From contig BCKQ01000001.1 in assembly GCA_001600695.1 (NCBI GenBank), forward strand, positions 526,577 through 590,576: a stretch of 64,000 bases of DNA, written 5' to 3'. Shown here one piece after another: positions 1-64,000 of this stretch; the stretch's first letter is position 1; every line of letters begins with the position of its first letter. The translations under genes were made by a program, and so were the position numbers. This DNA is from Ascoidea asiatica JCM 7603. Taxonomy: Eukaryota; Fungi; Ascomycota. The notes under the pieces were generated by a model. It was not told where the DNA came from, searched no databases, and saw only the letters and a program-made list of their open reading frames with translations.

Positions 1-996
1 AGTAAAGTAAAGTATTGTATTGAGAATTGAGTAGAATAGTGTAGAATAAATTTGAAAGTAGTGTATTGTAAGTAAAGTGTTGATTATAGAATATTATGGA
101 ATAAAATTTTTATTTCTTTATTTCTTTATTTCTTTATTTCTTTATTAGAGATTGATATTGATATTGATATTGATATTGAAAATTAATTGAAATATGTTTA
201 AGTGAATAAATAATTTAATTTTTAAAATAAAATTTTAAAATTAAATTGGAGAAGAGTTAAAATAATAATTTTTTTATTAAAATGTATCCGAGAATTTAAA
301 ATTGACAGAGATTTGAAGATTTGAATATTTGAAGATTAAAATTTAAGGTAATAAGAAAGTTTTAATGTTTTAATGTTTAATGTTAATATTTTATAACTTT
401 TAATTGAATAATTGTATAATTTAATAATTTAATAATTTAATAAGTGAATAATTGATTAATATTATGAAATGAATTGATAAATATTTCTAATGATTTACAA
501 TAATTTAACTTGATTTAATTTTAAAAATGGATGACTTTTAAATTAATTATGACAGAGTAAAAAAAAAATTGAAGATAATAAAAATAGACTAAATGTTATC
601 TATTATCTAATTATCTATTAGAAGTGTTATTTGATTAATACCAGTAGATTAATATGAAATTCTTAGTTTAAAGATGTCTTGAACTAAAAAAAAAAGAACT
701 GAGATTTTGTAAAAAAAAAGTAATAAAGTGTATTTAAATATTTAATAAATATGAATGTAAATATAAATATTAACGATTGTTAGTTTGTTGGTTGTAAGAT
801 TTATTGATTTATTGATAAGAAATTAGTACTATTTTAGTAAATAGATAATAGTAGTAAATAATGATTTATTTGATTGATATTGATATTAATATTGAAATTG
901 AAATATAAAAGAAGAAAGAGAAAGAGATTAAAAAGGAGAAAAAGAATTGAATTTATATTAATAATTGATTGATATATTATTAATCATTATTTTACT

Positions 997-1046
997 TAGT
1001 AATTACATAGTAATTACATAGTAATTACATAGTAATTACATAGTAA
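997..1046. repeat. 11-bp tandem repeat (TAGTAATTACA)x4.5
   Basis: Read directly. Confidence 0.9.
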
Positions 1047-2174
1047 GTATATTTAATATCTTAATTTATTTGATTTATTTGATATATTTCACTTATTTTC
1101 ACTAACAATCAAACCAAATTTGTCAATTGTGAAAAATTAATTAATTAATTAATAATAGAAATAATAATAATAATATTAGTAGTAGTGGTGGACTATTTGC
1201 ACGTTCATACACTCAGTCAGGATACATTTCGCCATGTTTTTCGCCATTTCTTGTAGCTTCACTCAGCCGGAACAGAGTGTGGATCAGCACAGTGAGCCTT
1301 CGAGGGCTCGTGCACGTAGCAAGATGTGAGTGAGTGAGTGTTTGTATGACTGAAGTGACTGAAGTGACTAAAGTGAGATATGACTGAGATATGACTGATG
1401 TTGTGGTGGGTTGTTGGGGTGGTGGTTGCAGTGGTTACAGTGGTTACAGTGGTGGTTACTTGGTTACTTGGTTACTAGTGGATAGTGGATAGTGGATAGT
1501 GCTAATTAATCTTCGTATTTGGCAAGCTGCACGGGAAACAGGCTACATGCAGCCCGAGATTAACGTTTGCGAAGAATTGAAAAGATTCCTCAGTGAAGTT
1601 CCTCACTCATCGACAGATTTGTTGTTCTGGAGGAGAAATCTGGGTGCGTGTTAGGTTCTTGTTAGGTTCTTGTTAGGTTCTTGTTGTCTGGGCAAGCGCT
1701 TTGCTGTTAACGTTATTATGCTGATATTCTGTTACAAAACTACTCTCCACGCCACACTCAGAAACTGGGAGAGAGTTCAAATTGAATTAGATCAGGTGTA
1801 CTGACCTGTTAACTTGGTAACAACAATTATTAGCAAACAGTTGCTAATTTAGTTCCGTGCGTGTGTTACTTGAGTACTGTACAGTACTTGATTAACTTGC
1901 GGTTCCATTCGGTTCCATCAAGCTCTGTTCAGCTCCATTTAAATTTTCCACTGTGTTCTTCGGTAAATTTGGCCACATCCACTCAACCCATGTTTTTTTA
2001 ACAACGCTTTTGTGCTTTTATTCTATTCTCTTCCACCGCCACGTGAGCCACGGGGCTGGAACAGTTTCATCCACACTCCACACTCCAAACAGTTTACAAA
2101 CACTCAGTCAGTCAATCCACAGTCCGCGTTCCGTGTCCCGTGTCCCGTGTCCCGTGCGGGCTTCAAGGGACTTT

Positions 2175-2219
2175 GAAATCTCCTGGAAATCTCCTGGAAA
2201 TCTCCTGGAAATCTCCTGG
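2175..2219. repeat. 11-bp tandem repeat (GAAATCTCCTG)x4
   Basis: Read directly, inside an intergenic GC island. Confidence 0.9.
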
Positions 2220-4955
2220 AGGAAAAAAGAAGGAAAAAGAGGAAAAAAAGGAACAAAAGGAACTGAAACGAGCCTTGAGCTATTATCCTGTACCGACAAT
2301 TACTTCTGCGTAACATTGGTGTATCTTACAGCACTAGAGCACCACTTTAGTACTACAGTACCACTTTAGTACTACTGGGTTACATGTTTTATATTTTGTA
2401 CCAATAGATTAAACACCAACTAAGTAACAAACACAATTTACACATTCTCACGTAGTTAATTCAAGTACAGTAGCGGTACGATATCAGTTTGCCTTTATCA
2501 ATCATCAGATCATGTTTTATTACTATTTATCTATTTATCTATCTATCTATCTATCTACAATTGCTATGATGAAATTTATTAAGGACATATTGAAAAACGG
2601 GAAATGGGAATAAAAAAGAAATAATTTTGTTTTTTTTATTGAAAAACAGGAAAAAACACATGTTATCAAAGTACTACTGTAAGTTAATTAATAAGTGCAC
2701 CCTTTATTACACTTTTATTACACCCGTGGGGCATGTGGGAAAAATGGGAATCAATTTATATTTTATAATATGAAATTATTTATTATTCTCTTTACTAAAT
2801 GACTCACTTGATTATAAATAAAAATTTTTTTCAAAGTCATTAAATAGTTACTCTTTCTGGAAAGTATTTTGGAAAATTTTTTTGTTTGTTTGTTTGTTTG
2901 TTTTTTTATTTGTTTTGAAATTTGTACCTGTATTTTATTTGTAAATAAATATACCCCATTCTTTAATCCGTTCCTAAAGAAAAAGTTAAGAAAAGAAAAA
3001 TATTCATATTTATGGTATTGAAATTTGAAATTTGAAAATTTCGTTTTGTTTCAAATCAAATCAAATCAAATCAAATCAAATATTTTACTTTTTTTCACAA
3101 ATCACAGTAATTAAATAAAATCATTTTAAAATTCTATATTTTGTTATTTTTTGTAATCAATTCTAAATATATTGCTCAAGCAATATTATAATAGATAAAT
3201 AGATAACTAAATAAATAAATAACTAACTAAATAATTTAAAAGGAAACTTTCCGAGACTCAGACCATCGATTTGTTAAAGTTAGGGCTACATTGCAAGACT
3301 TGCACTGGCTTAAACACACAACTTTAAGCATTAACGCAAGTATTATGCCCAAATGTGGTTGTCAACAGAAGTTGATATAATTACCATATCATTAAAATTG
3401 AGCAGATTTAACTTTAAACTGCACTCAAAAATAAGTTAACGTTTGTTTATATTCTGCAATAAAATTTTAACAACTTTAACAACATTAACGTAATCTCAAA
3501 GTAAGGTAAAAGTAAGGTAATAACGCAATTGCACGTTACATATTTGTAACATTAATGTCAATAACAACAATAATACTCCATTACGAGATCATAATAATAA
3601 TTAATAAATAGATGAATAAATAAATAAATAATAGATGTTGGATGACATTGTAATGTTGAAAATAATTTTATATTTGAACTACGTAATTTGCTTCTAGATC
3701 ATTCATTTTATTTAAACACATGTTTTACTATTTATTTATAATAGTGATGGATATGAAAAATAATTGAACTTATAATTTCAAAAATAAATTTCAACAATTT
3801 TCATAATCATAAATTTCAACATTTTCAATCAAAATTAATCATTTAATTAATTTGGGTAATTTGGTTCAATTAAAGTTAAACAGTCTGTTAATAATATCTT
3901 TTTAACCATTAACCATTAACCATTAACCTTTAACCATTAATTATTACAGTAATATGTGATTAATTAATCAATTAAGTAATTACTTAATTATATTCAACCG
4001 TTACTGAGGAAAATAACCTTAATAACCTTAATAACTACAACAAAATAATTATCCATGATCCTGAATATTGGTTTCGATTTGTTTCGATTTGTTTCGATTT
4101 GTTTCGATTTAAAAGTAATAAGAATTTATAAATTTGATCTGGTTTTGAAACTTGAAATTCACAATTTCTTTAAGTCCAAATTCTACTTACCAATTTAATC
4201 CTATGGTATTCAATTACATAAGCTTAATTCCACTTACATTTTATTTGTGGTGTTTGTGGTGTTTGTGGTGTTTGTGGTGTTTCTAAAGCACCAGATCTCG
4301 TGTCTGAGACGTAAACCCATCTGCAGTAGTACCATCTCCACTGCCACTGGTAACCATCTTTGTAGTAATAGTAATAATAGCAATAGTAACAATAGTACCA
4401 CTTACACAGAACCACCACCCAGGATCAATTAATGCCCTGCAATCAACATCATAAACCATGTTGAATTTAATTATTCCATTTCCACCTTCTTTTCATTTCT
4501 TGTACCAATAACCAATGGTAATTTTACGCGTTAACATTTAAATTTAAATTTAAATTAAAATTAAAATTAAAATTTAATTTCACTTGTCCTAGAATGTCCT
4601 ATAATTTTGAACTTCATATCCTACGTCCCAATTTAAAAATAAAAAAAAAAAAAAAAAAAAAAAACAATCCCAAATATTCTAAAGAGTCATCCCTCTGTCC
4701 TATTGCGTCTTGAATATTTTTTCATTTATTCTTTTTATCTCTCGGTTGTTTATTTCCGCCCGATAAATTTAAATTTCTTTAATATGTTTAATAAATATCG
4801 ACAATTTAAATTATATTTAATTCAATTTACAGCCAATATTTTCAATAATATATATAAATTAATCAAATTTGAATAATAATAAATAAATAACTATTCATAT
4901 TCTTCTATTCATATTCTCTTATATAATTATATTCTTATATAAACAAATATAAAAA

Positions 4956-6080
4956 ATGTCATTGAAAAAAGTTTTAATAATTGGTAAAATTTATCCAGAA
5001 GATTTATCATTTATACAATTTTCAAAAAAATTTGAAATAATTTTATATAATTATATTTCAAAATCTAAATTTATAAATGATTTAATTACAATTTATAATG
5101 ATATTTCTGCAATTTGGTTATCTCATGGTGGTTTATTATCAAAAAATGGTTATGATGAATTTGATAATAATTTATATAATTCATTACCAAATTCTTTAAA
5201 ATGTATAGTTTTATGTTCAATTGGTTATGATAGATATGATATAAAAAAATTAAAAGATTTAAATATAATTTTATGTAATAGAAATTCAATTGGTTCAAAT
5301 GATGTTGCTGATTTAGCTCTATATAATGTTTTAATGTCTTTTAGATATATAAATTTATTTGAAAATCAATTAAAAATTTCTGGGGATACTATAAATTCAA
5401 GAATTAATTTATCTTCAAATAATTTTAATTATAAAATTGGTAAATCAATTTTAATTTCAAAAAATGATCCAAATAGAAAATTTTTTGCTTTAGGTGATTT
5501 AATTTCTGGTAAAAAAGTTACAAGTCCAAATGGTAAAATTGCTGCAATTATTGGTTTAGGTGAAATTGGTAAACAAATTGCAATAAGATTAAATTCATTG
5601 GGTATGATAATTCATTATTATAAAAGAAATAAAATTTCAAATTCCAATTTAAATTTAAATTTTAATTTTAATTTTAATTTAACTTATCATAATAATTTTA
5701 ATTCAATTATTAAAATTGCAGATATTATAATTTTTGCATTACCTTTATCAAAAGAAACAAAATATTTATTTAATTTTGATTCATTAAAATTAATTAAAAA
5801 AAATGTAAAAATTGTTAATATTTCAAGAGGTCAAATTATTAATGAATTAGCTTTAATTAAAGGTTTAGAAGATGGTATTATAAGTTATGCAGCTTTAGAT
5901 GTTTTTGAAAATGAATCAAATATTAATCCAAAATTAATAAATAGAGATGATGTAACTATAACTCCTCATATTGGTTCTTCAACTTATGATCAAGTTATTG
6001 ATAGTTTTAAATTATGTCAAGATAATATTATTGATATTTTACTTAATAATGGTACTGGAATTTCTCCAGTTAATCTATAA
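4956..6080 (+). CDS. D-isomer-specific 2-hydroxyacid dehydrogenase (glyoxylate reductase / YPL113C-YGL185C-like)
   Basis: 374-aa ORF with Rossmann motif IIGLGEIG, IVNISRG (catalytic Arg), ALDVFENE and TPHIGS (catalytic His); N-terminal SIGYDRYD substrate-domain motif. Confidence 0.9.
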   Translation: MSLKKVLIIGKIYPEDLSFIQFSKKFEIILYNYISKSKFINDLITIYNDISAIWLSHGGLLSKNGYDEFDNNLYNSLPNSLKCIVLCSIGYDRYDIKKLKDLNIILCNRNSIGSNDVADLALYNVLMSFRYINLFENQLKISGDTINSRINLSSNNFNYKIGKSILISKNDPNRKFFALGDLISGKKVTSPNGKIAAIIGLGEIGKQIAIRLNSLGMIIHYYKRNKISNSNLNLNFNFNFNLTYHNNFNSIIKIADIIIFALPLSKETKYLFNFDSLKLIKKNVKIVNISRGQIINELALIKGLEDGIISYAALDVFENESNINPKLINRDDVTITPHIGSSTYDQVIDSFKLCQDNIIDILLNNGTGISPVNL

Positions 6081-6149
6081 AACTAAGATACAGTATATAA
6101 TTATAATCTATTTTATAATAACGAATAAAATGTGATAAATTGTATTATT

Positions 6150-7350
6150 CCTTTAATTTCAATAATCTTCTTTCTGTTTCTTTTAAATTGAAAAAAGAAA
6201 AAAAAAAAGAATCTTTAAAAAAATCTTCTTCTTTTTCATTCTCATTCTCAAATTTTTTTCCATTCATTATCTTTTCTTAAGATCTGGTCATCATCTTTAA
6301 TGTTATCCTTTAGATTTTAAATATCATTTGATTGAGAACTTTCAGTTGAATTTAGATTATCATAAAAAACTAGAAGGTAAAGATATGAATTTTTTACTTC
6401 TTTTAACTCTAGAAGAAGTAGAAGAAATAGAAGAAATAGAAGAAGTTTTGTTATTTTTCAATTTACCAATATATTTTAGTTAAAGAACATTCTTTTATAT
6501 CATTTTTCCCAAAATTATCATTAATTTTTTTATTCTTTTTGCTTTTAAAAGTTTTTCTAACTTATTTTGCATTGATTTACTTATTATGATTATCATCAAA
6601 ATCATTATTATTAAAATGATTAACAAGTATTATTTAACTAATTTTTTTGAAATAAATGTTAATTCAAGAATGATTAAAAGATTGAAATTATTTTGAAATT
6701 TTAAAATTTTTTGAAACAGTTGATAAATCAGGTTTTGGATCAGGATGAGAATTATATCAATAAATAGCTTCATTTAAACATTTATGATTTTCTTTGAATG
6801 GATAAGCAGATGACTTTTTTTTACTTTCATTTCAATTCTTCTCATTTCTTCTGTTTCTTATTTTTTGTTTATTTTATTTTCCGAATAATAATTTATTTTT
6901 AAAACTATTTCATTGATTGAGTAATTGATGTTTTCTTTTCATTTTTTTTAACCTACTTCATATGAATTTCTATTTTTAATAATATCCAAAGAGAAGACTA
7001 TCCAAAGAGAAGACTACATGAAATATCATATTACTATTCAATAAAAAGTAATAAAAAAGTATCATTGTTACTATTAATTATAAAACTATTCAAGTCACAA
7101 AATGATTTAGAAACACAACGCCAATATCTTGGGAGTTCTTTTGGTTTCCGAATGCGGAAATTTACAGATTTACATCAAATCCAATTACTCTCATTGTTTT
7201 AACAATTTTTACGTAATCAAACGTGAATATATGAGACCAAATTATTGGATCCATTTCTTTTGAATTTTTAATATAGAAAATGACTTCCTTGAAGTGTTTT
7301 TAAGATCTTTGAAGTTTTAAAGTGAAAACCTGGAGAAAAATAAATGATTT
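6150..7350 (-). pseudogene. Possible decayed protein-coding sequence of unknown family
   Basis: Manual minus-strand translation gives protein-like stretches broken by stops and frameshifts: HFKEVIFYIKNSKEMDPIIWSHIFTFDYVKIVKTMRVIGFDVN / FRIRKPKELPRYWRCVSKSFCDLNSF / SSAYPFKENHKCLNEAIY*YNSHPDPKPDLSTVSKNFKISK* / KTSSISSISSTSSRVKRSKKFISLPSS / DNLNSTESSQSNDI*NLKDNIKDDDQILRKDNEW. Boundaries approximate. Confidence 0.4.
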
Positions 7351-9088
7351 GAAGCAAGAGAATAGAAAAATGAATTAATTGATGTGAGAAAGTGAATATT
7401 TTATTAATAGTTGACTTGATTTGTATTCTTAATTCTATTCTTAATTATCATAAAGAAAAGCTTTTAAAAAAAAAATAAAAAATAGAACCTGACTCAATAT
7501 TGTTTCTTTGTAATTATTATTGATATTATTGTTTTGATAAATATTCAAATTTACAGAGTTTCCTAACTCGTCTTAAGACAATTGATTGTTACGTAACTTT
7601 TTTTTCAATTTAGAACATTTTAGAACATTTCAGAGCCAAATCGAGCCTGCTGCAAACACCGAGAAAAAAAAGAAAAAAAAAGAAAAAAATGTTCATGCGC
7701 CGGTAACATGTTTATGGCCGTGCTATAATGCATTAAGAGTGATTTATCAGTGGCTTTCAAATACCATCAAAAGCCGAGAATTTTTAACGCTGGCAAAAAC
7801 GCATTTTCAAACGGATGTTTTATTTTGGGAATGAATTAGACGGCGACGCCACCCGATTTCTGTTCAAATTTACCAGAGAACCAAAAATTTATTCTTTCTA
7901 TGTAAATTTGATGATCTTGAGACCATTTCTGGTTACATATTTTATACGTAATAATAAATAAAATAGTAATATCTGGGTAAAAATTGAAAATACCTGAAAT
8001 TCAGGTTTTAATAAATAGGCTCACCATAACTTCACCATAACTAAACCATAACAGTGCCGTAAACAGACAGAAAAACAACGCGTGAGAAATAGTAATAAAT
8101 ATTCCCAATTTGATTGACAGACAGAGTTCGATTGTCCATGTTTCAGCGCGGTATGGACGTGACGGACCAGAGACACGGGTCTGGAATCTCTGCGAGGTTT
8201 GACTTGGCAGGCAGGTCACGCGACCCGGTTGCTACTAATAGGTGGGGCAGGAGCCAAGCTTTGCAAGGAACCACGACGCAACATTACAGGTACAATGCAC
8301 CGACATACGTTTGTTAACAGTGATGGGCGTATCAACAAGTGGATTCCCGGGAATCTGAGCCAACGGGGAGCTGGGCTGCCTGCGAGTGCCTTTCAAGTGC
8401 CTTATTCGGCAGATATACATGCATTCCGGCCTTGAACATTGTCACTCGCTTTCAACACCATTCAAAACCAGCCCCAGCTTCACTTTTTCATATCAATTCT
8501 TTTTTTAAATACCTTCATTTATCATCTTACAAAATTATCTTTCAATTCTATAATTTCCTTTCTTTCTTTTCTCTTTCTTCTTTCTTTCTAATTTCTTGAT
8601 TCCTAATTTTTTTCTTTCCATTTCATTTATCTAATTGTAATAAATTACTAACAATTTTGAATCAAATATAATCTAATAAAATTCATTTAATTTAAAGAAA
8701 TATAAATTTAATTCAAGTCGTCTAGACTATCATATTTCTTTTTTTACTCTCTTTAAAAAACCAACTATTATTCTTTCCTTAATTTTTACTGGTTTCAATA
8801 TAATAATAATCTATATAATTACTTACTTTTATATAGTTTTTTAGTCTTTCATTATAATTAAAAAAAAACATAATTTAGAAAAGTATTATTTACTTATTAT
8901 ATTTCCTGTCAGATTCATTCCTTAATTTAAGATTTATTTCCTGTATAACTAATTAATTATTTTAATCAAATTAATCAATTATTTATTCAATTAACAAAAA
9001 AAAAAAAAAAAAAAAAAAAACAATCAAACAAATAACTCAAAAGAATTTTTAAAAATTTCAATTATTTCTATTTCTATTTCTATTTCTA

Positions 9089-10354
9089 ATGAAATTTTCA
9101 AATTCAATTATTTTGGGTTTATCAACCCTTTTAATAAATTTTGTAATTGCAGCACCTTTTAATCAACAACAAGATTTAAAGAAAAAAGAGGTAATTTTAG
9201 AAAATTCTGAATGTACTTCAACTGTTAATTATAAACATTCTCATCATAATCATAAAAGAGCTGTTGCTGTTGAATATGAATATGTTACTGTAACTGTTAA
9301 TAAAGAAGGTAAAACAATTACCGCAACTTCTTCATCATCTTCAACATTTAAAAATGAAGCAACTGATACTTCAATTGATTTATCAATTGAAATTACAACA
9401 ACTTTAGGTTCTTCAACATCTTCATCATCATCATCATCTTCAAGTATTATTTCTTCTTCAACTACAGAAACTGAAGCTGAATCAACTCCAACTTATTCTA
9501 CAAGTGATTCAATTTATGGAGATTTATCTGATTTTGAAGATCCAACTGAAGAATTTGAAGATGGTGTAACTGATTGTACAACATTTCCAACTGGTAATGG
9601 TGTAATTTCTTTAGATCATCTTGGTTTTGGAGGTTGGTCTGGAATTGAATTAATTAATTCAGATACTGATATTGAAACTGGTGGTAAATGTAGAGAAGGT
9701 GCTTATTGTTCTTATGCTTGTCAACCAGGTATGTCAAAAACTCAATGGCCTTCATCACAACCAAGTTCTGGAGTTTCAATTGGTGGTTTACTTTGTAAAA
9801 ATGGTAAATTATATAAATCAAATTCAAGATCAAATTATTTATGTGAATGGGGAAAAGATACTGCATATGTTGTAAATGAATTATCAGAAACTGTTGCAGT
9901 TTGTAGAACTGATTATCCAGGTACTGAAAATATGGTAATTCCAACAGTTGTAACTTCAGGTAATAATTTACCATTAACAGTTGTTGATCAAGATACTTAT
10001 TATACATGGGAAGGTGGTGCAACATCTGCACAATATTATGTTAATAATGCAGGAATTGATTGGGAAGAAGGTTGTTCATGGGGTTCATCATCTTCAACTT
10101 ATGGTAATTGGGCACCATTAAATTTTGGAGCAGGTTATGCAAGTGGTGTTTCATATTTATCATTAATTCCAAATCCAAATAATTTAGATTCTGCAAATTT
10201 TAAAGTTGAAATTATTGCATATGGTAATAATGATTCTACTACTATTTCTGGAACATGTTCATATGCTGATGGTGTTTATAATGATGATGGATCAGATGGT
10301 TGTACAATTGGTGTTACTGTTGGTCAAGCTCAATTCCGTCTTTATAATGATTAA
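9089..10354 (+). CDS. SUN41: Secreted SUN-family beta-glucosidase/glucanase (Sun41/Sim1-like)
   Basis: Signal peptide, His-rich propeptide ending in a Kex2 site (HHNHKR|AV), Ser/Thr-rich linker, then SUN domain with [43 protein letters not shown] and [11 protein letters not shown]. Confidence 0.92.
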
Positions 10355-11116
10355 ATTTAATTATTTAATTATTTAATTATTTAATTATTTAATTATTTAC
10401 TTATTTACTTATTTAATTGAGTAAATTTTGTTAATTGAATGAATATTTAATATTTAATATTTAATATTTAATATCTAATTGATTTTATTTTTAAACTTTA
10501 TAATTACCATTTCACAACTAATTCTCACTCTCTTTTTAGTTTTATATTAGTAGTGTTATTCAATATTTATAAAGTTCTTTTTTTTTTTATATCCAATTAG
10601 TCAGTCAATACTTATTATTATTATTATTACTTTACATATTTTGCTATTTTTTTTTTATATCTCTTGCTATTTATTATTTTTTTATTAAATTTACTATTAC
10701 AATTACTATTACAATTACTATTATTATTATATCCTTATTTTAAAAATTTACTTTATTCTTATTCGAAATTTGGTTACAATTCTCTCTTTTTATTATCATA
10801 TTTTATTTTTTCAAAATTGTTTATTTATTTACTAGTAATGTATATTATCTATGTTTGATTAATAACCATTGAGAAAAATTATAAGATAAAAGATAAAAGA
10901 GGAAAATAAAATGTAATTCAAATATATTCTTTCTCTTTCTTTAACTTATTCATTATTTATCACTTCTTTCAAAGACTATTTTCTTCTTTCAATAAACTTC
11001 AATATCTTTTTTTTAAATTATATTGTATATTCTCTTTGATATACATTATACTCACTGTATTTAATACAAGTTAAAATTCCAAAAAAAAAAGAATTCAATT
11101 TTTTAAAAGCAATGTT

Positions 11117-11188
11117 TTCCGATACCGGGAGTCGAACCCGGGTCTCCTCGGTGAAAGCGAGGTATGATCACCGTTACACTATATCGGA
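11117..11188 (-). tRNA. tRNA-Glu (TTC)
   Basis: Minus strand TCCGATATAGTGTAACGGTGATCATACCTCG-CT-TTC-AC-CGAGGAGACCCGGGTTCGACTCCCGGTATCGGAA: full cloverleaf, close to yeast tRNA-Glu(UUC). T10 run downstream at 11081-11090. Confidence 0.97.
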
Positions 11189-12738
11189 GTAAACATTAAT
11201 CAACGAAGCTTAATCTAATCCAATCAAAGAAATCAGATAATAGTAGTTTTGTTAATGAATGTTGGGTGCTAGGAGTACCTTGTTCTTGGTCTCCGTCTGA
11301 GTATTTGTGATTTTTCACTTTTTCCGCTTTTCGATTCCCAAATTTGTTTTGCTTTCAGTTTCAGTGAATGATTTCAGAAACAAACAAACAAACGAATGAA
11401 TAAATGAATAAATGAATGAATGAATGAATGAAAGAAAGAGATAGATATGAAATACTAATACTGATACTGATACCAAGAACTGAAAACAATCTCATAAAGT
11501 TATATTTTATATAATATTCCTATCCAAGAACCTGTTCCAAGTGCTTCATTTCTGGGAAAGAACTGCCCAGTCTCATTGCAGTCTCCGTCTCGACTGCTTT
11601 CATTTCTGGGCTATTTTTGATACTGTTTTTGTAAATGTTCTTTTACGGCTGTTTGTAAGGCCATTTTGTATGGGCATTTTGCAGATTTGCTTTGTGTGAG
11701 CAGTTTTGGCATTTGTTTTTGATCTTTTTATCTTTTTCTTTTTCTTTTTCTTTTTCTTTTGCTTTGTCTGCTTGGGAAAAGCAAACCAGTTTTTATTCGC
11801 AGATTTCTTTCTTCTCTTCGCTTTCCATTCGCTTTCTGTCTTCATTTTCATTTTCATTTTCATTTTCATTTTCATTTTCATTTTCCTGCGATTTCATAAT
11901 ATTTCACTTCACTGCTTTCATTTCATTTCTTTCTCTTATTCAATTCTTCTTCTCTTTTTGGTCATTTCTCTTTGCCAATTTCCATTTTGTTTGCCTTTTG
12001 CTTTCTTTCATCACATTTTTTTTAGCCACTTTTTTCAGACCTCTTTTGAATCCCAAACCCAACAACAACTCACTCACTCACTCACTCACTCACTCACTCA
12101 CTCACTCCCATTCTTTATTCTTCATCCTTCATCCTTCATCCTTTATTCTTCTTGTTCTTAAATCACTCTTTGAGCTGATAACAACGTACTTTTCACTGTA
12201 GCTTTTCATTGCAGCTTTGACTGTAGTTTTTGTTTTGTTTTGTTTGCTTTCAATTTTCAATTTTCTTTCTGCCCATACAATTTCTTCATTTCTCTTTATT
12301 TTTTGCCTCTACTTTTCACTTTCATTACAATCATTACAATAATTACTTTTATAGCATTCAGTACCTTTACCGTGTAAAAAAATTTGATTAAATAAATATA
12401 TCTTAATACTACTAAAACTTGTTACATATACAGATACATAATATAATAGTATCATATAATATAATAGTATATCACACACATATATATATATATATATATC
12501 AAAATCACCTAATTTTTATCTTCTTTTAATATCTTATTCATTATTTAACTTCTCTTTCTTTTCATCATAAGCTTTACATTTATGTTTATATCTTTAAATT
12601 TTATTAAAAATAACATTTGTAAAGTATTTTAATTTATATACTTTATTAATTTAAAGATTTAAAATAAAAAAAAAAAAAATATCAGATTTTTACATTTACA
12701 AAAATATAAATTATAAATTATTTATTATAAATTTATTC

Positions 12739-12901
12739 ATGAGCGCATCAAAAAGTATGTATAAATTTAAATATATTCAATATAAATAAATAACTTATTA
12801 ATATTATAATATATAAAATACTAACAATTTATCTTTAAAGAGGGTTTTTCAATATCATATATTCTTTCCCCAAATCAAAATGATAATACAAATCAATCAT
12901 C

Positions 12902-12933
<32 letters not shown>

Positions 12934-15521
12934 TAATTAATAATGTAAATCCAAATATAAACAATAATCTAGATAATTCAAATGTAACAACTAATCGTTA
13001 TTATAATACAATAACTGATGAAACAACTACATATACTCCAAATTCAACAAATAATAATTTAATAATTAATTCAAATTCTTCAATTAATAATTCTTCAATT
13101 AATAATTCTCCAAATTTTAATCAATTTCAATTACAAATTAATCAAAATAATAATCAAAATAATAATCAAAATAATAATCAATCTAATAGATCTTCTTCAA
13201 GAATTTCTTCAAGAACTTCTGCACAATCTGCAATTTATACTCCAATTAAAAATCAAAATAAAAATAAAAATAAAAATAATAAACCAACAATTGCATCTAT
13301 TGTAAATAATGATAACATCGATAACAATAATAACAATAATAATAATAATAATAATAATAAATCAATTTCAAAAAAAGATTCAAAAACTTCAATTTCTTTT
13401 ATAAATAATCCTGAAATTAATTCAAATCTTGTTCAAAAATATAAAGTTTCTTCAAATAATAACACCATTTCAAATAATTCAATTGATAATATCATTAATC
13501 ATAATACTCCTACTCCTACTTCTCCACCACCACCACCACCACCAAATTCATCCACTGCTACTAATTCTACTACTAATATCTCAACTTCAAAACAAAACTT
13601 ATCAAACTTATCAAACTTATCAAAATCTTCAATAAAAACAAATAAAAATGCTGTAAGAAAACCAAGAAAACCAAGACAAAAAAAATCTGAGATTTCTATT
13701 GAAAATCAATCTTTATCAAAATCTCAATCTCAATCTCAAATTCAAATTCAAACTCAAACTCAAACTCAAACTCAAACTCAAGCTCAAGCTCAAGTTCAAA
13801 TTCAAGCTCCAAGAAAAAGAAAACAACCTGTGAAAAAATCAAAATTTGTAAATTCAACTTCAAATAATTCCATTAATAATTCCACCAATAATACTTTAGA
13901 TAATATTCAAAACAATAATGAAACTAGATTTGTAATTGTCAATGAAACAAATAGTACTATTAAACAAAATCCACTTAATAATAAAAGAAAAAATAACACT
14001 AACACTAACACTAACACTACCACTAACACCAATAATAATAATGATAATTCTATATTAACTTCAACTCCAAATAAAAATCTGCAATCTGCTAAAAATTATA
14101 GTCCTTTAAATAATATCCCATCAATAACTTCATTTCAATTACAAAAACCTTCTCTGATTCCATCAAGAACTATAAAATCAATGAGTAATGAAAATGAAAT
14201 TTCAATTAAACAAACTAAAAAAAAACAAAGAGTAAATACTAAAAATAATTCATCTAATAATGATATAAAATCAAATAATAAAAAATCAAAACAAAATAAT
14301 TCTTCAATTTCTACAAAAAATTTATTAATGAAATTAGAAAAAACTATAAATTCTGATAATAATAATAATAACAATAATAATAATAATATTTATATACAAC
14401 CAAAACCAATAGAAAATATTCCAAAATTAACTCCTGAACAAATTGAATTTAATCAAGTTATGGCAATGAATAAACCTATGAAAGATAATCCAAAAGATTC
14501 AATCAGTGTTCCACCTCCAAGAATGATTGATATAACACCAATGAATTTTAAAAAAGATATAAATAAATCTTCATCTAAAGAAAATTCTATTTATAATGGT
14601 GAAGGTCAAGATACTGATTTAGCCATTGATGAAAAAGAAAACAAAGATAACGATAACGATAATGATAATGATAATGATAATGATGATGATGATGATAAAG
14701 AACCACCTATAATTATGCTTGATATTCCTTTAAATGCTCCTGGACAGCCGCCAGGTTCTGCAGAAGTTGTAATTAATGTAATGAAAATGGCTGAAGATAA
14801 ATATGGTTTTAAAAGAATTCATCCAACTGCAAAATTTGCTATGGATTTTTTAAATGATTTAGATGATGATTCTGAAAATGATCCTAATGAATCTAATGAT
14901 AAAGATAAACCTTTAAATGATTCTGAATTTGATGATGCTGAAATGAATAATAAACTTCAAAAAGCAATTGCAAAAAAAAAAGCAAATATTAATAGAAAAA
15001 TTGGTAAATATGATATGAATGATCCATTTATTGATGATACTGAATTATTTTATGAAGAACAAAGAGCATCAACTGTTGATGGTTTTTTTGTTTTTTGGGG
15101 TCCATTAAATGATGAAAGTAAATCAGCTGATAAAACTCCAACTCCAAATAAAAATGAAACTCCAGTGAATAAAAAAACTAAAGTTACAAAAAAAGCCAAT
15201 AAAGTTACTAAAAAAACTGGAGCAAAGAATTCTAAATCATCATCTAAAACATCAAGACAATCAACTACTGGAAAACAGACAAATAACAAACAATCCTCTA
15301 ATAAGCAGTCCACTAGTAAACAACCTGGTTCCAAACAATCCACTTCTAAAACAACAAAACAACCTTCGGCCAAACCTTCTTCATCGAAACAATCATCAGT
15401 TAAACCTTCTTTGTCTAAACAACCATCAGTTAAACCTTCTACTGCAAAGCAATCTTCAATTACCAAACAACCTTTTGTTTCTTCAAATTTAGCAATAGTC
15501 TCTACTATAAAACCTGCATAA
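12739..15521 (+). CDS. HPC2: HIR histone chaperone complex subunit Hpc2; exons 12739-12754 and 12841-15521 (about 898 aa)
   Basis: HRD/HUN motif NRKIGKYDMNDPFIDDTELFYEEQRASTVDGFFVFWGPL and upstream IMLDIPL...VINVMKMAEDKYGF. The frame of the 13830 ORF reads open upstream to 12843, and splicing to exon ATGAGCGCATCAAAAA gives MSASKKGFSISYILSP. Confidence 0.9.
12755..12840 (+). other. Spliceosomal intron of HPC2 (86 nt)
   Basis: GTATGT donor at 12755, TACTAAC branchpoint at 12819-12825, AAG acceptor at 12838-12840. This acceptor restores the frame. Confidence 0.88.
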
Positions 15522-15963
15522 ACTTCTGTTAGTGTTCTTTCATTTCTGTTTTCTTATTTAAGTTTTTATTATCTCCATTTTATAGTTTTGTATTTTGTTC
15601 AGTCATTGATTTTTGGATATGATTTCAATCTTATTCAAACATTGTATTATATAGTTCTAATTTAACATTTTTTTTTACATTTTGTACATTAAGAAATTCG
15701 TTTTGTAAAATTTTGTAAATTGACCGAAAATAAATTATATTATCCTCTTGAAAATTGTTTATTTATATAACAGAAAGTCTTGAAAAAAAACACAAAACAA
15801 AAAAAAAAGATAAAATAATCTAAAATATAATTAAGAGAAGTAAATAAAAAATGCAGAAATGAAATCTATAAAACTAATAATACCAGGTAAAAACATTAAT
15901 ATAAGTGCACAATAGTGTCTAAAAGCAAAAAAAAAAAAAAACTAGGATAAGGCAAAAAAAAAA

Positions 15964-18174
15964 TTAACTACATGTCTGTCTTCTTAAAATTTCTTTATCT
16001 TTAATGTCAATAGCTTCTTTAAGTGTTAAAACATAATCTTTGAATTGATTATGCTCATTAATTAAATAACTGTACTTATTATTCCAGTTAGTCATTATTT
16101 GTTTGTAAAGTTTTGAAGTTTGAACAGTATGATTTGTTGTTGATACTGATCTACTGGTGGTTGTATAAATAGAACTTGATGATACCGTCAGATCAACTCT
16201 ACTTGAATGAGAATTTAACCTTGGTTGAGGTGTTGAGAAGTTTTGTTTGAAAAACCGTTCAATATCTGCTTTGATTTTGATATGACCACTAATTAAATCT
16301 TCTAAAATTTGAACATATTTATATAATTCGACCAATTGTTTTTTCAAAGTATTTGTTGATTGTGTTACACTTTGTAACATTGGCTCCCATTTATGAATTT
16401 TTGTATTTAAAATTTTTCCTAAATCACTTTCTTTCAAAATTCCTCCCCAACCAAATTCTTTATTTGAAATTGATTCAGATTCTATTGGAATAACAGTTAA
16501 TCTTGCAGCCCAAAAATTACAACAAAATACATATTCTTCTGCAATCTCTTTAGTTCCTGCACAAAATATAAGAATATTTTCATTATATGAAGTTAAAAGA
16601 TTTTGAGATGCAATTATTGGATCTTTGGAACCTTCAATAATTGAATTTGTTAAATTGAAAGTTGTATTTGTAAGATTATTTGAACTTGGCAATTTCAAAG
16701 CCCAAAAAGTTTCTAAATCATTCGTTCTTAATTTTGCATCTTGAATATTACCATCTGGTATAATTTTTGCATAAGTTGAATATAAATTATGTGAACCAGC
16801 TTCAGAAGCATTTTTCATCCAATTTCCATCTCCGATTTCACCATCATCATTATTATTATTATATCTATTAATTCTTTTATCATCACCTAATCTTAATCTT
16901 GATAATTTTTTCTTTAATTTACCACTATTATTATTATTACTATGAAAACCATTACTAATATCAAAAGTGAATAATTTAATTTCACCTTTTGAAACAATAA
17001 CAAAATTTGATTTCCATTTAATATTTTGAATATTTGCAGAATGAGATAATTTATGTGGATTTGACATTTTATTTGTTCTCCAAGTTGAATACATTGAAGA
17101 ATTTGTTGTTGGAGATGATAGATTATTTGATTCTGTATAAAAATTTGAAGATTTATTTGATTTATGCAGTGAGAAAAACTTTGGTTTTTCAAATCTTTTA
17201 ACTTTTAATAAACCTTCTTTTGTCCAAGGAGGCCCAAATAATTCTAATTCTAAATTATTTTCTTCTTCTTCTTCAATTAAAATATCTGGATTAATTGAAG
17301 GATCATTAAGATAAAAAGATTGGAATGAAGAAGGAGGTATTGAACTATTTAAACTATTACCAAGACTATTACCAAGACTATTTAAACTATTTTTTTTAGA
17401 AATTAAAAATGAAGATTGATTTGAATTTGAAGAAATTGTAGTTAAAGTATTTGAAGTATCCATAGTTGCAACTGTGTTTGTTGTATTAAAAGAATTTATA
17501 CTTGTTGCAGATTTTTTACGATCTAAAGTTGAATTTGAACTATTCAAATAAGAATTTGAATATAAAGAGTTTGCAGAAGATAATAAATAATTATTATTAT
17601 TATTATTATTGTTATTATTTTCATAATTATATTTTTCTTTTTGTTGTAATAAACCTGCAAAACCAAAAATTTTAGTTGAATGAGATTCATTAATTGTTGA
17701 AGCATAAATACTATTATTACTACTTTGAATATTATTATTATTAATATGATTATTATGATTTGGACTATAATTGTTATTATTTTTTGAAGAATTTGAAGTT
17801 GAAGGATTTAAATCATATAAACTTGAAGATTTTGATTTATTATAATTTGGAGAAAGTAAAGCTTGATTATAAGATTTTGTTTTTGATAAAGGAGAACCAT
17901 TATTATAATTAAAAGACATACTTCTTCTTATACTTAAAGTTGAAACTCTTTTATTTGAATTACAATTTGAGTTTGATATTGAATTTGACATGGAATTTGA
18001 CATGGAATTTGACATGGAATTTAAATTTGAATTTAATTCAAAAGAATTTAAAGTTTCAATTTCTTTTGGATATTTACTAAATCTTCTTTTTGATTTAATA
18101 TTTGAAGAAGATTGAGATCTTAATTGTATTGGAATTTTTGATAAAATTGGAGAGGATAAAAAATTTTCATGATG

Positions 18175-18213
<39 letters not shown>

Positions 18214-18832
18214 ATTAAAATTATTATTTTGAGTTAATAATTTTAATTCATTAACTTCAATATTTTCATAAAAAGATTTTAATTGATTTGATAATTTTAA
18301 TTCATTTTTATAATTAAATTTATAAATTTTATCAGATTTTAAAACATCAATTGTATTTTTTATAAAAATATCTTTTGAAATATGTTTTTTAATAATTGAA
18401 TTATTTAAATCTGAATTTAATAAAATTAAAGAATATGAAATTAAATAAACACCTAAATTATTTATAAATAAATTTTTTGGAAATGAATTATTCCAATTTA
18501 TACTAAAACTTTCAATAATTCTTTCAATATGTTGAGATTCACCTTTAAAATATAATTTATTACATAATAATCTTAAAGAAGTTAATAAATTATTTGACCA
18601 ATTAAAATTAGACATATAAAAATTTCTTAAAATTTTTGAATTTTCACAAGTACATAAATAAATTATATAATCTTGAATTGGAATATTATTATAAGTTAAA
18701 TTAAAGAATTGAATTGAAAGATTTTTTAAATTTAATAATTCAGTTTCTGATAAATTATTTTCATCATCAATATTCTTATTATTTTCTTTTGTAGTTGAAG
18801 TTAAAGATTTAGTATCTTTTATAATTGGAGAT

Positions 18833-18863
<31 letters not shown>

Positions 18864-19141
18864 TAGTGATAGTTGTATTTGATGTATCAGTTATTATATT
18901 ATTTTTTGTAAGAGTAGTATTACTTGAATTTATTGAAGGTTTTAAAATTGTTTTTGGAGAAATTAAAGAATTTTGAGAAAAAGATGAAATTGGAGACATT
19001 GGAGATATTGGAATAATTTTAGGTAAATGATTTAAATTATTTTTTAAATCAATTTTTGGATTAATTTTTGAATTAATTGTTAAATTTTTAGGTAAATTTT
19101 TATTTAATTTTTTAATTTTATTTGGATCTAAAATGTTATTG

Positions 19142-19197
<56 letters not shown>

Positions 19198-20412
19198 TTC
19201 TTTAATTTCTTTATTAAATGAATTTGAATTTGAATTTGAATTTGAATTTGTATTTGTACTACTATTATTATTGTTATTAATAATATTATTTGAATAGGGT
19301 AATTTTGGAGTTAAATTTAAATTTTGAGAAATTGTTGAATTTGAAGAATGTATTGAATTTAAAGAGTTTATTGAATTTATTGAATTTAATGAATCATTTG
19401 AATTAATTAAAGAATCTGAATTTAAAAATTTTCTAATAATATCTAAATCTTGATCTATATTTGATTTTGATTTTGATTTTGATTTTGATTTTGATTTAAT
19501 TTTATTATTTGAAATTGATTTTGAAATGGAATTTGAATTTATATGTTTAATATTTGAATTGAAATTTGAATTTGATAAAGTTAATGAAGAAGAATTATTT
19601 AAAGAATTTAAATCTGAATTTATATCTAAATTTAAATCAGATTGTAATTCATGAATTGAAGAATTTGGAGTTCTTGATAATGGAGAATAAAATTTATCTT
19701 CAATTTCTAAATCTAGATCTAGATCTAAATCTAAATCTAAATCCAATTCAATATCTATATCATCTTTATTATCATTGTTATTAGATATATTAGATATATT
19801 AGATCTATTGGATATATTAGATTTATTATCTTTAATGTCTTTAATGTCTTTAATGTCTTTAATATCTTTAGAATTTGAACTTATTATTGTTGATAATCTT
19901 GAATGATGTATGATTGAATTTGACATTTTTGAAAAAGATAAAGAATTTGAATTTGATATTGAATTTGAGATTGAATTTGAAATTGAAATTGATTTTCTAT
20001 GAGTATTTTTATTTTTAATTTTATTTCTTACTTTATTTTTACTTCTTTCTTTTTCTTTTTCTCTTTCTTTTTCTTTGTCTTTAATAATGTTATTATCTTT
20101 GATATCTTTATTATTATGTTTATTAATAGTATCTTTAATAATAATATTATTAATTTCTTTTGTTTTATTATCTTTATTATCTTTTAAAGTATCGGCGCTT
20201 AAATTATTTGGTATATTATTATAACTATTGTATATGGAAGAATAATTATTATAATTATTATAATTATTATAATTATTATAATTGATTAAATTATTTTTAG
20301 AGATACCTATTTTATTAATTGAATTTAATTGTTTTAATGGATCTAAAGTAGTTGGTATATAATCATAATTTGAATCATTATTTTTATTATTTTCATCATT
20401 TGAAGTTGTCAT
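15964..20412 (-). CDS. YEL1: Sec7-domain Arf guanine nucleotide exchange factor (Yel1-like) with PH-like C-terminal region
   Basis: Sec7 motifs LRLLCNKLYFKGESQHIERIIESFS (Glu finger) and YLISYSLILLNSDL; Yel1-type LELFGPPWTKEGLLKV, IGDGNWMKNA and CNFWAARL. Long low-complexity N-terminus. Confidence 0.85.
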
Positions 20413-21221
20413 TATTTAATGAATGAATGAATGAATGAATGAGTGAATGAATGAATAAACAAGATTCGATGAAATGAATGAATTGAACAATGATTGAACA
20501 ATGGTTGAATTGAGATTGAGATTGAATATATTGAATATATTGAATGAGATGATTGAATTGAATGAATATGATTGAATATGATTGAATTAAAGATGGAATT
20601 GAAATTAAGGATTGAATTAATAAAAATATGTGAAATTAAATGGTTTCAGATTTGTGTTTTGTTGCATCTGCTGCGAGGAGGCCACCGTTCAGGCTCGCGT
20701 CTCCACCGCGTCTCCACCGCGTCAACCGCGGATCTACAAAACACGTGTGGCTACGAGACCACTATCAAGGTAGTTATTGTCACATGACATACAGTCAGCT
20801 GACGTGTCTGAGACCTGTTTCCCGGGTCTTTCCTGCTCTGAGACTGTGTTACGTAATGCTGAGCTCGAACGCTGTAAAAGTGATTGACTGCCTGAAGCTT
20901 CATCTGGAGTAGTAATAAAGTAATAAAGTTGGCTGATAGCCTATCTGTTTATTATCTGTTTATTATCTGTTTAATATCTTCTTTTAACTCTGTTTTAACT
21001 CTGTTTTAACCTTATTTATTTTTCACAACTTAATCATTTATCAATTAAATACTAATAATAATCTAATCAGAATGCAATTAAATAATAATAACATAATCAA
21101 AAGACAATAATCTAATTTGATTTCATATAAATACCTTTATATCTCTTATTCATATTCATATTCTTATTCATATTCATATCTATACATATCTATATCCAAA
21201 TACATTCATATCTTTAAAAAA

Positions 21222-22547
21222 ATGTCAAATAATATCAATTCAAAAACTCCATTAATTAATTTAAAAAAAAATTCAATATCTTCAATAATTGAAAATGAAT
21301 ATGAATTAAATTTAAATAATGATAATAATAATGAAGAAGAAGAACAAGAAGAAAAAAAATCAAATAAGAAATTAATTTTTATTATTATTCTATTCACATT
21401 ATCTGTAATTTCTTTTGTCACTCAAACTGAATTAACTTCATATTTATATAAAATTCCATATGATATAAATAATAATAATAATAATAATAATAATATTATC
21501 TATTTCAATCAACCAATTTTATTATTATATTTAACTCATTCTTCTTGGTTAATATTTTGGTTTATACAATTAATAATTTTAAAATTATATAATAAAAAAA
21601 AATATTCTTTTAAAAATCAATATAATTTAATTATTAATCTTTCAAATTCTGTTAATAATTTAAATATCTTCTCAATCTCAAATAACAATAGTAATAGTAA
21701 TACAATTATAAATTATGAAAATTATGAAAATTTTAAAAATTTTTTAAATTCTTTTCAATTTAAAAAATTATTTAAAAATTCTTTAATTTTATCTTTTTTA
21801 TTAAATTTAGCTGCTTCAACTTGGTATATTTCTTTAAATTTATCAAATTCAAATAATGTTACTGCAATTTATAATTCTTCTCCATTTTTTGCTTATTTAT
21901 TTGCAATTTTTTTATTAAATAATGAATCTTTTAATATTTTTAAATTTATCTCAGTTATAACTTCAATTTTTGGTATTTCTTTAGTTATATTTAATTCAAA
22001 TAATAATAATAATAACATCATTATTAATGATAATAATAAATCTTTAAATTCAGAATTTATTGGAAATTTATTAATAAGTTTTGGAGCTATAATTTATGGA
22101 TTTTATGATATTTTTTATAAAAAATATTTATGTCCATTAAGAAGTCCCAATTCAAATTCAAATTCAATAGATGATTCAATATTTGCAAATTTTATATTAT
22201 CATTAATTGGTTTATCATCATTAATTTTATTAACTTTATTAATTATAATTTTATATTTTTTTAAATTAATAAATTTTAATTTATTTATTATTAATAAATT
22301 TCAATGGTATTTAATTTTTTTATCAATTTTTTCAAATTTAATATTTTGTTCATCAAATTTAATTTTAATCTCAATTACATCACCAATTTTAACATCAGTT
22401 TCTTCAATTTTAACAATAATTTTCATAGCTTTAATTGAATCAATTTATTTTAATATAAATTTAAATTTTATTCAATTATTTGGAATTATTCTAGTTTTTA
22501 TCTCATTTATTATTTTAATTATATCTTATAATAAAGTTTTTTATTAA
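21222..22547 (+). CDS. EamA/DMT-superfamily multi-pass membrane transporter (about 441 aa)
   Basis: First ATG at 21222 (the track's TTG start is unlikely in a eukaryote). About 10 hydrophobic segments; motifs FVTQTELTSYL, PILLLYLTHSSW, AIYNSSPFFAYLF and IYGFYDIFYKKY. Confidence 0.8.
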   Translation: MSNNINSKTPLINLKKNSISSIIENEYELNLNNDNNNEEEEQEEKKSNKKLIFIIILFTLSVISFVTQTELTSYLYKIPYDINNNNNNNNNIIYFNQPILLLYLTHSSWLIFWFIQLIILKLYNKKKYSFKNQYNLIINLSNSVNNLNIFSISNNNSNSNTIINYENYENFKNFLNSFQFKKLFKNSLILSFLLNLAASTWYISLNLSNSNNVTAIYNSSPFFAYLFAIFLLNNESFNIFKFISVITSIFGISLVIFNSNNNNNNIIINDNNKSLNSEFIGNLLISFGAIIYGFYDIFYKKYLCPLRSPNSNSNSIDDSIFANFILSLIGLSSLILLTLLIIILYFFKLINFNLFIINKFQWYLIFLSIFSNLIFCSSNLILISITSPILTSVSSILTIIFIALIESIYFNINLNFIQLFGIILVFISFIILIISYNKVFY

Positions 22548-22552
22548 TTAAC

Positions 22553-24070
22553 TTAACTTTTAAAAATATATAAAGAAATAAATAAAATCCATGAAATTAT
22601 TAATATAAATATTGTTGATAAATAAACATAATTATTTGTAATTTGATAACTTTTTAAAAATTCATCATTTGCTAAATTTCTAATTTTTATATTAAATTCA
22701 TTATGTAAAAATGAATAATTTTTTTTAAAATATTTAAATTTAATTTTAAATATACCATGTTTATCAGGTAAATTAATAATTCCACTACTAAATATTGAAT
22801 AATTTTCATCATTATAACTTATTGATTGATTATTATTATTATTATTATTAAAATTAAATTTAAAAATTGTTGAATTTAATGGAGTTTTAATTTGATTTAA
22901 TAATAAATTTTTAGAATTTTTTGAAATTGAATTTAAATTAATTTTATAATATGGATCTAACATAATAATTTCTAATTGAGGTAAAGATAATAAATTTTTA
23001 TTAAATTTACTCCATTTATTTAAAGTATTATTAAAATAACTTAAACCAATATTATAAATAATTTGATCATTAATTTTAAAAGAATCATTATTAATTCTTT
23101 TATTAAAAGTATTTATAGAATTTATTGGTTTAAAAAATTCAATAAATTCAATTCTTAATAAATTTTTAATATTTAATGACCAATTAAGTAAATCTTTAAT
23201 TAATTTTTCATTATCATTATCATTATCATTATCATCATTGGAAAATGAATTTGATAAGAATTTATTTGAAATAAAATCATTTGAACCTAACCAAGTGATT
23301 CTTGAATTTAAATTTGATTGAAAACCAAGAATTAAATAATTTTGATTACCTAAATTCCAAGATAAATCATTAGTAATGAAATTATTAATTAAATTTTCAT
23401 TTGATTTTTTAAAATTATAATTAAAAGTTGTATTTAAAGTTGATAAAATTGGTATAATTAAATTATTATTTGAAATTGTAGCAGAAGAACCTTTATAAAT
23501 AATATTTTTAATATTATTTGAAAATTTATCAATAATTTTTGAATTTAAATTTAAATTATTATCAGAATATTTAATAATATCATGATTATTATTAATTGAA
23601 TTAAAATGATCAAAAATTTTATAATTTTTTGGAGATGGATAAATACCTAATTGATTTAAGAATTTTTTAAAAATTTCATTTAAATTAAAATTTTCATTAG
23701 AAAAAATAATTATATTATTATTTGAAATTTTTGAAAATTCAATTAAATCAAAAGTATTAAATTTTTTAATTAAATTTCTTGAATTTATTGGTAAAAAAAT
23801 TAAATTTTTAAAATTTTTTAAATTAAATTTCTTAAATTCAATTTCATTATTTATATTAATTAAATTTAAATTAATTAAATTATTTGAATTTAAAATATTT
23901 AAAAATTTAGAATAATCTAATTTTAAATTTATTGAATTATCATAAATTAAACAAGTTTCTTTAATTTCTATTGGATTATTATTATCTATATTTAATTCAA
24001 TTGAAATTGAGAAATTGAATAAAGTAATAATTGAATAAATTATATATACAATTGAATTTGATAATAACAT
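22553..24070 (-). CDS. WBP1: Oligosaccharyltransferase beta subunit Wbp1/OST48
   Basis: Signal peptide; QLGIYPSP, LGFQSNLNSRITWLGS, QLEIIMLDPYY, LPDKHGIFKI and RNLANDEF..SYQITN motifs; single C-terminal TM helix. Confidence 0.9.
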   Translation of the reverse strand: MLLSNSIVYIIYSIITLFNFSISIELNIDNNNPIEIKETCLIYDNSINLKLDYSKFLNILNSNNLINLNLININNEIEFKKFNLKNFKNLIFLPINSRNLIKKFNTFDLIEFSKISNNNIIIFSNENFNLNEIFKKFLNQLGIYPSPKNYKIFDHFNSINNNHDIIKYSDNNLNLNSKIIDKFSNNIKNIIYKGSSATISNNNLIIPILSTLNTTFNYNFKKSNENLINNFITNDLSWNLGNQNYLILGFQSNLNSRITWLGSNDFISNKFLSNSFSNDDNDNDNDNEKLIKDLLNWSLNIKNLLRIEFIEFFKPINSINTFNKRINNDSFKINDQIIYNIGLSYFNNTLNKWSKFNKNLLSLPQLEIIMLDPYYKINLNSISKNSKNLLLNQIKTPLNSTIFKFNFNNNNNNNQSISYNDENYSIFSSGIINLPDKHGIFKIKFKYFKKNYSFLHNEFNIKIRNLANDEFLKSYQITNNYVYLSTIFILIISWILFISLYIFKS

Positions 24071-24318
24071 TTTGAATATATAATTCTCAGTTCCTTTGTC
24101 AATCCTTACACAACCACCTCAATTGACTACTTAAAGAACTATGAACTATAAAGAATGATTGATGAATTGATATCAATAACTATCTTCTATCATTAAACCT
24201 TTATTTATTCAAGTCACTATTCAATATAATATAATATAATATAATACAATAATAATACACCTTCTTTTTCTTTTGTTGTGTTGTCCTTTGGTGAAAGCCC
24301 TGAAAAAGAAGTGGCGAC

Positions 24319-24334
24319 TTACCCGGCACGTGAC
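24319..24334. promoter_or_regulatory. Adjacent Reb1-like (TTACCCGG) and Cbf1-like (CACGTGAC) sites upstream of WBP1
   Basis: Exact consensus matches at 24319-24326 and 24327-24334 inside a small GC island. Confidence 0.6.
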
Positions 24335-24963
24335 TGGCTTTGAACAAATTTCACTTTTTTTCGTTTTCTCGCAGTGGAATATAAAAGAAACTGAAAAGAA
24401 GGTGTAAAGAGAAGTGTTGTATTGTATTGTATTATATTATATTATATTATATTATATTGTTATGTGTTAGTTATTAGATATGTCAATGGTAGTAGAAGAT
24501 GGTAGTAGATGGTAGTAGAGGTAAGTGAATATAATATATACTAGTGTCAAGGAGTATTCTTGTTTATGATGAATATACAACTCAGCTCAATCAGAGTTTT
24601 AACAATGCTGATATCTGTTCCATATCCAACAAATCATCAAACCTCTGATCAATCAAGAATACAATCTTTTGATACTATAAATATTTAGTTATCTATTCAT
24701 ATAATATAAAATACTAACTTATTTCTTTTATATAGTCTTAATAAATAATATATTTCTTATCTACTTAAATTACTGTAAATAATCTAGGTCTTGAACTATA
24801 CTAATCATTTGACTACAATTTGTAGTGTAATATATTATATTATATTATATTATATTATATACATTTATCTATTAGTTCTATAAGCTATTTATTATCTAAA
24901 GATCTTTTTATGTTTTTATGTATTTCTTTATATATAAGTATATGTATTTGTATATGTATAATT

Positions 24964-26359
24964 TCAATTCTTTTTAATAATTTCTTCTTTTTCATTAATA
25001 TTTTCCTCTTTTACATCTTTTACATCTTTTACATCTTTTACATCTTTCTTTACATCTTTCTTAACAGTTTCTTTAGAAGTTTCTTTAGAAGTTTCTTCTA
25101 CAATTTTTGGTTTATCAATATCATCTAAAGATAAATCATCTTTAATTGGAATAATTAAACCACCTTTTTTTTCTTGTTCAATTTCATCTTTAATTAAATC
25201 TTGTTGTTCTTTAATAACTTGAATTTTATCTTTTGAAGTTACATTCTCAGGTTCAATATCTAAAGCACTTTCATTAATTAATTCATCTGGAATTGATGAT
25301 AATACAGCTTCTAATGCATCATATAAAGTTTGTGTAGAATCTATATTACCATAAGTATATGCACTTGATAATAATAATAAAGTTGATGGAATTTTTTCTC
25401 TTAATCTTAATGTTAACCAAATTTGTAAATCATCTCTTAATTTTCCTGGTGAAACATTATAAATTTTTATACCTCTTGAACTACAAGCAGATTTTAATTC
25501 TTGAATTGATAATGAATTTATACCTTCATAATCAATAGATTTATCATCTTTTTTAATTTGTAACATTTTATATCTAATTCTATATCTTAACATTTGATTT
25601 GTACCAAATGGTTGTAAATTAATATATTTTGAAATTGCAATTAATTGTGGTCTTGATAAATTATCTAAAACTGTATCATCTTTAAAATTTCTTGCAATAA
25701 AAATTAATTCTTCTTTTTTTGGTTTTATAGTTGTTGATTTTAAATTATTAAAAAATTTTAAATATTGAATTTTTTCTAAATTTGATTTATTTTTTATATT
25801 TTCTGGTAATGATCTTAATCCAGTCTCAATTACTGTTTTTTTTAATAAATCAGAAACTAAAGTTCTTGTTTTTCTTAAATTTTTAATTTTTTTTAATTTA
25901 TCACTATTTGATTCATATGTACTTGGTAATAAATTTGGAAATAATTTTAAAGCAATTGGTAATAATAATTCTGCAAATGGTATAATTATAAACATCATAA
26001 ATGGTAAAATTCTAATTAAATCATTTGTTGTTCTTGATAATTGTTTCATTTCTCTTCTTGTTAATTCATAACCTGTTAAAGATTTTAATAATAAAGTTGA
26101 AGAAATTTTAATTTCAAGTCCTAATAATTTTGTACCATCATAATAATGATTTGCTTCATGTTTAATTTTTTCCCAAATTGATAATTTTTTGATTTCTTTC
26201 ATTTCATTTAATTCAATTGAAATTGACTTTTTATTATTAATATTATTAATATTATTAATATTATTATTTAAATCATTTTGATTATTTAAAGTTGATTTTT
26301 CTATAGCTTTTTCAATTGGAGATTTTTCTTTTTTAATTGATAAATTTGAATTCCAACGA

Positions 26360-26397
<38 letters not shown>

Positions 26398-26523
26398 ATT
26401 AATAAAAGAAGTTTTGTTATTATTAGTGTTAATGGATAATTGATTATATATGGAATTTAATAAAACTTGATTATAAATTAATTTTTTCTTAATTGAATAT
26501 GTATTTAATTTATTTAACATCAT
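24964..26523 (-). CDS. MDM38: Mitochondrial LETM1-family protein Mdm38/Ylh47
   Basis: WEKIKHEANHYYDGTKLLGLEIKIS, GYELTRRE, PFMMFIIIPFAELLLPIALKLFPNLLPSTY, FKDDTVLDNLSRPQL and ELKSACSSRGI; basic N-terminal presequence. Confidence 0.95.
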
Positions 26524-27049
26524 TTTTATAAAATTTTATATATATAATAGTATATAGTATATAGTATATTAGATATTAGATATTAGATATAAGATATGAT
26601 ATTGAATATTGAATGTTATATAAAAAGAAAAGAAAAGAAATAAAAGAATATAAATATAAATATGAAATAAATATAAGTGAATGAAATTTTAAATTTAAAA
26701 GGTAAAATATAAATAAATCAATAATTCAATAATTCAATAATTCAATAAGTAAATAAGATATGAGATAAATTTGAAAGATACAAATTAAGATCTTGGAAAT
26801 ATTTAACTGATTTAATTCAAGTATTATTCAATTCTCTCTTTCTTTCTTTCTTTCTTTATTTATTTATTATATTATTAATATATTTTATTATTAATATATT
26901 CAATTATTCGAATTTGATTTTATTTTAGATTATTAAAATATTTCAAAAATTTCAGATATTTCAAATATTTTTATTTACTTTAAGAAATAGTGAAATTAGT
27001 ATTAATGGTGATTTAATACGGGGAAATAAATAAAAATTAATTCAAGGGA

Positions 27050-27840
27050 GTTACGTAAGCAGGCAGGGATGATGAGTCAGCACGGCTAGTAGTAAGAAGA
27101 AGCACGGATACAGACCGGATACAGGACGGATACAGGACGGATTAGCCATGGATCTGAGATGGTAAAAAGATCGTAAGCCGAGAGCAGTCCGAGAATTGAA
27201 CAGAATTGAGTGTTGGAAGTGTTGCGGGATGTGCAGAGGGTGGGTGTAGTGGAGAGGGACTGTCGTTAGCACGGCTACACGGCAAGCAACCTCGTTTACT
27301 GGGAGTATTGCAGTGGATTCGGTAGTGTGGTTATGAGTGTGGTTATTACTGTGGGCAGTGTGGGCAGTGTCGAGTGTCGAGTGTCGAGTGTCGAGTGAGT
27401 GTTGCAATTGGCCACAGCCCAGCAGAGGAAGAAGCACAGGCAGTGACATCACTGCCACCGCACCGGGTCAAGGTCAAGAACTTGCCGTCGAGCATTGGCC
27501 AGAGCAGTGTTACCCGGTGCTGTTATATCCAGGAAAGAATGTTTGTGGCACTGAGACCAGAACTAGGGATTTAGTTCAAGAGTTCGACAACTCTTGCCCT
27601 GATCACGTGGTCCAAAAGCGAAAATGAAAATGTTTGCTGGAATTGTTTGGGTGGTCTGAGAAGTACGCAGTGCGCATACTGTATCTGCCTCCTGGGTGTA
27701 GATGTGAGCACACCCGACTGCATCCTTGCACCAGCCCAGAGTTGTTTTGTTTTGTTTTTTGGTGCTTTTTGCAGTGTGGAATTTCCGGGGTCCATTTGAG
27801 CTGGGAACGGGTAAGGCCCGCTGAGACCACACCGGTACAG
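27050..27840. promoter_or_regulatory. GC-rich divergent promoter region between MDM38 and UTP22
   Basis: GC island with Reb1-like TTACCCGG (27510-27517) and CGGGTAA (27808-27814), and Cbf1-like ATCACGTG (CACGTG at 27604-27609). Confidence 0.6.
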
Positions 27841-28166
27841 TACTACAATTATGGTAATAAACGAAGATTGAATACTATTGAATATATTGAATATATTACA
27901 TTATTAGTCTACTACTACTACTACTACTACTTACTCCATTCTTATTTATTATATCAAAGATAATTAAAGAATAAAATAAACACATAAATAAATAAATAAA
28001 TAAATAAATAAAATATATCATATTTTATATTATTAATATAATATAATAATATTGATATTGATATTGATATTTATATTTATATAATATCATAGTCACTTTA
28101 TCACTTTATCATTTATTCATTAACTTGATAGTAATATATTAATTTATATAATTTATCTTATTTATA

Positions 28167-29352
28167 ATGGGATCTAAAAGAAAAAGATTAAATAATATTA
28201 AAAATGATATTAAAAAAAATGATATAAATTCTATTAAAGAATCTATTAAAGATTCTATTATAATAAATGATTCAAAAAAAGATATTAAGAAAGATATTCA
28301 TTCAATTAAACTATCTGATAAACCGGCGGTTAATGAATCTCATATACAATCAGATAATGACTTAGATAATGACTTAGATAAACAATCAGATATATCAATC
28401 CACTCAGATAATGAATCAAATAATGAATCAAATAATGAATCTGATTCTGAAAATGATTCAGATGAATTTGAAGAAACTGATAATCATAAATCAAAAAAAC
28501 AAAAACCAAATTCAAATTCAAATTCAAATTCAAATTCAAATTCAACTTTTAAATTAAATCAAAAATCTTCCTTATTAGCTCAAGATATTCAAATTGCAAG
28601 AGAAACAACTGAAATTTTTAAATCAAATATATTTAAATTAAAAATTGATGAATTATTAAATGAAGTTAAATTAATAAATTTTTCAAAAAATTATTTAATT
28701 TTAAATAATTTCTTAAATCATTTAAAATTCTTAATTTTAAATAAAATTAAACCTTCAAAAATTTATAATTATACAAATTTAAATGATTTCATTCAAAAAT
28801 CTTCATCTTTAAATTATTCTTCAATAAAATATCCATTTATTGATCCAAAACCAAAAAATATAAATTTAAAATTTCAATTTTTAAATCCATTAATTTCAAA
28901 TTTAAATATCATTGGTTCATATTCTTTAAAAAATTTAATAAGATTACCAAATAAAAATATTATAGATTTTATAATTCAATTACCTTTAGAATTAATAAAT
29001 TTAAAAGATTATTTAAATTATAGAATTATTTATAAAAAAAATTTTTATTTATTTTATTTATCTTATAATTTAATTTCTTTATTAATTAATAATCCAATTT
29101 ATAAAAATTCTTTAAAATTTAATTATCAATATCTTAATGATGATATTTTAAATCCAACTTTAAAAATTGATTTTTTAAAATCTATTAATAATAATAATAT
29201 TAAAAATGAATTATATAAAACTAATTTTTCAATAAGAATTATAATTTCATTACCTTTTCAAATTTTTAATTATAAAAAATTATCTCCTTTTAAAAATTCA
29301 ATAAAAATTCAATTACCAATTCATTCCAATGATAATAATAATCATTCCAATG

Positions 29353-29384
<32 letters not shown>

Positions 29385-30350
29385 TTACCTCCAACTCCAT
29401 TATATAATTCTTCAATAATTTCTTCTTCAACTTATAATCATTATTTAAAATTTATTTATAAAATTCAAAAAAATTCAGAATTTTTTAAAGATACTGTAAA
29501 TTTAGGTAGAATTTGGTTAACTAAAAAAGGTTTTATTTCTGGTTCTTTTTCAAATGGTGGATTTGGTAATTTTGAATTTAATATGATTTTATCTTTATTA
29601 TTAATTGGTGGTGGTAATGATAAAAATAAAATTTTATTAAATGGGTTTTCTTCTTATCAATTATTTAAAGGTGTTATAAAATATTTAGCAACTCAAGATT
29701 TATGTAAAAATGGTCATTTAATTTTTAATTCAAATAATGAAATTAAATCTAATCAATATTCAAAATATATTAATAATCAAGGTTTTAATATTCCAACAAT
29801 TTATGATAAATTTACAAAATTAAATATTTTATGGAAAATGAATAATTCTTCTTATAATTTATTAAAAAATGAAGCTTTAATAACTTTAAATTTATTAAAT
29901 GAAAATATTAAAGATTCTTTTGATTCAATTTTTTTAAAAAATAATGATATTGATTATTTAAAATATGATATAAATTTAATTTTAAAATTTCCAATTCCAA
30001 CAAATGATGAAAATTATTCAATTCATAAAATCTCAAACTCAAATCATATTAATAATGAAAATAATAAAGAAAATAATATTGAAAATAATATTGAAAATAA
30101 TCAAAATAATCAAAATAATCAAAAATTAAAAACTAATAATAATATTAATAATAATAATAATGATGATGATTCAATTGATAAAACAATTAATAAAAATGTT
30201 TTATATTTTAGTCCAATTTCTAAAATTTCTTTTGTAAGTTATGAAAATTATCTTAAAAATAAATTATATAATATTTTATTAACTGGTTTAAATGAAAGAG
30301 TAAAAGAAATTTCAATAAAATTCATTGAAAATTATGATAATAATAATGAA

Positions 30351-30387
<37 letters not shown>

Positions 30388-32534
30388 GTAATAATAATAA
30401 TGATAAAAAATTTATAAAAGATTATTCAGGTTCTCAATTTCCTTTAAATAAAAAAAAATATGAAATAAATTATTCAAAATCTTATATTAAAATTGGTTTA
30501 ATTTTAAATCAAGATAATTGTGAAAAATTAGTTACAAAAGGTCCATTAAATACAAATTTAAATGAAATTAAAAATTTTAAAAAATTTTGGGGTAATAAAT
30601 CTCAATTACGTAGATTTAAAGATGGTTCAATAAATCAATGTGTTATTTGGGATTTTCAATATGATAAACCAATTGTTTTACAAATTATTAAACATATATT
30701 ATCAAGACATATAAATTTAATTATTGGTTCTAAAATTAAATGTGAATTAAATAATTTTATAAATAAAATTCCAAAACCTTTAATTCCATCTTCAAATAAT
30801 TTATCAATTTTAAATAATTCAACATTTATGAATCTTAAATTAAGTTTTGAAAAAATGAGTAAAATTTTATTTAATTTTAATCATGATTTACCTTTAAATA
30901 TTAAAAGTATTTTACCAAATGGTCCTGGTTTTAGATATACATCAATTTTACAACCTGTACCTTTTGCAATTTCAAATCCTGATTTTTTTAATGAAGTTTT
31001 ATTACAATTTGAAACTTCAAAAAAATGGCCAGATGAATTAAATTCTTTAGAAGATATGAAAACTGCATTTTTATTAAAAATTTATGATTTATTACAAAAA
31101 AATGAAAAAAAAAATTTTTATAAATTTTTTATAAGTAACGACAAAGAATCAATACCTTTTAATAATAATATTCGATTATTAAATATTATAACACCAGAAG
31201 GTTATGGATTTAAAATTCGAGTATTAACAGAAAGAGATGAAATTTTATATCTTAGATCAATTTCAAATTGTTCAAAAGAACAAAAAAAATTATTAGAACA
31301 AGTTTATTTAAAATTTTATCAAAAATATATTGGATCTATAAAACATACAAGAATAGTTACATTAATTGCACAACATTATCATTTTTATTCACCAACAGTT
31401 AGATTATTTAAAAGATGGTTAGATGATCAATTATTATATTGTCATTTAAATGATGAAATTATTGAATTAATAGTTTTAAAAATATTTGTTGATAGTGAAA
31501 ATTGGTTACCACCAAATAGTGTTGAAAATGGATTTTTAAGAGTTTTACAATTTTTATCAAATTGGAATTGGAGAGAAACTCCATTAATTTTAGATTTATC
31601 AAAAAGATTAGATATTGAAATAAATGAATTAAGTAATGGAAATTTAAAATTTAAAAAAATTATGGAAGATGATAATATTAATAAAGATGATGAAGAAGAA
31701 ATTAATAAAAAATTTAATTTAGATGATAAATTAAATATTAAAGAATATCAAAATTGTGTTTCAAATTTTCAAAAAATTAGAAAATTTGATCCAAATGGAA
31801 TTAAAACACAATTTTTTATTGCAACTAAAGAAGATGAAAGTGGAATATTATGGAGTAATAATTTATTATTACCAATTGCAGCAAGATTAACAGCATTATC
31901 AAAAGTTGCAATAAATTTAATAAATTCTCAAGGATTTGATAATTTTAAGATTAATAATAATTCAATAATAAATATATTATTTAAACCTGCATTAAATGAT
32001 TATGATTTTATTATAAAAACAAAAAGTATTAAATTAACAGAAAGTAGTGGAATATTAGCAGATAATAGTTATAAAAATTTAATTATTAATAGTTTAAATG
32101 ATTTCAATAATTTTACTACTACTAATAATAATAATAATAATAATGAAGGAAATAATGAAGATGATGATATTAATAAAATAAGTGAAGAAGATGAAGAAAA
32201 TAAACTTAAAGAAGAAATTATTAGTAAATTAGATCCAATTAATGAATTTATAAAAGAATTAAATGAAAAATATTCAAATATTATAATTTTTTCAACACAT
32301 AAAATAAGTGGATTAAATCATAAAGGAGAAAATGTTATAACTGGATTATTTATACCTTCAATGATTACAAATAAGAATTTCAAAGTTAATTTAGGATATA
32401 ATTTAAAACCTATTGATATTGATGAAAAAAATGAAAAAATTATTATTAATAAAGAATCATTATTTGCAGAAATCTCCAGATTAGGAGGAGATTTAATAAC
32501 TGGATTTGAATATAAAGGAATCTTAAAAAACTGA
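28167..32534 (+). CDS. UTP22: U3 snoRNP / Nrap-family protein Utp22
   Basis: QDIQIARETTEIFKSNIFKLKIDELL, KDYLNYR, LPPTPLYNSSI, LLNGFSSYQLFKG, FWGNKSQLRRFKDGSI, QFETSKKWPDEL, YSPTVRLFKRW and FLSNWNWRETPLILD. Confidence 0.96.
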
Positions 32535-33402
32535 TGTTTTAATTGTTTTTTTTTTTATTTTTTTTTTTTTTTATTGGCTTAAAAGATGATTTAGATAAAT
32601 AATAGATAATTGATAGTAGATTAATTGAAAAAAAAAAAAAAAAAAGTATGAAATTTTAAGGCTGTATGGTTTAAGGAAATATAGTTGTATATAATAATAA
32701 TTAATTGTTTCTTTGAAAAAAAATTATTTATATTTTTGTTTGTTTGTTTGTTAATTTGTTTATACTCTTTTAAAAAGCTTTGTTTTTATTTGAATTTCTA
32801 ATTTCTAATTTTTAGATTCTGATTTTATTTTTAATTTTATTTTTGATTTCTTTCTTACTTTCTTTCTTTCTTTCATTCCTTTTTTTTCTTTTTTTCTACA
32901 TTTCAAATAAGTATCATTTTGATTTCTGTTTGTTTTCCAATTATTCAATCGTCATTGCATTTACTTCATAGTCATAATTAGTGTATCAGTACTCTCTCTG
33001 TGTAGTGTTTAACCCAGTGTTTCATTCGTTCTCGCTGTCGTCTTTTGCACCATCTTTTGCACCATCTTTTGCAATCTTCTTTTGCATTATCTTTTTGCAC
33101 TTTCTTTTTGTGATTCTCCTTTCCGTATTCGGTAACTCCGCACTTGCCTTATCCGGTGCTTATATCCGCAGCTTCCGTTGTTTGCAAATTCTGAAATCAT
33201 TTTCGATTTCTTGCTTTGAGCACTTGGGAAATGAAGATGTTTTTGAAGGATTTGAATCTGAGAGAGCAGAGAAGAGAATACAATAGAATAGATATATACA
33301 TATACATATCAAGAGAAGATAATAATAGGAAGAAGAAGAAGAAGAGATCTTTTTCGATTATAGTACTTCAATTCATGTCATAAAGATAAAGAATAATCAA
33401 TA

Positions 33403-34503
33403 ATGGATGCCAATTCTCATCGTTTAAGTTCCTACAATAATTTCAATAGTTTTAATAATAATGACACTTTAATAAATAATAATGGAAATAGTAATTATAA
33501 TATAGCAAATGAAGAGAATTATGATAATAATACAGAAGAAATCAATCCAGAAAATGAATTTAGTTTTGAAGAAATTGAATTAAATAATCAAAGAATACTT
33601 AAAAAAAGAAAATCTGCATTTTTAACAGATTTAAATTCAACTATTGAATTAATATGTTTTATATTAATGTTTATTATATATTTATTTGATTGTTCATTAT
33701 TATTATTAATCTCAAGATCTTTAATGCAATCATTATTATCAAAACCATTACCAAAAAATATAAGTGATAATACAAGATTATCAAATAAAAATTTAAGATT
33801 AATTGCAAGAGGTTTAATGTTTTCTGTATTTATAATAAATTTATCAGTAATTTCAATAAGAATATTCTTAACTGAAAATGGTTATTTTCAAAATGGTAGA
33901 AATGAAATTAATGGTTATCTTTATGGTAGTTTAACACTTCAAATTATTGGTGAAAGTATAAATAAAAATCATTCAAAATTTAAAATTATAATTTTTGATT
34001 TTTTATTAACTGTATTTCAAATTTTTAAATTTTGTTTATTTTATTCAAATATACTTGAAAGAGATGCTAAAGAATCTGAATCTTCTAATACAAATACAAA
34101 TACAAATACAAATACCACTAATAATAATAATAATAATAATAATACAAATACTTCAAATACAATAAATGAAAATGATACTCATAGTGGTAATAGTAATATA
34201 CAAATAGAAAGTGATAATCCATCAGAATCTTCAACTAATATTAGAAGTATACCAACATCAGTAATTATTGAAAATGATATAATACCAAATTATGAAGGTG
34301 ATGGATATACAGGTAATGTAAAAGTTATAAGTATAGATCCATTTTTTTTAATTAAAGATGCTTGGACTTTTGAACCTGATTTAGCTTCAATTAATGAAGA
34401 TTTAAATAATTTTAATCCAAATAATCCAAATTCTAATAATAACAATAATAATAATAATAATAATAATTCTTATTCATTTGAAATACCTGGATCTTTTGTA
34501 TAA
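33403..34503 (+). CDS. DUF1746 membrane protein, Dsc4/Vld1/Gld1-like subunit of the DSC ubiquitin ligase complex
   Basis: IIYLFDCSLLLLISRSLMQ, GYLYGSLTLQIIGE and IIFDFLLTVFQ resemble the DUF1746 motifs; about 4 TM segments. Confidence 0.7.
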   Translation: MDANSHRLSSYNNFNSFNNNDTLINNNGNSNYNIANEENYDNNTEEINPENEFSFEEIELNNQRILKKRKSAFLTDLNSTIELICFILMFIIYLFDCSLLLLISRSLMQSLLSKPLPKNISDNTRLSNKNLRLIARGLMFSVFIINLSVISIRIFLTENGYFQNGRNEINGYLYGSLTLQIIGESINKNHSKFKIIIFDFLLTVFQIFKFCLFYSNILERDAKESESSNTNTNTNTNTTNNNNNNNNTNTSNTINENDTHSGNSNIQIESDNPSESSTNIRSIPTSVIIENDIIPNYEGDGYTGNVKVISIDPFFLIKDAWTFEPDLASINEDLNNFNPNNPNSNNNNNNNNNNNSYSFEIPGSFV

Positions 34504-34514
34504 TAAATAAATAA

Positions 34515-34552
<38 letters not shown>

Positions 34553-34608
34553 TATAATATTAAATAAAAATACATAATGATATATAATTGTTTATATATT
34601 AATGAATA

Positions 34609-35625
34609 CTAATTTATGGGACATTTACGTAAATATCTTGCTTTATTTGCTAAAATTTTAATTGATTTAAAAAAAATTTCTTCTGGAGGCATAGCACCTG
34701 TACTTTCAACATTAAATATAAAATGTTGTCTATCTCTACCTAAGATAACTTTATTTTTAAATTCATCATGTCTTAAAACTTCTCTAGAAACTGTATCTTT
34801 TCTTGAATCTAAAACATAAGCTTCATTTTTATCATTTATACCAATAACACCAGTTGGAAAACAATGTTGAAATTTTTTTGCATCTTTATCTTTAATTGGT
34901 TTTAAAATTTTTATTACAGGTAATAATCTATAAGATGCTGTTGAAACTGGTGAAAATTTTGCATGATCTGAACCAATACCTAAAATACAATGAACTCTTA
35001 ATGAAATCTCTTGTCCTGGTCTTAATTTTGCTAATAAAATATCTGGATCACAAGGTATAACTGGATTATCTTTAAATTTTTCAATTTGTCTACCTTGTGG
35101 TTCAAATTTAAAATCTTTTGCATAAACATTTGAATTTTTATATAAAATATTTGGATCTGTACAATTTTTTGGTGCATGAGAATTTCTTGAACATGATATA
35201 TTTAATGTTAAAACTATAGTATTTTCATCAGTAAATTTATCTTTTTCATCAACAGTATTATCTATCCAAGTTAATTGATCAGGATCAATTTTAAATGGAA
35301 TTAAACCAATTCTATGACATAAAACTTCATCTTGAATTACAGATGTATTATTAAACATATAAATATTTTCAGCAGCAACTGATGGAACTTCTGCAATCAT
35401 TATACGACGAAAAGAATTTGCAAATGATGTATCTATATTAATTAAATCAAAATTCGCAACTCTTTCAGATATTGAAGTTATATTAATATCAAAATTTTTT
35501 TTAAAATTTTCTAAATTCCATTCATTATTATTTATTGAATGTATTGTAGAACCTGGAAAATCAGTGGAATGAACATTGGATACATGATCATCATGTATTC
35601 TTACCAAATCCTCATCTCTAACCAT
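34609..35625 (-). CDS. RPC40: RNA polymerase I/III shared subunit AC40
   Basis: STDFPG, IDTSFANSFRRIMIAEVPSVA, NNTSVIQDEVLCHRIGLIP, ILLAKLRPGQEI, GSDHAKFSPVSTASYRLLP and FIFNVESTGAM. Confidence 0.98.
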   Translation of the reverse strand: MVRDEDLVRIHDDHVSNVHSTDFPGSTIHSINNNEWNLENFKKNFDINITSISERVANFDLINIDTSFANSFRRIMIAEVPSVAAENIYMFNNTSVIQDEVLCHRIGLIPFKIDPDQLTWIDNTVDEKDKFTDENTIVLTLNISCSRNSHAPKNCTDPNILYKNSNVYAKDFKFEPQGRQIEKFKDNPVIPCDPDILLAKLRPGQEISLRVHCILGIGSDHAKFSPVSTASYRLLPVIKILKPIKDKDAKKFQHCFPTGVIGINDKNEAYVLDSRKDTVSREVLRHDEFKNKVILGRDRQHFIFNVESTGAMPPEEIFFKSIKILANKARYLRKCPIN

Positions 35626-36862
35626 CTTTATTCTTTATTTCCTTTTTCCAATGCTTGAATATCTTTCCAAGTTTACTTCTTCTTTTCTCACTTCTTTTTT
35701 TAAACTTTTGATTATTTAAAAATATTTCAAAATGTTCCTAATAAAAAATAAAAAAAAAAATGTAAGTTTATTTTCCGTGGCTGAAAAGTACGGAAACAAG
35801 ATCCATATAACGGATAATATTTTATGACAGCGGTTTAAATTTTAGGGCAAAGTTATAATTTATTCAGGTCAATTTAAATTGTCCTAGAATATAGCACGTG
35901 ATCATTGAAGCCAGATCCGTGGCACTGCTTTCCTCTTTCCAACTTCCTGCTGCGAGTGAAGCTTTTGAAGCTTTTGAATTGCCGCCAGCAGAGCAAAGAA
36001 GCCTGCAGTGCCACCATTGTCAGGATCTAAAACAAGGAGATAAATATATCAAACAAACAAGATATATAAAAACTAGATGTATTTGAATTAAAGGAACTGC
36101 TTCTCTATCTCTCTTTTATTCTTTCTTTATTTGAAACTCATTGTTCATTATTCAGATCAATCAATCAGTTCATGCCAAAGAAAAATACCTGCAGATTACA
36201 ATTTTTGTTTCTTAAGTTAATTTAAACTTGTTTGTTTACACCACCTATTTCATTCCCGTAAAAAACTGAATCAGACGCCTATTGCAAACTAAAAATTAAA
36301 GGGATTCAAATTCAAATAAAACCACTTCAATTCAATTCAATTCTTTCATCAATTCTAAATCAGGTTATCAATCTTAACAATCACCAAGTATTTGAATAAG
36401 CCTAAAATTCTGAATATCTTTTATATTCAATTCATTCACTTTATTTCATTTACACTATCAATAATAATTTGAGAAAAAAAAAAGGATTAAATATTTAATA
36501 CCCATCGTCTAAAATATCTAAATTTATCAATAGATCAAATTATTTATATCAAGTATACTTACTCAAACTTATGAGTAGTATAATATACAGTATATGACTA
36601 TTTATATATAAATTGTTGTAAGAAACATCAAGAAATATAAATAAATTTAAACAATTTTTTCAATTAAAAATTACCAAATAATTTCAATCAAAATTTAAAT
36701 TTTACTAATTTCTACTCGGTGATCTTTAACAATAGTATTACGTAAAAAAATTAATATTGTAACATCAGTGTCCTTTTAATTTTATCTTTTTTTTATTAAC
36801 TCCCTTTTAAAAAATAAACTTTAAACAATACAATTTTTACTTACATTATTATAAATTTAAAA

Positions 36863-39838
36863 ATGTCTTTAATTAATAATAGCATTGATTCCAATATTAA
36901 ACTTGTTCAAAATCAAAATCAAATTCCTCCTCCATTACCAAAAAGATCAATTTCAAATTCAATTTCAAATTCAATCTCCAATAACAATAATAATATAACT
37001 CCAAAGAAGAGAACTTCTTTAATGAATGCTGGCATTCAGACTCCTTCTTCGTATAATTCTCCTTCATCTTCTTCTTTAAATAATTCTCAAATGCCTCGAA
37101 AACATTCAAGCTCAAATTCAAATCCAAATTCAATTTCATATTCAAATCCAAATTCAAATTCTTCAAACTCAACTTCTGTTTCTTCAAACATTACTACTAA
37201 TAATACCACTCCCAACATAAATAATAATAGTAATAATAATAACCATAATAATAATAATAATAGTGATGATTTTAATAATAATTTAAATGATCTAATAAAT
37301 TCTTTTAGAAATCCTTCTGCTTTATTAGATCAAAATGATATATCTTCAACTTATAATTTAGGAGTAATTCTATTAAAAAAACAATTTGATTTAAATAATT
37401 TTAATATATCTTTTAAATCAGAATTATTTTATAATATTAAAAATTCAAAAAAATTCTTAAGATATAAATTTGATACTTTTTATCAAAATCAAATTAATAA
37501 TGATAATGATAATATTAATAACTTAAATGATAATTTAAATGATTCAAATAATCAAATACTTTTAATAGATAATTCAAATTCAAATCAAATTATTGATTGG
37601 AAATTTTTTTATCAAATTATGAATAATTTTCCTCATTATTTTAAAAAATTTAAATCTTTAAAAAAATTTGAAAAAAAAATTTCAACATATTCTTTACCTT
37701 TTAATTTAAGATCAATTTTATATCCTTTTATTACAAATTCAAAATCAACAAAATTAGAATCAATTTATCAAAAAATTATTATTTTTTATAATGAATATAA
37801 AACAAATAAATTAAATAATAATAATGAGAATAATAATAGTACTGATGATTTATTAGAGAAAAAACTAAATTATTTAATTTTAAAAATTAAAAATTTATTC
37901 AAATTAAATCCTTCAAGTGAAATTAATAGTAATTTATTAGAAATTTTAACCAATTTTTGGTTGTATTATGAGAAATTTAATGTTTTGAATATCAATAATA
38001 ATAATAATAATCAAGAAAGTTATCCAAATAAAGATTTATTTCAAGAATTTTATTTACCTTCAAGAACTATAATAATTTTATGTAATTTATTATTAAAAAA
38101 TTTTAAAAATAATTCAGATAATTCTTTAAATAATGCAGAAATTTTTTCTTTATTAATTTCATTTTATGAAAATTATTTTAATTTTAATGATAATGAAGAT
38201 TTTTATATTTATAAATCAATAAATAATTTACAACTTTCCATTTTAGCAAATAATTATAATAAAGATAAATTAACTTATATTTTAAATAGATCTTTAGAAC
38301 AATATTTCCCTGAACTATTATTATTTCTTTCAACTAATGGTATTTCTTCTGATTTAATTATTAATCATTATTTATTTCAATTTTTTTTTAATTTATCTGA
38401 TAATAAAAAAATATTTGATAATGATCCACCTAAATTACCTTCAAGACCCACACCTTCTTCAAGAAAACCTTCAATTTCTCAAAATTCTCCAGTTAATTAT
38501 GATCTTTCTATAGAACAATTATTCAAATTACTTGATATGGTTTTATTTGAAGGTATTGAATACTTATTTAGATTTATTTTATTAATTTTTAAAAAAAATT
38601 ATAATGAAATTTTTAAAATTAAAAATGGAAAAGACTTATTAATTTTTTTGAAAAGTAATGAAATTTTAAAATTTTTAAAATCAGAAAAATATAAAATTCA
38701 AGAAATTGAAGTTAATGAAGAAGAATTTTTAAATATTCAAGAAAATGAACAAGAAGGTGCAATTGTTGAAATTTTACCTGAACAATTAATCAGTAAAAAT
38801 AAAGATAAAGGAAAACATAAAGAAGATTTGAAACATAATTCTAAAAATAATGAAATTAATGATATTGATACAACAATAGTTTTAGAATCAAATCTTAAAG
38901 AAATCAAAGAAGAAAATGAAGATGAAGTTGAAAATGATAAAAAAGGTAAAGATAAGAAAGATTCAAAAGAGAATGAGCATACGTTTCATATAAGGATTAA
39001 GAGCCCTAAAACCTTCAATGATTTCATCAAAGAAAGTTTAAACTTTCATCCCTTTTTACACAAGTTTGAGGAAGAGTTTAAAATTTTAGATGATACTTTA
39101 AAAAGAAAAAATGGGGAAATCATAGAAAGTGATTTAGAAATTGGAAACATAATGGATGATGATGATGCGGAGCATAATTCCTCTATTGTTGACAAGGACT
39201 CTTTATTCGATAGAAGAACTAGTAATGGTAATAATAATACTCGCAAAGTTTCAAAAAGTTCAGTTGTTTCTCCAATATCATCAGTTTCTAATTCTTCTAC
39301 CAATATAAAAAGTAGTTTTAGTATGAATCTAGGAACAAATAGTTCTTTAAATGATGCAAACATTGAATTAAAAAATCTTAGAAAATCAGTTAGTATACTT
39401 GAAGAAAAAAAATTAAAAGTAGAAAGTAATCTTGCAACTTTGAAACCTACTCATGAAAGTTATATTGTGGAAAATATTAAAAATAGAGATATCTTAAGTG
39501 ATTCTGCAAAATTGAACAAAGAATTAAAACTCAAAAAATCCCAATTGGAAAATGAATTAAATAATTTGCAAATGATTCAAAATCTTCACATAACTAGAAA
39601 TAGAAATATCAAAACTCAACAGATCAATGATGACCTTAAATTACAAGTGGAAAGCTTACAAAAAACTGTAAGCAACTTTGAAAAAGAAAAAAAGGAAAAT
39701 GAATTGGCTAGATTAGAAAGAGAAAAACAAAAAGCTGAAGCCAGCCATGAAAAGCAAAATAGTTTCAATGGATTATTGAATGCTTCAAATGGGCTAAAAG
39801 GTTTGGGACGAAGATTTTCTGTCAGAAGAAAAAAGTGA
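36863..39838 (+). CDS. Divergent Rab-GAP TBC-domain protein (Gyp5/Gyl1-like) with C-terminal coiled coil
   Basis: Pro-rich N-terminus (PPPLPKR); IDWKFFYQIMNNF, LPFNLRSILYPFITNSKS..LESIY, LNRSLEQYFPEL and LLDMVLFEGIEYLFRF resemble Gyp5-family TBC segments; heptad-rich C-terminus. Confidence 0.7.
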   Translation: MSLINNSIDSNIKLVQNQNQIPPPLPKRSISNSISNSISNNNNNITPKKRTSLMNAGIQTPSSYNSPSSSSLNNSQMPRKHSSSNSNPNSISYSNPNSNSSNSTSVSSNITTNNTTPNINNNSNNNNHNNNNNSDDFNNNLNDLINSFRNPSALLDQNDISSTYNLGVILLKKQFDLNNFNISFKSELFYNIKNSKKFLRYKFDTFYQNQINNDNDNINNLNDNLNDSNNQILLIDNSNSNQIIDWKFFYQIMNNFPHYFKKFKSLKKFEKKISTYSLPFNLRSILYPFITNSKSTKLESIYQKIIIFYNEYKTNKLNNNNENNNSTDDLLEKKLNYLILKIKNLFKLNPSSEINSNLLEILTNFWLYYEKFNVLNINNNNNNQESYPNKDLFQEFYLPSRTIIILCNLLLKNFKNNSDNSLNNAEIFSLLISFYENYFNFNDNEDFYIYKSINNLQLSILANNYNKDKLTYILNRSLEQYFPELLLFLSTNGISSDLIINHYLFQFFFNLSDNKKIFDNDPPKLPSRPTPSSRKPSISQNSPVNYDLSIEQLFKLLDMVLFEGIEYLFRFILLIFKKNYNEIFKIKNGKDLLIFLKSNEILKFLKSEKYKIQEIEVNEEEFLNIQENEQEGAIVEILPEQLISKNKDKGKHKEDLKHNSKNNEINDIDTTIVLESNLKEIKEENEDEVENDKKGKDKKDSKENEHTFHIRIKSPKTFNDFIKESLNFHPFLHKFEEEFKILDDTLKRKNGEIIESDLEIGNIMDDDDAEHNSSIVDKDSLFDRRTSNGNNNTRKVSKSSVVSPISSVSNSSTNIKSSFSMNLGTNSSLNDANIELKNLRKSVSILEEKKLKVESNLATLKPTHESYIVENIKNRDILSDSAKLNKELKLKKSQLENELNNLQMIQNLHITRNRNIKTQQINDDLKLQVESLQKTVSNFEKEKKENELARLEREKQKAEASHEKQNSFNGLLNASNGLKGLGRRFSVRRKK

Positions 39839-39955
39839 TTTTTTTATTTTTCTCTCTTAGCAATATTTTTGAAATGTACATACGATATATATCGTAATTT
39901 ACAATTGTTTTTGCAAACGAATTACTTTGTTCGATAATTATAAGTTATAATATCA

Positions 39956-42010
39956 TCATATATTTCTATTAATCTTTCTTCTAGAAATACAAGTTCTACC
40001 AAATGAATAAGCCAACCCTATCGCAAAATAGAACACCATAAGTATTGAAAATATTATAATGACCATTCTTAATAAATCTCTTGTCTCATCTAGTACTTTA
40101 AAGAACATTGTATTTAGTACTACGGTTGAACTTTGATTTTGATTCAGGGACTCGATGGTACTTGCTTCCCAAGATATATTACCGATTATAAAAATATCTT
40201 CTATCTGAGAGGAGATGCTTTCTTTCAAACTTTCAAACAAAGTTGTTGAATAATCATCACTTTCATCGCTATCAAACCAATCTTCAATGATTTCTGTTGT
40301 TGATTCAATCACTTCTTGGAAAAAATCCTCAAGAATTGAAGAGTATTCAATTTCATTTGTTGCTGAAGATCTTTTTCTTTTGGAAGAATATGATGAAAGA
40401 TCTGTTGAAATGTAATCCATATTTAAAAAATGATTTTTGTAATGTTTGAGATATAAAAAGTTGATTATAAAAAATAAATCAAATTGAAATAGCGTTAAAA
40501 AATTTGAGCCTGAAGGTAAACTGAATAGATAATTTAATAACCAATTAAATTGAATAAAGTAAATTTGACCCAATTTTTGAAATTTTGTTCCAATTCTTTC
40601 AATATTGAGAAGCAAATCAATTGATTTATGTATCAAAGGATTGTTTAAATGGGACATTAAACTTATTGGATCCATTTTTCTTTCTGATCTTTGCAAATCT
40701 TCATTATTATTTTCGTCTTTACTCAAATAAAAACTTCTGAAAGGTAAAGAAACTAAAAAAGAATTTGAATCTTCTTGTTGGATTCTAAAGTTTAGCCAAT
40801 TTATTATCATGTCGGACAGAATTATTAAAAATATTAAACATAGAATTATTATCAAATTTCTTTTAAATAAAGAATTTCCAAGATTTTTAAAATTCAGCTG
40901 AATAGTGGTGCTATTATTATTATCATCATTGATATTATCATCATCGATAACTATTGTACTTGAATTTTTGACAGTGAAGTAATTATCAGAGTTTTTAAAA
41001 CTAGATAGATTCTCATTATATGAATTCCTCAAAAGATCAGTTAAATTTGAAAATTTCTTGTTCAATTTGTTCAAATTTGAAGAATTTGAGGAATATAAAG
41101 AATAATCTGAATCATTCAAATTTAAAATTTTTTTATCAATTGAATTGATTAATTGATTTTTTATTATTTTGGTAGAGTTATTTGCAAAACTTTTGACTTT
41201 TGATAATGCTTTATAATTTGAATCATTGAATGAATTTTTTTCTTCTATTAATAATTCATTTAGATTTGAAATAAATATAGATGATAAATTTTTGAAAGGA
41301 CTATTCAATAAAGAATTTGAATCGATTATAGTTCCATTATTCATCAAAGTATCTATTGTATCACTTAAAGTAGAATCAAAAGAAATTGAATCACTTTCAA
41401 TTGTTGTCAAAGTATCATAAATATTTTTATTTAATTCTGTTAAATTATTTACAATTGTTAAATTTAAATTTGAGAAAGAATTCAATTCAGATTTATTAAA
41501 ACTTTCAAAATTTGATTCAATAGTTGAATAATTAAAATTTATTAAACTTGATAAATTTGAATAATTTATTGAAGGATTGAATTTGTTAATTGAAGATATT
41601 ATTTTATTTAAATAATTAGAATTATTATCTAAAATTTCATTTACTAGGTAATCAGTTTCTTCCGAAATTGCATAAATTGAAGAATTGAAACTTTCTTCAG
41701 ATAAATCCAAGATTAAATTAAATGATTTTTCAGTAGAATTTATAATATTTTCAAATTTTATATAATTCACATACTCTGAAGTAAAATAGTTTTCTGATTC
41801 CAAATTAATAGTAGAATTTGAATTTGAATTGGTTAGGATAGAATAAGATAAATTTGAAAAAAATATTGAAAAAATCTTCAAATTTATAATCAAAATTATA
41901 GCTAAAATTACTCTGAGATTTATAAATGAGTAAGTTAATTTTGATCTTAAACAAAGATATGGAGTTGGAGAGTCTATTCTATTACCTGTTTTTAAATCGA
42001 AATCTAGCAT
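39956..42010 (-). CDS. PRM1: Divergent plasma membrane fusion protein Prm1
   Basis: N-terminal PYLCLRSKLTYSFINLRVILAIILI resembles the Prm1 PYLxLxxRLSQxWxNxxT consensus. Large loop rich in N-glycosylation sequons, internal TM, DPISL...NNP...FNWLLNYLFS segment, C-terminal TM; 684 aa. Confidence 0.7.
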   Translation of the reverse strand: MLDFDLKTGNRIDSPTPYLCLRSKLTYSFINLRVILAIILIINLKIFSIFFSNLSYSILTNSNSNSTINLESENYFTSEYVNYIKFENIINSTEKSFNLILDLSEESFNSSIYAISEETDYLVNEILDNNSNYLNKIISSINKFNPSINYSNLSSLINFNYSTIESNFESFNKSELNSFSNLNLTIVNNLTELNKNIYDTLTTIESDSISFDSTLSDTIDTLMNNGTIIDSNSLLNSPFKNLSSIFISNLNELLIEEKNSFNDSNYKALSKVKSFANNSTKIIKNQLINSIDKKILNLNDSDYSLYSSNSSNLNKLNKKFSNLTDLLRNSYNENLSSFKNSDNYFTVKNSSTIVIDDDNINDDNNNSTTIQLNFKNLGNSLFKRNLIIILCLIFLIILSDMIINWLNFRIQQEDSNSFLVSLPFRSFYLSKDENNNEDLQRSERKMDPISLMSHLNNPLIHKSIDLLLNIERIGTKFQKLGQIYFIQFNWLLNYLFSLPSGSNFLTLFQFDLFFIINFLYLKHYKNHFLNMDYISTDLSSYSSKRKRSSATNEIEYSSILEDFFQEVIESTTEIIEDWFDSDESDDYSTTLFESLKESISSQIEDIFIIGNISWEASTIESLNQNQSSTVVLNTMFFKVLDETRDLLRMVIIIFSILMVFYFAIGLAYSFGRTCISRRKINRNI

Positions 42011-42526
42011 TGAAAATTTTTCTTTATATATTTCTTAGTTTTTCATGTAAAAAAATAATTTTAATATTTTTTTTTCCTTCATAACAATAAGATAAAAGCT
42101 TTAATTAAAATATATAAATTAACACCTTTATATTTTATTGTCATTTCAAAGAAGAAGCTATTATATAAAGGAAGTTCACTTTAATCATTTTGAATGATTC
42201 CTGTTAAAGTTTTATTGACAAATTCATAAAAGTTAGAGCTAATTCTATATATCATATTTATTAAATTTGTAACAGTGTAGAACAATGTTGACTAAGTATT
42301 ATTTGTTCATTAAAGCTTAGAGGTGAACAGTAAGAATCAAAATCATATTCAATTGTTAAGAAACTAATGAAAAGAAATGCTAAGAAAAGTTTCAATAAGA
42401 TAAGTTAGAATATGATATACCTTAATATTTTTTCAGAGATAATCACTTCATATTTAAAAAAAATGATTGGTTTTCAAGCAAAAAAATTGGAAATTATAAT
42501 TAGGAAATCAAAATTATGTTTTGATT

Positions 42527-42534
42527 ATGTTTCA
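42527..42534 (-). promoter_or_regulatory. Pheromone response element (Ste12, TGAAACA) upstream of PRM1
   Basis: ATGTTTCA on plus equals TGAAACAT on minus, about 520 bp upstream of the PRM1 ATG. A single short AT-rich motif could occur by chance. Confidence 0.4.
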
Positions 42535-44007
42535 AGCTTTTACACATACTCGTACAGTGACAAATACTGATTACAATGATCACGTGTTTTTGCTTTTGAG
42601 CCTTCTTTAAATCCGCACATTTTTCCTAAAAAAATAATGTGGCTGATTAGGGCATAACTTTTTCAATTTTCTAGCGCAAAACCTTAAGTAAACCCTAAAT
42701 TTTATTATTTTAAGTTTAGGATAAAACGGTCAAAACACAATTTAAACGTTAAGTTATTTGAAGTGCCAACTCTAAATATCGAAGTTGGCCAAAATCTGGA
42801 AAAAAACAAAATATAAAATAAAACATGAGCCAAGAAGTATTTCAACGACAAGTTTATGTTTTTGTTACTCTTCAGAAAACTACAAAAACTAAGCAGATCT
42901 TTTTTCTGGGCTTTGATATTTAACATTTAAAAGATTTGAGAAAAGAAAAACAGCAAGAAAGTTTACATGAAACCCTTTTCGAGGATAGATTTTTTTGTAT
43001 TGTTGCTTCAAACAATATAAAAAATATATTACTTGAAAGTAGAGCTAGAACTTTGATCTATAACAGTGATAAAAGCATTTGAGGAATATACTACAAGTGT
43101 TTTAGCTCTTAGAAAAAAAAAATCAATTATTACTTCAATAATCCAAGAAGGAAAAAACAAAATTTTCGCATACTATTATATAAAAGCTTTTTCAGTTCGA
43201 TTTCCGATTTTGATTTTGGGGTCTAAAGAAATGAAGTATCCTATTTTCTACTTGAACTTTTAGTATAAACAATAATAGCCAGTGTAATGCTAATTTGAAA
43301 ATTGACATCTAAAAAGTTTAATATCTCTGATATATTGGAAATGAAGACTTTATTGAACTTAGTTTTGAAGACTTAGCAAAAGATGAAGGACAAGTGAACT
43401 TGAATTCTATAAGCAGCTTTTAATCAATAACCAATCTCTACTCAAATTTTTAAAATTTATAAAGTGTTGTTATTGTACAACTCAGCTTGAAGAAGTAAGT
43501 GACAAGATATATTACTGAAAAATCTATTTCTTTCATAAAATTGAAAGAAACCTATACAAAGTTTTAATAAAACATTAGTTAATAAAAAGCTAAAATTCTA
43601 ACTAACATAGTTAAATCATTGATATTGTTGAACCTAAAACTGGTAGATTGTTTGAAAAGACATTCTCGAATTTTCCTCAAAATTTATAAATTTGGAAGAA
43701 ATAAATTTTATTATACATAAATCACTTAAGGGCCAGTTCACGATTGATTTGGCATCATTGAAAAGTTTTTTTTTAGGTTCTTTTTTGGGAAGGCAATGAA
43801 CGATATGTTTTACCAGATTTCATTAATAGAATAAAGTTATAGTACATATTGACTTTGATGAGTGTGATATATTATCAAAATAATGTTAATTTATTTTTGA
43901 AACTGAATATTTATAAAAAAGTTTTTTATTTGTTTCAAAAATAATATAAATATTTTACTAAAACAAGGATAAGTTTGAATGAATAGGCAATCGAGTATAT
44001 TACTGAC

Positions 44008-45822
44008 CTAGAAATCTGTAAGCAGATAAGTTCCTCTTTTCGCATGCCTTCTATACCAACTAATATCAACAAATCTCAAAATATCCACCGATTCGTTTCT
44101 TGTATATCCACTTTGAGTAGTATCTGACAAACTTTTCACAAATTTTAAATCCTTATTACCTCTAAGATCAAGATACTTTATATTTTTATTAAGAGTTTTT
44201 CCAATCAAAATCGATATGGATTTAATTTTATTATATTGTAAATCTAAAATCTTAAGATTACCTAAATAGCTAAAATTTTTAATTTCACTTAATTCATTTT
44301 TTGAAATAAATAATGATTTCAAATTTACTAAATTATTTAAATTTTCTAAATTTTTAATATGATTTGAATTTAAAAATAATTTCTTTAAGTTAATTAACTC
44401 ATTTAAATATTCTATTTTGGCAATTTGATTTTTTGATAAATCTAAAACTGTGAGATTTTTTAAATTATCTAGATTTTCAATTTTTTTAATTTTATTAGTA
44501 TTTAGATAAAGAATTTTTAAAAATTTAAATGAATCTAATCTACCAATTTTTTCTATTTGATTTAAACTTAAATCTAAAATTTCAAGATTTACTAAATTAC
44601 CTAAATTTTCAATTTCACTTAGATTATTTCCTGAAATGTATAAAGATTTTAAATTTACTAAATCATTTAAATTTTTCAATTTAGATATTTGATTTCCTGA
44701 TAAATTTAAAATTTCAAGATTTTTTAAATTATTTAAATTTTCAATTTTTTCAATTTTATTATTTTGTAAATATAATTTTTTTAAATTAATTAAATAATTT
44801 AAATTTTCTATTTTAACTATTTTATTTCTTGTAAAATTCAAGACCTTTAAATTATCTAGAAGAGAAATTTCATCAGTTAAATTTGAGATAAAATTATCTG
44901 ATAAATCTAAAAATATTAAATTTTTTGGTAAATTTTCTAACACTGAGATTAAAGATTTATTGAAATATAAAACTTTTAAACTTTTAAAACCTTTTAAAAA
45001 ATCAGGGATTATTTTAAATTTTAAACCTTTTAAAGCAATAAATTTTAAATTTGATAAATTTGAGAAATTTGCACAATTGAATAAAAAAGGTTCATCTTGT
45101 TCTGGATTAAAAAATTGCTCACAATATCTAATATATAAATATTCAAGATTTGTACAAAATTTTAAAATATATAAAAAAGTAGCATTTTTTAAGTATGAAT
45201 TTACTAATGTTTTTAAGTATTTACAAGATAATAAAAACTCAATTGAAAAATTAAAATAAGAATCTCCAATAATTTCATAATTTGAAAAATCTCTAAGAGA
45301 TAAAATTTGTCTTGCTTGAGTACCAGAGTTAAATTTAAAATTAAATTCAGTATAATTAGGATATTGAGTATCAGTTACTGAATTTTGATATACAAAATTC
45401 TTTAAATTTTCGAATTGATCTTTTAAATTCAAACTGAAATCTTTTGCAAGAAGAAAAAATTCAAAATCTAATTTTAAATTAGTTATGAAATTTGAATTTT
45501 GTTTAAAAAATTTTGAAATATAAATTATATTATTTTCATTATAAGCTTCTGCGATTTTGAAATAAACAATATTTTTCCACTGATTTTTATCAATTTCTAT
45601 AGATAGTGAAATTGAATTTTTAAGTGATTTCAAAGATTTTAGATTTGTTGGTCTCTCTTTACTTTTATAAAAAATACTAATATTTTTAAAAAGTAAATCT
45701 TTTGAGATATATTGAATTGAATGAATATTACTTAAAGTTAATAACCATAAGATTTTAGAATTTAAATTATTAAATATCTGTCTGATTATTTGGGAATCCA
45801 ATGAATATTCAATTAAAATCAT
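44008..45822 (-). CDS. Putative F-box + SDS22-like LRR protein, copy A (about 604 aa)
   Basis: Start placed at ATG 45822 (MILIEY...) by homology with the paralogs. Degenerate F-box-like LDSQIIRQIFNNLN; 22-aa LxxLxLxxNxIxxIxNL repeats. Confidence 0.85.
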   Translation of the reverse strand: MILIEYSLDSQIIRQIFNNLNSKILWLLTLSNIHSIQYISKDLLFKNISIFYKSKERPTNLKSLKSLKNSISLSIEIDKNQWKNIVYFKIAEAYNENNIIYISKFFKQNSNFITNLKLDFEFFLLAKDFSLNLKDQFENLKNFVYQNSVTDTQYPNYTEFNFKFNSGTQARQILSLRDFSNYEIIGDSYFNFSIEFLLSCKYLKTLVNSYLKNATFLYILKFCTNLEYLYIRYCEQFFNPEQDEPFLFNCANFSNLSNLKFIALKGLKFKIIPDFLKGFKSLKVLYFNKSLISVLENLPKNLIFLDLSDNFISNLTDEISLLDNLKVLNFTRNKIVKIENLNYLINLKKLYLQNNKIEKIENLNNLKNLEILNLSGNQISKLKNLNDLVNLKSLYISGNNLSEIENLGNLVNLEILDLSLNQIEKIGRLDSFKFLKILYLNTNKIKKIENLDNLKNLTVLDLSKNQIAKIEYLNELINLKKLFLNSNHIKNLENLNNLVNLKSLFISKNELSEIKNFSYLGNLKILDLQYNKIKSISILIGKTLNKNIKYLDLRGNKDLKFVKSLSDTTQSGYTRNESVDILRFVDISWYRRHAKRGTYLLTDF

Positions 45823-45929
45823 TTGAGTGTAGTTGAATTGATATTCGATATTTGATATTGGAAATAATAAAAAAAACAGAGATTTATGTGACTTTTCATT
45901 ACCAAGGAGAATTAAGTTACGATGGCTCA

Positions 45930-47110
45930 CATATATATATATATATATATATATATCAATGAAGTTAAATAAGAATCAAATAATAATAATGTTCTAGTTC
46001 CTCTTCTTATAGTTAATTGACTCATGATTGTTTGAGATTTAGTTTCAAAATTTGTACATATTCGTAACAAAATAAGACTCGAGAAATTATCATAGATTAG
46101 TTTGATCTAAGTTTTGAATATAATAAGATAAAATTTGATAAGCACATTGAGATGAGTTGGTCAACAAGATTGATTCCATTAAATATATTATCTTTCCAAG
46201 ATGAACTTCAATAAATATTGTTTATAATGTCTTGATTGCCATGAAAACTTCGTTTGTTTTTTTAAAGCTTCTTTTATTTGTTTTGGTTCTTTGGAAGTAC
46301 CACAGACATGGAACTTATTTGCATAGCAATACCCGCCCGTTTTTTGAGGGTCTTTGAGCCCCGCACTTTAGAATAGAATGCCCGATATATTTAACCACGT
46401 GTTACGTTTTTTAAATAGTTCCACTTTGAAAGGTTACATTTTCAGTAATAATTATCCAGTTTAATCAAGAAGATATTATATTATTATACAAGAAAGAGAA
46501 GTAGAAGAAAAAAATCGAGAGGCAAATAGGCCCTACAAATAGGCCCTACAAATAACAATAGAGCTGAACGATGATTATTATCATTTCACATGTGAATAAA
46601 AATCAGTCTATATAAAGTCTAGCTTTGATAAAAGCCTTTGTCTATTATTCTCAAGGAACAAATAAATTTATGGAATAATAGAAATGCTATTTAATTAAGT
46701 TTAGAGTATATTGGAAAATTCAGGGCACCTCTGCAGCCGTCGGTGAACCTAAACCTTAGTTTTTAGAATCAAATTCACCGACTTTTTTCTTTAAAAAAGG
46801 GTGCGATACTTGTTTATAATAAACTTTATAGGATTGTAAAAGCTTCCCAAAAATATTTATTAGAATAATAGAAAATTGAAAAAACACTTTTGAACCTTTT
46901 TATTCTTCTTTGGATTAATTAATGTAAAATACTTTTTACTCTACAGTATATATAAAATTTTAAATGGGAAAAGTGGTAATTTTACTGAGAGCCATAAAGA
47001 AAAATTGCATTTTTCTTGATTAATGATAGTGGTTATATTTGAAATGAACAATGAAGATTTTTTTTTTTTATTTTTTTGAATTTTAATCTTTGATAGTTTA
47101 TTGAGCTAAT
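45930..47110. repeat. A-B intergenic spacer, homologous to the B-C spacer (49050-50525): segmental tandem duplication
   Basis: Colinear shared blocks: ~46021-46210 vs ~49114-49300, ~46297-46366 vs ~49428-49497, ~46664-46779 vs ~50100-50217, and AATCTTTGATAGTTTATT near both right ends. Confidence 0.9.
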
Positions 47111-47132
47111 CGTGCCTAGGAAATAGAAAACG

Positions 47133-48974
47133 TCAAATCACTTCGCTTTCAATAACAATATTATTTCCCTTAGCTTGACATCTACTATACCAATGTATAT
47201 CAATAAATTTTAAATCATTTGAAATTTTTATTTGTTTAATATTATCTGGTAAATTTTCTAAAACTACTAAGGGATTCCTCCTGAGATCAAGATATTCTAA
47301 ATTTTTTAAATTTATGAAAAATTTTGGGATTTTCTTCAATTTATTAAATTTTAATTTTAAAATTGTTAAATTTGGTACTGAATTAAAAAAATTTTCTAAA
47401 AAATCTAAATTACGACTCTGAAGAAATTCAAGCCTAAATTCTTTTAAATTATTTAGATTTCGAAAACAATTATCATTATCATGAGTTGAAAATAAAATTC
47501 GGTTTCCTGATAAATTTAAAAAGGTAAGATTTTTTAAATTATTAATATTTTCCATTTTTTTAATTTGATTTGAAATAATTTGAAGAGATTTTAAATTTTT
47601 TAATGAATTTAAACCCTTTATTTTCCCAATCCGATTTTTATCGAGATTAAGAAATTTTAAATTTTTCAATGAACTTAATCCATTTATTTCTCTAATTTTA
47701 TTTCTTGATAAATTTAATACTTCAAGATTCTTTAAATTTTTTAAATTTTCTAGTTTTATAATTCTATTTTTTGATAAATCTAAAATTTTAAGATTCTTTA
47801 AATTACTTAAATTTTCAATTATTTGAATTTTATTTCTTTTTAAATATAATTTTTTTAAATTACTTAAATGATTTAAATTTTCAATTTTAATTATTCTATT
47901 TTTTGAAAAATTTAAAACTTCTAGATTATTTAAAAATAACATTTCATTAGTTATAGCTGGGATTCTATTAATAGATAAATCTAAAACAATTAAATTTTCT
48001 GGTAAATTTTTCAATTCTAAAATTGAAGCCGAATTAAAATATAAAACTTTTAAATTTTTAAAAATTTTTAAAAATTCAGGAATTATTATGAATTTGAAAT
48101 TTTTGAGAGCAAGAAATTTCAAATTTGATAAATATCTAATATTTGAAAGATGTAATAATTGTACCATATATGTATACGAATTGAATAAATATAAATATTC
48201 AAGATTTGAAGAAAATTTTAAAAGATTTGAGAATCTAGGATAGGTAAAAAATACATTTACTAATTTTGTTAAATTTTGACAAGATAATAATAAACCTGGA
48301 GAATAATCAAAAATTGAATTTTGAACAAATTCACTATTTGAAAATTCTTTTAGTGATAAAGTTTTTCTTGCTTCAATACCTGAATTGAATTTGTAATTAA
48401 ATTCAATATAATTATGTAGGCTTCGATAATTCAATGAATTTTGATATACAAAATTTCTTAAATTTTCAAATTGATTATTAAAATTTGAATTTATATTTGA
48501 ATTTAAAAATAAATCCTTTAAGATATAAAAAGATTTAAAATCTAATTTTAAATTAGTTATAAAATTTGAGTTTTTTTTGAAAAAGTTTAAATAAAAACTA
48601 AAATTAATTGAATCTAAATTATTTAAATCAAACTCAGTTATTTCTCCTATAGCATTTATGGCATTGAACCTAGAATGTTTAATTAAAATTTTAAAGAAAA
48701 TTGTATTTCTCCAAATATTTTTATCAATTATAAAAGAAAATGAATTTGAATTTTTTTTTAAAGATTCAAATTTTTTATATTTTTTTGATTTGTTTTTTAG
48801 ATTAACGAAAATACTAATGTTTTTAAAAATTAATTCTTTTGAAATATATTGGATAAAATTATTATCACTTAGAGTAAATAACCATAATATTTGAAAATTT
48901 AAATTACTTAATATTTCCCGAAGTAAATTGAATGGTACCGGATACTTGATTAAAATCATTTCCCTAATTTGCAT
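47133..48974 (-). CDS. Putative F-box + SDS22-like LRR protein, copy B (613 aa; alternative start 48959)
   Basis: MILIKYPVPFNLLREILSNLNFQILW F-box-like start, shared middle domain, 22-aa LRRs, C-terminal KFIDIHWYSRCQAK. Confidence 0.88.
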   Translation of the reverse strand: MQIREMILIKYPVPFNLLREILSNLNFQILWLFTLSDNNFIQYISKELIFKNISIFVNLKNKSKKYKKFESLKKNSNSFSFIIDKNIWRNTIFFKILIKHSRFNAINAIGEITEFDLNNLDSINFSFYLNFFKKNSNFITNLKLDFKSFYILKDLFLNSNINSNFNNQFENLRNFVYQNSLNYRSLHNYIEFNYKFNSGIEARKTLSLKEFSNSEFVQNSIFDYSPGLLLSCQNLTKLVNVFFTYPRFSNLLKFSSNLEYLYLFNSYTYMVQLLHLSNIRYLSNLKFLALKNFKFIIIPEFLKIFKNLKVLYFNSASILELKNLPENLIVLDLSINRIPAITNEMLFLNNLEVLNFSKNRIIKIENLNHLSNLKKLYLKRNKIQIIENLSNLKNLKILDLSKNRIIKLENLKNLKNLEVLNLSRNKIREINGLSSLKNLKFLNLDKNRIGKIKGLNSLKNLKSLQIISNQIKKMENINNLKNLTFLNLSGNRILFSTHDNDNCFRNLNNLKEFRLEFLQSRNLDFLENFFNSVPNLTILKLKFNKLKKIPKFFINLKNLEYLDLRRNPLVVLENLPDNIKQIKISNDLKFIDIHWYSRCQAKGNNIVIESEVI

Positions 48975-50559
48975 CTAAAATAACTGTTATATTAAACAAC
49001 AAAAAGTATCTGAAATAGCTTTCATTATTTATAAGGATTAAAAAAACATATATATATATGAAGTTGAGTAATATTCAGATTGAGGTTGAATTTATCTTCT
49101 ACTCATTACTAGACTCTTGATTGTTTGAGATTTAGTATCAAAATTCAAACATATTCGTAACAAAATAAGACTCGAGAAATTATCATTGATTAGTTTGATG
49201 TAAGTTTTGAATAGAACAAGATGAAATTTGACAAATACATTATGATAAATTGATTAGTAAAATTGATTCCATTGAATTTATTATCCTTCGAAGATGAATG
49301 AGAAGAAAAGAAAGCTTATTCAACAATATAACTAAAACTAAAAAAAAAGAAGGTTCAAAGAATTAAGACAATATAAACAATATTTATTTTACTATGCTCG
49401 ATGTATTTTGTCGCCCTGCTTTTGGCCGTACCACAGACATGGCACTTATTTCCATGGCGACAGTCGCCCGTTTTACGAGGGTCAGTCGGCCCCGCACATT
49501 ACAACGGGACCTTCCCAAATCCAGTATAAAATTCCCAATTAGTAAGGTCACATGATATAAATTGTATATTGTACCACTTTTAAAGGTAGCCTGTTTGAAT
49601 TTGATATTTACAGTTTACGTTTGAATTAAAACTAAAGGAATATCAATAATATTCGTAAAAGAAGAAATAAAAATAAAATAATTAAAATATAAAGGATATT
49701 TTCATTTTCTTTTTTACCTGATTTAGGATTTTAAAGAACTAAAACACTAACAATTTCTTCTAAATCTAAGTTTTCACTCTTTAATAAAGTAGCGGTTTTT
49801 GAAAATGAACCAGTTGACCATTCTTGGTTTTTACAATTACCATTTAGTAGTTTTTTCTTTATGATGTTCAATCTTTCCACAAAGTGTAATTCCATTATTT
49901 TCTCAATTTAAACCAATAATAGTTTTATCCTTTAAGACACCTGGAATTGAAACATGTAATTCCTTCCTAATATTGGATAATGCAACTAATAAATTTCATA
50001 TTAATCAATAGATTGTTGAACCAAAAATAGAAAATATAAATTTTAGTTCAGATCTTCTGGAAAAAGCTTTTCTATTTTTACTATTTTCAATGAATTAGGA
50101 AATTTATGAAAAATAATAGATAATTATTTCAATTAAATTTAGAATATTTCAGAAAATTTACTCAGCTTCTGCAGCCGCCGGTGAGCCTAAATCTTATTTT
50201 TTAGAATCGAATTCACCTTAAGTTTGTTTTCAAATAACTGGTAAAGTTTCTTCTTTATAAGAAAAATTAGAAATGACTTTTAAACTTTTATATTCTTCTT
50301 TGGATTTTTAATTGATCTAGGATAATTTTTAGTTCATATTTTGAATTTTCTTATTAAAGAAGTTGAAATTATACTGAGTCATGAGCCAAAAGGCAATTCC
50401 TCTTGATTGTTGAGGGTTGTAACTTGGTGCAAGATTATAACTTTAAAAGAAAACTTTTATGACACTTGTTTTAGAATATATTATAGAAAAAAATCATAGT
50501 AAAATCTTTGATAGTTTATTAAGTTATCTATAACGATATAATGTAATATACTTACGTAT

Positions 50560-52368
50560 TTAGTCTTGTATAACAACATAATTTCTTTTAGCTTGACATC
50601 TACTATACCAATGTATATCAATAAATTTCAAATCACTTGGAATTCTGATTTCTTCAATATCATCTGGTAAATTTTCCAAAATTACTAAAGGATTCTCTCT
50701 AAGATCAAGATATTTTAAATTTTTAAAATTTAAGAAAAATTTTGGTAATTTCTTTATAAGATTCTTTTTTAAAGTTAAAACTGTTAAATTTGTTAATGAA
50801 TTTGAAAAATTTTTTAAAAAATTCAAATTACGAATAAAATTCTCTTGAAGTTTAATTTCCTTTATATTATTTAAGTTTTCAAAACAATTATCATCATTAC
50901 TTGAAGTAGAAATTTCATTAAAATTAAAATTAAAATTTATATATTCTAAATTTTTTAAATTATTAATATTCTCAATTTTTGTAATGGAATTGCTTTTAAG
51001 ATAAAGAACTTTTAAATTTTTTAATGAATTTAACCCACTTAGTTTTTTAATTCTGTTTTTTGATAAATTTAACACTTTAAGATTAATTAAATTATTTAAA
51101 TTTTCTAGTTTTTTGATTCTATTTTTTGATAAATCTAAAAATTTTAGATTATTTAAGTTATTTAAAATTCCAATATTATCAATTTTATTATTTTGTAAAT
51201 ATAATTTTTTTAAATTAATTAAATAATTTAAATTTTCTATTTTAACTATTTTATTTCTTGTTAAATTCAAGACTTTTAAATTATCTAAAAGAAAAATTTC
51301 ATTGGATATTATTGAGATATTATTATATGATAAATCTAAAAAAATTAAATTTTGTGGTAAATTTTTTAAAATTGAAATTAAAGCATAATTAAGATATAAA
51401 ATTTTTAAATTTTTGAAATTTTTGAAAAATTCAGGAATTATTCTAAATTTTAATTTTTCTAAATTAAGAAATTTTAAATTTAATAAATTCTCAAAATTAG
51501 TAAGATCTAATGGATAAAATCTATATGTATAAGTATATGATAAATATAAATATTCAAGATTTGAACAAAATTTTAAAAGATCTAAAAATTTATAATATCT
51601 TAAATATATATTTGTTAATTTAGTTAAATTTTGACAAGATAATAATAAACCTGGAGAAAAATTAAAATTTGAATTTTTTATAATATCATTATTTGAAAAT
51701 TCTTTAACTGATAAAGTTTTTCTTGCTTCAAAACCAGAATTGAATTTATAATTTAATTCAAAATGATTTCTATGTAAACTTTGGTCCATTGTATCTTGAT
51801 ATATAAAATTTTTTAAATTTTCAAATTGATTATTAAAATTTGGATTTATATTTGAATTTAAAAAAAATTTTTTTAAGATATAAAAAGATTTTAAATCTAA
51901 TTTTAAATTGGTTATAAAATTTGATTTTTTTTTGAAAAAGTTTGAATAAAAATTAAAATTAATTGAATTAAAATTAATTGAATTAAATTTATTTAAATTA
52001 TTTGAATTTCTTAATTTATAAAAATTGATATCATTAATTATAATTTCAAAAAAAGTAGTATATTTCCAAATATTTTCATCAATTATAAAAGAAAATGAAT
52101 CTGAAATTTTGATTGAAGATTTGAAATTTTTGAAAATTTTGAAATTTTTTAAATTGTTAAATTTTTTAAATTTTTTAAAATTTTCAAGTATAATTGATTT
52201 ATTTTTTAAATTAGCAAAAATACTTGTGGTTTTAAAAAATAAAACTTTTGAAATACTTTGAAAGAAATTATTATCACTTAAAGTAAATAACCGTAATATT
52301 TGAGAATTTAAATTACTAAATATTTCTCGAATTATATGGACAGGTACTTGATACTTAATTAAGATCAT
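50560..52368 (-). CDS. Putative F-box + SDS22-like LRR protein, copy C (602 aa)
   Basis: MILIKYQVPVHIIREIFSNLNSQIL F-box-like start; closest paralog of B; same C-terminal KFIDIHWYSRCQAK. Confidence 0.88.
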   Translation of the reverse strand: MILIKYQVPVHIIREIFSNLNSQILRLFTLSDNNFFQSISKVLFFKTTSIFANLKNKSIILENFKKFKKFNNLKNFKIFKNFKSSIKISDSFSFIIDENIWKYTTFFEIIINDINFYKLRNSNNLNKFNSINFNSINFNFYSNFFKKKSNFITNLKLDLKSFYILKKFFLNSNINPNFNNQFENLKNFIYQDTMDQSLHRNHFELNYKFNSGFEARKTLSVKEFSNNDIIKNSNFNFSPGLLLSCQNLTKLTNIYLRYYKFLDLLKFCSNLEYLYLSYTYTYRFYPLDLTNFENLLNLKFLNLEKLKFRIIPEFFKNFKNLKILYLNYALISILKNLPQNLIFLDLSYNNISIISNEIFLLDNLKVLNLTRNKIVKIENLNYLINLKKLYLQNNKIDNIGILNNLNNLKFLDLSKNRIKKLENLNNLINLKVLNLSKNRIKKLSGLNSLKNLKVLYLKSNSITKIENINNLKNLEYINFNFNFNEISTSSNDDNCFENLNNIKEIKLQENFIRNLNFLKNFSNSLTNLTVLTLKKNLIKKLPKFFLNFKNLKYLDLRENPLVILENLPDDIEEIRIPSDLKFIDIHWYSRCQAKRNYVVIQD

Positions 52369-53449
52369 TTCATTAAGTTGAATTGAATTGAATTGAATTG
52401 AATTGAATGTAATTATTATATTAAATAACCGGAATTTGAAAAGATCTCATTGTTAATAAGGATTGATTTAACTTATATAGATATAAATGATGTTGGATAG
52501 TAATCAAATTATATTTTGATTCATCATCTTATTGTTTAATTGATTCATTATTGTTTGATTCATCGTTGTTTGAATTTGAATTTAGACATATTCATAACAA
52601 TAAAGAAACATAAGAAATCATGATTGATTACTCTGGTGCAATAACTTGACTAACTTGGTTCCATTGATTGAATTCATTGAGTTCATTGAGTTGATTGAGT
52701 TCATTGAGTTCATTTAATACTTTCTTCTTGCTGACTGAAATAACTGCAAATATAACAAAATATCATTGTTTATTTCTTGTTTATCTCTTGTTTACTTTTA
52801 CTTCTTTGTTTACTTTCTTGTATATTTCCAAAAAACAGGTGCACGTGATCCCTTCGGCTTTGGGATCTCCTTTGATTTTTTCGGGGTCTTTTTGTAAATT
52901 TCTGACCCGAGAAAAACTTCTTCGGGGTCCTTGTTGTTTTTGCAGAAATGGGATTAAAAATGGGACTAAAAACGGTAACAAATTCTCAATTACTTTCACC
53001 GGTGCCAAAAGATTCAAAAATATAAAATAAAATACTCTAATATAATATAATATAATATAATATAATATAATATAATATAACAAAATGATATATAATTTTA
53101 CCTTCTAAGGACAAACTAAACTTAAGAGATTTAGTGTCTAGAATAAATTCAATTCAATCAAAATCAGTCCACGATGACATGAATATCATAGAGATTATTA
53201 ATCTTGATTTGCAATTATTCAATTGATTTTGCTAAAGCTTGTCAAGTGTTTATGGATGATGTTTTATCCTTTATCTATCAATGAAATAAAATACAGTCTC
53301 AGTCTCAGTCTCAGTCAATACTCTAAGTAATATTGTAACTTATTAATATTAAAACTCTTATTATTTAATTCTATATTCCAATACTTAAACAATTATTTAT
53401 ATAAGAGAAATGAAAAGAAAATCAGTATTTTAATATACTCATAAATCAT

Positions 53450-55726
53450 TTAAGTAATTAAAATTTTTCGAATTAAAAACTCAGGTCCAAAAGATTTTAT
53501 AGTTCTTGGAATTTTAACTTTTTCAATATTTTTTGGAAGATTTTCAATAGCTATTAAAGAACTATTTCCTCTAACATTGAGGATTTTTAAACTTTCAACA
53601 TATCTCATAATATTTGAAATATTTTTAATATTATTATTTTCTAAATTTAAATTTCTTAATTTTGATAATGGATTACAAAAATTAATTAAAAAAATTAAAT
53701 CAACAATATAATTATTTGAAAGATTAATTTTTCTTAAATTATTTAAATTTTTAAACGCATATTTATCTTCATGAACATTTTTTGAAATTGAAATTTGATT
53801 TCCTGATAAATCTAAAACTATAAGATTTTTTAAATTTTCTAAATTTTCAATTTTTTTAATTTCATTCATATTAAGATAAAGACATTTTAAAAATTTTAAT
53901 GAATTTAATCCTTCAATTTTCTTAATTTGATTTGAACTTAAATCTAAGATTTCAAGATTTATTAAATTATTTAAATTTTCAATTTCATTTAAATAATTTT
54001 TTGAGATAAATAGAGATTTTAGATTTACTAAATCATTCAAATTTTCTAATTTGACTATTTGATTTGAATTTAAAAATAATTTCTTTAAATTAATTAACTT
54101 ATTTAAATTTTCTAATTTAATTATTTCATTTTCTGATAAATCTAAAACTGTGAGATTTTCTAAATTATTTAAATTTTCAATTTTTTTAATCTTATTTTTA
54201 TTAAGATAAAGAGATTTTAAAAATTTTAATGAATTTAAACCATTAATTTTTTTAATTTTATTAGTATTTAGATAAAGAATTTTTAAAAATTTTAATGAAT
54301 CTAATCCACCAATTTTTTCTATTTGATTTGAACTTAAATCTAAGATTTCAAGATTTTTTAAATTATTTAAATTTTCAATTTCATTTAAATTACTTTCTGA
54401 AATATATAAAGTTTTTAAATTTACTAAATTATTTAAATTTTCTAATTTATAAATTCTAGTTTCTATTAAAATTAATTTTTTTAAATTAATTAACTCATTT
54501 AAATTTTCTAATTTATTTATTACATTTTTTGATAAATTTAAAAGTGTAAGTTTTTTTAAATTATTTAAATTTTCAATTTTTTCAATTTCATTATCTTGTA
54601 AATATAATCTTTTTAAATTTTTTAAATTATTAATATTTTCTATTTTATCTATAAGATTAGAAGATAAATCTAAAACTTTTAAATTATTTAAAATAGAAAT
54701 TTCATTATTTATAATTGAAATAGAATTATCAGATAAATTTAAAAAAATTAAATTTATTGGTAAATTTTCTAAAATTGAAATTTTAGAATTATTAAGATAT
54801 AAGATTTTTAAATTTATAAAATTTTTTAAAAAATCAGGAATTTTTTTAAATTCAAAATTTTCTAAAGATAAATATTTTAAATTTGATAAATTTTTAAAAT
54901 TTTTAAAATTTTTTGAATAATTAATAGAATTAAATTGATTAAAATTAATAATTCTAAGATCTAAATATTCAAGATTTAAACAATTTTTTAAAATATATAA
55001 AAATTCAGGTATTCTTAAATATAAATTTATTAATTTTTTTAAAAAAATACATGAATTAAAAAATTGTAAAGAAAAATCAAAATTTATATTTTCAATAATT
55101 TGATAATTTGAAAATTCTTCAAGTGATAAAATTTTTCTTGCTTCAAAACCGGAATTAAAATTATAATTAAATTCAATATAATTTGTATTAAAATTATAAA
55201 TTGAAGAATGTTGAAATACAAAATTTTTTAAATTTTGAAATTGATTATTAAAATTTGGATTAATATATGAAATTGAATTTAATTTTAAAAAAAAAAGTTT
55301 TAAAATTGAGAAAGATTGAAAATCTAATTTTAAATTAGTTATAAAATTTGAATTTTTTTTAAAAAAAGATGAAAAAAAATTATAAAAATTTAAAGAATTT
55401 GGTTCTTCATTTCTTGATTTTAAAAAAATTAAATTTTTCCAATTATTTTTATTATAATTATTATCAATTAATAAAGAAATTGAATCTGATTTTCTTTTAA
55501 TTAATAAATTTTTATTTAAAAAAGATAATTTTTTTAATAATTTTTTATTTTTTGAAAATGATTTTAAATTATAAATAATACTAATTTTTTTAAAAATTAA
55601 ATCTTTTGAGATATATTGAATAAAATGAATATCACTTAAAGTAAATAACCATAAAATTTGATTATTTAAAATTATGAATATTTTTTTAATTAATTCATAA
55701 GGTAATTGATACTTAATTAAGATCAT
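53450..55726 (-). CDS. Putative F-box + SDS22-like LRR protein, copy D (758 aa)
   Basis: MILIKYQLPYELIKKIFIILN gives the best match to the F-box LPxEL..IF..L consensus; longest LRR array, with internal higher-order duplication. Confidence 0.9.
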   Translation of the reverse strand: MILIKYQLPYELIKKIFIILNNQILWLFTLSDIHFIQYISKDLIFKKISIIYNLKSFSKNKKLLKKLSFLNKNLLIKRKSDSISLLIDNNYNKNNWKNLIFLKSRNEEPNSLNFYNFFSSFFKKNSNFITNLKLDFQSFSILKLFFLKLNSISYINPNFNNQFQNLKNFVFQHSSIYNFNTNYIEFNYNFNSGFEARKILSLEEFSNYQIIENINFDFSLQFFNSCIFLKKLINLYLRIPEFLYILKNCLNLEYLDLRIINFNQFNSINYSKNFKNFKNLSNLKYLSLENFEFKKIPDFLKNFINLKILYLNNSKISILENLPINLIFLNLSDNSISIINNEISILNNLKVLDLSSNLIDKIENINNLKNLKRLYLQDNEIEKIENLNNLKKLTLLNLSKNVINKLENLNELINLKKLILIETRIYKLENLNNLVNLKTLYISESNLNEIENLNNLKNLEILDLSSNQIEKIGGLDSLKFLKILYLNTNKIKKINGLNSLKFLKSLYLNKNKIKKIENLNNLENLTVLDLSENEIIKLENLNKLINLKKLFLNSNQIVKLENLNDLVNLKSLFISKNYLNEIENLNNLINLEILDLSSNQIKKIEGLNSLKFLKCLYLNMNEIKKIENLENLKNLIVLDLSGNQISISKNVHEDKYAFKNLNNLRKINLSNNYIVDLIFLINFCNPLSKLRNLNLENNNIKNISNIMRYVESLKILNVRGNSSLIAIENLPKNIEKVKIPRTIKSFGPEFLIRKILIT

Positions 55727-56555
55727 TGAATGTAATGTAATTGAATATAATATAATGTAATGTAGTTGAATGTAATTGAATTGAAAGTAATAAGAGAGAT
55801 GGAATATAAAAAGTTTATGAGAAATAAGTTCATTTAAATATTTGAATCAGATCATTCCATCCTTTTTTCTTCAATGAATTAATGAATGAATGAATGAATG
55901 AATGAATGAATGTATTTATTGATTAATTGATTAGATGAATCATTGAATGTTTGATTCATAAATGTTTTGAATATAATATATAGTTTAAAAACATATTGAA
56001 AAGAATAGAAAAGGAAGAATAATTACTTGTATAGAATGAATCTTTTGATATAAGTTTTAAGTGAAATAAGAAGTTTAGTAGTTATAATGATTGATTATAA
56101 TTATGATTCTACGAAATATATTATGTATAAGTATTTTCTTTTCTTTGAATTGATAGTCAATTGAATATATTCTATAATAAATTGTAATAAATCCTTTGTT
56201 TATTTTCATCCTTGTTTTGTTTTGTGTTGTGTTGTTTTGTTTTGTTGTTTATATTTGTTTTAAATCCTCTCCGTCACGTGGCCGTGGAATATAAACCAAA
56301 CCAACGGTACCAATGAACAATCAGACAATAGCAGAATGTAATAGAACAGTAACAAGAAGTAAGATAATAAGATAATGAGATAATAAGATAATGACTGTTG
56401 CTTTCATTTCATTTCATAAACACAAACAGAAATAAAACGTGACCCTCTTTGGACCGTTCCCAGCTTTGTGGGTTTGTTCATTGCTGATGCAGCAATCCAT
56501 TCTCAGTATACTAAAAATATGATACATATACATGTAAAATATATAAAAAAAGAAA

Positions 56556-56656
56556 TCTCCCGGGGGTGAGTCGAACACCCGATCTCAAGATTACTTTGTA
56601 TACTCACAAAGTGAAACATTACAGTCTCGCGCCTTAGCCAGCTTGGCCACCGGGAG
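56556..56656 (-). tRNA. tRNA-Tyr (GTA) with a 27-nt intron (56592-56618)
   Basis: Exon 1 CTCCCGGTGGCCAAGCTGGCTAAGGCGCGAGACTGTAA and exon 2 ATCTTGAGATCGGGTGTTCGACTCACCCCCGGGAGA; C1:G72 and A73 identity elements; intron at canonical 37/38; T7 terminator at 56545-56551. Confidence 0.97.
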
Positions 56657-57640
56657 TGTTTTTCTGTTTTTTTGTTTTTCAGAATTACTATTAACTTCAA
56701 TATCCCACAATAAACAATTTGTTGTTGACTCGGATAATTTATACGAAGTGCCCTGTGGGGGTTTGCAAGTTTTCTTTAATCGCTACGCAGCGCGGTTTTA
56801 TTCTGCTGCGCAAAGCAGGGGTAATAAAAGACACAATGACAAAGACCACCGTAGAGTACGTTGACTAGAACTTTGTAATTTGGTCCAACATTTATTAAAG
56901 TTACAATGCATATAATGCATACTTTGGATCTGAGGAGAGTAAAGAATACCGAGGGGGAAAAAAACAAAATTACCTAATCAGGTAATATAAACTGTTTTTC
57001 ACCACTGATGTGGCTAGTGCCGGTCAAGACCGACTGCTTTTTCTTTTCTAGCCAATTAAAATGTCGCTCGCTAGAATCTCAAAACGGGGAATTACCAAAT
57101 TCATCAATATCACACAAAACTTATAATTCCTTAACAATTTGAAAAAATGTGAATGATTACGAAAATAAATTAATAAATTAATAAAAGTTTATTTCAATTT
57201 TGACTCCAAGAATTATTACTTACTTTAATAACATATTTACTTATCAATGATCACTATATACTATATATGATAAGAAATGAAGAAATGATCAATCCTTTAT
57301 ATGTATTTAATGATTGTATTATCTTTTACTTACTTACATAATATCAGATTTGAGTGAATTAAAATTGACTTTTTACAATATATATAGTATAATATGTAAT
57401 ATAATATATAATATAATATACAACACATAGTATTTTGAAATAAATTAAAACTATTCTTACTTCATAATCTTACTCAGGATATACAACTTAGACTAATAAA
57501 CTAATCTTTGTTTTAGCTTATCAATGATATCATTACCACTTTTTTAAAATATATTGATGATTCTGAGTTTCAAACTTTCTTGAAAATACTTCATCATGAT
57601 TGGTGAATTTATAAATATTTCGACTATTTCATTTCATTTC

Positions 57641-57770
57641 AATTCATTTCAATTCATTTCAATTCATTTCAATTCATTTCAATTCATTTCAATTCATTTC
57701 AATTCATTTCAATTCATTTCAATTCATTTCAATTCATTTCAATTCATTTCAATTTATTTCAATTTATTTC
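57641..57770. repeat. Decamer minisatellite (AATTCATTTC)x11 plus 2 variant units
   Basis: Read directly: perfect units at 57641-57750, then AATTTATTTC x2. Confidence 0.95.
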
Positions 57771-58663
57771 TTTCCAATTTATATCGAAACCAATATTTCT
57801 AATATATAAAACTTAATAATTCAATAAACAATAATTATTGTTTTTATAATCAAATGAGAATATTCGTATTCTATTAACTTTTCATACAATTTTAGTAACT
57901 GTTTATTTATTTATTTATTGTCTTCAACACAGTGGACTAATTAATAATATAAACCATACACTCTCACATTGAAAACAACCTCAACCTCAACCACAACTAC
58001 CAACTACCAACTACCACCTTTGATAACAACATCACTAATACTATTATTCATATTCTTGATAGATAAAATAGATAAAATAGATAATATTCAACTATTCTAG
58101 CTCCAGTTTACATTAATATTTTTCACATTTCCTCTCTTCAACCAGATTGGTCACTGACAAAAACTACGCTTTTCATGGCATTATATTCGACTAACGAGTA
58201 ATCTGTTTACAAACAAAATACCTGTTCTTCCTCGACTTTACTCTGTATTTTCTCTAACCTATTCAATAACCTATTCAATTACCTATTCAATTACTTTTAC
58301 TTATTCAATTACAAATTATGAAATAATTAAATAATTATTATTCAAAATTATTATTATTTTATAAATCTTATATATATCTAAACCTGTCTTTCAAATTATC
58401 TTTTCTTTACTCAGTCAATAAAAATTTTATTTCTATTCTTCTTAAACTTATTAAAACTTATTAAAACTTCTTAATAATAATAATAATAATAACTCTTTTT
58501 TTAATATCAATTTAATTAATCACAATCAAAAAATATAAAACTTTATATATATCATATTCTATACCATTTTTTTTATCAACTATTTATCAGATTCTATTAA
58601 CTTCATCTTCATCTTCAACTTAAACTACAAATATCACTTACAAATATAAAAATTCATTTTAAA

Positions 58664-60361
58664 ATGAAATCTTTAAATTCTTTTGAAATATCTCATATAA
58701 AAATAGATGATTATAAATCTATAATACCCTATGATTCAATAGAAAAAGGGTTAAATTTTAAAAATTTAGAAAATTTTATTCAAAATGATAATATTAATAG
58801 TATTTTTATTAAAAAATTAAAAAATTTATCTCCAAATCTTATTAAACAAATAGTCAAATATCTTCCAATTGAATTAATTCATTTTTTATCATATTCAAAA
58901 ATCTCAATAATTAGAGAAATCTCAATTAAAAAATTATATGAATCTTTGATTATTTGTGAAGATGATGATGATGATGATGGTGACAATGATGATGACAATG
59001 ATGAAGATAATGATGAAGATAACGATGATGATGATGATAATGATGGTAAATTAATTCTTAATCCTGGTGATGATATTTTTAAACATTCAACTGAAGCTCA
59101 AATTATTGATTTAAATGATTATGAATATATTCCATTAGCTAAAAAATTAAATATAAATATTGAATCTAAAATTCTTAAACAATTATTCTTTAGTTTTTCT
59201 TCTAAATTTATTTTCTCAAATTTAATTTCAATAAATATTTGTGATCGAAATTGGCAAGATAATTTTGAAGAAAATTGGTCATTTATAAGATTTTTAACAA
59301 ATTCAAAAAATTTTCCAAGATTAAAATCTTTAAAATTAATTGGTAATGAAATTAAATTTGATTATGATATAAATTTTAATTATAATTTTAATTTAAATTT
59401 ATTTAAAAATTTCTTAAATTTAACAAATTTAAATTTATCTGGTAATAGATTTACATCTAATGATTTAAAACCATTAAGTGATTTAAAAAATTTAATTAAA
59501 TTAAATATTTCTGAAAATTATTTTTTCGCTTATAAAAAACAAAACTCTATAAGTTTTGATTTCTTAAATAATTTAATTAATTTAAATTATTTAAACCTTT
59601 CTGATAATTATATTTCTGAAATTCCTTTAAATTTAGAATTTTTAACTAAATTAAAAACTTTAGATTTATCTTCAAATAAAATAAGTAAAATTGAAAATTT
59701 AAAAAACTTATCTTCACTTATTAAATTAGATTTATCATTTAATAAAATTCTTGAAATCTCAGATGATTTATTATATCTTTCAAATTTAAAAATATTAAAT
59801 TTACATAAAAATTCAATTAATAAAATTCAAAATGTAAAAAATCTTAAAGATTTAATAAATTTAAATTTAGCTTTCAATAATTTAACTAAAATTGAAAATA
59901 TTTCATTTCTAGAAAATTTAAGAAAATTGATCTTATCAAATAATCAAATTAATCTTTCAAATAACAATAATAATAATGACAATAATAATACAATTAATCT
60001 CAATAATAAAAAGAATAAGAATAATGAATCAGAATTCCCATTACTTCCTTTAAAAGATAAATTAGAAGTTTTATCTATAAATAACAATGAACTCACCAAA
60101 CTTCCAAAATATTTCAATCATTTCAAAAATTTAAAATATTTAGATTTATCATTCAATCCAATTCAATTAACTGAATTTCAAGAAATTTGTGATTTTCCAA
60201 GAGATGTTAAAGTTATTAATTTTATTGGTATTCATTTAAATGAAATGCATGTAAGTTATATTAATAATTTTTGTAGTAATATAAGAATTTCAAATAACTC
60301 AACTTATCAAAAAAATAGTACTTTGAAATTACCACTTCTTAAAAGAAGAAGATTTCAATAG
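58664..60361 (+). CDS. Putative F-box + LRR protein, divergent copy E (565 aa) with acidic tract
   Basis: LKNLSPNLIKQIVKYLPIELIHFLS..IREISIKKLYE F-box-like segment, Asp-rich tract, then about 11 LRRs. LPKYFNHFKNLKYLDLSFNP parallels LPKFFLNFKNLKYLDLRENP in copy C. Confidence 0.85.
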   Translation: MKSLNSFEISHIKIDDYKSIIPYDSIEKGLNFKNLENFIQNDNINSIFIKKLKNLSPNLIKQIVKYLPIELIHFLSYSKISIIREISIKKLYESLIICEDDDDDDGDNDDDNDEDNDEDNDDDDDNDGKLILNPGDDIFKHSTEAQIIDLNDYEYIPLAKKLNINIESKILKQLFFSFSSKFIFSNLISINICDRNWQDNFEENWSFIRFLTNSKNFPRLKSLKLIGNEIKFDYDINFNYNFNLNLFKNFLNLTNLNLSGNRFTSNDLKPLSDLKNLIKLNISENYFFAYKKQNSISFDFLNNLINLNYLNLSDNYISEIPLNLEFLTKLKTLDLSSNKISKIENLKNLSSLIKLDLSFNKILEISDDLLYLSNLKILNLHKNSINKIQNVKNLKDLINLNLAFNNLTKIENISFLENLRKLILSNNQINLSNNNNNNDNNNTINLNNKKNKNNESEFPLLPLKDKLEVLSINNNELTKLPKYFNHFKNLKYLDLSFNPIQLTEFQEICDFPRDVKVINFIGIHLNEMHVSYINNFCSNIRISNNSTYQKNSTLKLPLLKRRRFQ

Positions 60362-62533
60362 TGATAATATATTATTTAGAATAGAATATATTAATAATCA
60401 GAATATATATATACTGTATATATTTACATATACTTTATATATGTTTTATAGGACTTTTTTTTTTTATAATTTTTATAATTTAGATAGTAATGAAAAAAAT
60501 AGAAGACCAAGACCAAATGGTATGACACTTTTCTAATTTTGATAGAAAAATGATCTAAAAAAAGAAAGCTTAATTTTTCTTGTCGTAGTTCTTTTGAAAA
60601 AAAAAAAACAAGTCTCAAGAAGAAAAAACTTCTGGAAATCTGATTTATCAATTTCATCAAATTTTAATGGTTTTTTCAAAGATTTTGTTGTTAATAAAAT
60701 TGAATGAAGCATATGTATCTTTAAAGCTCATTCTTTAAGCTTTTGAGATTTTGTCCAATTGTCTCAAAAAAAAAGCAAGCAGCAAGTCTTAAAAACTAGT
60801 TTGTGATAATTTTTTAATAAGAAAAACAGATAATTAATTACAGTTACAAAAAGATTAGGATCAAACAACATTTTTTTTAATTTGCAATTTGAAAATAACT
60901 TTATGACTCTTGATTTTGAAAAAATAATAAACGGTTCCATCACTCCATGGGAAAATTATTGGGGAGCATAGTTGTTTGAATAAAGCCAATAAATCCCTAT
61001 GATATTTTTTTCTTTTAAGGTCCTTTTCATAGACTTATTCATTAAAAGAAATTGTAAAATCATAACATTTTTCTTTCAATTGAGAATATTCTATTATACT
61101 GAAAAATAAATTTTGAATAAAATATCAATAAGCTTCATGAGATCAAAAAAATTCAATCATTTTTTTTATTGTTTTGTGATTGAAATTAATTCTCTTAAAA
61201 GATTTTTTTCACTTGACAACATCTTAAAAAACAAAGTAGTTTTCATGTTTTAATAAAAAGTTTTTATCTATTGAAATATTTTGTGAATAAATTCACATTT
61301 GAAAAATACTTTAAATTAAAGAGGTCAGAAATTGTAAAAAAAATATTCAGATAGGTAAAAAAAAAAAACCCCATTGAAACAGAAAAGAGCCTTTAATGAA
61401 TTTGACAGTTTGATATAATCAATGACTAGAAGCCCAATCCTTATAAAATAGTTGAAGAAGTCGACTACACTATTTTTTAGACTCTCTAAACTGAATTTCT
61501 TGAAAGACAGAAATTATACCTGGGATTTCATCTATTGGATGTTTCAATTAAAGCATTAAAGCATTTTATATGGAATGATTTCAAGTTCCTTTTTATCTAG
61601 ATTAAATATCATAAATTCACTCGGAAGGTTGATAATTAAGCTTAAGTAACTTTAATACATCTATAGAACAAGCTTTTTTAACAGAACCAGTTAAAAAAAA
61701 TATTCAAGACCCTTGGAGCCCACTGTACTTTATTTAAGTGGTATAATATGAAATTAACCTATAATTAAAAACAGAAACTTTGAATAGATACAGAGTAGAT
61801 AATAGAAAGTACAAAAGTACCATTTTAAAAAACATTTGCAAAAAAGTGTGGATTTATCAAAAAGATGTAATTCAAATTTGATATTTTATGAAAGTCCAAG
61901 AAAAAACAAAGGAAATAAAAAGGAAATTTCAAATTATTCCGGTAAAACTGGAGCAATAATCGGAGATTTTAGACGTTTTGTAAATCATAGGAAAGAACTT
62001 TGTGATCATGAAGCTAACCTCCTAATATTTGAATAAAAAAATCAAATATTGAACTGTTTTAAATCTCTCTCTTAATTCATATTGACCTCGAGAGACTCGA
62101 CCAAATTTAGTTTTACCGGAGAGTTATGCAATAGTGATAAAATCTAACAAGAAGTGAAACATTTTTGAAAGTCATGACAAGTAAGAGCAAAAATAGTTTA
62201 AATTCGAAATAAATGATAAATCATGTTTGTTTATCACAAAAAACTTGAAAGCAGGCAAAGAAAATACATTTCTCAAAAAGTCAGTGCGTAAAACATGCAT
62301 TATAAATTATAAACCAGAGTCGTTAGACCCCTTTTTTCTCTTTGGTTTCAAACATTGTTCGAAATATATCAAACTTCAGTTTCAAATGAAAGCATATGAT
62401 AGAGATTGGGAAGTTACAAGCAGCTCATTTAATACATTTTCTATTGAAGAATATTATATGTTGTTGATTGAATTTGTTTGATTTGTTGTCATAGTATGAA
62501 TTTGAAATCAAAACAGGCAGATTTATGATTTTG

Positions 62534-62534
<1 letters not shown>

Positions 62535-62584
<50 letters not shown>

Positions 62585-62609
62585 TATTATTATTATTATT
62601 TATTATTAT
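62535..62609. repeat. (TTA)n microsatellite with two interruptions
   Basis: Read directly. Confidence 0.9.
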
Positions 62610-63105
62610 CGCATAAAGCTGATTACAAAGTGACCCGTAGATCTGGCCTCAAACGAGAAATCTGAAAAATAAATATCTTTTTTAATAAATATTCAAAGTA
62701 ATCTTACTTTTGATAACTTTGAAACTGGAGAAAAATTGATCAATCGAAATATATGTTACAACGTTTATGATATTGTAACAACTTTTGGTATTCAATAAAT
62801 TATATATTAAAAAAGGAATAAACATTTTTGAAAAAGTAGTTATAAAAAGATAAGAAATAAGCCCAAACCCAAAGTATTTATAAAGAACACAAATCTAGAT
62901 ATATAAAAAAGTACAACCCCAGAAAAGCAAGAGATAAAAAAAATACAAAGAAGCCCATAAAAAAAAAATTGTGGCAAAATCAAAAACTTCCTTTTTTTTT
63001 ATTTCCAGGAAAAAAAAATTTATCAAATTGAAAAATTGAAAAATTGAAAGTTTGAATGAAAATTGAATAAAAATGGGAAAAAAATCAAAACATTTAATAC
63101 AGGGT

Positions 63106-64000
63106 TTACGAACTACTGACATTATCAGCATAACCTCCGGCAACATTTCCTGGTGAATAATATTCACAAACAATATAAGTTCCCCAAATATTATCACATA
63201 CTTTATAACCACAACCTAATTCAGAAGTTGCTTTCCAAACGAGTTGAGTGAAATGACCAGTTGATGAAGAAAAACCTGGATTATTGAAGTCATAATTGCT
63301 TACTTCGTTATACCATGCATCAACAGCGTCAGGTCCAGTAGGATATCCTAAAGCTATATTTTCACCGTAATTACCATTAGAATGAGTTAAAGTTCCATCA
63401 ATTGGACAAGTGAAAGCATCAGCGTAATTTTGAGCATATGTAGCAAGTTCATCATTCCATACTAATGCATCTGCACTATGTAAAGCTCTTTTGGTATTAG
63501 TTTCATCAAGAATATCTTGTTGGAAAGTAGAAAGTGTAGTCGAAGAAGAAGAAGTTGAAGAGGTAGAAGTATATGATGTTGAGGAAGTAACAGATTCAAA
63601 TAAAACCGAAGGAGCAGAAGTAGATGAGATAGATGAAGTGGAGAAAGTGTAAGTGGTGGAAGTAGTGGTAGTAGTAGATGAAATAGAGGTTGACGAGGTT
63701 GAAACAGATGGAGATGCCGAGGAAGAAGTAATAGTAGAAGGAGATGATGTAGATGAAATAGTTGAAATGGAGGTAGATAGGCTGGAAGTAGAAATAGATG
63801 ATGTAGATGACGTAGATGAAGTGGAGGTTGATGACATAGATGTAGATGGACTGGAAGTGGAAGTAGAGGTAGATAACGTAGATGTAGATGTAGAAGTGGA
63901 TGTAATAGATGAAGTAGATGAAGTAGATGAAGTAGATGAAGTAGATGAAGTAGATGAAGTAGATGAAGTAGATGAAGTAGATGAAGTAGATGAAGTAGAT
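63106..64000 (-). CDS. PRY1: CAP/PR-1 superfamily secreted sterol-binding protein (Pry1/Pry2/Rbe1-like), 5' end outside the window
   Basis: CAP motifs KRALHSA..LVWNDELA, YGENIALGY, AVDAWYNE, HFTQLVWK, LGCG and YIVCEYYSPGNV. The Ser/Thr-rich frame stays open past ATG 63837 to the window edge. No C-terminal GPI signal. Confidence 0.9.
   Translation of the reverse strand, partial: STSSTSSTSSTSSTSSTSSTSSTSSTSSTSSITSTSTSTSTLSTSTSTSSPSTSMSSTSTSSTSSTSSISTSSLSTSISTISSTSSPSTITSSSASPSVSTSSTSISSTTTTTSTTYTFSTSSISSTSAPSVLFESVTSSTSYTSTSSTSSSSTTLSTFQQDILDETNTKRALHSADALVWNDELATYAQNYADAFTCPIDGTLTHSNGNYGENIALGYPTGPDAVDAWYNEVSNYDFNNPGFSSSTGHFTQLVWKATSELGCGYKVCDNIWGTYIVCEYYSPGNVAGGYADNVSSS
63908..64000. repeat. 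Coding 9-bp tandem repeat (GATGAAGTA)x~10 encoding Ser-Thr-Ser on the minus strand
   Basis: Read directly; runs off the window edge. Confidence 0.95.

What the first reader, a model, noticed from the sequence alone, without database searches (positions are those of the whole stretch)
44008..60361. Five-gene cluster of putative F-box + variable-LRR proteins: candidate diversifying SCF receptor (innate-immunity-like) system in a yeast
Seen: four tandem minus-strand paralogs and one divergent copy. All have an N-terminal F-box-like motif and 22-aa SDS22-like LRRs; A-D also share a middle domain. The central regular LRR block has about 10, 7, 6 and 14 units in A, B, C and D (manual count). The Leu/Asn scaffold is fixed while the x positions of LxxLxLxxN vary. 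None has an obvious signal peptide or TM segment, so they look intracellular. Established: F-box proteins are SCF substrate adaptors. Budding yeasts normally have few, mostly single-copy ones (e.g. Grr1, with cysteine-containing LRRs), whereas birth-and-death F-box clusters in plants and nematodes have been proposed to target foreign proteins. Inference: a lineage-specific recognition repertoire against viral/killer-element, transposon or other non-self proteins.
Basis: partly seen in the sequence, partly recalled or inferred. Interest (0 to 1): 0.85.

Follow-up and report, generated by a model that had tools for sequence, protein, structure and literature searches.

The report
F-box-like LRR gene cluster, yeast
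Five neighbouring genes of an Ascoidea-like budding yeast belong to a family of about 35 intracellular leucine-rich-repeat proteins whose divergent N-terminal F-box is predicted to dock on Skp1, so they are most likely interchangeable substrate receptors of an SCF ubiquitin ligase; an immune-like role is possible but not shown.

Summary
Four tandem minus-strand genes (A-D) and one divergent plus-strand gene (E) are intact ORFs of 565-758 aa. Each has an N-terminal F-box-like motif and 22-residue SDS22-class LRRs; the regular blocks have 10, 7, 5-6 and 14 units. None has a TM segment.

New here:
- The five belong to a genome-wide family: 39 ORFs carry the motif and 34 of them have LRRs.
- The genome has three Skp1 paralogs.
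- The 'middle domain' of A-D is an irregular LRR-like module found only in their clade.

Standard Pfam misses the F-box (best E 0.011). Five weaker lines support it:
- The family profile hits the FBXL17 F-box in PDB (E 0.004).
- hhalign against this genome's canonical F-boxes gives E 1.5e-4.
- AF2 predicts three helices.
- The predicted complex with Skp1 scores 0.73 against a best control of 0.00.
- The interface is the canonical one.

The immune-like reading is untested. The LRR scaffold and the F-box are under purifying selection. Concave positions are no more variable than convex ones, and synonymous sites are half saturated. No RNA or population data could be obtained. No homologue of the N-terminal 200 residues was found in 1.84 billion representative proteins. 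The closest annotated relative is Ascoidea rubescens, and synteny with it ends just before the cluster.

Verdict: a new variant of F-box/LRR SCF receptors, expanded in a budding yeast. Other first-stage readers of this scan had noted F-box-like/LRR genes elsewhere in this genome.

The parts
44008..45822 (-). Gene A, 604 aa, F-box-like + middle module + LRRs (10 regular units)
   Evidence: ATG start matches the paralogs' MILI(K/E)Y N-terminus
45673..45810 (-). A: F-box-like motif (aa 5-50); the conserved Pro is replaced by Asp
44191..44850 (-). A: regular 22-residue LRR block (aa 325-544)
47133..48974 (-). Gene B, 613 aa, same architecture (7 regular units)
48810..48947 (-). B: F-box-like motif (aa 10-55)
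   Evidence: AF2 helices 15-23, 27-33, 39-53
47994..48734 (-). B: clade-specific middle region (aa ~81-327). It runs from a low-complexity linker into an irregular alpha/beta LRR-like module.
47463..47924 (-). B: regular LRR block (aa 351-504)
50560..52368 (-). Gene C, 602 aa, same architecture (5 regular units plus irregular ones); AF2 model at pLDDT 80
52219..52356 (-). C: F-box-like motif (aa 5-50). Residues 1-36 form the predicted interface with Skp1.
53450..55726 (-). Gene D, 758 aa, same architecture (14 regular units, including a duplicated block of 6 units)
53759..54682 (-). D: regular LRR block (aa 349-656). Units 3-8 and 9-14 are 75% identical in DNA, against 61-67% at other offsets.
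55577..55714 (-). D: F-box-like motif (aa 5-50)
58664..60361 (+). Gene E, 565 aa, from a different subfamily (clade with genes on contigs C8 and C19). It has a 50-aa leader, the F-box-like motif, an acidic tract and LRRs.
58820..58957 (+). E: F-box-like motif (aa 53-98)
45823..47132 (.). A-B spacer. It shares blocks of 78-80% identity with the B-C spacer (48975-50559), so the tandem duplication unit included the spacer.

Best explanation
The five genes encode soluble intracellular F-box/LRR proteins. They belong to a lineage-specific family of about 35 genes in an Ascoidea-like budding yeast. The roughly 45-residue N-terminal three-helix motif is a divergent F-box that docks on the C-terminal helices of Skp1; this genome has three Skp1 paralogs. 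The rest of the protein is one LRR solenoid. It starts with an irregular, subfamily-specific N-terminal part and continues with a variable number of SDS22-class 22-residue repeats, whose concave and ascending-loop positions (3, 8, 10, 12) carry the sequence diversity. The proteins would therefore act as interchangeable substrate receptors of SCF (Skp1-Cdc53-F-box) ubiquitin ligases, each copy presenting a different binding surface. The cluster grew by tandem duplication of gene plus spacer. Repeat number changed by block duplication of LRR units. Shown here: the ORFs, the LRRs, the family, the likeness to F-boxes and the predicted Skp1 docking. Inferred: assembly with cullin, ubiquitylation, and any substrate.
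For: F-box identity:
- Profile A1 of 23 family N-termini finds the FBXL17 F-box as its only significant PDB match, aligned at the LP motif (E 0.004).
- Pfam F-box is the family hit most often by single members (5 of 23, best E 0.011).
- hhalign of A1 against seven canonical F-boxes of the same genome aligns 47 columns in register (E 1.5e-4, probability 51%).
- The same profile also hits a non-LRR protein (L036) at the residues where Pfam F-box scores E 5.7e-4.
- AF2 gives three helices at residues 10-18, 22-29 and 34-46 of C.

Skp1 docking: ESMFold2 places C 1-120 on Skp1 with a score of 0.73; the best of 3 controls scored 0.00. The runs share at least 69% of their contacts, and the partner's pLDDT is 51. 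At this mark 51 of 78 solved complexes and 2 of 108 mismatched pairs passed. The interface is Skp1 101-157 with C 1-36, the canonical one.

LRR solenoid: Pfam hits; Foldseek top matches are internalin A, SDS22 and SHOC2. The middle module best matches the FBXL3 LRR (Z 8.5, rmsd 4.1, 163 residues aligned).

Family and machinery: 39 ORFs with the motif, 34 of them with LRRs; three Skp1 genes, each with both Skp1 domains; four cullin genes.

Selection: scaffold pN/pS 0.15 and F-box 0.45, against 0.84-0.94 elsewhere.
Against: - No member reaches Pfam's gathering score for F-box or F-box-like.
- No family member appears in whole-genome scans with PF00646 or PF12937.
- The hhalign probability is only 51%.
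- The Trp of helix 3 typical of F-boxes is absent, and copy A lacks the conserved Pro.
- The complex score may reflect the model's memory of solved Skp1-F-box complexes, and the partner's pLDDT is only 51.
- Only one copy (C) and one Skp1 paralog were tested.
- There is no expression evidence.
- F-box proteins can bind Skp1 outside SCF; in S. cerevisiae Ctf13 and Rcy1 do so (established knowledge).
Confidence: 0.6

Rival explanations
1. One reading: the family is a diversifying, innate-immunity-like repertoire. Its LRR surfaces are under positive selection to recognise non-self proteins (viruses, killer elements, transposons, competitors) and send them to SCF-dependent degradation.
For: - The expansion to about 35 genes comes with three Skp1 paralogs, as in plants and nematodes.
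- There are tandem clusters and changes in LRR number by block duplication.
- Sequence entropy is highest at LRR positions 3, 8, 10 and 12.
- Some copies are broken, as expected of birth-and-death evolution (L012, L037, L039).
- No positional orthologue lies at the syntenic site in A. rubescens.
- No homologue of the N-terminal 200 residues was found in 1.84 billion representatives.
Against: - Pooled pN/pS at concave positions is 0.94, against 0.84 at convex and 0.85 at middle positions, so the binding face carries no specific signal.
- pS is compressed by AT bias, and synonymous sites are 40-70% of the way to saturation, so true omega is lower.
- Most members have terminal branches of 1.5-3 changes per site, so the family is old.
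- No population, expression or challenge data are available.
Confidence: 0.12
2. The N-terminal motif is not a working F-box. The proteins are plain LRR scaffolds, for example SDS22-like regulators of PP1 or adaptors in signalling, and the motif is a family-specific N-terminal cap.
For: All members fall below Pfam thresholds. The LRRs are closest in structure to SDS22, SHOC2 and internalins, none of which has an F-box. Copy A lacks the Pro.
Against: The only significant PDB sequence match of the motif profile is an F-box. The profile-profile match with this genome's own F-boxes is in register. The motif is kept within the first 10 residues of most of the 34 LRR-bearing members, with pN/pS 0.45. 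Docking on Skp1 scored 0.73 against 0.00 for the controls.
Confidence: 0.15
3. The proteins bind Skp1 but work outside SCF ligases. In S. cerevisiae Ctf13 does this in CBF3 and Rcy1 in recycling. Here Skp1 would serve as a chaperone or assembly factor rather than as a bridge to cullin.
For: F-box/LRR proteins with non-SCF roles exist in budding yeast (established knowledge). Two of the three Skp1 paralogs are divergent, about 50% identical to the canonical one, and one has a long acidic insert.
Against: A family of about 35 members with variable surfaces fits receptor exchange on a common ligase core better than single structural roles. Nothing here tests the question directly.
Confidence: 0.1

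Closest known systems
FBXL-type SCF substrate receptors (human Skp2, FBXL3, FBXL17; yeast Grr1)
   Same: An N-terminal F-box is followed directly by an LRR solenoid. The family's motif profile matches the FBXL17 F-box. The irregular N-terminal LRR module is structurally nearest to the FBXL3 LRR. The predicted Skp1 interface is the canonical one.
   Different: The main LRRs are the 22-residue SDS22/internalin class, not the roughly 26-residue cysteine-containing class of FBXL proteins and Grr1 (class lengths from established knowledge). The F-box falls below Pfam thresholds. The family has about 35 paralogues in one yeast.
Expanded F-box families with Skp1 paralogues in plants and Caenorhabditis
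   Same: A large lineage-specific family, tandem clusters, decayed copies, and several Skp1 genes in the same genome.
   Different: Those families are hundreds strong, use other substrate domains in nematodes, and have published evidence of positive selection (for example 10.1101/2020.07.09.194670, title and abstract only). Here no positive selection could be shown.
[quoted passage not shown]
   Same: A fast-evolving, lineage-restricted LRR gene family in a budding yeast (PMC4352881, citing Butler et al. 2009).
   Different: Whether it has an F-box-like N-terminus is not known to me.
Ascomycota 'F-box domain-containing protein' and hypothetical-protein clusters, and giant-virus F-box + LRR_4 clusters, in the ESM Atlas
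   Same: These are the nearest clusters by language-model features for B 1-330 and for E (scores 0.92-0.95). Some of their members carry Pfam F-box together with LRR_4.
   Different: They are leads only. They share 111-149 of 256 features, below the 170 typical of true family members, and come without an alignment or E-value. The viral proteins are shorter (139-415 aa). AT-rich composition may drive the likeness.
SDS22 / internalin / SHOC2 LRR domains
   Same: The same LRR class by Pfam and by fold: Foldseek E 1e-12 to 1e-14, TM by target up to 0.83 for SDS22.
   Different: Those proteins have no F-box. SDS22 and SHOC2 regulate PP1, and internalins are secreted bacterial proteins.

Membership tests
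F-box domain (Pfam PF00646 / PF12937) | Sequence match to the curated profile at or above the gathering score | tested here: not met
   There is no hit at E<=1 on the five full proteins. On N-terminal pieces, 5 of 23 hit F-box (best E 0.011) and 2 of 23 hit F-box-like (best E 0.086), all below cut-off. No family member appears in whole-genome scans.
F-box domain (Pfam PF00646 / PF12937) | Remote homology to bona fide F-boxes, in register at the LPxE(I/L)(I/L)xxI(F/L) helix 1 | tested here: met
   The family profile matched against PDB finds the FBXL17 F-box at E 0.004. hhalign against 7 canonical F-boxes of the same genome gives E 1.5e-4, probability 51%, 47 columns. There is also a cross-hit on L036, which Pfam scores at E 5.7e-4. 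The support is moderate, not strong.
F-box domain (Pfam PF00646 / PF12937) | Three-helix fold of about 40-50 residues | tested here: met
   AF2 gives helices 10-18, 22-29 and 34-46 in C (block pLDDT 72-82) and 15-23, 27-33 and 39-53 in B (low pLDDT). No fold search was run on the isolated motif.
F-box domain (Pfam PF00646 / PF12937) | Binds Skp1 through helices H5-H8 of Skp1 | tested here: inconclusive
   This is a prediction only: score 0.73 against a best control of 0.00, with the interface at Skp1 101-157 and C 1-36. The pass may come from memory of solved complexes. Binding needs a bench test.
SCF substrate receptor | Assembles with cullin-1/Cdc53 and Rbx1 and promotes ubiquitylation of a bound substrate | not testable with these tools
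   The genome has the parts: 3 Skp1 genes and 4 cullin-domain genes.
SDS22-like LRR class | Tandem 22-residue units LxxLxLxxNxIxxIxxLxxLxx forming a curved solenoid | tested here: met
   Exact 22-residue spacing; LRR_4 E 1e-21 to 5e-47; solenoid at pLDDT above 90; SDS22 and InlA as top structural matches.
Diversifying immune-type receptor repertoire | Positive selection (omega > 1) concentrated on the ligand-binding face | tested here: inconclusive
   Pooled pN/pS is 0.94 at concave, 0.84 at convex and 0.15 at scaffold positions. Single pairs reach about 1.2 on 30-42 codons. Synonymous sites are 40-70% saturated and AT-biased. No orthologues or population data are available.
Diversifying immune-type receptor repertoire | Copy-number or repeat-number polymorphism between strains; induction on challenge | not testable with these tools

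The most novel reading that the evidence does not exclude
A budding yeast has an LRR-based intracellular surveillance system. About 35 F-box/LRR receptors with diversified concave faces, served by three specialised Skp1 paralogues, recognise foreign or selfish proteins (mycoviruses, killer plasmids, retrotransposon Gag, or prey and competitor factors) and feed them to the proteasome. This would be a fungal counterpart of the proposed plant and nematode F-box defence repertoires. It would also be the first LRR-type recognition repertoire in fungi, whose NLR-like proteins are known to lack LRRs (established knowledge).
Probability: 0.1. Interest if true: 0.85.

Novelty: new variant of a known kind. 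Interest (0 to 1): 0.55.

Why it matters
Budding yeasts are the reference system for SCF biology and are thought to have a small, mostly single-copy set of F-box proteins and a single SKP1 (established knowledge). This genome has about 10-13 Pfam-detectable F-box genes. It also has about 35 that standard annotation would call only 'LRR protein', and three Skp1 paralogues. If the F-box works, this lineage has roughly quadrupled its set of SCF receptors. That would make a compact, genetically tractable-looking case for studying how receptor repertoires and Skp1 paralogues co-expand. It also shows that profile thresholds hide a whole F-box family in AT-rich genomes.

Tried and rejected
Searches that found nothing useful:
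- B residues 1-330 against 5.8 billion proteins: nothing at E<=0.001.
- The full-length family profile A2: only generic LRR proteins, none with an F-box among the best 120.
- The exhaustive profile search with the non-LRR part (A3) against 1.84 billion representatives: 196 hits, nearly all on profile positions of about 185-313 (the LRR-like end), with one weak hit (E 1.6e-4) reaching position 86 and none covering the first 85 positions.
- Fold searches of the whole model and of the N-terminal model: LRR proteins only; the atlas search by shape was uninformative.
- Literature searches for yeast F-box/LRR expansions, the Candida IFA/FGR38 family and Ascoidea F-box genes: only one passing mention, in PMC4352881. 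Butler et al. 2009 is not held.

Data that could not be obtained:
- Expression and polymorphism: no RNA runs exist.

The RNA-family scans were cut around gene C, and the middle-domain HMM was built without C.
- Local codon statistics still read gene C from the window file.

Claims and ideas that did not hold:
- The tRNA-Tyr between D and E, claimed in another first-reader note, was not found by ARAGORN or by Rfam at gathering score.
- NG86 dN/dS as evidence of positive selection: rejected as uncalibrated in this composition.
- A giant-virus origin, suggested by the Atlas neighbours: not pursued, because composition alone could explain the likeness.


Full report
**1. What is there**

The stretch holds five long ORFs:

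| Gene | Window position | Strand | Length |
|---|---|---|---|
| A | 44008-45822 | - | 604 aa |
| B | 47133-48974 | - | 613 aa |
| C | 50560-52368 | - | 602 aa |
| D | 53450-55726 | - | 758 aa |
| E | 58664-60361 | + | 565 aa |

- The ORF lister extends A to a GTG at 45930. The ATG at 45822 gives the same MILI(K/E)Y start as B-D.
- The coding DNA is 12-18% GC. By composition about one codon in ten would be a stop, so these frames are maintained genes.
- CTG codons are almost absent, with one in A. A CUG reassignment would therefore not change the proteins.

**2. Host**

- Neighbouring genes encode a fungal SUN beta-glucosidase, DUF1746, HPC2, OST48, LETM1, Nrap, RPC40, Sec7 and a RabGAP.
- RPC40 is 76% identical to that of Ascoidea rubescens DSM 1968. 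It is at most 73% identical to any other yeast's.
- The assembly is 20.3 Mb in 71 contigs, at about 22% GC over this window.
- The host is therefore a budding yeast of the Ascoidea lineage. I do not name the species.
- The block LETM1-Nrap-DUF1746-RPC40-RabGAP is collinear with A. rubescens KV454489.1.
- Synteny ends right after the RabGAP gene. There the next gene is an ArfGAP, whose orthologue here is on contig C13. No ORF of 100 aa or more lies in the flanking gaps.
- The cluster thus sits at a synteny break, without a positional orthologue on that side.

**3. LRRs**

- All five proteins have strong Pfam LRR_4/LRR_8/LRR_9 matches.
- The AF2 model of C (mean pLDDT 80, above 90 over the solenoid) is a curved LRR solenoid from about residue 245 to the end.
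- Its best PDB matches are internalin A, Leptospira LRR proteins, SDS22 and SHOC2.
- Over 143 regular units of the family, positions 1, 4 and 9 are fixed by the pattern used to collect the units. Positions 6, 11, 14, 17 and 20, which that pattern held only to a hydrophobic class, are nearly invariant. Positions 3, 8, 10 and 12 are the most variable, above 3.2 bits.
- D owes its length to a duplicated block of six units. Units 3-8 and 9-14 are 75% identical in DNA, against 61-67% at other offsets.
- No TM segment or signal peptide is evident.

**4. The N-terminal motif is most likely a divergent F-box**

The case against: Pfam finds no F-box on the full proteins, and no family member appears in whole-genome scans with PF00646 or PF12937.

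The case for:
- The motif (consensus LPxHIIxxIfxxL..dkL.LL.LS) recurs at the N-terminus of many LRR ORFs across the genome.
- A profile of 23 of them (A1) has one significant PDB match, the F-box of FBXL17, aligned at the LP motif (E 0.004).
- Scanned singly, 5 of 23 pieces hit Pfam F-box (best E 0.011) and 2 hit F-box-like. No other family recurs.
- hhalign against seven canonical F-boxes of this genome aligns 47 columns in register (E 1.5e-4, probability 51%).
- The profile also picks up a non-LRR protein (L036) at the residues where Pfam F-box scores E 5.7e-4.
- AF2 predicts three helices there.
- The complex prediction of C 1-120 with the canonical Skp1 of this genome scored 0.73, against 0.00 for the best of three controls. 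The runs share at least 69% of their contacts, and the partner's pLDDT is 51.
- At that mark 51 of 78 solved complexes and 2 of 108 mismatched pairs passed. On eukaryotes the counts were 39 of 65 and 2 of 126.
- The interface is Skp1 101-157 with C 1-36, the canonical geometry.
- This may be recalled from solved Skp1-F-box complexes. It shows likeness, not binding.
- Copy A has Asp in place of the conserved Pro.

**5. The middle domain**

- A-D, together with one gene on C3 (L001) and one on C12 (L002), share a region with many invariant residues.
- An HMM of it, built without C, hits only those genes within the family.
- It has no detectable homologue elsewhere.
- In the models it is a disordered low-complexity linker (about residues 50-105) followed by irregular alpha/beta repeats that run into the regular LRRs.
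- Its best structural match is the LRR domain of FBXL3 (Z 8.5, rmsd 4.1, 163 residues), followed by many other LRR proteins at Z 6-8.
- I read it as a subfamily-specific irregular LRR or linker module, with moderate confidence. It is probably not a new fold.

**6. Family and machinery**

- The A1 profile finds 41 places in the genome.
- Among the loci I fetched, 39 ORFs carry the motif and 34 of these also carry LRRs.
- HMMER's bias filter hides most of them unless it is switched off.
- At three or more loci the F-box and LRR parts lie in different frames or ORFs. These are likely decayed copies.
- In the tree, A-D + L001 + L002 form one clade (SH-aLRT 100) with B and C as sisters. E groups with genes on C8 and C19 (99). 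The other members sit on very long branches (quick tree; the careful search did not finish).
- The genome has three Skp1 genes of 167, 178 and 306 aa. All carry both Skp1 domains and are about 50% identical to each other.
- It has four cullin-domain genes.

**7. Evolution**

- Pairwise amino-acid identity among A-D is 51-65%.
- NG86 pN/pS overall is 0.56-0.90.

| Site class | Pooled pN/pS |
|---|---|
| LRR scaffold | 0.15 |
| F-box | 0.45 |
| Concave x positions | 0.94 |
| Convex positions | 0.84 |
| Middle region | 0.85 |

- At identical amino acids the same codon is used in 77-87% of sites, against 67-76% expected for independent codons.
- Synonymous sites are thus 40-70% of the way to saturation, and pS is compressed by AT bias.
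- The data show purifying selection on the scaffold and the F-box and fast change elsewhere. They cannot show positive selection, and the concave face does not stand out.
- The A-B and B-C spacers share blocks of 78-80% identity, so the duplicated unit included the spacer.

**8. Relatives elsewhere and novelty**

- Sequence searches found no relative of the non-LRR part.
- The collections seem not to hold this genome's own proteins, since no self-hit appeared.
- The ESM Atlas gives, as leads only, Ascomycota clusters of hypothetical proteins. One cluster is auto-named 'F-box domain-containing protein'. There are also giant-virus clusters that combine LRR_4 with F-box.
- The only literature parallel I found is the fast-evolving FGR38-like LRR family of Candida (PMC4352881). 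Its relationship to this family is untested.
- I file the family as a new variant of F-box/LRR receptors. It has an FBXL-like layout with SDS22-class repeats and a sub-threshold F-box, and it is expanded together with Skp1 in a budding yeast.

**9. Limits**

- There are no expression data.
I worked beside those places afterwards, with the two local exceptions named under Tried and rejected.
- Only one receptor-Skp1 pair was modelled.
- The immune-like role remains a hypothesis, at about one in ten.

Noticed in passing
G000:C1:832621-833124 (+), G000:C14:74059-74595 (-), G000:C8:211373-212293 (-) (loci L021, L023, L022): There are three Skp1 paralogues of 167, 178 and 306 aa. All carry the Skp1_POZ and Skp1 domains and are about 50% identical to each other. 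The 306-aa copy has a Ser/Thr/Pro-rich leader and a long acidic insert. Budding yeasts are known for a single SKP1.
   Followed up: partly
window 24964-39838 and locus L047: The gene order LETM1-Nrap-DUF1746-RPC40-RabGAP is kept in Ascoidea rubescens KV454489.1. Synteny ends just before the Prm1-like gene and the LRR cluster. The next A. rubescens gene, an ArfGAP, maps to contig C13 here.
   Followed up: partly
window 45823-47132 and 48975-50559: The A-B and B-C spacers share four collinear blocks of 78-80% identity (259, 141, 84 and 70 bp). That is at least as similar as the flanking coding DNA (70-76%). They may be conserved regulatory blocks, or the coding sequence may evolve fast.
   Followed up: partly
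window 53759-54682: Gene D holds a super-repeat of six LRR units (units 3-8 against 9-14, 75% DNA identity). Another first-reader note called it a five-unit repeat. Offset 5 gives 67% and offset 6 gives 75%.
   Followed up: yes
window 55727-58663: Another first-reader note places a tRNA-Tyr gene between D and E. ARAGORN finds only a tRNA-Glu at 11117-11188 in the whole window, and Rfam at gathering score finds nothing in 52400-64000. An intron-containing tRNA could have been missed.
   Followed up: partly
loci L003, L008, L014, L016, L029, L032, L034: tRNA genes lie within about 2.5 kb of family genes at 7 of 36 fetched loci, 9 tRNA genes in about 230 kb. This may be a modest enrichment. No genome-wide tRNA density was computed for comparison.
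   Followed up: partly
loci L012 (C6:95000-102000), L037 (C11:569500-575500), L039 (C3:1291000-1296500): In these family copies the F-box-like part and the LRR part lie in separate ORFs or frames, or contain stops. They are likely pseudogenes, though assembly errors or introns are not excluded.
   Followed up: partly
window 58664-60361 (gene E, aa 99-127): A run of Asp/Asn/Glu about 30 residues long follows the F-box-like motif directly. It gives a spurious weak Pfam GP67 hit.
   Followed up: no
window 39956-42010: This 684-aa ORF next to the cluster has no Pfam hit at E<=0.001. Another first-reader note calls it a divergent Prm1.
   Followed up: no
The stretch encodes a low-complexity Asn/Phe-rich part of the middle region.
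   Followed up: no

What the first reader, a model, noticed from the sequence alone, without database searches (positions are those of the whole stretch)
44479..54356. Mosaic LRR modules: patchwise sequence exchange between non-adjacent paralogs
Seen: A 44751-44832 is identical over 82 bp to C 51180-51261 (TRNKIVKIENLNYLINLKKLYLQNNKI). About 160 bp away, A 44479-44590 instead matches D 54245-54356 (4 mismatches in 112 bp). B 47170-47210 is identical to C 50588-50628. The genes are otherwise clearly diverged, so copy A is C-like in one module and D-like in another. Inference: gene conversion or unequal crossover shuffles 66-bp LRR units, giving combinatorial binding surfaces as in NLR clusters.
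Basis: partly seen in the sequence, partly recalled or inferred. Interest (0 to 1): 0.8.

Follow-up and report, generated by a model that had tools for sequence, protein, structure and literature searches.

The report
Gene conversion in yeast LRR cluster
In the yeast Ascoidea asiatica, one of four neighbouring F-box-like, leucine-rich-repeat genes shares two short (about 110-base) near-identical stretches with two different neighbours; this is a real but ordinary case of gene conversion between duplicated genes, not a dedicated shuffling system.

Summary
All three matches are in the sequence as stated. The genome is almost certainly Ascoidea asiatica. A-D are intronless tandem paralogs: a weak F-box-like start, a family-specific domain and SDS22-type 22-aa LRRs, members of a family with at least 42 loci. 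Two tracts are true outliers: A-C (113 bp, 3 mismatches, 83 exact; permutation p<=1e-4; 0 of 3000 no-exchange simulations) and A-D (112 bp, 4 mismatches). Background divergence is 26-28%, and synonymous differences are also low (3 vs 10-12 expected). The B=C 41-mer is no evidence: B and C are sister genes, and unrelated LRR genes here share 42 bp. Among 946 pairs of LRR ORFs only these two tracts stand out, and both involve A. They join equivalent units and end mid-unit. Whole-unit gain and loss (66-bp steps) is real. So A is a mosaic made by rare ectopic conversion plus unequal crossover; direction is unresolved. 'Combinatorial, NLR-like' is not shown: no NOD domain, no clear positive selection, little repeat homogenisation. 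The scan had noted this cluster before (same DNA). Side find: three Skp1 genes.

The parts
44008..45822 (-). Gene A, 604 aa from the ATG that aligns with B-D (the ORF finder's GTG start is 45930): F-box-like start, family domain, LRRs; the mosaic copy
47133..48959 (-). Gene B, 608 aa (an in-frame ATG lies 5 codons upstream at 48974); sister of C
   Evidence: B+C bootstrap 100
50560..52368 (-). Gene C, 602 aa; AlphaFold model is an LRR solenoid from about residue 250, first 132 residues low confidence
53450..55726 (-). Gene D, 758 aa, with 14 canonical 22-aa units and an internally duplicated 5-unit super-repeat (copies 13.6% diverged)
44750..44862 (-). A side of conversion tract 1 (end of cap unit, unit 1, first half of unit 2); 3 mismatches to C in 113 bp; exact over 44750-44832
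51179..51291 (-). C side of tract 1 (same unit positions)
44479..44590 (-). A side of conversion tract 2 (unit 5 and first half of unit 6); 4 mismatches to D in 112 bp
54245..54356 (-). D side of tract 2 (unit 6 and first half of unit 7)
44257..44685 (-). D-like block of A (units 3b-9), collinear with D units 4b-11 apart from one unit missing in A; 55 mismatches in 429 bp; shared ancestry of the long array or an older exchange
47170..47210 (-). B side of the 41-bp B=C match, in the conserved C-terminal motif; explained by sister-gene ancestry
50588..50628 (-). C side of the 41-bp match
45613..45822 (-). First 70 codons of A, holding the F-box-like motif (same motif at the starts of B, C, D)
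45947..46205 (.). Upstream block of A, 80% identical to the block upstream of B (49048-49298) and 71% to that of C: gene plus promoter were duplicated together
   Evidence: exact 38-mer 46056-46093 = 49149-49186
58664..60361 (+). Gene E, a distant member of the same F-box-like LRR family, divergently transcribed; no exchange tract with A-D

Best explanation
A-D arose by tandem duplication of an intronless F-box-like LRR gene with its promoter (shown by homology). Their LRR arrays then gained and lost whole 66-bp units by unequal crossover or slippage (shown: 4 to 14 canonical units in the six close paralogs, always in frame; hybrid units; a 5-unit super-repeat in A and D). After the copies had diverged by about a quarter, ordinary homologous repair used a neighbour 6.4 kb (C) or 9.8 kb (D) away as template at least twice, overwriting about 110 bp, or 1.7 LRR units, in register (inferred from statistics; direction not resolved, though two events sharing A make A the likelier recipient). 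The AT-rich, internally repetitive LRR DNA offers the longest near-identical stretches between diverged copies, which is probably why the tracts fall there (inference). The proteins most likely act as substrate receptors of SCF ubiquitin ligases, with the LRR concave face binding substrates (inferred from architecture; not tested). Conversion replaces several variable surface residues at once, but nothing shows that this is selected or frequent.
For:: 38 consecutive polymorphic sites identical in A and C, global p=1e-4 (6e-4 within the LRR part only); no other pair significant; no-exchange simulation on the fitted tree gives a longest exact run of 60 and at least 5 mismatches per 113 bp in 3000 runs; grafting A onto C raises lnL by about 24; among 946 pairs of 44 LRR ORFs the best 99-nt windows are A-C (2 mismatches) and A-D (3); next is the sister pair B-C (7), the rest 10 or more; 3 synonymous differences in both tracts vs 10.3-12.1 expected; 1 and 3 amino-acid differences in 37 vs a 37% LRR background; in the tract-2 block A differs from D's first copy by 4 of 99 while D's own two copies differ by 12; the N-terminal tree puts B with C (100), and trees joining A with C are rejected there (AU p<0.001). 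F-box.
Against: A free-branch topology test on tract 1 alone does not separate the trees; only 3 sites are private to A and C. The synonymous signal of each tract alone is modest (p 0.005-0.10) because codon bias leaves few informative sites. Against the 12.8% mean of the A-D block, tract 2 has only p=0.017-0.033. (A,D) as sister genes is not rejected by the N-terminal data (AU p=0.16), so the wider D-likeness of A may be descent. F-box scores of A-D themselves are below Pfam's cut-off.
Confidence: 0.8

Rival explanations
1. No exchange: A and C (and A and D) kept ancestral, consensus-like LRR sequence under shared constraint, and extreme AT codon bias turned amino-acid identity into DNA identity.
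For: GC3 is 4-11%; same-amino-acid codons are identical 75-90% of the time between any paralogs; unrelated LRR genes share up to 42 bp and units as close as 7-8 mismatches in 66; the free-branch test on tract 1 is flat.
Against: The identical stretch includes positions that differ in 3-4 of the other four paralogs. Permutation conditional on polymorphic sites and simulation with rate variation both reject it. Synonymous differences are below the composition-adjusted expectation. Tract 2 covers an unusual, non-consensus unit.
Confidence: 0.08
2. An adaptive, recurrent diversification system: a yeast F-box-LRR receptor repertoire that reshuffles LRR units to recognise foreign proteins, like plant type I NB-LRR genes, Podospora HNWD repeats or the nematode F-box expansion.
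For: At least 42 family loci; three Skp1 genes; surface positions 8, 10 and 12 of the unit change in 15-17 of 21 unit pairs while core positions barely change; a perfect 219-bp internal repeat in another member; no relatives of the N-terminal domain outside this genome.
Against: Only two tracts in 946 pairs; paralogs 19-31% diverged; no homogenised repeats apart from one gene; concave-face pN/pS 0.264/0.239, no clear excess; no NACHT gene in the genome; no population or expression data.
Confidence: 0.15
3. Assembly artefact: short-read assembly or polishing merged similar LRR paths and copied sequence between A and its neighbours.
For: Draft assembly in 71 pieces; AT-rich repetitive DNA; reads not examined.
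Against: Both tracts carry scattered mismatches (3 and 4), stay in frame, and are short enough to be spanned by single reads with unique flanks; the window has no N. Collapsing needs near-identity to begin with.
Confidence: 0.05

Closest known systems
Ectopic (non-allelic) gene conversion between clustered paralogs, e.g. F-box genes Fbxo6/Fbxo44 in primates (PMC3984280)
   Same: Short GENECONV-type tracts between tandem F-box paralogs that conflict with the gene tree.
   Different: Here the tracts lie in LRR units of a lineage-specific yeast family and are only about 110 bp; one strain only.
Type I plant NB-LRR clusters (rice Pi2/9, lettuce RGC2; PMC3492116)
   Same: Tandem LRR genes, sequence exchange, discordant unit trees, variable surface residues.
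   Different: No NB-ARC domain; 2 events rather than dozens (77 reported for Pi2/9); no Ka/Ks>1 shown; no known ligand.
Fungal NLR repeat domains under concerted evolution (Podospora HNWD; PMC4986451)
   Same: Repeat exchange within and between family members, repeat-number variation.
   Different: Those are NACHT/NB-ARC proteins with WD/ANK/TPR repeats over 85% identical internally, and no LRR; here internal unit identity is mostly 65-85% and the genome has no NACHT hit.
Yeast F-box LRR substrate receptors Das1 and Ydr131c (bioRxiv 10.64898/2026.05.13.724490); SDS22-class LRRs
   Same: N-terminal F-box followed by an LRR solenoid; 22-residue units resemble SDS22, internalin and Leptospira LRRs.
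   Different: No sequence link to Das1 was found or tested directly; the ~200-aa N-terminal part has no detectable relative outside this genome; the family is expanded to at least 42 loci.
Caenorhabditis F-box and Skp1-related expansion (PMC12919956)
   Same: Many fast-evolving F-box adaptors together with extra Skp1 genes.
   Different: Far smaller (about 42 and 3 vs 300-500 and 23); no functional link to infection shown.

Membership tests
Ectopic gene conversion tract | Stretch of identity far above the pair's background, after allowing for site constraint | tested here: met
   A-C; A-D. Not met for B-C.
Ectopic gene conversion tract | Lower synonymous divergence inside than outside | tested here: met
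   3 vs 10.3-12.1 expected, p 0.0006-0.004 for both tracts together; weak for each alone
Ectopic gene conversion tract | Local tree conflicts with the gene tree | tested here: met
   lnL gain about 24 with branch lengths tied to the background tree; A+C rejected in the N-terminal part; free-branch test on the tract alone is flat
Ectopic gene conversion tract | Non-reciprocal transfer with a known donor | tested here: inconclusive
   C-to-A vs A-to-C differ by about 1 lnL unit
Ectopic gene conversion tract | Present in the DNA, not only in the assembly | not testable with these tools
F-box LRR (SCF substrate receptor) | N-terminal F-box motif | tested here: inconclusive
   Family profile's best PDB hit is the FBXL17 F-box, E=0.003; 5 of 19 members hit Pfam F-box weakly, best E=0.035; two family loci reach the Pfam cut-off in the genome scan; A-D alone do not
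F-box LRR (SCF substrate receptor) | C-terminal LRR solenoid | tested here: met
   Pfam LRR_4/LRR_8 E down to 5e-47; model and Foldseek
F-box LRR (SCF substrate receptor) | Binds Skp1 and brings substrates to Cdc53 | not testable with these tools
   Needs pull-down; Skp1 and cullin genes are present
NLR / NB-LRR | NACHT or NB-ARC domain | tested here: not met
   None in A-E; no NACHT match in the genome; NB-ARC not searched genome-wide
Type I NB-LRR or HNWD-like diversifying repeats | Frequent exchange and high internal repeat identity | tested here: not met
   2 tracts in 946 pairs; only 2 of 44 ORFs have an internal 99-nt repeat above 90% identity
Type I NB-LRR or HNWD-like diversifying repeats | Positive selection at surface positions | tested here: inconclusive
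   Concave-face pN 0.264 vs pS 0.239; positions 8, 10, 12 have pN near 0.5; AT bias distorts pS; pairs not independent
Type I NB-LRR or HNWD-like diversifying repeats | Allelic and copy-number polymorphism among strains | not testable with these tools
   Only one genome available; no relatives offered

The most novel reading that the evidence does not exclude
Ascoidea asiatica has an expanded, recombining repertoire of at least 42 F-box-like LRR receptors plus three Skp1 proteins that works as a ubiquitin-based nonself-recognition system in a budding yeast without NACHT-type NLRs, and LRR conversion and unit gain or loss supply its specificities.
Probability: 0.15. Interest if true: 0.7.

Novelty: new member of a known kind. 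Interest (0 to 1): 0.3.

Why it matters
The exchange itself is textbook paralog gene conversion; it is a clean small example showing that about 110-bp tracts can move between yeast genes that are over 25% diverged when an LRR array offers local similarity. The setting is of more interest than the tracts: an apparently undescribed expansion of F-box-like LRR genes with extra Skp1 copies in a budding yeast (no paper found in 3 targeted searches). If that family were shown to target foreign proteins it would give a yeast parallel to nematode and plant F-box expansions.

Tried and rejected
Word search with the N-terminal 300 aa of C found nothing; the six-gene profile found only generic LRR proteins over 38-51% of the length; the full-library profile search of the N-terminal domain hit only its LRR-like tail, with no hit whose best stretch covers the first 85 positions (the own genome may be left out of these libraries). 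A first exact-match listing was swamped by microsatellites and redone. The unit tree is mostly unresolved at 66 columns (7 strong branches of 41). Free-branch AU test on tract 1: uninformative. Donor direction: unresolved. B=C as a conversion: rejected. A2 being close to D2 (4 of 66): not counted, as it is a consensus-like unit at the orthologous position. Idea that the C6 remnant marks the synteny break with A. rubescens: rejected, the ArfGAP beside it is not the ortholog. A decayed LRR gene left of A: no tblastn hit. The A. rubescens region next to RPC40 shows no LRR gene within 10 kb, but synteny breaks before the cluster, so this says nothing on orthologs.
Full report
Source. The window is C1:526577-590576 of a 20.3-Mb genome in 71 contigs. 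Its RPC40 protein is closest to Ascoidea rubescens at 76%, gene order around it matches A. rubescens, and the published A. asiatica NRRL Y-17576 assembly has 71 records (PMC6041473). I take it to be A. asiatica (inference from these three facts). Its CUG ambiguity does not matter here: A has one CUG codon, B-D none.

Observation. All three matches are exactly as reported. A=C extends to 83 bp (44750-44832 = 51179-51261) and, with three mismatches, to 113 bp (44750-44862). A and D differ at 4 of 112 positions. B=C is 41 bp.

The genes. A, B, C and D are intronless ORFs of 602-758 aa on the minus strand. Each has about 330 residues of N-terminal sequence, a 23-aa cap unit, a run of canonical 22-aa SDS22-type LRRs and a C-terminal cap. 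The model of C is an LRR solenoid whose best matches are Leptospira LRR proteins, internalin, SHOC2 and SDS22; the first 132 residues are low confidence. The first 50 residues look like an F-box: a 19-member profile has FBXL17's F-box as best PDB hit (E=0.003), five members hit Pfam F-box weakly, and two of the 42 loci found with the profile reach the Pfam cut-off. This is suggestive, not proof. Two close paralogs lie on other contigs (F on C3, G on C12) plus a remnant on C6. Upstream spacers of A, B and C are 67-80% alike in blocks, so genes were duplicated with their promoters. No relative of the N-terminal domain was found elsewhere.

Gene tree. On the N-terminal 376 codons B and C are sisters (bootstrap 100; 81% identical); A, D and (F,G) branch deeper at 68-75%. 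Trees joining A with C are rejected (AU p<0.001); (A,D) as sisters is not (p=0.16).

Tract 1 (A-C). A-C identity jumps from 72% to 97-100% in unit 1 and the first half of unit 2, while B, C's sister, stays near 82%. A GENECONV-type test finds 38 consecutive polymorphic sites identical, global p=1e-4, or 6e-4 when only LRR-region sites are permuted; no other pair is significant. In 3000 simulations without exchange the longest exact run was 60 and the best 113-bp window had 5 mismatches; with branch lengths tied to the background tree, exchange gains about 24 lnL units, but the two directions differ by only 1. The shared stretch includes residues that differ in three or four of the other four paralogs.

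Tract 2 (A-D). A units 3b-9 are collinear with D units 4b-11 and share D's 5-unit super-repeat; they differ at 55 of 429 positions (12.8%), against 26% in the N-terminal part. For other pairs the LRR array diverges 0.72-0.94 times as much as the N-terminus, so 19% or more is expected. The whole block is then too similar (p=5e-4), the 112-bp tract much more so (p about 1e-6 before allowing for the scan), and the block without the tract only marginally (p=0.11 at the most cautious ratio). Against the block's own mean the tract has p=0.017-0.033. So either the tract or the whole block was exchanged; the broader D-likeness may simply be descent from a long-array ancestor.

Codon-bias control. GC3 is 4-11%, so DNA identity follows amino-acid identity closely. 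Using amino-acid-specific background rates, the two tracts hold 3 synonymous differences where 10.3-12.1 are expected (p 0.0006-0.004; tract limits chosen after the fact), and only 1 and 3 amino-acid differences in 37 codons against 37% in other orthologous units.

The B=C match is not evidence. It lies in a conserved C-terminal motif of sister genes; pairwise p=0.05 uncorrected; synonymous divergence is as expected from the N-terminal background (p=0.48); unrelated LRR genes of this genome share 42 bp, and F and B share 43 bp in a conserved N-terminal block.

How general is it? Among 946 pairs of 44 LRR ORFs fetched from the genome, the best 99-nt windows are A-C (2 mismatches) and A-D (3), then B-C (7), then 10 and up. 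Painting A against its paralogs gives own sequence, then C-like (aa 321-358), then D-like (aa 378-510). Both tracts join equivalent units and begin and end inside units. Unit numbers differ among the six close paralogs (4 to 14), always in frame, with hybrid units such as A3 and D7; another member on C9 has a perfect 219-bp repeat with a 198-bp period. Unequal crossover or slippage of whole units is therefore real, while conversion between genes is rare and local.

Selection. Core leucines and asparagines are strongly conserved (pN 0.05 vs pS 0.29); concave-face positions are not (0.264 vs 0.239), and positions 8, 10 and 12 change in 15-17 of 21 unit pairs. This fits either relaxed constraint or diversification; it does not show positive selection.

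Comparison. It works like conversion in clustered F-box genes (Fbxo6/44, PMC3984280) and type I NB-LRR clusters (PMC3492116), at far lower frequency. It is not an NLR: no NOD domain in these genes and no NACHT match in the genome; fungal NLRs use highly conserved WD/ANK/TPR repeats (PMC4986451). The architecture matches yeast F-box LRR receptors such as Das1 (10.64898/2026.05.13.724490), without a shown sequence link. The genome has three Skp1 genes; budding yeasts usually have one (my own knowledge, not checked here), and joint expansion of F-box and Skp1 genes is known from C. elegans (PMC12919956). That keeps a nonself-recognition role possible, but nothing here tests it.

Limits. One strain, no close species.

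Verdict. Observation confirmed, interpretation partly supported: two genuine short conversion tracts make A a mosaic, by a well-known mechanism. Interest 0.3.

Noticed in passing
L053:1122-1622 (+), L055:1063-1596 (-), L054:1377-2294 (-); G000 C1:832.6k, C14:74.1k, C8:211.4k: Three intact Skp1 genes: a canonical 167-aa one, a 178-aa one about 45% identical, and a 306-aa one with an N-terminal extension and acidic insertions. Four cullin-family loci were also found.
   Followed up: partly
G000, 42 loci on many contigs: Family of at least 42 genes with the same F-box-like start, most with SDS22-type LRRs; no outside relative of the N-terminal domain of the A-D subfamily was found.
   Followed up: partly
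L008:2883-3299 (G000 C9, about 670.4-670.8k): Perfect 219-bp internal repeat with a 198-bp period (three LRR units) in another family member: a very recent duplication or an assembly artefact.
   Followed up: partly
L003:2803-3316 (G000 C6, about 29.8-30.3k): Truncated remnant of the A-D subfamily (C-terminal part only, 77% identical to F).
   Followed up: partly
window 56558-56656 (-): Intron-containing tRNA-Tyr gene between D and E, read by eye; the tRNA scan did not list it. A 10-bp tandem repeat lies at about 57633-57754.
   Followed up: no
window 44008-44256 (-): The C-terminus of A lacks about two terminal LRR units present in B, C, D and F, has a 4-residue insertion and higher GC; possibly relaxed constraint on the mosaic copy.
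   Followed up: no
window 36863-42010: Gene order matches A. rubescens from LETM1 to the TBC gene and breaks right after it, just before the Prm1-like gene and the LRR cluster.
   Followed up: partly
L008, L014, L015, L024, L026, L028, L034, L037, L047: Isolated single N bases occur in loci from contigs C9, C10, C27 and C48 but not in this window; perhaps masked heterozygous sites limited to some chromosomes.
   Followed up: no
L017 (G000 C11:571-573.5k), L024, L026 (C10), L016 (C3): Several distant family members are split over two reading frames or truncated, consistent with birth-and-death turnover or assembly errors.
   Followed up: no
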